The notes below the pieces were generated by a model. The model was not told the origin of the DNA, did no database searches, and saw only the letters and a program-made list of their open reading frames with translations. Positions 1-64,000 of a stretch of DNA of 64,000 nt are shown here, piece by piece. This DNA is from Syncephalis fuscata S228 (taxonomy: Eukaryota; Fungi; Zoopagomycota): the NCBI GenBank assembly GCA_025786725.1, contig JAHLTZ010000052.1, positions 46,035 through 110,034 of the forward strand. The letters run 5' to 3'. The translations under genes and the position numbers were made by a program. The stretch's first letter is position 1. The number at the start of each line of letters is the position of its first letter.

Positions 1-1045
1 TGTTTGGTGTTCTGTTTAAGCTTTTCATTGAAAAGAGATTGTGTAAACGTCCATAAATTATCTTGTAGAGTTTCATCTTGTGCATAGCTACTGGGAGTTG
101 ATAGTTTGCCGTATGGAATAAAGTATTTGCCATTGTACCCTTTTTCCTTTACTTCATCCGACGTAGCAGCATAAAGCGAAGTCAACGCACCATTTGCCGA
201 TGACATAGAAAACAAACCATAAAACAATTTGTTTCCTTGGTTTACAATCCAGCCATGAGAATCTTCAACATTGCGACCAAGGTCAGAGCTGACTATTCCT
301 GGATGCACTGCGTTGACTAGGACTGTTGGACGGTCAGTGCCCTGTGAAACTTGTCTGGCAAATTGGCTAGAGGCTAGGATATTGGCCAATTTTGACTGGC
401 CGTAGCATCTCATCGATCCAAATGCTTTTTTGTCATTAATAGCCTCCAAAGTAAGACCAACACCGCCACTGTACGTATAATAATGTCCCATGCTAGCAGT
501 AAAAATGATGCGTGCAGGATCGTCAGCGGTGCCGCTATTAAGGATGGTTGGCAATAGGCGATGCGTAAATAGCGTTGGACCAACGTGGTTTACTCCAAAT
601 TGCGATTCAATCCCGTCTTCAGTCAACGAATAAGGCATTGCCATTATACCGGCATTATTGATAAGTATATGAATCTGTGATTCGGCAGCTATTAACTCCT
701 TCGCCGCAGCATCAACTTTAGCAAGACTGTTTAAATCCAAAGCTAGAAATCGAAGATCGGGTTCTGCTTTGTTTTCAGTACAGTTCTTTTTAATGTCCTC
801 TTTAATCTTCTCAATGGCCGTTTGTGCACGCTCTTCATTGCGGCAGGCAACATACACTCGGCTCCCATTCCTGGCTAGCTCCAAGGCAATATGGTAGCCA
901 ATACCCGTGTTGGCGCCAGTAACAACAGAGACCTATGGAATAACAAATAGATTAGAGAGTAGCCAAGAATAAATACACTAAACTATACCTTTCCCGTTAG
1001 GTCTGGAATCTTTTCAGTGGTATATTCTTTGCATAACCAACCCAT
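1..1045 (-). CDS. Short-chain dehydrogenase/reductase (retinol dehydrogenase/WWOX-like); 2 exons seen (1045-989, 932-<1), runs off the window
   Basis: Manual translation: MGWLCKEYTTEKIPDLTGK|VSVVTGANTGIGYHIALELARNG (TGxxxGIG), LINNAGIM, catalytic YGQSKLANIL, VNAVHPG; GT-AG intron at 988-933. Confidence 0.9.
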
Positions 1046-3034
1046 TGTAAAGATTTAATAAACTGTATTTAATTCAAGTGCTGCTAATCGAGAAAAATAG
1101 AAGTGATAACTAATAAATGCTTACGCTTAACTCGTCAAATAAGCAAGTATTTATACACGGCCAATTATGTGATTTAGGTTGACGTAGAAAACAGAAGAAA
1201 TACCGGGAGTGGAACAACTGAAAGAGCCGAAGCGTTTTACCCAGCAAGTTAAGCCAAGCTAGTTGAGTCATGGGCACCACCCTATTGAGTGGCCTAATCA
1301 AAGCCAAATTATTCTACGTGGAAATCATGTGCTCGTCGCTGTCGTTTTAACATTATTCCGATTCACGTGTGCGCAAGTAAAATAGGCGGTGTTTCAACAT
1401 AACCAGTTACAGCCTTTCTCATTGCATCACATTTTAAAAAACATTCTTATCTTAGCATGTAATCATTAGATGATTATAGCGTGCAAATTAAAATATTGGT
1501 TATTTTGGAGTTTAAATATTACCTAACTGAAATTCCCATTATACATCTAATTAGCTAGTAATAACTAATCATCATTTAATAATCCACCGTCGAAATTACA
1601 TCATATGAACACTGGCAATGTAAATTATTATTGTCATTACCATCATTATCAGAATATCAACACTATTATTGTATCCAATGAACAATTGGTATGTAAATTT
1701 GGCTATTTATTAAACAGATAAACATTATTTTATATCAAATCACAACATGCTTTGTTTATTTCTGAGACTACTTTTGCTAGTAAGTGTACGCTATCATACC
1801 TAAATATAACGACTTTAGCTATAAATAAAAACAGTAATTACATATGCATAATCAAGTTGTTTTTATAATAAAAATACAGTAAATAAGCATAATTTATTTT
1901 GTGTCAAATGCCAGAACAAATAAAATAATGAAGGCTTTTGACAGAAATTATAAAGGCGTCGTCATTAAATGGCAAGCATTACAAAACATGGCATATAAAT
2001 AAACAATGTAATTTGAAAGCAATGGCATGTAAAGTAAGATATCTAGCCATGGCCTATCAATAAATAATTTAGTTTGTATTATGGCAGAAGTATTATCACT
2101 TGCATTATCAGTAGCAGTATGTGTTTGTAATCAAGTGGAAAATGCTGCATTAAGTGCTGCTTCTACATCAAATCAAATTATAAATTAAATTTTGTTAGCT
2201 GGATTACTGAGGACTTTTTGGCAATCCAAAACAACTAGCCATTGCTTAGATAATACCATTTGAGCAGACTCATTAATCGCGCTAGTTTAGGCAAAAAATA
2301 AATGATTTACTATTTAAAATTGCAGCATACTATGTTCAAAGGCGGTACAGAATAATGGCACATAGCTATTTGCAACACATGCAGTATTATTATATATTTA
2401 GACATGTATTATTCAAGTATTTACATTGTTGAAATTAGTAACATGGATATAACAAAATACTATAATGTATTAACAACTAGCGCAATATTTTATTACTAAT
2501 GTTTCACTGCGATCAGTTATTATTAAGAATGAATGGATACATACAAGTATAGATAAATTAAAGATGATACAAAAACTTGATAAAATGCTACTGTGTCTTT
2601 GTTTTGGATACAAAAGAATCATAATTAATCAACTAATCAATTAATTTGGCTATCTTGTGAGCAAAGACATAGCAAAGTATCTTTATTATATCTTGGCTGG
2701 TCTGGTATAATTCTAGCACGTAGAAAGCATGTTATTTTAGTACTGGAGCAATATGACATGCGCTATACTACATTCGCTTTCAGCTGTCTGGTACCAATTA
2801 CATGACATGCCTTGACAAACATTTGCATGGCAATAAGACTAGACATGAACGGCTTTAACTAATGTCATGCCGTCAATGATTTGACTGAAGCCAGGCAAAA
2901 AAAGCATATTGATAGCACAAATAACTGCAATCATAGGATATAAATAAAGCTTATCATGCATTTCTATTGATATGTTGTAGGACGACTACAATTCAAAATC
3001 TTGTTAATAGTAATTGCTCATTGATTTCTTCAGC

Positions 3035-3238
3035 ATGGATTTATTGCATAGCAGCGTATTCTATATCTGCATCTTTGTTGGAGTTTTTGCTATAGTAACA
3101 CCAATGTTCATTTTTGGATGGTGCCGCAAGAAAAGAGTCCCACCCGACACTGCTTCAGAAAGAGCACGCACCGATTTTCAAGCTTGGTTGGCAGACAATA
3201 ATGCCGGAAACCGTCGTGAATCTCAGATTGCTGTGTAA
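3035..3238 (+). CDS. Possible small single-pass membrane protein
   Basis: Hydrophobic stretch VFYICIFVGVFAIVTPMFIFGWC followed by RKKR (positive-inside) and a coding-like tail; no recognised homologue. Confidence 0.35.
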   Translation: MDLLHSSVFYICIFVGVFAIVTPMFIFGWCRKKRVPPDTASERARTDFQAWLADNNAGNRRESQIAV

Positions 3239-3868
3239 ACGGCTGATGAGCGATGATATGCCATGTGTGTCTGTTATTATACCACAAATATAAATGCTTT
3301 CTTTTAATAAATAAGCGCGAATTATGCCCAAAAGAAGTCAAACTGCCATTTTAGTGTGTATAATCTATCTATAGATTTTTATCTGGATCCTCTAGCGTTT
3401 TATTGTCTACTGTACCCATATTTAAGCAAATCTATCTACAATCTGCGTAACTATATTTCAACTATGCCACAAACTCTTTTAACTGATTCATATACTACAA
3501 CCATTGGATATAACTAATACCAATATGGCGAATTATAAAAAACAATGACATACTACAATCACTGCTTTTTATTTGTTTTGATCATGCATTTTATTTCACA
3601 TTTGTCGATGCAACATTCATGATGTCAGGTGCAGTTAGACAAATAACTCATAATATAGTATTATACTAAACTCTGATTCTTTACGGATTTAAAAACCACA
3701 CTTATTCATCGACATGGCTTCTTGGCAAAAAGATGCATTTAATCAATCCAGAATTAATACCAAATCATTAATAAAAATAAAACAGAATTTGGTTGTTGCA
3801 AATGCTAAATATACAAAAAATGGGAAAACTAATGACACAATCGTTAAATATTTTGAAAAAAGTACATA

Positions 3869-4164
3869 GATTATAGAAAATCCAATTCATGGCCAATATA
3901 TGTAACACTCTACCATGTGCTTGCTGGTAGATTTCCATACAATGATCTACTAAAGGCAATTTTGATTATAGTACGCTTGGTTCTATACTTAAAGAACTTG
4001 AAAGCCAAGAACTATGTGCGCTGCCACCAATATCAGAAGATGCAAAGACACTTAAGACATTGCTGTCATTAATAGAAATAATAAACAATATAGCGGTTTC
4101 TGACCCATCAAAAAGACCAACTTTCGAGAAATATTTGCAGTATGCCAGAGTAAAGATGGCATGA
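3869..4164 (+). pseudogene. Decayed protein kinase, C-lobe remnant
   Basis: DYRKSNSWPIYVTLYHVLAGRFPY (subdomain IX-like), a frameshift near 3950-3960, then IINNIAVSDPSKRPTFEKYL* (subdomain XI); no intact N-lobe upstream. Confidence 0.6.
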
Positions 4165-4432
4165 CTAATAAGTTGGGAAAGAGATCGAATAAACGCCCAG
4201 TTAAAATACATGATTCTATAAATGATACAGCAATAAAAACGCTATTTTTTATATAATCATTATTTATTATTGTGTAAATAATATCAAATACGAGTCATTA
4301 AGTATATCGTATAAAAGATTTAACAGGTTGGTAGCATTTGCACTAATTCGCCTATGCATTTAAGCAACCTGAATATCTAGATGGCCAACTGCGCTTTTAC
4401 TAAAGCACAGCAATGATTGGGCATTATTAGAT

Positions 4433-4939
4433 TTAAATAGAAATGCTGACACTTTTTTGAGCAGAAGTAAGACGAGAGCCGATGTTAATATCGGCACAGT
4501 TTTCGTAGTGCTCAATTTTGCCTGGGCCCAAATGAGCGGCATTCCACACCCAGCGAATGACCTTGCGACCGCTAATACCAGCTGGAATGTTGACGGTCCA
4601 TGGGCCAACCTTGCCTGGAGCAGCACAGTTGTTCTTTTGGGCAATACGACGGGCATTGCCGAGATTAGTGTCTAAGATATAGACCTCGCACATACCGATA
4701 TGTGGAGCAGTGATGGTAAAACCGAGCGTAACGCTGCGGCCCACGTTGGTGACTCGGCCAGCCGGCTCACCACGACAAACGCCTCGAGTGTTGGGATTTT
4801 TCAAATCGTCAATTCTGGTTGATGCTTTTTCGATAGCACGCGGAGTTGGGCTGGACATGTAGCCATGGGCAGCAACATCCGAGATTGCAGAGAGTGCCAC
4901 AATGGCAAACAGGCAGAGAGTGGCACCAATGCGAACCAT
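4433..4939 (-). CDS. Secreted copper-binding LPMO-like protein (His-brace), intronless
   Basis: Signal peptide ending VAA, mature N-terminus HGYMSSPTPR, second His in TITAPHIG, C-terminal WVWNAAH...IEHYENCADI; GC above background. Confidence 0.8.
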   Translation of the reverse strand: MVRIGATLCLFAIVALSAISDVAAHGYMSSPTPRAIEKASTRIDDLKNPNTRGVCRGEPAGRVTNVGRSVTLGFTITAPHIGMCEVYILDTNLGNARRIAQKNNCAAPGKVGPWTVNIPAGISGRKVIRWVWNAAHLGPGKIEHYENCADINIGSRLTSAQKSVSISI

Positions 4940-6254
4940 TTTAATAGCTGACTAGAGGGAAATAGCAGTAGTTTGTAGGGCGACGAATTAGCTGATAGGA
5001 ATAAAAAGATTAAGTTAGTGTTGCTTTCGAGTGTTTTTTGAATCAATCAATATCGATAGCAGAAGAAGTGTTTAAAATCGTTAGACTACTTGAGTGTTAA
5101 TAGCTGAGTAATGAGCGTATGAATGTTATGCGGAACTAGAGAGAAGTATTTTATGACTTTATTTATAGCTTTCCAAGTCCATATAGACATGGCCTTAAGA
5201 TACATTAATAATCCTGCAGCATCAGTAAATAATTGCTCCTGTAGCATAGGCTGTAGAATAGATACATATTACAGTAGTAGCACAAATGGACAATGATGTG
5301 GCTGCTTTTCGTTAGAATACACCAACCGACTCCCGTTCCATCTTGCGACTCCTCTGCAGAAAAGCCGTCGTATTCACTCAGTGGATTTGTAAAACACAAA
5401 ATAGTAAAATGTTTATTCATTTAAGCCTTAACTAGGTAAAACAGCCATTATCCAACCTTGTAAATGGCTTTTAGAGTACTGAGAATAACAAATGGCGTGA
5501 TATGTAAATGTTACATTGATACTATTATGTGGCTGTGGCCAAGGATTTTCATAAAGTGCAGATTCTGATGCAATATGATAATTGTCAAGTTTTTGTGTCT
5601 ATGTTAAGACAGCACGGTACTCCAAGGCCTATATGTTAAAATAAAACTACTGCAACCAGCTTGTTGTATATAATTTGTTCATATTTTACTTACTAGTGTA
5701 TTTTATTTCTATTAAAATACAGGCTAAAAATAAAAAAGCATAAGCACCATTCGAGTATATACTTTTATCCATTATTTTGCTTAGTATTTCAGCTAAATTA
5801 AGCTTTTACTGGACATTGTATTAATTGCTCATATTTGTGTTACAGTGTATTTAAAAAACTGAAAAATATGCCTGTGTAGCTTATAACTTGTTGACGGTAC
5901 ACGGCCCTCAACGGTATTGTTTCCATCACTCGAGGACCATATGTTGGCCCATGATCTCAATAAGCGTATTATTATGGTTTCTTAGTACTACCAAGCCTTG
6001 TGGTTTAATTTGCCCCTTCTACAGCGTTGCACTATATCGGTTCATCTATTTAGCTAATTTTGTAGCCATTAGCCAGTTGAACGTGAACGATTATAATAAA
6101 AGCCAATAATAATAATGGATAGTATTATTGTATTAATACAATTCATAGTATTGCGTTAAGTATCCAAGTTTAGCTACAAGTACCTTTATTACAATTGCTT
6201 GCTTGCTTAAAAGTATAATTAGTAATAATGGTAACACATCTCAAAGTTAAATAG

Positions 6255-6625
6255 GCTGGTATTGCAGCGCTGTAGGATGATTCAATGCACGGTTAACTGA
6301 AACAGGTCCAAATGCTGGTCACTTGCTCAGCCAATGTCTATTCCCGTAACATGGTTTTACGTCGACCAAATAATGGGCAGGACCATGTCATCTGTTCGCA
6401 GGATATCCAATCAGAATGTGACCTCTAATGCCGCCTCTTCGATAGGCTATGCTGCCGTCGCAGTCATTATTAAAACAGCCATTTCGAATATTCGATCAAT
6501 ACACAAATATATTGCGGAGAAGGATATAGGCCAAATGTGTAGCACCTGGTGATCTACAGCAATTGACAGTATGTTCAAACATATCCGAGTTAATACAGTC
6601 TCAGTCTGTACAACTTTTAGACAAG
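6255..6625. pseudogene. Two degenerate, oppositely oriented copies of a distal COG2 exon
   Basis: 6372-6625 (+) MGRTMSSVRRISNQNVTSNA matches 7442-7185 (-) MGRTMSPVRRIPSRNATSSA; 6255-6360 (-) gaccagcatttggacctgtttcagttaaccgtgcat matches ggccagctggtggacttgctacagctgaccgtgcgt; both carry stops or frameshifts. Confidence 0.7.
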
Positions 6626-7089
6626 TGACTATCCTTATTAGCTATATGCTTAACTAAATAGCTAGTTAAGTATAGTAAAAACTCGTTTAATATACTCGCT
6701 ATTATACTAACGATATATTCTATGATAATAACTCTATTGTATTAACACTTTATTATGCACATTATTTACTGATTAATGCGTTCTATTATAACAGTTCTTG
6801 GTGTTAAATAATCATTTATTTTTCATACTACATTCATTGATTTATTACTAATATTTTATCTCAAGTTTTTATACATACTGCTTGTCAAACATATAGCTTA
6901 AAATCTATACTGCTAGTCTTTTTTCTTCTCCTTCACACTCGGCGGCAATGAATAAATGAAAATAAACAAAAGTTATTTGATATCAAAACCGTTATCATAA
7001 TATGTATCATTGGTTATTATTAGTAGTCCACTAGTAGCAAAATGGTAGTTTATTAAAAGTGCAATTGTTTGTCTGGCTTACAATCCAGA

Positions 7090-9528
7090 CTATTGGCGTT
7101 CAGTATCCAAATCTAATTGGTATACTCTAGCCATAAGGGCCTCTTTATAAAACTAATTAGTTAGTTATATAATTATAATGGCAATTACCTACCCAAAAAC
7201 TGTACAGCTTGAGACTGTAGTGACTCTGGTATGGCTGGACGCACGGTCAGCTGTAGCAAGTCCACCAGCTGGCCACGCACCCAGTCTATATCCATCTCCG
7301 TAACTTGTTTACGCACCGACTGAACATCCGAAATAAACGTCTCAGTGGTGGCTACACCGGCAACAGAAACTGCTGGAGAGGTAGCACTGGATGTCGCATT
7401 TCGGCTGGGTATCCGACGGACAGGTGACATGGTTCTGCCCATTATTTTGATTTGCTATTAAGTCTCGTCAGCAGATATCATCTCATACTTTTAGTTACCT
7501 TTTCGTTTTCTATTGTGGTACGAATAGAGGCCTCCGAACACCACTCAAGAAGCCAGGCACCATAACGCAGCATTAACTAGCAATAGTTTAATCTTAATCT
7601 AATAGAAGGCTAATTGTATACAGCATAATAAATACCTGACAAGATAGCTTCCAAAAACGTGCCATTAACGGCGGTAGATTTACTCGATTTGACCAGCATA
7701 GCTCAATCAAAGTTAGCGTGGCAGAAGTAACAGGTAGTATAGGTTTATCATTTTTATCGTATGCCGTATTAGATATATTCATTTGATTACTCTTCAAAAT
7801 TGCTGTCTCCAACATTTCTGTTATTTCATTAAATCTAATCATCGTACTATCCATTAGTAATTGCTTGTATATATTCTAAAGCGTTTTTGTTCTTTACCTG
7901 GCCTCGAAATACTGATCCAACGGCCAATGGCGAATAAGACTGCGCAATGCATTCGCAGCAGTAGAATCTTTTATACATTTAATCCGACTGGATGTATCGG
8001 CCCGTTTCAATAGCCATTGTTGAACTAGTTGATAATGCTAATATTCTACAGTTAAATAAATCAGATCTATATTTAATTATATAAACTACCTCTGAAAATC
8101 GATCCAAATCTTCTAAGCTAAAAAGGAATGGCATTTTCTCTTGTATACCACGTAGAAATTGTGGCCACATCACTTGTGGCAATAATTGTGGATCCTCGTC
8201 TATTATTGGTGTTAACTGATCTAAAAGTGCTTCATAAGCTTCGTCTAACAGCACTGGCAATGGATGTTCGCCCTTCTTTAATGTAGCAACCCGTTTTTCT
8301 GCATAGGATTTTAATGACAAACGCTGGTATCTAATAAGTAACTTTTTGAAATAACTATCATATAGCATCATTTATTACCGTGGATAAATAAGGTGCCAAG
8401 TATTCGGATATCAACAATGTATGGGCTATTGATGATTTGCCTATTTGTTTAAATATTTGATAATACAATATCAATACATCCCATGCTGCCACATGATCTA
8501 CAGACTTGCTATGTTGTACATTGTTTGAAGTATAAATGGTTCGCAGTCCTGATCTTAGTTTTTGAATAATGCTATCACTCAAATTATTTTGTATTTTGAT
8601 CAATCGCTTTATCATAAATATATAAGTAATGCACAGTTTATTATAATCACCATTTTGCCTACCTCGTTCATTTGATCGGCTATAGCATATCCCACTAATG
8701 CTTTACATGTTTGCGATATGTGTTCGTATAGATTGGATGCCCGTTCCAGTGATGTTTCCTGTAAAATAGCATCGCTATACAATATTAATTAGCTTTTTGT
8801 AAAATATGCCACTTTTAAATCTTACACATCATCCGTGCTATTTAGTGATGCCACCTGCTGAACTACCGTTTCGAGCTGATCATATCGTGTGATAGAGTTA
8901 TTAATTGGTTAAGGCGTGTCTATATATCATCCACTGTCATTAAATAAATTTAAACGCTTGTTAAATGATTGCTTACTGATACCAGCTGTTGCTGTCGAAA
9001 TGCTTCCTCTGTACGTTTCCAATTAGTATGAGCACCTTTGATCTGAGCCCGTATATTCTGCCAATAGTAATAGCGACAGAAGCGACAATAACTATCAATC
9101 TACCTAGCCATTTTTGTGCCCTCTATTACTTACCCCTAGACGTTTTTTAATATGCACCGATACTTCTTCCACATCCTGAACTTGAGTTGGAAGGTGTTCT
9201 ACCACGTTAGGAATACGTACAAACTGTTCACAATCCGCGACAATAGTATCGAGTCGACGTTCAACAATATACTCTTCCAGCTTCTCTAATTCGCCGCGTA
9301 GTTCTTCTAAAGAGTGGCGTGGCCGTTGCTTCAAAAAACTTTCAAATTCAAACATAGCAACGAATCTTTAACAGGTAAATGTAATTTCAAGTGACTTGAA
9401 TCTAACAACAAGGGAGCTGGTTTTTCTCGACGTGTCGCAATCTGGTTGCTAACACGAGCATGGTCATTGTCTGTATTGCTAGACGATGAATAACGATTTA
9501 CAGATTGCTTTGACCAATATTCATCCAT
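7090..9528 (-). CDS. COG2: Conserved oligomeric Golgi complex subunit 2-like; multi-exon, with apparent frameshifts and possibly C-terminally truncated
   Basis: N-terminal FEFESFLKQRPRHSLEELRGEL; IRFNEI..LE and CWSNRVNLPPLMARFWKLSCQ resemble conserved COG2 blocks; introns visible. Confidence 0.65.
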
Positions 9529-12500
9529 AACAGTTAATATGACTAAATGAGAGAATTATGGTAACGTCATTAGTATTAAAAAATGGCACTTATGTATCAT
9601 AGATTTATTATCCAATACACACATATTCTCTATTTATCTATATCATTCCTACCGCATGCTCATACTATCCTATATCAGTTATAATACACTGGCTACGCCA
9701 TATTTTATAGGTTTCAAACAAATATAGACCGATGAGTGGAATGAGTTGAAATTAGGTACAGGTTGTTGAGAATAGAACTAGAAATAAACAAACTACAGTT
9801 GCGAGTAAACATCAAATAGTAGTTAGTAGAATGGATATTCAATGGAAAGAGTATAAACAACGTTGATATAGCTGTAGTACATGGAGCGCAATGAGTAGAT
9901 TGCGTAAAGTACATTGCAACATATAGCAAATATAGATGCTGTTATTACTGTTTATTGAAGCATGCTCATTACTAACCAACTATCTATCTTTAATAAACAT
10001 GTAATTTACTATATTTGAGTACAGTATGGCAAAAGTAACAGTGTACAGCGATAGTAGTGTTAGCTAGTTTATGCATGCTAGATTACTATGCATAAGCAAT
10101 AGGTAGCGGAAGCTGTAACACTATGACTTGTTTTGTTAAATAAAGTCAGCCATGTTATGCTTATTTTCTAAAGTCTTTTGTCACTTTTTACTTAATCGTG
10201 CTATCATGTATTTCTATTGTATTTGATTATTCTATTTTCAATTGCTATAAATTATACATGACATATTTAAATTTGTTCTAAACTGTTTATCAAAATAACT
10301 ATGAGATACAGTTTATTTGTTTTTTGCACATATAACAGTTCTGAGGCATGATGATCAGATTTTTTGGGCTACCATCTGGATCGCGCATAAACATTTGGGC
10401 GACAATGTTAGTAGAGTCGTATGAGTAAGCTATTCCTACGCGTAGCTGTCGGAGATCAAATCTGGTTAAAGACACCGACGAGTTAAGAATAAGCCCCACC
10501 AGCACAAATCGCCTTTTTCGTATAATAAAAAATTCAAGTTACAATAAAGTAGTCTAATACGAAAAAGACGATGCAGCAAGGCTGGTGGGCCTTGTTCTTA
10601 AGATAATCGGGAGAGACAGATTTGCCAACTGGCAGCATAAGGAAAGCTTACAAGTACAGCTCTACAAAGCATTGTCGCCCTTTTTTAAAAATGCAAAAAC
10701 AATTGTCATGTCTATGTTATTTTATATTTTGCATGATATTTTGCTTAATATTAATATGCTAATACACTTCACTGGTAGCATGCCACGTCATTTAATACAT
10801 TTACTTGCACTATTGTTAATTAAACAGTAGTATATTAATTATTGTGTATTGCTGAAGTATTTATCGGTGTGGCTATAGTTATATTGTGCCGACCAATAAA
10901 CGTCCACCAATCAAGTAGCTGATGATAGTATTATCAACACGCAACATACCTCAGTATCGAAATAGCCGATCAGTTATTCCTTAATAAAATACCAATTTCT
11001 ATTCTTACTTTCGTTTACTGTGTTGAAAGATGATTGTTAGAATGAGCAGTGTGTTTATAAATTACGCTGCCCCAACGACTATATAAATAACCTATTTTGG
11101 TATCAAGGCTATAATAATATCGTCTTTTTTTATTATTTCATCACTTAACACAATAGCTGTACTCTTGGTTTTTCAATTGCTACTGAAAACATAAGAGTAG
11201 CTGTCTGCTACTACGGTGCTACCTAAGTACGCGTTACAAGTGCAGCTGACTAATCATTCATATAGCTTCCACACCTACACCATCTTTTTCTCTGCCCTTA
11301 AAGTGTTGCAGCCGTATACAGTAGCAAATAATAAACTGTCTATCATGCTTCAAAGGCAACTGTTGCTATACAAGAGCAGATAAACCTTACTATATAACTT
11401 ATTTTGATACGCACTACTTTTTAATTAACAGATACTATTTTTATTTATGTATAAAGCAGCTTCTATTGTCACTATTTTATTTGTAGTAGCAATATTCTAG
11501 TATATCCAACCGTATTGTATAGCTAATCGTTTAGTTATTTACGTATTTATTTATACTTGCTTAGTTATATACGATACATTTGCCCATGCACTATACATAA
11601 CTATTTATTTATATAGTACTACTGTTTTATTATGTCGTACAGCTCAATTGTATATATAGCTGCGTAATGTAGCCATTTACCATTTTATTCGCCTATGTAA
11701 TAATTTATCGATACAATCATTTTGTTGTGTTATATATAGTTGTCCAATTACATCGTATATATTTGAGTTTCTTTATTTTTACCTGTATTTTATTAACAAA
11801 ATAGTGTAATTTAAAGGCTAAATGATTACATTCGATATCATTTGCGTAGTTAAACTACACATTTGTACTATTGAACATGGCACTGGGTAGTGAGCGACAG
11901 CAGTCAGTAAAATACTCATCATCATAGATTCATTATCCAGTACGCATATAGCATTTATTCATATAAATTATCCCCATTATATACCCCATACTATCATAGA
12001 TCATTTTATTAATGCTGGAAGCCTTTTAATTTTTATTTGTTCTAATAAGTTTTGTACATTTCACTTGTTGAATTATATACACAATAAATTCAACGCCAAT
12101 TATCACACTTTTTCAACTGTATGCTCACTATGTTGTATATCGTTTTATATTTGCATAGCTTTGTTTGGCCCAAAGCTGTTTTCCTCTTATTCTGGTTATA
12201 TTCCTAATAAAATTGTATATATTTATACATTTTTATTGATTTGTTCTATGCAAGCTACGGGTTGTTCAGAACCGTTGTTCGTTTAATTATAGCCATATTA
12301 TTAATAAATAGCAACCTATTGAACCCATTAAAATATATGTACTTAAAAGCTATAGCAAGTAAAATGTATTTGATAAGCGTGAAATAATATATAATAATAT
12401 AAAGATATAATGGTACTTATATCAATTTATAAAGTATGTGTGTGTGCAGGGCAATGTTAATAATGATAAGTATATGGTTATTATTTCAATGGTGCCATTT

Positions 12501-13267
12501 ACCACCCGGCTTAATATTTAATAAAATAAACGTTTAGTTCAAATTGCGCAAATGTTATTAGTTTTAGCCATTTGACCACCAAAGCCATATTAGACTGTTA
12601 ATAGACTGTTTAATATTAGCGTAATAATAACAGTGTAATAAATAAAACAAGAACTGAATTGCTGCTACTACTGTCAAAGTGATTGGTGTTACGCATTTGT
12701 ATTGAGCATAATTTATTTGATAAGCTGATAGCTGCAAAAAAAATTTTAATTGGTAAGAATCAAGGACTTGATAAAGTATCAAAAGTTTACAATAAACGAT
12801 AGTATATATTTATAAATAATATTCCATTTAAGTATAAAAATAATATTCTTTATTCAACATGAGAATTTGTAGCAGTATCTACTAGATTAGTCCGTATCAG
12901 TACAGCATAATATAGGCCATTGGAATATATATGCTACAATCCAAATAAAAAACTCTAATAGACCAATAAAGCGCTTGTTTTGCTAACGATTTGCTAATCT
13001 TGCTTAGTGCGCTTTATTTCGTCCCATTAGTCGAAGTCGTCAAATGTTGTTCACTTAATGATAACCAACAATCGGTGATCAGTAAGAAATCTTTGTCAAG
13101 TAGTGCTTGCTCACTTTGTAATGATTCTAATTCAAAGATTACTAGGTTCGATTATTGTTGTACATCAAATCTTGATATAACAAATGACAACCACAGAATT
13201 ACCGGCGACGACTTATAAGAAGGACTATAATGAAAGCTGCTTATAAAACTAGATTTCTATTAAAAAG

Positions 13268-13620
13268 CTCTTCAAGTCAAAGCCAAGATTGGCGCTAACA
13301 GCGATTCATTGGTAAAAAACACCTTTGAGACGAAGCCATGAGCAGCGCTGGCAACAATTCTTAAAAGGAAGTCTAATGAAATAACTCATAAAATAAGTAC
13401 CCATTAGGTAAATCCTTTGAATCAAAGCCAGAAACCGTATCGACAACAGCTCATGGATAAAAACCTAAGAAAATATGTTCATAAAAATGGACTTTCAGTA
13501 GGAAAACCTTTTGAGTCGAAGCCGGTACGGCGCTGGCAACAACTCATAGGAGAAATTCTAGTGAAAAACTCATAAAAATAAGCGTTCACTAAAAAATCTC
13601 CTTGAGTTAAAGCTATTAAA
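13268..13620 (+). repeat. Degenerate ~92-bp tandem repeat (about 4 copies), followed by a GC-rich GGCTCC-iterated segment
   Basis: cctttga(g/a)(a/t)c(g/a)aagcc...caaca...cataaaa recurs near 13322, 13414 and 13507, with partial copies near 13268 and 13600. Confidence 0.65.
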
Positions 13621-15689
13621 TGCTCCAAGTAACTCCAGGGCTCCGGGACGAATCCAAAAGAATTCGGGCGGCTCCACGCGGCTCCGGGAGACTTGACGCG
13701 ACTTGAGACGGCTCCAGGGACGGCTCCAGACAGTCACAGGTATATCGGCACCAGGCGGCACCAGTATACCTATAGTAATACACTGAAAGGTTATACATAT
13801 AATATAAACACACGTGGTAAGCTTATCTTGTGATATATTAATAAACCACAAGAGTCAACGCGCTTGTTAAGCGGTTGGAAAGTCGGAGCTACAATGTTGG
13901 AAGGCAGGTGTAGAAGCGGAAGAAAGGAATAAGATGGAAGAGCATCATTCAGGGCATTCAAACTAAACTTATACTATAATAATTACGACAAATGTCGTAA
14001 TAGGACATGTTTTACTTGGCTGTCCAAATACCTGTAACTTTTACGCAGTTATTTCTGATCTGAAGTAAAATTGATTGAATTAATTATAGTGTTCTGATAA
14101 AATAACATAACAATGATAAAACAAACTTATGTGCCTAAGTAGGATTAAAAAATGCTTCATTATTTATTTGCTATGTAAGTAGAGAATAACGACAGAAATA
14201 CAAGTAGAACATTTTATTCAAGAAACAGAACCGTAGGAAGAAATATATGTTTTATTGCTATATCTGGTAATAGCAGTATGTCATAATGGTAAAGGTACGT
14301 ATACGCAATTGAAAGAGTGTAGTGAGCGATATAAATCAGCCTCTGTAGCAAATACAGTTAGTAATAAACAAACGATTTTTGATAGTATGCAGTTATTTAA
14401 GCATAATATTTTTTTAATTAAACAAATGATGCTACTTTAATCTTAAAACAAACATTAAACATAAAACTAAATAAACAACAGTAATAAAATCATTACCATA
14501 ATATCATGTCGCTTTAATAAACACTCCTACACTTTATTAAATTCTTTCAGTTCAATATATAACTCTCTTTTCTCTCAGCCGTCACTGCCACTTCATTTAT
14601 TAGCTAACAAACTTAACAGGCATGCAATAACAATATCAATTGACACTTGACCGGATAAAAAACCAAATGGGTATATATTCACTCCCTCCATCTGGAAAAC
14701 CATGTCAAGTGATAGCATCAACAACAATGCATAATACTACTGTTAATACTTGTGCTGACGAAAGCAATAATTGGTATTGTAAATTGCATGCAAAATGATG
14801 ATAAATGCGATCCAGATAACTTGTCGATTTGGCACCAATATTTGAAGGACTATAACAAGATTTGTTAGTGTTGTTTAGTAGTAATAAAATATTATACATT
14901 TAGTTGGTCGTTTTTCATATGTAGTCTATAATGCACATGTGATGTGATTGTTTGTTGTTTGGCTATTGTTACTAAGTATTATACAAACATTATAAAAATT
15001 AAACTAAAAAAGTTGTTGAAAGTTGTTAATCGAGATGACAGCCGATAAAAAAACTATATGTCCACCTGGAATACTGATAGTACTACAACTCGGGCATAAG
15101 TAACATTCGTCAGAAGCACATAGCTTTCTACCAGCTGCCGTCAAGATGACGATGTTATTTAATAATGTTATAATGCAATTTAGCAATTCAAGTGCAGCAA
15201 TAAACATCACTAAACTACTGGTTCACCCAATTGTAGCTAATGTATAAAGCCAAGCACACATAGATGTTGCAGTGTATTACAACTAAACAACACATGTCAA
15301 TGCTGATGCGCTATTAAAGTTGCAAAATAACGCAGCTTTTGCTACGTTGTAAACAGCCGCAGAAATATCATATTATGCTTAGTTACACCCGAGGCAGGTT
15401 AACGCGTTTGACATCCCCGCGATGCCGAAGCACTTTAAATGATATTTGAAACTAACGCTATATCACAATCATTTAACAACACCCGCAAGTAAACAGTAGG
15501 TGATATATGGACACATCCACCCAGATGAACCACATATCTCATCAATCCAGTGTGTGATGGCAGTGTTCAGCAAGTTGAACAATACCAACACACCTCCAGC
15601 GCGCGTTACAAACAGGTGAGCACTAACATATGGCCACCCATCACAGGTCGCCGCATCCATATGAGGGAAACACACAGCAATAACTGACT

Positions 15690-15850
15690 TGCTAAATACT
15701 GTTGCTGCGCGCTCTAGCCTTTACAGGAGGGAGCATAGAGCAGTATTAAGTTAATACTATGCGCCCTAGCGTCCCCCATGAGAGAGCGTGCAGCAATACC
15801 GACTTATGTCCTATCACTGCACGCTCCAGCATCCCACATATCTCCGCACT
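15690..15850 (+). repeat. Degenerate ~60-bp tandem repeat
   Basis: tgcgcgctctagcc / tgcgccctagcgtccccc / tgcacgctccagcatcccac at about 55-60 bp spacing. Confidence 0.4.
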
Positions 15851-17058
15851 ACACTAGTATACAGCCGCCTATTACGGGCAGCCATATAATTGTTGAGCCA
15901 GTATAATACAGCAGTCTGCAAATACTGTATTGCACATTCAACACAGCTCAAAAGCAAGAACACAGTATATCGTGATCAACCAACAAGGGGACCCCACGCC
16001 ACTGGATGTAACTACTAGATTTAATGCTAACCATTAACAAACGGTTTACAGCACATTAACAACTAGAAACAGGAGAAGGCGAAGTAATGAGCAAAAGTAA
16101 TCTCAACACAACCTTATAAAATTGCCCCAAAACATATCTACCAATTAGAATGGACAATATTGGTAAATAGTATGTGGCAACTGTTCATTGGCGTATTGCA
16201 ACCGACTGAAACCTTCTAATGCCAGATACCATCTTATCAGTAAATTGGATTATAATCCCTTCCTTATTTCCATATTTGCTCACTTTTTGCCTTCCATTTG
16301 CCGGTCATTTCCGCGCATAATCAGCATATCTACACTGGCTAGTTGAATCAATTGGCCAATGCAACCGAAACATAGCCAAATGCAACCATTCTTAATCAGT
16401 TGTACCACTATAATAGCGGCTCTTTCCGATGCTATCAATATTTTCAGGGTCTAGCGGGTATTTTTACTTTCCCCCAAGTATTCTTGCCATTCGCACACAA
16501 TTAAATCAGTCGATCCACACAATTTATTACTGTATTAGTTAAATAAAAATGACTACTTTTCTTTAGAAATATGGTCTATAGCATAATTCACCGATTGAGT
16601 TTCAATGCTACTAAATAGAAATAAAATACACGTTGTTCATATTACATTACAAAGTCCGTTAAAGCTATGAAGTAAAAACAGGAATAAACACGTAACCATA
16701 TCGACTGCAAAGGCCAACATGAAAACCAGTATGATGTGGCACATGCATGCTTAGCCAAGTGACTATATAAAATACTGATGTGTGCAATAGTTTGCTATAC
16801 AGCTTAGGACTGAGCTATAGCATCAGTAAGCAGAACATACTACAGCAAATGCAGCGCTAGACTATTTGTACAATAAAATATTATTGCTTTACTACCCTCA
16901 ATACTGACTGATATTATAATATTGTGTGTCTTTAAATTTATGAATAACACAACGTATTGAATCTTTCGCTTTATCTTTTGCTACCACTTTACTTCAGTGC
17001 TCTTTTTTTACGTTAAAACTAGTCATTCATACCACTTGTATTTGATATTTGTACCATC

Positions 17059-19463
17059 ATGAACTCTTCAAATACTGAGCAATCCTCTATTTCGCTTTCA
17101 AATGCTAGTATTTACACGCCGCTTTCCACTCCTCGTGTCGTAGCAGTAGCTTCTGCTGGACACTCTTCGGGTCTTTTACAAAATGAAGACCTTATGTATA
17201 CAAATGTTCCAAACTGCTGGAATGCTTTGTCTGCAGAAAAGCGCGCTAGCGCTGTTGCATGGATTCAAGTATGCGACTTGACATCCAAAGGTATGTTATG
17301 CTAGTACTGAGTATCTGTATAGCTAAGTACTGGATTTTTAGAATTTGTTTTGGCCGCCGATAAACAATTCTACGCTGGACCTGGTATCTGCTGGTAACTA
17401 TTTAAAAAAATGTACATAACGGTAAATTAACAGTATATTGTACTTCAAATAGCGACTATCAACTAGATGCTGAATTCCAGCCTCAGTTTTGTTTTCAAGT
17501 ATCAGTAGTAAGTACACCATATATTTTAGCAAACCAATATTAATTATTAATAGGCACAGCACAATGATACCATTACAATTGCAGTAAGTAAATGGTTATT
17601 TAACAGCTTTATTACTAATCAGATATTCAGAACTGCGGTTTACCAATAGTAGTGGGTTAGTTTGAATAGTAATGTTAATTAAATTGCTAACATTTGGTTT
17701 AGTAAACGACGCTGAAGTTCGTATGGACCAAGCAAAAACAGCCATTGGTAATTGTGTCATTACAATACCTGGCTGTACGAGTAAGTAGTAACTATTTTTA
17801 TTATAATCATTATTAACCATGTAAAACAGCTGTGTTTAATATACATATTGTTAAACGCACTCCCCCTGCCCAACTAAATGACAACTCAGTATTAAAACAA
17901 GTAAGTTTATAATATATTTAAATATCATTAGCATATAACTTATATTATGCTGTAGAGAATCGACATGAAATACTTGATCATGGAAGAAATCCTTGGCAAG
18001 TAAGTACTTAAATTAAACAAATAGTTAGATAACTAATATATTATTTGTAACAGGGGCGGGTATGGTACAGTGTACCTGGGAAGAGACCGAGCGACGCGTG
18101 AGCGCGTTGCAATCAAGGTCTCGCCGGCTGATGAAGATACCAGCAGCTTCGACAATGAAGTTGAAGCTTTGGAGTGGGTGGGCAGCCACTCTCGAATCAT
18201 AAAGCTGCTGGATTCTGAGGTCACTCCCGTCAACACGTATTTAATTCTTCAATACGTGGCGGGCGGTGACCTAAGTCACTACCTGAAGCATCATGCTTCA
18301 CTTCCAGAGATGGAAATAAAACATATCTTCAAACAGTTGCTTGAAGGGATTCAAGTAAGTATTATTACAAAATATCAATTAAAACACTAACACTTTATTA
18401 GTTCCTTCACAGCAAAGATGTAATCCACCGTGGTAAGTACACTGATCTATTTATTAGCACAATTGCTAACTACTATTATTACTGTTATTACTATTACTAT
18501 TTAGACATAAAAGTAAGTAATTATTTGATATACATGACCATTATTAACATTTGAATAGCCTAGCAATATATTGCTGCTAGGTGGTTGCGAAGGTCCCAAT
18601 GTTCTTTATGCAGACTTTGGGATTGCGCACATCCTGCGCTCGTCGACAACTGTCGACACGTTTGGCGGCACCACTCCCTATATGGCACCAGAGGTGCTGT
18701 TTGGGACAAACAAGCGCGAGTCTTTGCTTGATATCATCAACGAAGACTCGCGTCTTAAAAACCAATTAACACCAGCACTGCTGGATGTTAGTGGCTGTGG
18801 GAAGGCCGCGGACATGTGGAGCCTGGGCGCGGTGCTCTACAAGATGTTCTTCAGTAAGTACAAATAAAAGCAAAATACTATACTAACTATTACATACTGC
18901 CATTTAGAAACGTGTCCTTACGGCGACGGTGGTGATGTGGAACAGTATATGAAAAATATACTGCAAGCTTCGGTCCCGTTTGGCCAGGAACAAACAAATG
19001 GGCCAAGTAAAAAAGGTAAGCTTACTATGTCTTTATTAACAGTAACTAATATTCCGCAGCCGTTGACCTGATGCAGCAGTTGCTAAATATCAACAGCGAC
19101 AAGCGGCCTACGGCCGAGCAGGCACTGGCCTGCCCTTGGCTTACTGGTGAAGACTTGACACCAGAAGCCGCAGAAGAGCCAGTAGCAACAACATCAGCAA
19201 CTGCTACACCTATAGTAGTTGCACCAATAGTAGCAACAATACCACCAGCAACAGCAACAGCAACGGCACCATCACCATCACCACCAATAACAACAACAAC
19301 ACAAGCAGCATCTGGGCCAACAACAAAGAAGCAGCGGCTAGCGCCTAAGCTTTTACAGCGACGCCGCCTAAAACGCCGATGCTACTCAAAATACAAATCA
19401 CAAGGTGCTGCCAAACGGTCGATTCCCCTCCGAAAATGCCGCCTCAATAAAGGTGCATATTAG
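17059..19463 (+). CDS. Ser/Thr protein kinase (CAMK-like) with putative degenerate N-terminal FHA domain (Chk2/Dun1/Mek1-like architecture); many small exons
   Basis: ILGKGGYGTVY, VAIK, VIHRDIKPSN (spliced), ADFGIA, GTTPYMAPE, ADMWSLG, DKRPTAEQALACPW; Thr/Pro/Ala-rich and basic tail. The FHA call is a weak resemblance only. Confidence 0.88.
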
Positions 19464-19639
19464 TTAAAAGGTAAGAACTCATTAACAGTCAAGCAAATCA
19501 TAATGCTAACTATCTAATATACTTAGTTGCTTTACATCATCTATTCATTACCTGTATGTTACCAATAAATATTGTAAATATTTTATTTAGTATATAAATC
19601 ATCGTTTCATTTTTATAATGCAATAAAATTGATATGTTT

Positions 19640-19900
19640 TAATGATTTTGGTGTCAAATGACTTTATTCTTTTAATACATTCGCTGTTATACTGACAACA
19701 TGTTCTATGATGATGAGTGTTTTTTGGGTGTAAATGACTTTTATTATATTTAATTAATCTTTTAATATACTGAGTATATGTTCTATAATAATGAGTAGTT
19801 TTGGTGGTAAAATGACTTTTATTCTCAATGCATTTATTCATTTACTATTAATCTGTTCTATGATGTACCGACATGTTGGGTAGATTGACTTTTATTATTT
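19640..19900 (+). repeat. ~77-bp tandem repeat, 3-4 degenerate copies
   Basis: ttttgg(t/g)(g/t)..aaatgactttt?att...atgttctat(g/a)at(g/a)atgagt recurs near 19645, 19722, 19799 and 19877. Confidence 0.7.
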
Positions 19901-21545
19901 ACACTCCATTTATCAATGAATTAAACTCGGCTGTTTATAAATATTGACTGACAGGCTCACAGCTCACAATCTACGTCATCACATTTCCCTTTCTCTTTCT
20001 TTACATTTGACAACATATATCCATTGCATATACTTGTACACTCCATATATGCTAACTAGATAGTGTTAGTAGTTGCCTGACTACTAGTCAAATACAAACA
20101 CCTTCTACGCTATGTACTTGCATTACTCTTTTGTAATCTGACTCTTTTTTGCAAAACAGCTTTTTCACTTTGGTCATTAACGTTGACACCTTTATTAACT
20201 TGGTAAAGCACATTTTTAACTTGTTTTTATGTTGTGTTGTTAAGCATATACTTTGTTTTTGCTATAGAATATTATTGCAGATCATTTGGCAATAGCATGT
20301 GCAATCTCAACTGTGGTAGCGCGATCTGCTACTACAGAGACTCTACAATATGTTGTTAACATGATCTACAGTAACAATCTATAGCAAACTAAAGAATACA
20401 ATGATCTTGGCTGCATATAGGCTGCATGTTGTACCAAAGGTTATAACATTGTAAACTGCATGCTTACTAAAATTAATAACTGCCAAAAAAACTTTAGACG
20501 GCATATAGGCCATATGCTAGTATATTTATTAAGATATATATAATATAATGAACAGTGAGTAGTGCTAGATTGATAACTATTATGATTTGTTGCTACTATA
20601 CTATGATTGCATTTTACTTTGCTCCCACATCTGTCCCCAAAGCACAATTCGTTCCAATCGAAGTTATGCCATTATTATGTACAATATAGTTATATCGATT
20701 TCTATTAAAATATTGTTAATAAATTGATTTAAATAAACAATGTAACATGCTAGTTGATTTTTTTTGAACATTTGAGGTTAATTATTATTGTTGTTGGCCA
20801 TGTATAAAAAAATTGATCAAATATTAATAGAAGCCATATGATCGCGATTCCATGTCGTTACTCATTACTTCTGTTGTTTGTTTGTCATACTGCGCATCAA
20901 ACTGTTATATGATCTATTTCTTTTCTATCTTGTTTCTGTTTACTTGAACCACATTTGCATATTGTAACAATTATATTTAATAATCGCAATTATTTTATTC
21001 TTTTTATACTTGTGAACCATTTTCAACAAAAATATTTAACAATTCAGTGTAAAAAGCCTTTTATTTTATTGAATGTTATTTCAACTTCAACTATTACCGT
21101 AATGTGCATATTTAATTACATTATTGTATTAATAATTACACATGAATTGATTAATGTTGGATGCAATATTATACATGCTATAGTAATGAGTGAATGTTTA
21201 ATGGTATTTAAAAGTGTTGAAGTGTGGAATGGATAAATAAAAATGTGAGTCAAAGTACAGTAGCTTCCTCCAATTAATGGATCAATAAATGATATTGATA
21301 ATAATGTTAATCCATGTTATTGCTGCTATAGTAGAGTATTCAAGATATTATATTTGGGCAACTGGTGTCGCTTATTACTCAGCTTTATATTTACTAAAAA
21401 TAATGTTAGTTCAATTATGCAAATAAATCAAATGTAATCTTTTGATTCCCAAATCATATTAAAATCAATAAAATTTATTATTTAAAGGTAGTCGTAATAA
21501 AAGTGACGTTTTGCTTAATACAGCTACTTTTACTTGACTTTTAAC

Positions 21546-24500
21546 ATGTCGCTACTTCGACTGCCATTCCAACGAGAGATCTTTACTGAATTGCTAAATG
21601 AAGACGGACTATTAGTACTAGCTAAAGGTCTAGGCGTTCTACCTATTCTTGTTACTTTATTACAATTGCCAGTAGAGCGAAAAACACTTGTACTGTTACT
21701 GAATGTATCCAGCGTTGAAGAACAAGAACTGCAACTAGCACTGGCCGAGTTAACTGGCGGTCAGACGACGATTAAAGTATTAAAGAATGACACGATGGCA
21801 GAGGATCGGTAAGTAGACGCGCCACAGTTATAGCTAGCTAGTATAGCGAGTACTAACACTATACAATAGTGTAGCCGCCTATAATCAAGGTGGTCTACTT
21901 TCAGTTACTTCACGTATTCTAGTCGTTGACATGCTTAAGAAGCGTGTGCCTATTACACTGATTACTGGTGTTATTGTGGTGAATGCTCACAAGTAAGTAG
22001 TATAGTTGGCATTCATTGATGTTAATGTGTTTAGAGTGACCGGTCATTCATTAGAAGCATTTATTCTGCGACTTTATAGAAATGAAAATACGGTAATTTA
22101 TAGTATAGTAGTGCCAATGTATACTGTGTATTGACTATTAATTAGAATGGCTTTTTAAAAGCACTAAGTGAAGTGCCTGAAGGATTTAGTGGAGGATTTG
22201 CACCATTAGAGAGCTCACTTAAAGCACTGCAATTACGTAAAACCCTGTTATGGCCACGGTAAACTAAATTATTAGTTGTATTGTTGTTATTAAGTATGTT
22301 TAATAGATTCCATGTTGATGTAAAAGCATCATTGGATACATCAGCCAAAGTCATTGAATTACGACAGCCTATGACAGAGCGTATGAAACAGATACAAAGT
22401 GCTATTATTGATTGTTTAGATGCCTGTCTTGGTGAATTAAGACGAGCACATATTGCGGTAATTATAGATTAAAATTATATTATATATATATTTATTATAT
22501 GTATGTATATCTATATGTATATGTATGTGTATATAGTTGGATGTAGAACAATTGACGGTAGAGAATGCACTGTTAAAGTCGTTTGATGTTATAATCCGCC
22601 GACAATTAGATCCATTGTGGCATCAAGTAAGCCAAAAGACAAAGCGACTTGTTTATGATATGCAAATACTACGCCAACTTTTAATGTAAATTGAATTTTA
22701 TAATAATCGTATTTGTACTCACAGAATATGATGACTATTGGATAATAGATATCTTATTAGTTATGACTGTGTAGCCTTTAATGCTTATCTGGATACATTA
22801 CTGGCTAGTCAACAACCAGTAAGTGCAGGGGCATTCCCACAACCACCTTCACCGTGGATGATGATGGATGCGGCGAGTGTACTATTCAATGTAAGTAGTT
22901 ATTATAGTAATTCGATTGAATTACATTACAGCTATTTATTATTCATTATAGGCATCTCGTGAACGTGTTTATCGACATCAAGATGGTGCACTGTCTATCA
23001 CACGTCGATTAGCGGCCATTTCAGATACTGAACCAATACCAACTGGTATCGATCTTGTTTTAGAAGAACAGCCCAAATGGGCACTACTACGTAATACATT
23101 AATGGAAATATATGAGACAGCTGAATATAAAGGTTTGTATTAGCGTAGTTGAATTGAATAGCGGAGTAATCGTATTTCAATAGGACCTATTCTTGTTATG
23201 GTACAGGATGCTAGAACGGCACAACAACTAGAAACGTACTGGGTACGACAGAAAGCGGCGAGTGTAAAGACAGCAGCACAGGACATGTTATACACTGCAG
23301 CCGTAGGTTATTTTCGTTGGAAGCAACAACTATCTAAAAAGCTATCTTCTACAACAAATGGTGCAGCTACTACGCTACAATCCCATGCTGATGGTAACAA
23401 TTAATATACAATTAATATATACTTATTAATACTTTGGTTTATTAGTACGTAATCTAAATAGGCCTGGGTACAAGCGACAGGCACAACAACCAGCCAATAA
23501 AAGAAGACGGGTTCGTGGCGGAGGGAACAGTACGGGTCGTTCATCTATAGCATCGCCTTTAAGTAGTGGTACTGCCCCTATGGGAACAACATCTAGTGCT
23601 ACAAGATCTGATGAATTAGCTATTGATGATATGCCATCGGTGAATCTAGCATCAATGACCGATACAGCGTTATCCTTACATGACACTGTAGAGGATATGA
23701 ATACAATGACTAGCGATGTAATATCTACTAATACTGCATTGACACCATCAGATGTACTCGATGATACAGTAACATTAACTGATGATGATCACTTGTTAGT
23801 AATTAGACCTGTGACGGGTAGTGCTGATGCTCAATTACTAAAAGATTTACAACCTAGACATATTATCTTGTATGATCCTATTCCTGTACTTGTCCGACAG
23901 GTAGAGGTAAGTTTACTGGCATTGTTTAATACCCCTGAATAACATCTAGCAGATCTATCAAGCGCTTTATCCAGAGAAAGCAGCTAGTGTGTATTTTATG
24001 CTGTATGAAAACTCGGTTGAAGAACAGCGCTATCTTAGTGATATTCGACGAGAAAAACTTGCATTTGAAAAACTAATTCATGAGAATTCGGTACAGTAGT
24101 CATATAGAACTAGTATTAAAGTACCTTTATTGATGGTTATTTGTGTATAGGTTATGGCTCTACCATGCCTACTAAAAAGAAGACCACTGCATCTGAGGAA
24201 GAGATGTTTATTAAAGTGCTTAATTCACGACAAGGTGGCAATAATAGACGAGTAGTGGCATCAGAAGTGGCACCACAAGTAAGTTGTCCTTAATACCATT
24301 ATTATTTTATTAGTAATCAGTATAATTATTAACTATATATATATATGTTGTCATTATAGGTCGTAGTGGATATGCGTGAATTTAGAAGTACATTGCCACC
24401 TATTCTACATGAACAAGGATTGGATATTATACCGTGTACATTAATTGTTGGTGATTACGTATTATCACCAGATATTTGTGTGGAGCGTAAAAGTATTGCT

Positions 24501-24561
24501 GATTTAATTAGTTCATTTCAATCAGGTCGTTTGTGAGTAGAATGTTAATAGTAATGATGAC

Positions 24562-24597
<36 letters not shown>

Positions 24598-25301
24598 TAA
24601 TCTAGATATACTCAAGTTGATGCTATGTGCACTTATTATGAGACACCCGTGTTACTTATAGAATTTGATGAACAGAAAACATTTCTTTACAGGTAATTAA
24701 CTATAGTGTATATATATATATATGTGTGTGTATAGTGTTTCTTTTTTAACTTTATGTATTAGGCAATTCAAGATATTGGTTCAGATATTTCTATTCAAGA
24801 TATCACATCAAAGTTGGCCCTCTTATCTATTACTTTTCCTAAATTACGTACTATTTGGTCGTCTAGTACTTATGCCACAGCCGATATATTTGCTGATCTA
24901 AAAGTAAGTGTTATAACCATTGTTCATTTACTATATAGTAATGGCCGTAATGGATATGGTAATTATTAGAAAAATCATCTTGAACCGAATGCCGATGAAG
25001 CAGCAATGATGGAGCGAGTGATCGAGAAGATGCACAAATCTATATGAACTTAACCTGTCAAGTAAGCTATACTGTGGATCGATAATCAATTATTACAATT
25101 AGTATTAATAATAGAGTCGATGGATGATAGGAATTGCTACAAAGCTTACCCGGTGTTACATCGGCCAATTATCGATTACTAGCCCGTAAAGTGGGTAATT
25201 TGAAGGAACTAGCCACACTATCACAAGAAGCCATAGCCGATATTATTGGCGAGAATGGTGCACGTCAATTATATAGATTTATACATAGTGATTCATCCTA
25301 A
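21546..25301 (+). CDS. ERCC4: XPF/Rad1/Rad16 structure-specific endonuclease, multi-exon
   Basis: [66 protein letters not shown] (ERKxxxD nuclease motif), C-terminal HhH LPGVTS. Confidence 0.95.
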
Positions 25302-25472
25302 GTAAATAATATTTGTAATCCATTGGATCAATTGAAATAGAACAGCTTTATAAGACCATTTTTATTCACATTGATAACTATTATTAAATATAATGTGGTT
25401 ATCATGATAGTTGTAACACACTAAACAGAAACAAACGTGTAGTGCTTAAAACATATACTATAATTATATTAG

Positions 25473-28400
25473 TTATGCCTCCTCTTCCTCTTCCTCTTCC
25501 TCTTCTTCATCTGAAGCAGGTATATCTTCACCTAGTTCTCGTAGGCGTATTTTCATCGTTTTAATCTTTTCATCTTGATCAGCTAGAAAGACGAGTAAAT
25601 CCTCTTGTTCCTTTTCTAAATCCTTGAATTTCTGTTCATTTTCCGTCTTTTGTTCCAACAGTTGTGCATTATCCAATTGTAACTGCTTCAACTGTTCTTG
25701 TAACTGTTTTGTTTCATCAGAAGTATCGGCAACCATTGTCGTAGCCTGAATGCCAGCAATCTTATTAAGTAATTAATGATAAAATAGTTAAATAGCACTA
25801 AAATTACCTGTTGTTGTTCATGTTGTTCCTTTTGCGTAATTAATTGCAGTTCCAATTCTTTAATACGCTGTTTTAATGTAACAATATCACCGCGTTGTTC
25901 ATCAATCGTTGTATTCAATTGACCTAAAAGGGCAATCGTTTCTTTACTATCACCGCCTTGTTGTTGTTGTTGTTGATTCTCTAATTGGTTAGGTTATATT
26001 AATGGTCATTATTCAATAGTATATATATTTCTATACGTACTATTTCTAGATGATCGTGGTGCGGATGGATCACTGGTTACTGAATGTAGAATAACATCTA
26101 TGTACAGTCATTATATTAGACTATGCTTATTCATACCATAAATAGTATTGCATACCATAATTGCCTCTGAAAAAGTGAACAAAAGCTGGATCTAGTAGAA
26201 TATCCTCACGTGGATTATCATGTTCCGTAATGGCCGGTATCTTGTAGAGTAAAGCATCCATATTAATAATACGCTATAATATACATGTATCTATCTAATA
26301 CATACCCATAATGTTCTAGGGGTTTCTTGGAACCTGCTCGTTTCTCTAAATCGAGTAATTCGACTGATAAATAGATCAAGACCAATACGACCAATTACAA
26401 TTGAATGTATATTTTGTCTATTCAACAGAATAAATATCCATAACTAATTTATATACAATTACCAGTAATTACCGTGGAAATGGTGATTGAGCATCATCGT
26501 CATACTCATAAATAATACCCAAAAGATACGCGGCCATTCCTTGAATGATTTCATTCATGCCAGTAGATTGGCTAATCCATTCAATCAACTATATTATATT
26601 ATTGCTTTTATTAATCTATCGTGTATTGATACTTGTAGAATAATTACCGATTGTAAATGTACACCTTCACTTAGGAATTGTGTTACGCTGGCTGGATGTT
26701 CATATAACCAAGTACATAATAGTGCCATAAGTGAGACAGGAATACGTAGATCGAGTCCATCTTGAATTGACATAATAACTGAATGCATAACAGAGTGCAT
26801 AAATGGTACTGGTTCTTCGCCTAATTCGATACAATATAATTAACAGTTTATCTTAACCGGCTATTATTAGTTATAATCGACAAACCTTGTTCTGTATCGC
26901 CTGAAGTCAAATTTAGAGCTGCTTGTTTTGCCCCATCATTGCTATCCAGTACACGGGACCAAATTAGTGCAGAGAACCATGCTACATATGGATCATTCTG
27001 TGACTTTTCCCAATCTGCTACTCCCATTACCAATATGTTGCCCACTGGATCTATAAATTATAATAAATACTCTATAAATAACTGTACACTAATAGATCGA
27101 TGGATATTTACCCTTTGGTGATCCAGGTGCTGGAATAAGCACATCACCCACTGCTTTCTGGCCCTCTTCATTCCTATTTAGATAGCACTATAATACATAT
27201 ATGATTAACTAGGAATCAATAGCTGGATAGTAAACCTACTTCAAATGCATAGGCAGCTGCCAATCGTGTACGGCAATCAACAAGTCCGGTCTGTCCAATG
27301 GCCGCAATAGCAAACATTTGGGCACCATAAGTAAGTGTATTGGTGGCATCACCACAAATCAATTTACAAAATGTTTCTCGATTCTGATCATTACCACGAA
27401 TGACATCACCAAGGGTGTAAAATGCCTTAATACGTTGTATATTGTAATTAATAATGATTTATTATAGTAACGTCTATTAAACATACCTCTGCACGTACAA
27501 GATCGGGTAAATCTTTAGCAAATGCCAATTGAGTAATGGACATTAAAACACCACATTGATGCATCATTTTCTAAATAAAATTAGATATTAATAATAGTGT
27601 AATATGAACTTACTTGATTTGTATTAACATTGGCGTTATTGCTATTAACAAGGATGCGTAACAGTGCAATAGCCATACTAATATTGATAGCCATTTGATT
27701 ATCCCAAGCCTCGGCTGGCATATTAGTGGGTATTTTCAACAACGAAGCGGCCTTTTGAATACCGCCCGTCTCTCGAAAATAATTCTATTAAGTAAATAAC
27801 AATGCAGATCAGTACTTTATATACACTACTCTAGTATAATAACTAACGCACTTGGTTGGATACATTATACCGTAACAAGTTGTGAACTAGTTGAAGACAA
27901 TCCTGTACAACAATACCACCTTGAATGCCACCCTCTTGCATGACAATGGCCAATAAACGATCAAATGCATTCTCAAATACAACAATTTTTTGAATATCGG
28001 CATTTACTTCTGTAAGAGCAATTAACAGTAAAAGTGCCTCTAAAACAGGTGGTGTTTAGTTAGTCAGTTATCTATTTATAGAATACTGTAGGCTAATTAC
28101 CATTGCGAATAACCTCTCGGTGTTCACCAAGCATATCCATTAAACGGGAAATGCCCATGGCTGAAGCGAGTACACATTCTTGAAGGCGTTCAGCTCGATT
28201 ATGCAATAGTGTGTTCAATAGTTGTAAAGATGTATAGCGCACATAAAAGTCGTTGTCTTGTAGTGCATCCAATACAGCGCCTATACTTGATATATCCTAT
28301 TTAATAAATGAGATTAGATCTATACAATATATTCGATAGGCGTAATCGTAATCATACCTTTACAATTTCATCGGTAAATGATATTGATAGATCTGGTGGA

Positions 28401-28902
28401 TTATCCTTTAAATGATTATATTTATGTTATATTATATATATATATTATTTATAGTCTAATTAATTATAATGTCAATAGTAGCCTACCGATGGACTAGATA
28501 AACACAAGTTATAGAGTGTTTCTACCAATGCTCTGGTAAGTTCTACATCGACTTGTTCACTCTTTAGTGTTTCAATTAAGTGCGGAAGTGCTTTGCCTCC
28601 AACATCCTATTTATTCGACTTATTAGTTAGTATTGTATAGATAGTATGCCATTAATGGTGGATATTGACCAACGACTCAAGGTAGGTTGGTACTTGTAAA
28701 GTATAGTCATTGATGGCAGCTATAGAACTTACAGCTTTGTATTCACGCGATAATCCTTGAGACTTAGTACGGCTGCCCTGCGGTCTTCTAAAAGTGTTGC
28801 GGTAGCTAAACGGTCACACAGCTTGTTAATAGTATCGTCGGCCGTCTGTGGCTGATGATAGTCGCCACGAAGAGCCTCCAATCCTTTAGAAAAGAAATCC
28901 AT
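25473..28902 (-). CDS. USO1: Uso1/p115 ER-Golgi vesicle tethering protein, multi-exon
   Basis: TINKLCDRLATATLLEDRRAAVLSLKG, EVIRNEALLLL, IQKIVVFENAFDRL, GGIVVQDCLQL..NLLRYNVSNQ, coiled coil, EQEDLLVFLADQD and acidic tail. Confidence 0.95.
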
Positions 28903-29382
28903 CGATTATTATTGCCAAATAATACTAAGAATACTGTTGTTAGAAACAACAGGCTACTAGTACAGTTAGATTGATGAATAGACGAGAACAAGAACGAGAA
29001 GTAGATTGAAAGAGAAAGATGAATTGGTGTGTGCGTGTGTGTGTGTTTATGTAAAGTGCCAGTTATTCTGCCACGTCAATTATAAAAGGTCACCTGACTT
29101 TATATTAGTATGACAACAAGTTGAATGAATAGTAATAATATAACAGTCAGATAGAAGTCATTAAATAGTGTACTAATATTTAATTAAATATATAATAGAT
29201 TTAGTATGATATGCGTACATAATCAGTAGTTAAATGTTAAATGGCGGGTCTATTAAAGCGGTAACCGGTTAAAGTGGTGTGGTGTATTTTACGCGATTTT
29301 TAATTTGATTTAAAGGCGCGCTTAACTTTCGTTATTCAATTGTTCTCTTTCTTTCTTTCCTTTTTATTAGCACTCAATTTAT

Positions 29383-32300
29383 ATGTCACAATGCCGGAAA
29401 CTAAGACACCAAAGAAACCAAATACGCGAATACTGAATCTATACTAAAAGATAAAGATTACTCTTTTAAAGCCTTATTGGTGGCCCTGAACTTGACACGA
29501 CAGACCACCGATACTCGTTCTAAACAGCATACACGTACCTACTTTTATGTTCATCCAGGTAACTACTATAGCTTGTACTAGCATAGAATAGCGTACCATT
29601 TGCTAATTACTGCGTATTAGATCCCTTATTGCTTCGACAGCTTGTAGTACAGTACTTTGCAGGGATTACAGAAGACGATGCAGTAGAATTTATAGCTCAA
29701 CTTAATTCATACGTTGAAGCTACTTGTGATGATGATGAAGATATTAGTACAAAGCCTATTGATGCTAGTATTGATTCTGTTAAACTTCATGAACTACTAG
29801 TGCCAATTCGTACAGCTATTACTTCAGAGATGCCAATGGATACCAATGCATCATAGTAAGCTATAATGCTATCTATTAATACAAATAGTTAAATAATTGA
29901 CTATTTATAATATTTATTATAGTACCATGCCATTATCGGAAGATAGTATTATTCGGCTATTACTGCGCATTAATCTATTACAGCCATATCTAATTGATTG
30001 GTTGTTGGAGACACTGTTAATTGACTCCTCTTCTAGTACAGAACAGCAAAGTATGCCCGATACAACTGCAAAGACGACAACGTCTATATTACCGTAAGCA
30101 TTACCAATAATATATAGCTTGTATTAATGCTATTGTAGTATGGATATGGCACATTTATCAGGCATCGTTTTAAGACAACTACGCTGGCTTGAAAATATGG
30201 TAGATTTAGAAAGACTTGCTAATAAAATGGCTGAAGTAAGTTAGTAATGATAGCTAATTGATTAGCTAGTATAACATTGAATATAGACCCTTCAAATGGC
30301 CCCAGTAACAGTTCAGCGTGATATTATTACCTGTATTCCAGAAATATTTGGATCAATTGTACCACAGGTAATTACACCAATAGCATATCAATAGAATTAA
30401 TTGATTATGTTATACTATTAGACACTGGTTGATGAACTTTTACAATTAGTTCATGATCATTCAGATCTTACCGTGGCTGCTGTTGATACACTAGGTGAAT
30501 TGGATCTTTCGGAAGATATACGAGTAAGACTATGGATGCTAACTGTCATTAGACGATATAACTGGTGCTAACACTTTTATCTAATTGGATATGAATAGGT
30601 ACGGCTTTGTGAGGATATATGTGCTTTATTACGATATGCAAATGCCGAGGATATTCCAGCATTACTTCGATTCATTCTTTCTACAACCACACCTGCTAAT
30701 ATCAATCATGTAATATCTAAATAATAGTAATAATGGCATAATAGATACCACTATATACACGATAAGGGCAATATTTATACTAATCACGTTATAATAGGTA
30801 ATTATACAAATACGTAACGGTATTGATTTACGTACTCTGGCTGGACTACGTAAACGTCATCCGTTAAATACTACGACAACAGATACACCAACATCGCATA
30901 AAACAGTATCTGCATTAGTATTACTATTACTAGGTAAGCGTGTATCTATTTTATAATTTATACCAATATTCTATTTAATTAGAAACGATACGCCATTATT
31001 TAAGAAGACATGGATTTATAGCAGATGCATGGTTATATGTAGTACAACAAACAAATGAAGAGGTATTTATTTAAATAGACTGATTACTTAATCAGCTAAT
31101 TGATTGATAGCAAGCAACATTACTTGATATAATTATTTGTTATTTACTTCAATCAAATCGATCTAAAAAGATAGAATTACTATTTAGACGTAAAGTTCTA
31201 TCAAATGCATTCAATCCAACTTTACTTCAGAAAGTATTATAAATTGTGTATCTAGTGATAATGAAGGGTAGTTAATAGAGCTATACATCTACTGAATAAT
31301 AGTGTCTAATGGCCATTTATATAATAGACAATTTACAAGTATATTGTCAATGGCGGATGGACTGTTACATAAATTGCCATCATCACTAAATGATTTGAAT
31401 ATTATATCAAAAGCGGTCATATCAATGTATGAAAGTTTATTTGATGTAGCTGATCAATACCATCGACAGGTAATATTATATTAATGCTATATCAACATTA
31501 TATTAATAGTTATACTAATGACACTTATAGGAAGTTGTCGTTAATCTAGTAATGCATGTGGGTAGTGGCACTATATCCTTTATATTACGCATTATAGTAT
31601 ACTTTTAATTTTGTATTATATCTTTAATAGTTAATTACGCAGCTGAAGTGGAGCAAGCACTGCTTATTATACATCATCTATGTAAAACACGGCCATTATT
31701 AATCCGCCCATTTTCCGTATTTATCAAGAGTACACTAGATCATATTGATCAATTTGATATATCACTTGTACGCTTTATATACACATCACTTTGTGAACTG
31801 GTCGTGGTAAGTAGTTTAACATATTATATAGTTATATTTATAATATATTATATTTAGATTGATGCAATTCAATGATGAAGATGCTCTACTAAGTGAAATG
31901 AATATGCTTATTAGAAAACAGCTAGTATCGCCTGTAGAATCATACAGATATGTGGGAATTCTCGGTGTTATTGTATTAGTAGATTATTTGAATCGATGGG
32001 CACAACTACCAGATACTGCATCTACTAGTCGTCAATCAGGTAATTATAGGCTATATATACATATATAATGGCTATTTGTTATTAATAACTAAATAATGAT
32101 AGAGTCTGAAACAACGACAGCTATAGAACAGCATCCATGGCTTAAACGGGCTATTGTTTTATTGGAACATGCCATTAATGCTAGTCGTACTTTACCCGTA
32201 AGTTTAACATTATATACTATATATTTAATATTGAACTGAATCCATTAGAAAATGCAAACTCATTTATATGATGAATTATCCATACTTGTACTAGACCAGA

Positions 32301-35300
32301 CATTAGATCATCGACTAATTAGCTGGATTTATCGTCGAGTAGCAGAACAATTTCCACTGCAATTTATGTTATCTACACTAGAAGTTGAACAAAGTCAAAT
32401 GAGTGTAGCAAGTCAGAGATCATTATTATCGATGTATTCTCCTATTCTACAGTCTGAAGTGTGGATGAATCATGATGGAGAGGTAATAGAGCTAATGACT
32501 ATTATAATCTATAGCTTATCTAATGCGTGCTATTAGACATCAGATGCGGTTATTAATATTTATTTGCTATCGATTGAATCATATCGACATCAAATGAAGA
32601 AGAGTTCATTCGCACCAGCTTGTGCTTTATTCAATCTACTGCAATGTTGTGTTAAACGTCTCAATAACAATTCATTAGAAGAGATTGATGCTCTGCTAGG
32701 CTGTGGTCTAGGTTTAATGGATAGAAGTGAATTAATGGTAAGAGCCTAGTGACGATTAGTAATGAAAAGTCTAATTACTTTAATTAATAGGTCATTAAAG
32801 ATAAAATGCCACAAGATGATCAAAGTGTTGCGGTATTATGTTTGATTTACGCTTTAAATTGGTATGTAAAGCGTTTATTTAATATTATTAATACTTATGG
32901 GTTAAAGGGTCCGAGAATTATTGAATGCTTATAGTGACCAAGTGACCCTGCCAGAAACTCAACTCAAATGTTTATTACGACTTGAAGACGCTATATTACT
33001 TGAAAAGATTGTAGTTGAACTAATACCTACAACACATATTCCACTACAACTAGTAGAGGCAATGATGATGACTATGAGTTCAATGCGATATACGCAACTC
33101 AAACTATCAGGCACAATAGAGACACTGTTAAAGTCTAAAGATATTCTACGACCATTACGGGTAAGTTGATCGTTAATAGAATACTATTATATTAATTAGA
33201 GGTTAGATGGATGTATTTAAACTGTTAACACATCCATTAATTGTTGATCAATCAATGGAAATGGAAACAACAAATAATGCATCAGGCAAATCAATCATAA
33301 TAGAAAACAGATTAAATGTAAGTGTATAACTGGCCATCAGATTAATTACTAATTAGATTGTTTAAATAAAAGTTAAATGGATTAAATTATTTACTTGATG
33401 ATTTAAAGATTAAGCTATCTAAACAAGACTGCTTTTTATCAATAATCACTACAACAACAGCAAATCTAATTGAATCCAATTCTAAAAATGAAACAAATGA
33501 AAAAAACTATGATACAGTAAGTTATATTTGCTATATAGACCATTAGTATCAATATTGAACATGCTCATATATAGATTTATCGTATTCTTGTTGATCTACA
33601 ACGACATATGCGCACTATTACAGGCCAGCTATCTCAAGTAAGATAATAATGTAAATGTAAATATAAATAGTTAACTATAACATTAAACTAAAGTCTATAA
33701 CATCTTCTATGGATACTGATCAACGTAAGTAATACACTATTAATCTATAATAGTATACTATCTAGCTTACTATATCTTATTATTAGAGAAATCATTAGCA
33801 TCTTGTTTATTTAAACTGTTAAAGATATGGCAACAAATACTACTTTACAAAGAGCATTTATCAGCACAAGCATTAAAGGTAAGTAACCACTTTAATTAAC
33901 TACCCACTCATCTATTTGTATAGAGTTTTCTGTATTTATTAGTTGTCGAATCAATTGATAAAGATATGAAAGTGTGGCTCAATTTAAGACATCAAAGTCT
34001 ATATCAGAATTGGTAGATGATGCATTTCAATGGGTACTTTCACTGCAATCATATGCATTTAATATAACGACAGCATGTGAATTACAACAACTACTTAAAT
34101 TGCTATCTCGACTATCTCAAAATAGTCTAACATATAAAATGCCACTATCAGAAACAGCCAATTCACATCTTAAACAAGCATGGCCAATAGAAGAAGATAC
34201 AATTATGGTAAATAAAAACAAATATACTATAATAGTGTATTAATCACCATTATACTTATAGCATCAGAGTATCGGTCTATTGTTACAAGATCAACTGCAA
34301 TATCATACAGATCCTACAGCCATTTTAATGAATTATGCTACTGCAGCCTATCCATTATTACTAGATAGTACAAAGGCTGTAGATGACAGTCAAATGGAAA
34401 CAGATGAATATCCACTATTAACACATAGTACATTTCCATTATTCTACAAGGTACATGCTATTACTATAGCTATCATAGTTTATTAATACAACTGAATAGA
34501 CAACATTTACCGTGACTATTAAACTACTTACGCAATTTAATCCTATGAGTTATGATACAGATACGCAAGAAGAAGCAATTATCCATCTAAACAAACTACT
34601 GACTCTATGGCGTAAACATGCAGACATTATGCAACACACAACATCACGCCATCTTATTAGAGTAACCCTTCAGTGTAGCAAACAATTTATGGATCAGTTT
34701 ATAAAATGTGGTCTACCCGTTCTAGATGCACAATTCCGTACTTTTCCCGATCAAGTAGTCGCAGCCCTTAAAACAATGCAACAAGCCACTCGACTACTTC
34801 AGGTAACAAACTAAACTATCGGTTATTACTATTAGATATTTAACATGCCGCCTATTAGACAATGTGCAATGAATTAAAGGCGTGTAGAGATACTTCATTG
34901 GCATCTCAAGTACCAGGTATCAAGAAATTACTCGAAACTATTCTATTTAAAGTCAAGGCAATGCATGATCATCATAATGTACTCGGTGCATTCTGGTTAG
35001 GCAATTTAAAGCATCGTAACATGGCTGGTGAAGAGATATCATCTCAAATGCCTGCTGAAGAAAGAAATATGATAAGTGAAGAGGAGGAAGTGGAGGAAGT
35101 GGAGGAAGTGGAGGAAGAAGCGGTAGGTTACTATAACAGCAATGCTTATACTCATACTCATACTTGATACTATAGATACCGAACAAAAGAATGAAAATAT
35201 CTAAACGTTGTCGACGTCCTTCACCAGTAATAGAATCTAATCTATCAAGTACATTGATTAGAGATTCTGATGAAGAAATTAGCCAGTCTAACACCGAAGA

Positions 35301-35319
35301 TGAATCTACATCCAATTAA
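29383..35319 (+). CDS. FANCD2: Fanconi anemia group D2 protein, many exons; start approximate
   Basis: SIIRLLLRINLLQPYLIDWLLE, LRQLRWL, MLIRKQL, EEIDALLGCG, LQTMC..K..L..QVP..KKLLE..FKVKAM...AFWLGNLKHRNMAGEEI. Confidence 0.92.
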
Positions 35320-35527
35320 ACAAATATAATTCGTAATAAATTATGTATTTTCAAATAAATTGAATAATTAAATTAATCACGTGTCATTTCCATATTATGA
35401 GTCAATTAAAGGTGTGACCATTAGTGTGATTAATACGCACTATTTACAAGTTGCCTGTCAATGTGCATCGCTTTTTACTCGAATCCGTTTTACTGTTACT
35501 TTTACGGTCACTGTTACTACTATTACA

Positions 35528-38500
35528 ATGTCAATGAGTCGAACCAATAGTACAGATGGTGCAAGTAGCACGTTAATTGACCATCCACTATGTTCTGAAG
35601 CATTACAAGCCATTGAACAAGAAAATGAAGAAAAAGCATTACAAAAGGAATTTTTGCTTAATGTACAAGATGACATAACTGCTAAACCAAAACAACAACA
35701 AGTTACAGCTAGTGCAATCTATACTGCTTCTACTGAATCAAAAGTAGAAACAACAGTAGCCACTACAGCTACTGTTACAACTGCGACTATCAACCATAGT
35801 TTACCACGTCGTCAACCGACCAATTCAGCCAAATCCTCTTGGTTACCGGTACGTCCATTCTCATTCTTTGCGTCAGAGCAAGATGATGCAGCAACACTGG
35901 CCGGTCAAAATACTATTGGTTACGCTTTATGGTCACGTCTATATGAACAACGTAAAGAAGATGCCGATCTATTGGCATTTCTACAATCAAGAAAGGTAGA
36001 TAGAAATAGAATAGAAATAGAATAGTAGAGAAATACTTGTTTATTTGTTTAAATAGGCTATTTTATTGTTACCTCAAGAAACAATTGAGGATGTGACAAA
36101 GATCGAGAGAACGACACTTATTGACCATATTCTAGTGCGACAAGCAGTGCCATCTGCTCAATTGACTGAATCAACTACCACCGATCAATTTAAATTAACT
36201 TCACTCAGTGGGCTTGAAGTAGCCATTGACAAGTAAGTGGCATCTTTTATGTATGTGTATGTACTCATTAGAGATTAGGAAGCAACATCTATTATGGCAG
36301 ATAACATCGCCAAATACTAATAGTAACAGCGTATCTGAAGATACAATTGAAATAGTCAATGATCATTTAGAGATTACATTACATAAACATTCAATTATTG
36401 GTGTGGTTATTACAACACCGTTAATTTCATTAAAAGGATTAACTATAAAATTACCCACCAGTAGTAATAGTGTGAATATAAATAGACAGCATTTATCAGT
36501 GACGTCATCGGATGCAACGCCGCCACCATCACCAGGATTTACGCATTTAATGGAATGGAAAGATATTATTAAATACTTGGATAGGTGTGTATTTGATTAG
36601 CTAGTTATTGATTAATTAACTAGTTGTTAATATAATCTAGTTTTGTATTGGAATTTGGTAAAACTTGTCGTAATGCGGATCCTATCAAGTCTGCCGATAC
36701 ATGTAGTGAAGAGTATCAACAGTTTATTGAACAAGTAAAGACGATGATTGAATCGGCCGATCATTTAGTCAAGGACTTGAACATGGACCAGGCACTTGAA
36801 TGGATGGAAGGCTATTTAACGATTGAACTATATCCATGGTAGTTAGATTTATTGGTGTAATTTATAGCTGACTAATAGAGGGCCGCATTGATATTAGTAT
36901 ATTTGGACCGAGTAACGATACACTGGATGATGAACGACTAGCATCTCGTTGTATGTCATTACATCTACTGCACGTAGGGCTTAAACAATTGGGACTGGCC
37001 GTGTCAGAAGCGGGTCAACAAATACTTGATCATATGGTTAATGAGGCGCGTATAGGTAAATCTATGTTAATAGTACGACCATTTAGATTAATAGGATGTC
37101 ATTTAATTTATTTAGTGTTGGAGCAAATGGATGTGAAGCAGTCGCCTATTGATAAATTAGAAGCAATTATTCAATTACACGAACTTATTGTTGGTAGGCT
37201 ATACTAAAAATTAGTATGGTTATTGTCATTGATTCATGGTGGTTGTAGGTCAATTAAATGGTGGAAAGCTTAAATTAACGATGTTGGCACCCACCTCAGC
37301 TGAATTTGATACAAAGGAATTGGCAGAGATGCCTGTATCATCATCGTCATCGTTATTAAAGAAGAAGAAGAAGAAGAAGAGTTCAGCTGGTTCACCTAAT
37401 GCCGATCAATTGTTTCCACTATTAATTTATATTATTATTAAAACAATGCCATCTCGACTTATATCTAACGTGAGGTAAGATTAATGGTCATTGTCGTGGT
37501 TGTAATGAATAGAATAGAGATTAATAGGAATGGATGTGAATTGTAGGTATATACAGCGATATCGACACCGTAATGCACTTAAGTCAAAGTACGCCTACTG
37601 TTTAACCAATATGGTAAATATCAAGTGGATTTAGTAGGTTTATACTAACTAGTGGTATGAGGGTAGTTTGCGGCTATTTCATTTTTAGAAGCAATTGATA
37701 TGAAGACATTAGGACTAGCACCCGTTACAGAATCATCGTAAGTATTAAATAGTTTATTAATAGTATGGTTTATTGATTGAGTATTAGATTGACGGTGGAC
37801 GTAGCAGCATCGAGTGAATTGAGTGCTGTTGAGAAGGATAAAGCTGTATCGGTATTTACATTACCTGCACTATCGATACCTGAAGCGTCACAGCCAGTAC
37901 TCATGGCGGCATTCCGTGGTGGTAGAGATGCCACAGTAGCAGTGGCCGATGGTGTTAATAAAGCCATTACCGGTGCCGTTGACATGTAAGTAACGAGATA
38001 AACATTAAACCTATTTATTTATAGTATGGTAGTGGATTTAGTGTATTTGGTCGTTTGTTGAATGCGCGTAGTGGTAGTACAACAACAGCAACAACATCTG
38101 TAACGGGTAAACCGCCCTCAATTAATGGTACAATATCAGATACAGCGAGTATTCAATCGGAAACGAGTCAAGCTAGAATAAGGTATAGTCAAATCAATAG
38201 ATTATAATTATAGTGTGTACGTGTCTATTTATACAACCATAATAATACTAGTAATAATGACCATGGTGGTGGTACGGAGGGTGCTAAAGAGGCGGCGAGT
38301 GAACTATCGCGTCAAATTGTACCGAAAGCATCAGCCAGTACTCTTGCTTCTCAGTATACTGTGGATCACGAGTCTACTGCAGCTACTGCTACTGCTACTG
38401 CTACAGTTAGTAATGATGGTGGTGCGAAGCGGACCGAGCCGGTAGAACTTGATTTATGCCAAGTACTACCACCTATTCACCGATTTGTCGACTGTACCAT

Positions 38501-38687
38501 TGAAGAGTTAAAAGTGAACGATGTAGCAGGTAAGTTTATCATGTTTTGATAATATAGTATGGGGAACAGTGTGTTGTTAATAGATAATGATTTATTTATT
38601 TGGTTAGAATTGTTGGAAGATTATAAAAGATTGGCCACTATAGTCAATCGTTATCGATTAGAATTGGCCAAGCAAGCTGAATATTAA
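35528..38687 (+). CDS. VPS9-domain Rab5-family GEF (Vps9/Muk1-like), multi-exon
   Basis: QSPIDKL, SPNADQLFPLLIYIIIK, LISNVRYIQRYR, YAYCLTNM, AAISFLE, and C-terminal LKVNDV.ELLEDYKRL. Confidence 0.85.
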
Positions 38688-40309
38688 TCATGATTAATCA
38701 TAATTAGTAGTAGTAGTAGTAGTATAATTATTTAGTTTGGTTGTTAATAATAATAATAATATGGGTTTTTTATTATATCAACTATGTTATTTCTACTACT
38801 TTTATTATGTACATATCTTTATAGTATTATATTGAATTCTGCTTTTTTATTTCTAATTAAATAGCAATAGTGGTTTTTAGTTGCTATTTTATTATGCATT
38901 ACCATGTCAATAAATGAGTCTATGATTTGTAGCTTGTTTTATTCTTGTTGATCATTTGGTTATTTGCTTTTTATTTTGTTGTTAAAAGGTAATATATATA
39001 GTAGATTATCGCTTGTATTTATTTTACTCTTTGTTACATCTATTGAATGGTTCATCAATAATATATAGCCATATTTATTTTATTTTGTTAGTGTTTATTA
39101 AAGGGAATTTGTATAACTACATTACCATTGGCTAGATAGCATATTATTTATAAAGATATAGTTAACTTTACTAGTTATTACCACCGCGTCCTTATTCAAA
39201 ACTTTTGTTTTGATTTTTATAAATATATTGATTAACTAAGGTACATAACATATTGCTCGGTTGTAGACTTATGTCAAAGGTATACTTTTTAAATAGCACA
39301 ACTACACGCTTGGCCGTTTAGTATTAATAGTGATTGATTACTGAACAAGCCTTGTATAAATATAATATGTTTACTAATTAGTTTTAATTGTGATTGGCAA
39401 GTGTTATTATATACAAAGCGTAATTAGGATGTGTACTTATTTCACCTCTGATCTTTGCTCAAAACTCTATTAAATTGTTTAAGAATACACTATACACAAT
39501 AGCGGAACTGTTATGAGCATATGACCAAATAAACATCATTTATAGCGTTAAGATATATAGCTAGTTAAATATTGGTATTTCACACTGGTTACTGATAATT
39601 TGACTAGGCAAGTATTTACAAATACCGCTGACTAGTTGTATTAACCGATTGGTCGTAATCAATATGCTGCTATATAAATTATTGGCATGATATAGCCACT
39701 GATATTAATAGTTAGCAAGTGCTATTTATACAACTTAATGCCACTATAAAGTAATGATGTGTATTGCAGTGTAACAACTAAGAGTTAGAAAAATGCCATT
39801 TGTATTGACAACGGCAATGGTATAATTTGTTTACTAAAATATTTTAACCAAAGCTATTGTTTATACATTATTAGTTACCAACATACACATAAATATTACT
39901 ACTGATTGTTGAAAATAGTATGCCAGTTATTACTAAATAGTTAGCAACCGAAATGATGCAGCTATTAGTGGTATTGGCCAATCTGCAACATAACTACAGA
40001 TAACATGAGCACTTGGTGTATACTTACCGCTAGCTATCAATCAGCCTACTACCGTCATAAATTAGCATAAATGTCTACTTGTTTAGTAAGTAGCAGCATG
40101 ACATGCATTGCTATCAATCGATGACTGTTCACGGGATTTGATGTTGTACAACAGCAATAATATGATGTGCGCCCTAATGGTTAGTAATATACTAATAGCT
40201 GTTATTAGTATACATTTGGATAGCGACTGTATAGTGATCAGAAGTAATGTCGCATAATATGGCCTACCAATAATGCTGTTTATTCTTACTGCATATTACC
40301 ATTGATGCT

Positions 40310-40825
40310 AATAATTGATACACTTTTTTATTAGTATTTGTGTAGGCTTGTACTGTCAAAACAGCAAAGGAGAAATTATTGCCGCTTTTTTATTAATCAA
40401 GCAACTTTCACCAATTTTTAATTCCATCATTAATATATCTAGAAGTACATGATGCCATTTATTATGACCGCATAGTTTTGATGTATTGACACATATAAGT
40501 CATTTATTATTGAAAAATCATGAAAAGTGCTAAAAATTAAAAGTACTAACAGTTAAAAAGTACTTAAAATGATATTTTAATAATAATATTGCTGTTTTTA
40601 TTTGTGGCAACTTCCAATAATTCTTTAATGTCATCTATATGCGTCGATGTGTCAATACTAAGCGGCTATAATGAATGGCATTACGTATTTATAGATACAT
40701 TACTGATGATAATAAATATTGATGAAAATTCTTTGATTAATAAAAAAGCAGCAACAACTCCTTTTTTGCCACTTTGATAATAAAAGCATATGCAAATACT
40801 AATAAAAAATATATAATGAATTAAT
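40310..40825. mobile_element. Degenerate MITE/foldback-like element with ~195-bp inverted arms
   Basis: 40310-40505 (tttttattagtatttg...gccgcttttttattaatcaa...atgccatttattatgaccgc) is a diverged reverse complement of 40625-40825; no ORF; TSD not identified. Confidence 0.6.
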
Positions 40826-41914
40826 AGTCAATTATAGCCTTTGTTTATATCGCCTAATTAGTCTTGCCAATATTGTAGCTGGTCTGTTAACATTCATTAG
40901 TAGCATACAACCATGCATTGCAATATTGATATTATTCGATACATAATGGTTGCTGACATGTATTTGATCAAAATGAATAGCAAAAATAATGCTAGCTATT
41001 GCATGTCCACTAGCATATACTTCAACAACTGTAGATTGCTTAACTACATTTTTTGCTAACACAGTATCTAACATGTGCAACCTATTAGTGCGTATTAGTA
41101 TTAGTCATCATTAATGTCGACTAGCTGCTACAACTTTACAAGCATACTAAACAGCAGTTACTATACTTTTATTTGTTACTGCCCAGTACCAGTGGTGCTA
41201 TTTTGTATTAAGCACAGATAGCGCAAATCTGTAGTATGTCCAACAAAGCTAACTATATCTACAGTTGCCAATGTTGTTAGTAACAGCTAGTTGTCAATAA
41301 ACAGCAGTTCAAACATCAAGCAATTACAGTAGTGTATATGTTTATTTGAGTGTATAGCAATAGCTGTAATAATAAGCTAGTATGCAGCATTTTGTTATTG
41401 CTACATTAATGATATTGGTATTATATTAATTAAAACCAATCAGCATACTAGACAGCAAGCCATAATTTAGATGGCATGTTGTTAGCCGTATGGTATATAC
41501 AATAGCTGATGTATATACCGTTTTATCGGTATATCACATCATAAGCATTGTCATATCTCATTGATTTCCATCGTGGTATCATGTTTATTTTGACTATAAG
41601 CACTAGCAAATACGGTCAATTTCTTATAACTATTTCAACATTAGCATTCGTATAAACAAGTTGTTTACGTTATTGCAAAATCAATAAAACTAGAATGCTG
41701 GTAGCTGTAGAATATCATTTATTTACCTGAGTTGTATTGTATTACTAAACATTATAATTTTTTATATTTGATATAGCACACCAGCGTTATGTATGTAGTT
41801 GATAATAACACTAGTTTATTTGGAATGTGATTTGCATTAAATTTATTAAATTATTACTAAGCAACTTATCAGAAATCTAATGCAATGGAGCTTGAATAAT
41901 TACATTTAATAGCA

Positions 41915-42440
41915 TTCGTGTAGTTGACCTACATATTCGGTATATTGAACATGAAACTGGATGGTGAGTGACATCAGCCATTAAACGTTCATTATCATAG
42001 ATTTACTATCCAGCACGCATATATCCTTTTTCTAATTATATCATTTCTACTGTGTACTTTATTACTATATGCAATTTTATAGTATGCTAAACGCATTCTA
42101 TTTATTATAGTTTGCAATGCGTTTTAATCATTCCACTCATTGCGTGACATGCACTATAGCTTCAAACTGCCGATTTTGTAAGTATCGCTGTATACTAAAT
42201 ATACCGCATATTGTTTTAGCATATGACAATGCATATCATCTATAAATTGTTGTCAGTTTGGCCCTGGATTTATTGATAGTATATCGCAACTCACATGTGT
42301 ATAGAATGTTAATAGTATGTGTAGCTAGAGGATATGTGCATACTTGATAATAGATCTATGATGATGAGCATTTTGGTGATTATGTCACTTACCACTTAGT
42401 TCCATGTCAATAAAACGAATGTGTAGTTTAATTACACAGA
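41915..42440. repeat. Inverted pair of a dispersed repeat family
   Basis: 41915-42030 (gtagttgacctaca..ttgaacatg..atcatagatttactatccagcacgcatatatcc) versus the reverse-oriented copy at 42325-42440; the same family occurs near 9585, 11843, 45880, 54150 and 54840. Confidence 0.65.
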
Positions 42441-43119
42441 TATGATCAAATATAGCCTCTTGATCTTCAAAACATATTAAATGTCTGGTGAGTTATTTAT
42501 AAAAACAATTGTGTATTATTACACGCAGTTAGACAAAATAAAGTATATAAACTTGTCATTATCATATTGCATATTATGTCAGTTGTATAGTTGAGCTGTT
42601 ATGATTATTATGCAACAGTCCTTGTACTAGTCAAATATATTTGTACAAATGAATGCTGTGGTATCTAATTGTTGTAAATGCAATAAAAATCATTAATTAG
42701 ATTAATGTAATATTTAATACTCATCCAAATATTACTTGTCATAGCCAGATTATTGCCTTGAATCAGCTGCTAGTTCAAAATTGTGTTGCTGTATTTTGTT
42801 GCCCAAATAATGATTGCTTAATGGTTAGTATTCGTATTAGAGTACACTGATGAGTAACGCTTATAAACTAATTTATTATACAAAAATATAAAACTAACAT
42901 AAAACCACTTGTGATACTGCGAATATGGGCTAGCCCATTAAACAGGTAGCTGCTGTTCCCAGTCCCTATCAGTTCCAATATAGAACGACGGGCCCGGTGT
43001 ACAGCAGTTAGTTGCTTATTGGTCCCGCCCAATGTACTATTGCCTAGAATAAAGTTAGCACTGTTTTAGTTAATTTTGCATTAACTTACCATGTTATACA
43101 GACTTGCATTTACTTGCGC

Positions 43120-43656
43120 TTAATGGCGCAAGTGTTCCTTTTTAGCGTTGCGCACAGCAGTGCGACGGCGCAGTCTTGAGGCGGCAGTTCGGCGAGGTCC
43201 CCCACCCCGCGGAACTACCCGATAAGTGCTGTTGATCGCAACAGCAGCCTTGGTTGGTTGAGCCGGTGCCAATTTGAGGGCGCCGGTGTATTCCACACCA
43301 TCCATAGGAGTGGTGTGGATAGAGGAGGAGGATGAGGAGCAGTAGTAATGACTACTGAATGAAAAGCCGGAAAGGCTAGTGATGGTGGTGTTGACTGCTT
43401 TGTTGCTGCTCAAAACCTCCTCGGTTTGAACAGCAACGCTGCACAAAGCAGTCTCCGCTTGCGTTCCTACGCAGCGGATATTTGGAGGCAATAGAGCCTG
43501 TGTTGCGACTGGCACAGACTCTGGCAGCTTGGCCTTTTTCAAAGCCGGCTTACTGCCTGCCTCAATGTCCGTCTCAGAAAACAAACGTTTCTGGACGACA
43601 GGCAATGGCATCGTAGCATAAATAATGCTACGGGTATAAACAACTGTAGCAGCCAT
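43120..43656 (-). CDS. Orphan low-complexity basic protein
   Basis: 178-aa GC-rich ORF in AT-rich surroundings; canonical GTAAGT..CTAAC..TAG intron just 3' of the stop (about 43088-43025); NLS-like KPALKKAK and RRTAASRLRRR. Confidence 0.6.
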   Translation of the reverse strand: MAATVVYTRSIIYATMPLPVVQKRLFSETDIEAGSKPALKKAKLPESVPVATQALLPPNIRCVGTQAETALCSVAVQTEEVLSSNKAVNTTITSLSGFSFSSHYYCSSSSSSIHTTPMDGVEYTGALKLAPAQPTKAAVAINSTYRVVPRGGGPRRTAASRLRRRTAVRNAKKEHLRH

Positions 43657-46600
43657 CGCTAACTACTTTACGCTATAAAAACGCACAATACATATAATTA
43701 ATACCATGTAAATAGTATATGTAATGCGAATACAAACACAGCATAACCAAATAAACTATTCAATTCAAATGGATGAACAGTTTTAAGCAAACGCCAAGAA
43801 TGCACTGCACGGCTAAACAAATCAAACACAGGTGCAACGCAACGTGTTATGCAACAGCGCAACTTGGCGCAGCAATAATATTCCATTCACTGACAAACGT
43901 AGACGCAAACGTAACACTTGCTTGCCTTTAAAAAAGTTTTTATAACAAAAAACAAGGAAATGAAACTACAATATTGTAGTAGAACAAAAAGACAAGATAA
44001 AACAAACAAGATGAAAGCGTTATAGAGATCTAAATATCAATCTTGCGCGGCTTTTTACACAATAAATTGCCACTCAACTATTTTACACTCACACACCAGT
44101 AGCTTGTACCATCATTTATTCGTATCGAGTATTTGTATGTACAACTTGTAGTATCACTATTGTCTTGTGTAGTTCAATACGAGCTCACTAACCAAAACAG
44201 GCCTGCATCGGACATGAATATCAAATGGTCCGTGTACACCTTGCTAAACCGGTAAGTAGTCCAATAAACTAGATGGCGTGATCACAACAGCAAATAGACA
44301 CATAACACGTGATCTTGTGTTTACTTTTCATAAATACGCCACCACCATGATTGTCGCGTATTAATAACGCGCGTACACGGCTGAAACAATAACATACCAT
44401 TTATACAATACATGTAGCTGTAATAATATATAATAATATTTATTCAAGTCACTTGTACAAATTCTGATAGTCATGATACACAGTGTATTGCTATTTATAC
44501 GATTGCTTCATTACTTAGTTGATTGATTTATATTCCAGTATATCTGTATCTTTTAGCAACCATAAATAATGCAATACTTTATATAGTACTTTTATATTGA
44601 AACTTGGTTTAAAGATGGTTTGTTGGTAAGTGAGTTGTAATTACCGTAGTCTTGTTACTGATGCAGATACATATCATTTAGCTTATTGTAGCCAGTTCAC
44701 TACTACAACAGTTTGTAATAGCTTGCTGTTTTACATTATCAATAGCTGATGGTTTCTGCTATATGTAAAATACATGCATGGATGTGTATATCAGTGTACT
44801 CGGTAGGTATGGTTGTAGTTTACTAGACATACTAGACACAGTATTGCACAAGTACTTGGCAGAATACGACAAATAGTAATGTATATATATATATCTAATT
44901 GTACACGTAGCTATACTCGGCAACATTATAAGTAAAAGTTGTAACCGCTTCAAGTGCTGCAGCATAAATCACAAGTTGTCTGGCGATCAGTAATCTATTG
45001 CGCACCAAGGACTTAGCTGTTTGAACGCGCTGACATCCGTATCGGTTGATACTATGCCAAAACATTCAGCTTGCTTACTAATCTCAAATGCCCAAGCATA
45101 TCTATAATTTACTGACATTGTATTCTAAACAACATATGTTTGTTACGCTATGTATACTGTAGTAATATGCAAATTGCACTTAACTGTCGCTGTAATGTAG
45201 TAGAATTAATAATCAACGTGCGTCATAACTATTATTGTCACCGATTCTATTGCTACTGTGTCTGTGCTTTATTATTATGCTTGAATAGCTATAAAACACT
45301 TGTGATTACTTTTCAATAAACAATATAGGCTAATTATAATACTTATATATATATGCTACATCCTTGGCCAACACTCATCCTGCAATAGCTAGATTTACTT
45401 TAAATAATACATGATCTTGATAAAGTTACTATGCATACACTCAATAAGCAATAGAAGCAGTATGAGTTGAATTTTTAACAAATACAGCTAGCGACAAGCA
45501 AGCAACTTTTACCAATAATGCTAGCCATTAGACTATGCAACGATATAAGACAAAAACAAAACAAAACAAATGTGTGTAAATAGTAGTATTAACATTATAG
45601 TGTATATATATGCATGAACAAATGAGCGAGATAAACAAAAACCATAATGAGCAGAGCTAACGCCGGACGGCAAAACCGTTCCAAATAAACTGCAATTACT
45701 ATATACTAGAATTACATATAATAGAATGAATACACAATAGAAATGCCGCGAGTAATGGTATTGAAGCTGTGGTGCATATAATCTAATGAGCAGAATGAGC
45801 AATTACTTTGAAGAATGTAGTGAATAGAATGTAGCCAGTACATTATAAAATGATATGTAGTGATAGAAATATACAATTTGAATGCTGTGGATGGATAGAG
45901 GATATATGCATACTGGATAATAAATATACGACAATGAACACTTTGATAGCCGATGCCATTCAACACAAAGTCATATTCAATAAAATGAATATGTATTTTA
46001 ATTGCTTGAATGAGACTAATTTAATCATTTGAACATCAAATGATAACAAACGAGATTAATAAATTTGATACTATTCATTAACTATAAACAAAACAATGTC
46101 ACCAAGGCGTCAAACACACATTTTATCTATTTGTGAGTGTGTTATTAGTTATTAATTGTTCAAAACTTTCAGATAAGCTTGATTATAGCTTATGCAAGTG
46201 CCAGTAATGAGTTGACATAATGTTCGATCATGTCAATGTTTTGAGTACATTTTACACAATTATTGTAGACTTATTCTAACTATTGCGAGTACTGTTGCAA
46301 ATGTCTAAAGAATGGCTTGAAAAACTCCCATGTTTTTCTAAATATTTTGTGACGTATATGCTATGACAGCTTTAAACGGCTGTATAATTGTGTTGTAAGC
46401 CGAATATGTGTAAAATAAACAATCATAGCAATTATGTATTAAATAAATGTGTGCCATATTACTGTGCATTGAACCTAAAAATCTAACTGATTATATCTAA
46501 ATATATATACGATATTGCTATATTTTTACATTACAAATGATGTTTATTCGTATAAATATATGTATAATCAGCTTTGTTTAATAGCATTGGTTTTAGTTTA

Positions 46601-46790
46601 CTATTAGTAGACTTAATATTTGGTTTGTTTGTTATTACAACAGATATGTATTACAACAAGTTTATAACCTAGTACATTACAATAATTATGCACTGCAGCA
46701 TGCTGCAAGCACATACCAATACATAATATTATCGTGTGTTGTATCCGCCACTTATATAGTTAGATTAAAATAAAATAGAAAATAAAAATT

Positions 46791-47252
46791 TGTTGAATTT
46801 TATTTATACATCTATACAACCCACTATATGATGATGATTATATTTAAAAATCATTATACTCTCAAATATACACAATTAATATTACCTAACTCTAACTACT
46901 ACACATGTAAACAGGTTTACTAATATTTGTTATGCTTATGGCATCAATAAGCACTCTACAACTTTTAGCACAACTTTACAAATACTTACTAATTGGTTTA
47001 CTTTTCTGTTTTATATATCCAGCATTGCTATAAATACAACAGTAATTATCACATTAAATAAAAGATCATTATTTTATCAAACATTTATTTGCCTTTATTG
47101 TTCTACTCTGGTCCAGCCATAGCAGTTAGTACTATACAATTGTGTAGTTTGTATATCCTAAATTTTAAGTATAGTATACACCAATATACAATTATTGATA
47201 AATATGCAAGTGTACACACAATGTTAGCAGTTGACACAGTTGCTATGATCAT
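46791..47252 (+). repeat. Left arm of the diverged outer inverted repeat flanking the array
   Basis: Reverse complement of 52767-53243, roughly 80-85% identical by eye; mirrored spurious ORFs 47089..47295(+) and 52762..52944(-). Confidence 0.85.
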
Positions 47253-47689
47253 GCAATATCTAACAGCACCATTATTAACCATTATAAGCAAATGAGTGTA
47301 GTAATCATTAACAATTAATCAGTAGACTAATTGTTAGACACAGCATTATTAGTTAATTAACTAATCATAAGCAATAATCATTATTAACCAATTGACTACT
47401 TAATTATTAAACAAATTATTGTTCACTGCTTAATAATTAATGATTAACCAGTAATCACCATTAATTAACTAACTAGCAGATTGACTAATACGGTTGGCTA
47501 CTACTATTAATCAACTACATCGGTTAATTAACTAGGCTAATTAATTAACTAACTGACAAGTATTAAACACCAAGCATTATTAACTAACTATTAAACATCA
47601 ATCATTATTTATTAATTAACTAGCTATTAACTAATATCAAATAAATTATTATTGACTAATTAATTAACTATTAACTGGATTATTAATTA

Positions 47690-47940
47690 ACACAGTTTAA
47701 CTTTATAGTCTATATTCTATTATTAAATAACAAGGGATACCCTTACATTTTTAGTTAATTATTATTGACTAATTACTTAACTTTAGTCTATTTTTATTAT
47801 CAAAATGGCAAGGGATACTCTTGCATTTTAGTTAATTATTACTTAACTTTTATTAATTTTGTTATATTTTATTGTTAAAATGGCAAAAATATCTTACATT
47901 CTAGTATTACTTAATTAAAGTTAATAAAAGTTAAGTAATT
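47690..47940. repeat. Three degenerate ~75-bp subrepeats of the array unit's AT-rich end
   Basis: agtcta..ttatt...aa..caagggata(c)ccttacatttt recurs near 47705, 47785 and 47860, matching 48025-48075 of the unit. Confidence 0.7.
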
Positions 47941-47949
47941 GTTAGTTAA

Positions 47950-50900
47950 TTAACTAATGGTAATGATACCGTTAACAATTTAGTTAACTTGTTAATTAAC
48001 TAATTACTTACTTTTAATTAACTTTGTCTATTTTTATTAACAAAATGCAAGGATACCCTTACATTTTAGTCAAATATTACTTAACTTTTTACTTAACTTT
48101 AGTTCTTTTAATTACTTTTTTAGTCGTATATTTGGTCGATTTTTGTTGGATTTTTGTTGGATTTTTTTGGGAAAAACGGCCCAACTCCCCGTATTTTTAA
48201 TTCCACAGATACTTGTCCTAAAAATACACGGTGCCACTTGTTCGAACCGCAAGAAGCAGGCGCGTCGATCCTGATATGCTAAATAATCGCCAAAAATCGT
48301 GGGAATGCGTGAAAAATACGCGGAGTTGGACCTCCATACAAAAAACGGCACTTTTTGCATGTTTTGATTTTTAAGTCATTGGATAAATTTTTGGCGATTT
48401 TTTGAATATATAGATCAGCGCACCATATTATTGCGGTCGAACGAGTGGTCCTGTGTATTTTTAGATCAATTATCCGTAGAGTTAAAAATACGGGAGTTTG
48501 ATGACTAGTTTATAGTGGCATATTTCACGAAATCCTAAGATATCCCCTATAACCAGCAAACTAGAACTCCCGTATTTTTAACTCTACGGATACTTGCTCT
48601 AAAAATACACAGGACCACTCGTTCGACCGCAATAATATGGTGCGTCGATCTATATATTCGAAAAAATCGCCAAAAATTTATCCAATGAATTAAAAATCAA
48701 AACATGCAAAAAGTGCCGTTTTTTGTATGGAGGTCCAACTCCGCGTATTTTTCACGCATTCCCACGATTTTTGGCGATTTTTAGCATATCAGGATCGACG
48801 CGCCTGCTTCTTGCGGTTCGAACAAGTGGCACCGTGTATTTTTAGGACAAGTATCCGTGGAATTAAAAATACGGGGAGTTGGGCCGTTTTTCCCAAAAAA
48901 ATCCGACAAAAATCCAACAAAAATCGACCAAATATACGGCTAAAAAAGTAATTAAAAGTTAACTAAAGTTAAGTAAAAAGTTAAGTAATATTTGACTAGA
49001 AATGTAAGGGTATCCCTTGCATTTTGTTAATAAATATAGACTAAAAGTTAACTAAAGTTAAGTAATTAGTTAAGTAATTAACAATTAACTAATGTTAAAC
49101 GTTATCAACATTAGTTAATTAACTTAACTAATTACTTAACTTTTAGTTAACTTTTAGTCTATATTTATTAACAAAATAGCAAGGATACCCTTACATTTCT
49201 AGTCAAATATTACTTAACTTTTTACTTAACTTTAGTTAACTTTTAATTACCTTTTTTAGCCGTATATTTGGTCGATTTTTGTTGGATTTTTGTCGGATTT
49301 TTTGGGAAAAACGGTCCCAACTCCCCGTATTTTTAATTCCACGGATACTTGACCTAAAAATACACGGTGCCACTTGTTCGAACCGCAAGAAGCAGGCGCG
49401 TCGATCCTGATATGCTAAAAATCGCCAAAAATCGTGGGAATGCGTGAAAAATACGCGGAGTTGGACCTCCATACAAAAAACGGCACTTTTTGCATGTTTT
49501 GATTTTTAATTCATTGGATAAATTTTTGGCGATTTTTTTGAATATTAGATCGACGCACCATATTATTGCGGTCCGAACGAGTGGTCCTGTGTATTTTTAG
49601 AGCAAGTATCCGTAGAATTAAAAATACGCGAAGTTCTAGTTTGCTGGTTATAGGGGATATTTAGGATTTCGTAAATATGCCACTATAAACTAGTCATCAA
49701 ACTTCACGTATTTTTAACTCTACGGATACTTGCTCTAAAAATACACAGGACCACTCGTTCGACCGCAATAATATGGTGCGCCGATCTATATATTCAAAAA
49801 AATCGCCAAAAATTTATCCAATGAATTAAAAATCAAAACATGCAAAAAGTGCCGTTTTTTGTATGGAGGTCCAACTCCGCGTATTTTTCACGCATTCCCA
49901 CGATTTTTGGCGATTTTTTAGCATATCAGGATCGACGCGCCTGCTTCTTGCGGTTCGAACAAGTGGCACCGTGTATTTTTAGGACAAGTATCCGTGGAAT
50001 TAAAAATACGGGGAGTTGGGCCGTTTTTCCCAAAAAAATCCGACAAAAATCCAACAAAAATCGACCAAATATACGGCTAAAAAAGGTAATTAAAAGTTAA
50101 CTAAAGTTAAGTAAAAAGTTAAGTAATATTTACTAAAATGTAAGGGTATCCTTGCTATTTTGTTAATAAATATAGACTAAAAGTTAACTAAAAGTTAAGT
50201 AATAGTTAAGTAATTAAAAGTTAACTAATGGTTAAACGGTTAACAACTTAGTTAATTGTTAATTACTTAACTAATTACTTAACTTTTAGTTAACTTTTAG
50301 TCTATATTTATTAACAAAATAGCAAGGGATACCCTTACATTTTAGTCAAATATTACTTAACTTTTTACTTAACTTTAGTTAACTTTTAATTAACTTTTTT
50401 AGTCGTATATTTGGTCGATTTTTGTTGGATTTTTGTCGGATTTTTTTGGGAAAAACGGCCCAACTCCCCGTATTTTTAATTCCACGGATACTTGTCCTAA
50501 AAATACACGGTGCCACTTGTTCGAACCGCAAGAAGCAGGCGCGTCGATCCTGATATGCTAAAAAATGCCAAAAATCGTGGGAATGCGTGAAAAATACGCG
50601 GAGTTGGACCTCCATACAAAAAACGGCACTTTTTGCATGTTTTGATTTTTAATTCATTGGATAAATTTTTGGCGATTTTTTTGAATATATAGATCGCGCA
50701 CCATATTATTGCGGTCAGAACGAGTGGTCCTGTGTATTTTTAGAGCAAGTATCCGTAGAGTTAAAAATACGGGAAGTTTAGTTTGCTGGTTATAGGGGAT
50801 ATCTTAGGATTCGTGAAATATGCCACTATAAACTAGTCATCAAACTTCCCGTATTTTTAACTCTACGGATACTTGCTCTAAAAATACACAGGACCACTCG

Positions 50901-52525
50901 TTCGACCGCAATAATATGGTGCGTCGATCTATATATTCAAAAAATCGCCAAAAATTTATCCAATGAATTAAAAATCAAAACATGCAAAAAGTGCCGTTTT
51001 TTGTATGGAGGTCCAACTCCGCGTATTTTTCACGCATTCCCACGATTTTTGGCGATTTTTAGCATATCAGGATCGACGCGCCTGCTTCTTGCGGTTCGAA
51101 CAAGTGGCACCGTGTATTTTTAGGACAAGTATCCGTGGAATTAAAAATACGGGGAGTTGGGCCGTTTTTCCCAAAAAATCCAACAAAAATCCAACAAAAA
51201 TCGACCAAATATACGGCTAAAAAAGTTAATTAAAAGTTAACTAAAGTTAAGTAAAAAGTTAAGTAATATTTGACTAAAATGTAAGGGTATCCCTTGCTAT
51301 TTTGTTAATAAATATAGACTAAAAGTTAACTAAAGTTAAGTAATTAGTTAAGTAATTAACAAGTTAACTAATGTTAAACGGTTATCATTACATTAGTTAA
51401 TTATTAACTACATTAACTATTACTTAACTTTTAGTTAACTTTTAGTCTATATTTATTAACAAAATAGCAAGGATACCCTTACATTTTAGTCAAATATTAC
51501 TTAACTTTTTACTTAACTTTAGTTAACTTTTAATTAACTTTTTTAGCCGTATATTTGGTCGATTTTTGTTGGATTTTTGTTGGATTTTTTGGGAAAAACG
51601 GCCCAACTCCCCGTATTTTTAATTCCACGGATACTTGTCCTAAAAATACACGGTGCCACTTGTTCGAACCGCAAGAAGCAGGCGCGTCGATCCTGATATG
51701 CTAAAAATCGCCAAAAATCGTGGGAATGCGTGAAAAATACGCGGAGTTGGACCTCCATACAAAAAACGGCACTTTTTGCATGTTTTGATTTTTAATTCAT
51801 TGGATAAATTTTTGGCGATTTTTTGAATATATAGATCGACGCACCATATTATTGCGGTCGAACGAGTGGTCCTGTGTATTTTTAGAGCAATTATCCGTAG
51901 AGTTAAAAATACGGGAGTTTGATGACTAGTTATAGTGGATATTTAGAATCGTAAATATCCCCTATAACAGCAACTAGAACTCCCGTATTTTTAACTCTAC
52001 GGATAATTGCTCTAAAAATACACAGGACCACTCGTTCGACCGCAATGATATGGTGCGTCGATCTATATATTCAAAAAATCGCCAAAAATTTATCCAATGA
52101 ATTAAAAATCAAAACATGCAAAAAGTGCCGTTTTTTGTATGGAGGTCCAACTCCGCGTATTTTTCACGCATTCCCACGATTTTTGGCGATTTTTAGCATA
52201 TCAGGATCGACGCGCCTGCTTCTTGCGGTTCGAACAAGTGGCACCGTGTATTTTTAGGACAAGTATCCGTGGAATTAAAAATACGGGGAGTTGGGCCGTT
52301 TTTCCCAAAAAATCCGACAAAAATCCAACAAAAATCGACCAAATATACGGCTAAAAAAGTTAATTAAAAGTTAACTAAAGTTAAGTAAAAAGTTAAGTAA
52401 TATTAACTAGAAATGTAAGGGTATCCTTGCATTTTGTTAATAAAATATAGACTAAAAGTTATAAGTTAATTAGTTAAGTAATTACAATTAACTAAGTTGT
52501 TAAACGTTATCATTACCATTAGTTA
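47950..52525. repeat. Array of eight ~570-bp units in alternating orientation (period ~1,140 bp) with imperfect hairpin junctions
   Basis: The same sequence appears as -,+,-,+,-,+,-,+ (marker ORFs at 48112, 48727, 49236, 49840, 50379, 51005, 51543, 52139); junction centres near 47970, 48530, 49100, 49665, 50240, 50810, 51380, 51948, 52505. Confidence 0.97.
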
Positions 52526-52766
52526 ATTAACTAACTAATTATTAACTAATTAATTATGCTATGCTTAATAATTAGTTTATTGGTTATTTATTAATGATTA
52601 CTACTGATTATTTGTTTATATTGATTAAATAGCACTAATATTATGGTTGGCGTATTAGTGCCATTAGTAACATATGATTGTGCATTGCAGCATTGGCGCT
52701 AGATAATGCATAAACCATTAGCAGTATATATGCTGGACATATCCAATTATAGTGGCGCTAGCTATC

Positions 52767-53243
52767 GTATGATCATAGCAACTGTGTCAACTATTAGCAT
52801 TGTGTGTACACTTGCATATTCATCAGTAATTGTATATTGGTGTATACCATACCTAAAATTTAGGATATATAAACTACGCAATTGTATAGTATTATGTAGA
52901 AGTATAACTGCTATGGTTGGACTAGAGTATAACAGGGAAGACAAATGAGTGTTTGATAAAAGATGTTTTTTATTTGATATGATAATTATTGCTGCATTTA
53001 TAGCAATGTTGGATATAGAGAAGAGAAGAAAGTAAACCGATTATTAAGTATTTGTAAATTTGTGATAAAATGTTGTAGAGTATCTGTTGATGTCATAAAC
53101 ATAACAAATGTTAGCAAATCTGTTTAACATGTGTAATAGTTAGAATTAGGTAATATTACCGTGTAAATTTGAAATTATAATGATTTTTAAATATAGTAAT
53201 CATCATATAGTGAGTTGTATAGATCTATAAATAAATTTTCAAT
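52767..53243 (-). repeat. Right arm of the diverged outer inverted repeat
   Basis: Reverse complement of 46791-47252. Confidence 0.85.
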
Positions 53244-53885
53244 AAGATAGCAGAATATTGATGTATATACAATACTTGTATCTGTAGCTATATCCGTTAG
53301 TATTAAAGCATCAATTGTAATTACCCCCAAGTGCTATGATATGGATTAGAAACTGATTGTCTATCAATAGATCATTGACGCTTTATATGATTTTAGATAG
53401 TTTAACGCTTCATTATATGAGTTGACCAGTATTATAGCAAAACAGCAAATATGTTGTAGTATTTCAAGTGGATAAACACATTTATAATTGATTGATAATG
53501 TATTATTGACATTAAATGCCTATAATACTATTATTGATACACTTATAGTTTGTCGTTATGCTTGAGCGACTATAAAACACTTTATTATTATTTACAATAA
53601 ACAATATGCATTACATGTATGGCTAGTATTGATCTTATAGCCATGACCTTGATGAAGGTGTACGAATAGCAATGCCGAAATTATAGTGCATGCAGCTCAA
53701 TGGAAGAATTAAGTGAAATATATTACTAATGAAGCTACAAACAAACAAACAATAGTTCTTAATAAAGTGTTAATACTTATAATAAAATAGTGTACAAGCG
53801 AATAAGTATATAATAGGAAAGACATAAATAACAGTCGCAAAATCACTGAGCATATATACTTAAATAGATGAGCGATATTAGTTGA

Positions 53886-55324
53886 AATTTTATTAATAAT
53901 AGTGCTAGAAAACAAAAATAAATATACTTTTGGATAGAGGAAGGCTAGGCAATTATAGCATGATATATAAAATGATAAATGTACGGTAAGAAAGTTATAA
54001 AACAACGTTGATGTTATAGTGTGCATAGTGGAATGAGCGGAATGAGTAAAGTATATTGCCGCATATAATAAATAGAATGTGTTTAGTATATCATAGAATG
54101 ATATATGGTAGTGTAGAATAGAGTGGGAATGATATAGGCGAATAGAGGATATATGTGTACTGAATATATGCATCTGATAATAATCTACAATGATGATATT
54201 TGATAACTGATGTCATTCACCACCCATTATCATGTTCAGTAGACTGGATGTTATTAAATATTAGTCATTTAACCACCAAATAACAATAAGTAATGATGTG
54301 ATGATTAAATAAAATTCACCACTTGTTTCCGTGTTCAATAGAACAAAATGTAGTCAACTACGCGAACGTTATTAAAAAAAGTCATTTGACCACCAAATCA
54401 CATTGCATGTAATGATATAATAATTAAACAAATATAATAATAAATGACATGATACACGTTGGTTCAATGAGCAGATGTTATAACAAGGTTATAATTAAAA
54501 ACCAGTAGACTATTGAAAATAGATAATCAGATAAATATACAGTGATATAGAAAACTGTTAAATGGAAAAGAATATAACATGTTGATAACATACAACCAGC
54601 TAGATCATCATATGATTATATAGCTATATGAGTAATTATATGGTATATTGTCAACCAGCTATTTTAACTATTGGACAGGTTAATATACAGCTATATGACC
54701 AACTATAAATATATATATATACAAATAAATAAACAAACAGCTATAAGACTGTATATACCGCACTATAACTAATTTTATTTACTAATAGTTGTTTATTGTT
54801 TAGTGTGATTTGGGGCCCAAATGATTAGTTTTAATAACATTCGCGTAGTTGAACTACATTTTGTTCTATTGAACACGGAAACAAGTGGTGAGTTTTATTT
54901 AATCATCACATCATTACATTTATTGTTATTTGGTGGTTAAATGACTAATATTTAATAACATCCAGTCTACTGAACATGATAATGGGTGGTGAATGACATC
55001 AGTTATCAAATACTCATCATTGTAGATTTATTATCCAGATGCATATATTCAGTACACATATATCCTCTATTCGCCTATATCATTCCCACTCTATTCTACA
55101 CTACCATATATCATTCTATGATATACTAAACACATTCTATTTATATATGCGGCAATATACTTTACTCATTCCGCTCATTCCACTATGCACACTATAACAT
55201 CAACGTTGTTTTATAAACTTTCTTACCGTACATTTAGCATTTTATATATCATGCTATAATCGCCTAGCCTTCCTCTATCCAAAAGTATATTTATTTTTGT
55301 TCTAGCACTATTATTAATAAAATT
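53886..55324. repeat. Near-perfect ~520-bp inverted repeat with ~400-bp spacer (arms 53886-54402 and 54803-55324)
   Basis: For example ggatagaggaaggctaggc..ttatagcatgatatataaaatg and cattttatatatcatgctataatcgcctagccttcctctatcc; only scattered differences. Confidence 0.92.
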
Positions 55325-56339
55325 GACCTATTTTGCTCATGCACATACATATATGTTTAGTAACTTTAACAAGGCTAATCGTCGCTCAACATTGGATATT
55401 TATTATATTGTATATCGCTCCGTTATAATAGCGTCAAAGCTATCCAAAACCGCTGTTTATTTGTCGCTAGCTGTTTTGGCTGTAAAGATCAGCTTATTCT
55501 GTTTATTTTATTCATATATACATCACTATAATGTCAGCACTATTACTCATACCCTTTTCATTATACATTGTTTTGTTTCATATCTTGTTATTCTCGCTTG
55601 GCTATGCACTATTCAAAATCATTTCCCGCTTATTTCTGGTGCTATTATTTACAAGCTGTGACTTATTGCGTTCAGCCCACTCATTGAGCTATATACACTA
55701 TAATCTCAATAACGCTATCCATAGTCTCCTCTGTATATTTGTCCTACTACATATCGTTGTATATTATAAAAGCTGTATATTTGTTACTCGCTGCATTTTA
55801 TATAGTTCAATACAGCTGGTTCATTTCACTGCTATACACATTATAGCTTTATCGCTATCATTCATATATCATCATCCCCCTATTCATTCTACTATATATT
55901 GTAGATTTTAATTCGAGTCATTTAGGTCTGTACATACTGTATGTTTATTCTCTATAGCAAATATATCAATAAATAAATCATATAACTACAGCATATTTTA
56001 ATGTCCAGTAAAATCATTATACGACATTGGAACTAGAATATTGCACTGTTGTTAAACGAGCCTCAAAAAAGTCGTACAAATGTGAAATTCCTAATTGAGG
56101 CAACAGAGCTGCAATTTTCACTTTACAAATGGCTACAAATTTTATTCATTGTCACTAGAAAGCTTTTATCTTTGATTGAATCCTAATTGTGTGCATCAAC
56201 CTTTATTGCATTAGTAGAGTGAGTACGTGTGCAATCACTCATCGTCTTGCTACTCTATCGCAACTCGAGTAAGCGTGTGTATACTCGTATGACCATCCAT
56301 ACAACAACGCCGATACTATAGCAATATAAGGGCAACAGT

Positions 56340-59300
56340 ATGGATAACCGACAAGTAAGTGATGACTCAGGAGGACAATCGCCGCATAGACACTCCCAGT
56401 ACTGACCACGTCCACTGCTAGAGATTGTCTCGTCTATTACTTCGGCGGCTAAAAGAACGAACGCGCGAGCTGAACGACCAACTAGGCAGCCGTGTACTTA
56501 TAACAGGCACCAAAGGTCTACTTATAGATCGCCTACTAACCTATATAATTTCGCTTGAAGAATCTGGATCGCATGAACAGCTACAAAAAACTTGGTCCAT
56601 ACTGGAGCGGTAAGTTGCAAATAACGATGACAACCATCACAGACCCACAACAGTTAGACTATGTCTTGTTAACGATGAATGGTACTGTACAGCGAAGAAG
56701 AAGGACACCAAAGCTGGTCGTCTATGTCAGCGGCTGTTAATGCGCACACAGCCAATTCGCTGTCCACTACATCCAACACCTCTTGCTCGCCGATCCACTA
56801 CGAGCTACTAAATCGGCTAGGCGATGATGCTCATTCGTCGCCATCCTTGCTATCTAGCCAAGGCTATCGACACACAGTTGACTTATCCCGGTATGCAGAT
56901 TCAAACTATATGATGTTCAAACAGCTTGATCTAACAAACAGTCTTATTACACCAATGAATACCAATAGTAGTAGTAGCGCGAATAATGGTACATCACATT
57001 TATCTCTTTCATTTCGTTCCTGTCCGTTCTACACTGATCCTCAGCCACTATCAGATATAGTGTACGCGGAAGGTAAGTAAATAGATATAGCGTATTTATG
57101 TGTCACTAATTGTATCTGTCAGTATCAAATGTTAAAATGACCAGTGTGGCACGATTTTCACTTAATTCGAAGAATATTGAAACATTAACTGGTAGTTCGT
57201 AAGTTGGCATTTACTTATTTGGTGATTATAAAGTTAATAATGGATTTACTAAATAGATATGTACCAAGTCGTAAAACACCAAAATTCTCCTCTCATCGTG
57301 TTATGGTCTACTGCGTTGATGCGGACCAGTGGCGCACCATGCCACATGAGCCACTTTCGTTGGAATTTCCACCTGTAGTTGAATTATCTATTAACCATAC
57401 GGTTATTCGTAAAGTAAGTGTTATAATATGCTATAAACGCTACTAATTATAATACTGTCATTTATAGAATCTAAGAGGCATTAAAAATCGTCCAGGTACT
57501 GTCCATCCGTGGACATTACACCGCACTGCTGTTTGAAGCCAGGTGCTGTTAATCAATTGGACATTTCATATATTAATACACCCAAGGTAACTTACCACTA
57601 TAAGCTAAATAGATATCATATTAATATCAATTAGAAATATGTATTTGTCGTATGCTTGTCAAAAGTAACACAAACATCGGAATTGGTTGATAAGTTAAAA
57701 GGACGGAAACCACTTGAGAAATCCAATGTACAGCAGTTATGTAAGTAACATGTAATTACAACATATCAATTAATGTAATAATTTTATAATATTAATATCA
57801 ATAGTAAATCGAATCGCCAGTGATACCGAAATTACCACCACCTTATCCAATGTTTCTTTAAAATGCCCTGTAAGTTAGCAATAATTGTATTGATTAGTAT
57901 GAACATTTATTGACTATTATCTATAGTTGACCCATATGAGAATACAACTACCATGTCGATCACGAAAATGTCAGCATATTCAATGTTTTGATGCCACATC
58001 ATTTCTTGAATTGAATGCACAGACACCAACTTGGCAATGTCCCATCTGCAATCGATTACTACAGTCATGGAGGAATTGGTATGGGATACGTAAGTGTTAT
58101 TACTAATCATTTATATAATTTATTTACATTCTTTGACTAGCTATTTTAAAGAAATATTAGATAGCACAACCACATCAGTGGACAGTATTGTAATGGATGA
58201 TCAAGGGGAATGGTCAATACGGCCTAATTCAACAGGTGCACGGACATCACCTAAAACGCCCTCTACTCGTCAAGACACCGTTGGAGGAGAAAAAAGAAAG
58301 CGGCTGCTATTTGATATTGAAGATAATTCACTGCCATCTTCACCGACTTCACCTCGTTCTCCGTCATCTTCAATAGCGGGCAATAGTAATGGCGATACTA
58401 GTAACACATCTAATACGGCACAGATCATTGATTTGACGTTAAGTAGTAGCGAGGATGAACTTGAAGATGAATCAGAAAAGGAAATACCAGTATTGAATAA
58501 AAAGTCTAAAGCGACCAACGAGTCTATTTCTATAAAGACGGAATCACAGCTAGATTCAACGGCCACCACTCACGAAAATGGCCACGATAATAACAATAAT
58601 ACTGATGAAAATGAGACTGGCAACCATAGCAGACCTAGTGACTGGATCCGACGGTATCTTGGTGGCTATGTCTCTACGCCATCCAGTTCCTCTACTGCAC
58701 CCACTTCATTGCCAACAACTGTATCAGTAACGGCTGAGGTAGTAGAACCAACTACATCGGCACCAGCACCGGTAGGGACAACAACAACATCTGAACTGTT
58801 ACGTAAATTGAATAATCTTAATGAACGTATTCAACATGCTCGAATACCTGTATCTTCAGTGTCTACAGCGGATGATGTTGCAACAAATGGTATTACAAAT
58901 AATACGGGTGCAACAACACCATCTATTTCACCTACATCGGATACGGGACAGACACAATGGTATTCACCAAATGCATCTCCTTCTTCTAATGCTAATACTA
59001 ATGCTACTACTACTAATACTGCTGAAATGATACCACTTAATACAACTATTCGGCCCACATCACACGGTACAATTACGACAACACTATTGTCATCCACACT
59101 ACCAGTAAATAGAAATGTATTAGATGATCGAGTGACACCGCCCACTAATAGCAGTAATGGCCATCACAGAAATACACCAACTCAGTGGTACACGCCATCA
59201 AGTGATCTGGCACAACGACAACCACAACGCCGTCTATATAACAATACTGACAATGATGGTGGTGCAGTCTACAGGGATAGACTAGAACCGTCCCATCTAT

Positions 59301-59608
59301 CTCTCTATTCAACCCATCCTCGACATCTTTCCTATGATGAATGGTATCGCTGTACATTGCCAACACCTTCATCACCAATAGATAGTCAATTGATAAGTCA
59401 AGGATCTGATATGCTTGCTTATTATTCATCTTATAATAATATAGCAGCATCCAATTCTCATAATACTGATTCATATCCACATCAGTATCAGCGGCCACCA
59501 TTACCACCACAAACAACACAGTCGCAGTCACAACGGTATCAGCAGCAGCAGTATCAGCAGCAGCAACAACCATATCATTCGCAGTATCAGCAACATCACC
59601 GTCAATAG
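56340..59608 (+). CDS. SIZ1: Siz/PIAS SUMO E3 ligase (SAP-PINIT-SP-RING, long disordered tail)
   Basis: SAP-like [59 protein letters not shown]...TWQCPIC, SIM IIDLTLSSSEDE. Confidence 0.93.
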
Positions 59609-59723
59609 TAACGGCATCAATACGATGGACCGTCAACCTACTATAATATTCGATGTTTTTTTGTAATAATAATAATAAATAGTAGTGTAACATTTATTCT
59701 GAAATACTAGATTAGCTAGCTAC

Positions 59724-60782
59724 TTAAGACGAGGGTGGCATGGGATGTTGGATGGCTGTATCGTAATCAGGTGGTGCTTCCTGAGGAACAGTATGAGATG
59801 GAGGCGGTCCAGCCACCGATAAAGGTGTAGAAGAGGCTATGTGTTCTGTAGCTATAGCCGATGAATTTCCTATATTATAAACAGTATATTATATTAGGTA
59901 ATTAATAAAGTAATATAGCGCACTGTATGTAGAGTTACCTGTCATGCTATTACGATTACCATTGATGCCTGGTATTGGATGATTTGTAGGAGCAGCAGTT
60001 GAAGTGGAGGCATTTGCTGCTATTCCTTCAGCCCGTGGTGTATAGGCAGGTAACTGCTCAAGTGTATCTGGTAATTCACCAAGCTCTAACGCATCATTAA
60101 TATCAATAAATAATACGTATTATTCATTATTACCTTGAATACGTTCACGTAATTGTCTATAAATAGTGGAGAATTCAAATGCGCCTAATTATCAATGCAG
60201 TTATAGCTGTATGAATTATTACTATACTCATTATGACCTACCTCCTTCTTTAAAGTATAATTTAACCTGCATCGCTGCCGGCAATCCACCTTGATACACC
60301 TAACAGTATTATTACAAATAATTAAATATAGCCTATTTGCACTGTTGTAATACTTACTGGCTCACTGTACATGAATAGTAATTGGCGTTAAACCAAGGCT
60401 GATTTAACTTGCCTTCATGTATATTTAGCAAAGGCATCGATAATGACTGAAATCCAACTAGACTTGGCTGTGCCAAGTAAACAATCCGCTGATTCGATAA
60501 ATAGACATGACCAGAAGCTGCATTATAGCAACCGCTATATATAACAATACAAATTAGCAAGTTTAACTATTTGTGTGTTAGAGTAGACCAGTACTTGCCT
60601 ACTACCAGGAAAACCACTAATACAGCGACGATAAGTATATAGAGTTACTTGACAAGCTACAGCACTTACTTTCCATAGACTGATTCCAAACAAACGCCTG
60701 TTTTCTCAAGAAATACCTTTTCATTAGGTAAAAGTATAATGGCAGTGCCATCGGCACTTAATGCAGCTTGGTTAATCGACAT
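59724..60782 (-). CDS. WBP2: WW-domain-binding protein 2-like (PH-GRAM plus PPxY), multi-exon
   Basis: MSINQA...LLPNEK, GHVYLSNQRIVY, LNQPWFNANY, FKEGGAFEF, LPAY and PPDY motifs. Confidence 0.8.
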
Positions 60783-60959
60783 TGTACGCAAGAAAGATAA
60801 AGAAAGGTGTACCAAGAACAGTATACTGTTGTGATAATGGTGGTGGTGGTGATATGTTTAAAACAAAAAAAGTGTCAATAAGAAGCAATAGACTGCAACG
60901 GTCACATGTGTAAAACATTCTATTTATTGTTAATATATCAGCACACAAATCCGCGACTT

Positions 60960-62645
60960 CTAATGTACCCTTTGCCGTCTTGATTGTCTTGGTGTTGCTC
61001 TTACGGGTGTTGCTTCTTTGTGGGTGGGCCGGTTTTCTATTCATATCGTTAATATGGTGGTAAGTAAATAGTACAACTACAATTACCTGAATAGTCGTCG
61101 TTGTTATCGTCGTCGTCATCTTCATTGGAATATAGACGATCTTCTTGTTCATAGACACCTAATCGCCTATTCATCAATTAGTATAACTAGCACATGTATA
61201 TCAAATAAATTACTTACTTTCTACGTGCTGCAACTGATGTAGGTGTTACTTGGTGTTCAGAAAGTGTTCGTTGACGATTTAAACCATTGCTCATAGCTGT
61301 TGTCGTTGTTGTTGCACCTGGTTGTTGCTGTTGTCGTCGCCGTCTACCACTATTGGCCATTGTAGTAAATGAGAACGATTTGGTCATTGGTTGGTCATAA
61401 ACTGGCACAGATGACATACTGAATGTTCGTCGATTATTACTGTCGGAAAGTGTGCTTTGTTCTCTCGATAAAAGACCAATACTTTTGTTAACAAACTTAG
61501 TGTTATATTCGCTGTAAACTTGTCCAAATAGCAGCTGCTTGTCTTTAACGTGTTGTACATAGGTTCTACACAAATAATAAGTCTACTCAACAGTATTAGC
61601 TTAATTGTATCAATAAAAGGACTAGCTTACCTGTAATGCTACAGCCAAGGCTACTGGAAGGAAAAAGGGCCAATTTTCGGCATTTAAGCCAAAATAAACG
61701 GCTAATTGTGGTGGTGACCACCAGCTAAAGATGATGTAACTGTTAAATATCATAATACTGGTAAATAAACAACGACTTACCAGAAAATATTGAGTGAAAA
61801 TACAGGCGATCCCACATGTACAGTATATGAACCTGTCGTTCATCATCGGGTGTATACTGAATTATCCTCCATACCGGACGCCTATAATTGATCATCAGCA
61901 TATGATTGCCATATACTGTTGCCACACTTACATAATAAAGCGGAATAAACGAGTACATAGACTGGATGGTTTGTCATAAACACGTTTTGTACGTACATTT
62001 GGATTTTGAATGGTTGACTAGCATACGATGTTAATAAAGCTACTACTAACCAGCTAGCTTGCTACACTATTTGGCTTGCTTATAAATAGCACATACCTCT
62101 GCAGATGAATCAAATAGCTGATAGTGGCGGCTGCGTGTAAACAAATAAACAGTATTGGCTAGACTTAGCACGAAAATACTACTTCTAGTAGGTTAATCTA
62201 TAAGCATAGTTAGATAACAACATGGCTGCAGTTACAGCAATCGCTGCAGTAGCAAGTACCCAGAACATAGTATTCGCATCTATCCAGCCACTTGGTACAG
62301 GTTTTCCATACCCAAATCTAACTTGTTCAGGCGATTCTAACGAATGGCTTAGGCGTAGAAAAAGAAATGCGCCGTTAAGTATATATAGCCGCGGGCCAAC
62401 TAAACAATAGATGAATAACCATATATGTATACACACATACAAGCCGTTAAGTTACCGCTACGCCACAAGCAATCGCCGCATTCTTACCTAAGTGTTTCTT
62501 GTAACGAGTCCCAGTCAAGTGTCTCCCAGTCCTCTTGAATGCGCATGAGCCAGTCGTGTGGCGCGGAACGAACGCGATCGCTCAACGATTCTTTACGTAC
62601 TAAACGGCCACTTTCCGATAGTGACGGTGAACCCGGCTCCGTCAT
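60960..62645 (-). CDS. NUR1: Nuclear rim protein Nur1/Mug154 family, multi-exon
   Basis: RLVRKESLSDRV..DWL...WETLDW, TM segments, RHYQLF, WWSPPQ, KDKQLLFGQVYSEYNTKFV. Confidence 0.75.
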
Positions 62646-62959
62646 CGTATTGATATGTTTACAGACAAAATAAAACGTATTAAGCTTACTAAACTCGAAA
62701 AGAATAACTACGTGGCGGAGTCGTGTAGCAAAAGAAAGCGGCTGACTACGCTGCACACCAGTAAAAGAACGAAAATAGTACGAGCGTGTTTTGTGGTGTG
62801 ATGAGTGGGGGTGGTGTGGTAAAATCAGTCTTAAATTATTGATTGCAGATCTGAATAAATTAAAAATTACTTACTGCTACAGTACCTGCTAGATTTATAC
62901 AGCATATCATCTGTATTTACGCGTACGTAAAAATATAGCTCTACGAAGCAAAAAGGTAT

Positions 62960-63032
62960 TGCCTTCTGGCGGAATCGAACCGCCGACCTTCTGCTTACTA
63001 GGCAGACGCTCTGCCAACTGAGCCAAGAAGGC
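62960..63032 (-). tRNA. tRNA-Thr(AGT)
   Basis: GCCTTCT acceptor stem, TGGCTCAGTTGG A box, TCTGC-CTAGTAA-GCAGA anticodon arm, GGTTCGATTCC B box; T5 Pol III terminator at 62954-62950. Confidence 0.96.
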
Positions 63033-64000
63033 AAGTGTATTGCATTCGCTTGTTTCGAAGCCGGTTTTAAATATATATGGCAAAAATATTGGACTTGTTT
63101 TGCTAAAAATAGAACTTAACGAGTAGCTGATTTTTAATTCTATACTCTATCGTATTCTACTATGCAACATTATATTATTTGGCCTAACTGAATATACAGA
63201 TATATATTTTTTACTTGTAACAATATAATTTAAGACAAAAAATGGCAAATGTAGATTATATCACTATTAAATCAGTAATGATACAAATGGTGTTAATTAA
63301 CAAGCATTGTGTAGTGGAACTAATATATTAACAATATTGATAAGTGGGTAAAAAAATAACTAATTAATATGTAAATCAAAATAGCTAAATAAGGTATTGC
63401 ACATAAAGAGATTATAAATAGACTAGTTAATACCAAATAATTATTAGGTTGCTATATGGTATTGGTATTTTTATAGAAAGACTGTTTTCTAAATACAATG
63501 GCTATCTATTAAGTTTTTAGTGACGTATAAATAATGTTATCATTGTTTTTTAATAATGCAAACAAAGACACAATAATACTTTAGTAGTAGATAGATAAAT
63601 AGTATGAGTATGTTGATTACCTGATATTGTTTATTAGCTATATTTATGAATGTGTATTACGCCCAATCTTTTTAAAAGTTTCTATTAGTTGAGACAAATG
63701 TACGAATAGTGTATAAACAATGCTAATACATTAACTTTATATCTATAAACTAGGGCAATAGGTAAGCAAGAAACGGATTGTATAAGCCAAAAAAACGATA
63801 GTTTAATAATTTGCATTGTCTTTTATTCCTAGTCTATTCGCTTTATATTAATATGTTTTTAAATTTGTTATTTCTATAAATACCCACCGCTTGGTTTAAG
63901 TATCACCATAGTCATAATAGCTGATTTTAGCTAATTCAGTCATAATTGGCTATAAATAACCAACCCAGTAATACTTTTAATGATGCAATGAGTTTACTCA

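Follow-up and report, generated by a model that had tools for sequence, protein, structure and literature searches.

A framed tandem array of palindromic 1.14-kb monomers in Syncephalis fuscata, probably a cassette of a high-copy satellite family

Introduction

In replicons with hairpin ends, such as poxviruses, parvoviruses, and phage N15, concatemer junctions are imperfect palindromes. Inverted arms that are at least 97% identical and are separated by short loops should be unstable. The instability of long, near-identical arms of this kind has been argued in print (PMC5932611), and satellites built from long inverted subunits are termed uncommon, a beetle case being the most prominent one reported (PMC13081366). 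The major satellite of Tribolium brevicornis, TBREV, has a monomer of 1061 bp with inverted segments of ~470 bp, and TmSat2 of T. madens has a monomer of 704 bp with imperfect inverted halves of ~300 bp (PMC13081366, PMC5737470, PMC6780895); the cassettes of both have conserved inversion or transition zones and a variable number of repeats (PMC13081366).

Three further systems bear on inverted repeats in fungi. Inverted-repeat amplification that is origin dependent (ODIRA) produces, in budding yeast, inverted triplications of segments that bear genes and contain an origin, and the unique flanks stay in their original direction (PMC4689423, PMC10766183); a loop spacing under 100 bp is the range for template switching (PMC10766183). 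In AMA1/MATE of Aspergillus nidulans, two inverted copies of a repeat form a palindrome with a short spacer between them; this single 6-kb inverted pair belongs to a low-copy dispersed element and has replicator activity that has been shown (PMC8954384). The centromeres of Komagataella phaffii lie in gene gaps and consist of inverted arms of several kilobases around a unique 1-kb core, are unrelated to one another in sequence, and have a middle that is flipped by recombination between the arms (PMC5010909). Here we describe an array of inverted units in a 64,000-nucleotide stretch of a Syncephalis fuscata contig (the window). In our literature search no such repeat was found described for Syncephalis or Zoopagomycota, nor was any paper matching the architecture, and a search on extragenomic linear palindromes and fungal hairpin plasmids found nothing.

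Results

Anatomy of the array

Eight cores of ~470 bp (467 to 472 bp between fixed anchors) alternate strictly in orientation (Table 1), the count of eight being that of the assembly alone. In pairwise comparisons they differ at 2 to 26 of 476 columns (mean, 13.4; ~97% alike), and many of these differences are homopolymer indels. The first-pass annotation had described eight near-identical, noncoding, alternating units joined by two kinds of imperfect palindrome, and the core coordinates, the gaps, and self-alignment confirm that description. The head-to-head gaps (78, 78, 78, and 70 nt) each hold one asymmetric spacer of ~65 nt (A), and the tail-to-tail gaps (115, 122, and 125 nt) hold an AT-rich imperfect palindrome around a loop of ~20 nt (B). 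Exactly these two junction types occur, both of them interrupted inverted repeats that can be folded into imperfect hairpins, and the position within the unit is the same for each of the four A junctions and each of the five B junctions. The A spacers run X, Y, Y, and X-mixed, orientations that come from the assembly alone and with a mixing that the polishing of palindromes can yield. In loops A4 and B2 the two orientations look mixed, which may be a product of polishing, since palindrome reads map both ways.

The same-strand period is 1131 to 1145 bp, giving four monomers head to tail, each of which consists of two long, inversely oriented subunits and is itself a palindrome. The array aligns with its own reverse complement at 94% over 4702 columns, far beyond chance, and the computed fold of the monomer 3 region (50240-51385) is a single DNA hairpin in which 96% of bases are paired. 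The contrast with ordinary head-to-tail satellites that had been drawn at first pass thus dissolves, because the array is head to tail at the level of the 1.14-kb palindromic monomer. The edge units carry more substitutions (nine in unit 1 and eight in unit 8) than five of the six inner units (one to three); the sixth, unit 3, carries nine, partly from one shifted indel. Variants are shared among the eight units in neither a mirror nor a tandem pattern (mean differences, 14 for mirror pairs, 12 across A, 8 across B, and 13.4 for all pairs), and the variants therefore do not tell the mechanism by which the array grew.

Table 1. Coordinates of the array and its frame within the window
Feature	Position	Strand	Remark
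Left outer arm	46790-47276	+	Inverted partner of 52745-53246
Left inner frame, AT-rich	47277-47949	+	Decayed copies of the unit's AT-rich end; 72-84% to unit ends
Edge B loop B0 and partial returning arm	47950-48025	+	Polarity opposite to that of right edge loop B4
Monomer 1	48026-49041		Unit 1 (+), A spacer 1 (orientation X), unit 2 (-)
Unit 1	48026-48492	+	
Unit 2	48571-49041	-	
Tail-to-tail junction B1	49042-49156		AT-rich imperfect palindrome
Monomer 2	49157-50177		Units 3 (+) and 4 (-) around A spacer 2, which is in orientation Y (X reverse-complemented)
Unit 3	49157-49628	+	
Unit 4	49707-50177	-	
Tail-to-tail junction B2	50178-50299		Symmetry axis of the whole array; loop seems of mixed orientation
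Monomer 3	50300-51319		Unit 5 (+), A spacer 3 (orientation Y), unit 6 (-)
Unit 5	50300-50771	+	
GC-richer 317-bp module, example	50462-50778	+	Once per unit; inverted arms of ~115 bp, ~80% alike, with a 90-bp core
Unit 6	50850-51319	-	
Tail-to-tail junction B3	51320-51444		Axis crossed by one soil-metagenome contig placed at 51184-51440 (X5 record 19)
Monomer 4	51445-52452		Unit 7 (+), A spacer 4 (X at ends, mixed middle part), unit 8 (-)
Unit 7	51445-51913	+	
Unit 8	51984-52452	-	
Edge B loop B4; right inner frame (short)	52453-52744	-	Lacks the 78-bp subrepeats of the left side
Right outer arm	52745-53246	-	From self-alignment

A frame of nested inversions

Palindromes occur at three nested levels, namely, an inverted pair inside the unit (~80%), the monomer, and the outer arms. 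The latter, of ~480 bp, make 46.79-53.25 kb one large foldback (46796-47276 against 52745-53238, 83.5% over 497 columns of self-alignment), and no target-site duplication was seen by eye at their ends (46790 and 53246). At the innermost level, the 317-bp module folds with a z score of -12.4, none of 100 shuffles being as good, and has an observed/expected CpG ratio of 1.63. The GC content of the frame (0.24 to 0.27) is the lowest in the window, and its left inner part contains 2.5 copies of a 78-bp subrepeat at 47697-47886 (TRF period, 78). A B loop caps both edges of the array, in opposite polarity and with a partial arm (B0 scores 45 against the reverse complement of B4 and 18 on the same strand); no unamplified A site was seen. 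In the left frame, the decayed unit ends suggest that the array likely grew in place and speak against a recent insertion from outside. The outer arms, these decayed ends, the inner inverted pair, and the opposed edge loops had not figured in the first-pass annotation.

The array lies at least 11 kb from both ends of the window, within a gap of ~12 kb (43.7-56.2 kb) that holds no recognizable gene. Other long noncoding, foldback-rich gaps occur in the window, for example, at 38.6-43.1 kb, as do other long-armed foldbacks, one of them 640 bp from the frame (53886-55324, 96%). A similarity between the outer arm and the arm of this neighboring foldback was not accepted, 4 of 200 shuffles being as good in one orientation and 126 of 200 in the other.

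Within the monomer, no ATG-started frame is longer than 78 amino acids; both array frames and both outer-arm frames submitted to Pfam were without a match, and Rfam found nothing in the array and only a tRNA elsewhere in the window. Long frames under genetic code table 6 were dismissed, as they arise solely from the removal of two stops. Scans with two motifs gave no matches among viral contigs, a motif scan of prokaryote genomes gave none, and distant blastn searches of plasmids and phages found no match. Three loci returned by a motif scan of metagenome contigs were all attributed to chance, the match being confined to the motif within unrelated DNA of 44 to 57% GC.

Abundance in sequencing runs

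Among the 24 runs listed, 23 hold the stretch whole or in part, and 4, from one sample, hold at least half its words. Contigs were placed for four of the 24 (X1, X5, X6, and X24), and the remaining small-share soil and rhizosphere runs were not counted as evidence. X1 is possibly the sample from which the assembly was made, and its DNA may have been amplified, the library type not being on record; X24 comes from a different sample and study. Abundance is given as summed contig depth, a rough measure that yields no copy number, from contig records that average 45 bp. In X1, this depth is 591 to 10086 in ten array bins against 8 to 10 in unique left-flank bins, and in X24 it is 103 to 4015 over the array, where the copies have diverged (545 of 689 placed contigs are <95% alike). 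By this measure the depth of the unit exceeds that of the flank by a factor of tens to thousands in two samples, each from a different study; depth over the unit had been proposed at first pass as a check, and it is raised against the flank in both X1 and X24. An estimate of ~75 to 2300 units per flank copy is so wide because of the shortness of the records from which the depth was summed. The fraction of contigs continuing into unlike DNA was 0 for X1 (8015 placed) and 0.03 for X24 (689 placed), a test limited by the short records. High depth together with a near-absence of foreign flanks indicates that the unit is likely high copy and organized in arrays, not dispersed; a free pool would give the same picture.

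The ratio of the depth of the unit to that of the neighboring foldback is 41 in X1 and 2.4 in X24, and the left outer arm has a single-copy depth of 7.9 across the left end in X1 and a summed depth of 37 to 110 in X24. Variants of the left inner frame are deep in X24, with one contig of depth 442 at 47580 and another of depth 491 at 47763; the right outer arm is almost uncovered in X1, a hole that proves nothing. The soil metagenome run X5 holds four contigs of the unit at a depth of 2 to 3; neither the outer arms nor the unique flank has any. One of them, of 294 bp, has three other letters and three gaps relative to the unit; one across a B axis has 13 other letters and 14 gaps and could stem from an array edge; and one over an A spacer stops ~4 to 6 letters into the returning arm. 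Further edge forms (X5 record 16, an X1 joint of 47431-52787, and an X1 loose end at 47275) are as for cassettes at several loci or alleles. None of the runs was listed as RNA; X6, which we guess to be RNA and which shows one spliced joint, has two listed low-depth pieces in the array and is uninformative on expression.

Discussion

The locus shares its build with the palindromic satellites of Tribolium, to which we liken it by architecture and not by sequence. As TBREV and TmSat2 are described, they and the present array consist of tandem noncoding monomers, here of ~1.1 kb, with two long inverted subunits and two spacers, show dyad symmetry at several nested levels, and have a conserved frame around the repeat array. 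The host here is a fungus, and the assembled array occupies only 4.6 kb in a gene gap and not megabases. The arms of TBREV are reportedly ~82% alike. In TmSat2 the halves are described as imperfect, whereas the arms here are ~97% alike, as much so as any two units and probably more after sequencing error. We therefore favor, at somewhat better than even confidence, a noncoding tandem array of 1.14-kb palindromic monomers in older inverted arms, most likely a chromosomal cassette of a high-copy satellite family that was likely seeded by fold-back at the two imperfect palindromes and likely lengthened two units at a time, through unequal exchange or re-integration of a 1.14-kb circle. The depth points to arrays at further loci in the genome, and its excess could instead represent a free pool.

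We suggest that an early inverted duplication would have produced the inner 317-bp module, the arms of which would since have drifted to ~80%, and that a later fold-back at the A spacer would have produced unit-A-unit' inside a frame that is itself a foldback. The B loop at both edges, an interrupted inverted repeat, could then have given rise to a repeatable monomer by a second fold-back or by loop-out, with subsequent growth by two units per step along either of the above routes, and recombination among monomers and among arms would keep the units ~97 to 99% alike and would flip the loops. The likeness of the units (97%), set against that of the inner (~80%) and outer (83.5%) arms, is as expected if the unit was homogenized after the older inversions. 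No function of the unit beyond that of a selfish or structural repeat is shown.

That laboratory handling or assembly created or multiplied the alternation, through phi29 fold-back, unsplit fold-back reads, or a collapsed repeat, we consider highly improbable. Unit differences that are largely homopolymer indels, the mixed look of loops A4 and B2, the unrecorded library type of X1, and a depth far above eight copies, so that the array may have been collapsed or given a wrong size in the assembly, all speak for such an origin, but the A and B junctions sit at constant unit positions, with genomic sequences that other runs also have in their contigs; the family in a second sample is diverged and just as deep; the soil metagenome holds the unit, an A spacer, a B axis, and an edge; and the array, well inside the window, merges at both ends into decayed relatives of the unit, which an amplification artifact would not produce. 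A pure MDA or adapter artifact is unlikely for the unit and loop sequences, the copy number and order of which come from the assembly alone; independent sample support for the internal junctions is thin, coming from one run (X5). Geometry lends itself also to an extrachromosomal element that maintains itself, either as a 0.57-kb linear DNA with hairpin caps or as the 1.14-kb circle of its inverted dimer; host enzymes would do the copying, and the array would be its chromosomal source or an integrated concatemer. As in hairpin-ended replicons, there are two imperfect palindromic junction types, and in the assembly the loops appear in both orientations; the repeat graph is closed, with very high depth and almost no foreign flanks; and relative abundance differs greatly between samples. 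Artificial dog-bones are described as giving inverted dimers that integrate in yeast (PMC4689423), and the AMA1 replicator, a fungal inverted duplication like ours, forms multimers (PMC8954384), although the pair here measures 1.14 kb, is tandemly repeated and high copy, and is known from sequence alone. Unlike hairpin-ended replicons, the array, known here from contigs, encodes no polymerase, Rep, resolvase, or protelomerase, a role that a host or helper enzyme could fill; it had no match among viral contigs, plasmids, or phages; and its embedding in decayed unit ends and old outer arms fits long chromosomal residence. By our own inference, repeated doubling via a single hairpin would give spacers in the order X, Y, X, Y and rolling-circle replication X, X, X, X, neither of which is seen, and the mixing of loops can arise by polishing; the ODIRA authors expect dog-bones to be transient (PMC4689423). 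We accordingly judge such an element unlikely, and equally so its fuller form, a protein-free minimal replicon in which host enzymes, starting at a nested-palindrome origin, would copy a 0.57-kb hairpin-capped DNA and its 1.14-kb inverted-dimer circle, and these would cycle in and out of framed chromosomal cassettes and so build the satellite. The first-pass annotation had offered a hairpin replicon or a palindromic satellite; the satellite is the better supported, its build being known outside fungi, and the replicon has nothing positive beyond geometry, given the lack of a protein and the decayed copies in the frame. Its suggestion of an ODIRA-like origin holds for loop spacing, which is under 100 bp at both A (~65 nt) and B (~20 nt), but not for copy number and flanks: instead of an inverted triplication between unique flanks in their original direction, there is an even number (eight) of small noncoding units between mutually inverted flanks, and these belong to a shared high-copy family and not to a fresh copy-number variant.

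Two other readings were considered. The monomer could be a nonautonomous foldback transposon whose terminal inverted repeats measure 500 bp and for which one site, the B junction, was the target of repeated insertion. Terminal inverted repeats are present, long-armed foldbacks recur in the window, including the close neighbor, a short terminal motif is common to both outer-arm ends and the left end of that neighbor (four hits in the window against 0.67 expected, for a motif picked post hoc), and tandem insertion is described as a known route to satellites (PMC5932611). Contigs of the unit, short as they are, almost never enter unrelated flanks, however, the outer ends lack a target-site duplication by eye, the edge B loops are of opposite polarity and not direct repeats of a target site, and the unit has no similarity to the arms of the neighbor (174 and 182 of 200 shuffles score equally well), which makes this origin very unlikely. 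We are doubtful, too, that the cassette forms all or part of a centromere, with cruciform-prone nested palindromes in an AT-rich gene gap recruiting the kinetochore and at least one cassette per chromosome, a reading that is compatible with the satellite and is drawn from sequence context only. The gene-free gap and the GC minimum of the frame would suit a centromere, inverted-repeat centromeres are known in Komagataella (PMC5010909), and the dyad-rich satellites of Tribolium have been proposed to be centromeric (PMC13081366). Against this, the window has other long noncoding, foldback-rich gaps; between the arms, where Komagataella is described as having a unique core, lies a repeated, palindromic, high-copy array; and no long open reading frame like that of the retroelement Grem-LINE1, as reported for Mucor (10.1101/706580), lies nearby.

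In summary, the array provides a concrete candidate for the unmapped centromeres of the phylum. The minimal replicon, if real, would represent the dog-bone intermediate, transient in yeast, in a naturally stable and heritable form, and would supply a ready replicator to fungi of a group for which vectors are lacking. As a satellite without a role, the array would be a curiosity of repeat evolution. With its near-perfect arms and short loops, this fungal example raises the question of how a genome keeps hundreds of cruciform-prone palindromes, and it offers natural material for testing whether satellites can be seeded by hairpin-capped intermediates.

Results

The array of eight alternating units with two junction types that the first-pass annotation described was borne out by alignment of the cores and by the anatomy of the junctions. 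Eight cores of 467-472 bp occupy 48026-52452 in strictly alternating orientation and differ pairwise at 2-26 of 476 columns (mean, 13.4). One asymmetric spacer of ~65 nt (A), a decayed hairpin, lies at all four head-to-head junctions, and an imperfect, AT-rich palindrome (B) around a ~20-nt loop lies at the three internal tail-to-tail junctions; its loop stands at both array edges as well. Units on the same strand recur every 1131-1145 bp, and the array can thus be read just as well as four palindromic monomers in head-to-tail tandem; in a computed fold, a single monomer forms one DNA hairpin in which 96% of its bases are paired. No test that was run detected coding potential in the array. The A spacer changes orientation along the array in the order X, Y, Y, X, and both A4 and B2 resemble mixtures of the two orientations; this order appears unreliable, since reads of a palindrome can map in either direction, and the number of units is less certain than their alternation.

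Every unit contains a GC-richer module of 317 bp with two ~115-bp arms that are ~80% alike (fold z = -12.4); the copy at 50462-50778 is CpG-rich (observed/expected, 1.63). Decayed copies of the AT-rich unit end, a 78-bp subrepeat among them, occur in the left inner frame, and the two edge loops, B0 and B4, are of opposite polarity, so that 46.79-53.25 kb constitutes one large foldback, at the ends of which no target-site duplication was seen. CpG is absent from the left outer arm and occurs five times in the right.

This cassette occupies a gap of ~12 kb that has no recognizable gene and is followed by a putative PINIT-domain (SIZ/PIAS-like) gene; run X6 has a 67-nt GT..AG skip within it (56355-56421). 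Foldback-type DNA is abundant in the window, and the separate element adjoining the cassette is deep in sequencing runs X1, X6, and X24. A short AT-rich motif marks both outer-arm ends and the left end of the neighboring foldback (46793, 53242, and 53882) and recurs at 12093 (four hits versus 0.67 expected in the window, for a pattern picked post hoc). The sole near-exact copy outside the cassette (1 mismatch) of a 17-nt stretch from the unit's AT-rich end, at 11788-11804, adjoins a foldback fragment. The nearest named relatives of the chitin-binding gene belong to S. fuscata (≤73%), other Syncephalis, and Thamnocephalis, which makes the host a Syncephalis-like zoopagalean; two matches are to Pochonia and Purpureocillium.

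Features of the window outside the unit array
Feature	Position	Strand	Remarks
Chitin-binding/LPMO_10 gene	4433-4936	-	Small, secreted-looking; several Syncephalis paralogues in family
Decayed long inverted repeat	6368-7447		67%
Fragments related to separate foldback	near 9.6, 11.8-12.1, 41.9-42.5, 45.8-46.0 kb
Decayed long inverted repeat	40324-40809		71%
Outer arms, inverted copies	46796-47276 / 52745-53238		83.5% identity
Separate foldback element	53886-55324		Inverted 520-bp arms, 96%; 400-bp center
PINIT-domain gene	56169-59608	+	Weak Pfam match
tRNA gene	62960-63032	-	One

The window was compared with contigs of four runs (X1, X5, X6, and X24) out of 24 listed. In X1, possibly the sample from which the assembly itself was made, depth was ~8-10 on the unique left flank versus 591-10086 across ten array bins and ~19,900 when summed per unit base; the excess is given only as bounds, ~75-2300 units per flank copy, because contig records average 45 bp and overlap, and summed contig depth is not copy number. 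The share of the 8015 matching X1 contigs that continued into unlike DNA was 0. In X24, which carries the same species label and comes from another sample and study, the unit family is deep yet diverged (545 of 689 contigs <95% alike; share continuing into unlike DNA, 0.03), and frame variants are as deep as the unit. Between 44000 and 56500, 160 of 197 listed X24 changes were C>T or G>A relative to the window, whereas X1 and X6 were balanced; on repeats, the changes in this one sample carry a directional, deamination- or RIP-like signature. The soil metagenome X5 yielded five contigs, one on an unrelated repeat and four on the unit family (depth, 2-3). A 294-bp contig joins a unit to the entire A spacer (3 other letters, 3 gaps) and ends 4-6 letters into the returning arm, another spans the B3 axis by ~55 letters (13 other letters, 14 gaps; it could be an edge form), and another links a unit end to a left-frame variant.

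Discussion

The array is real. Contigs of X1, X24, and X5 show that the unit, the A and B loops, and the junction with the frame occur at high copy beyond this assembly, and an artefact is very improbable; for strict alternation inside the array, the main support comes from the assembly and from the closed repeat graph of X1. We somewhat favor reading the array as a chromosomal satellite whose monomer is a palindrome. Against it, the evidence comes from one locus of the genome, variant sharing among units does not show how the array grew, and a free pool could account for the excess depth (unit-to-foldback depth ratio, 41 in X1 and 2.4 in X24). Such a pool would suit a free hairpin replicon, and poxviruses, parvoviruses, and N15 serve as comparisons with hairpin-ended DNA; viral, prokaryote, plasmid, phage, and JGI metagenome collections yielded no relative, and we consider a replicon unlikely. 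A centromeric role for the cassette in its gap without a recognizable gene, also unlikely though marginally the better prospect of the two, is compatible with a satellite. A tandem foldback transposon is improbable.

Under the satellite reading, an old inversion would have produced the inner module, and fold-back at A would have generated unit-A-unit' within the foldback frame. The B loop would have allowed a second fold-back or a loop-out, later growth may have added two units per step by unequal exchange or re-integration of a 1.14-kb circle, and recombination would have homogenized the arms. The spacings of the A and B loops lie within the limit of <100 bp that holds for template switches in yeast (PMC10766183), whereas the array, with its even number of units and inverted flanks, departs from the triplication pattern of ODIRA (PMC4689423).

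In searches of open-access literature, neither this repeat nor a fungal satellite of such build was found described. AMA1 (PMC8954384) and the centromeres of Komagataella (PMC5010909) and Mucor (10.1101/706580) are more distant comparisons than the Tribolium satellites, and routes from transposon to satellite have been reviewed (PMC12628747, PMC5932611). The closest build to the Syncephalis array is that of the T. brevicornis satellite, 1061 bp with inverted segments of ~470 bp (PMC13081366), together with T. madens TmSat2, whose cassettes have transition zones that are conserved and dyad symmetry at three levels (PMC13081366; PMC5737470, PMC6780895).
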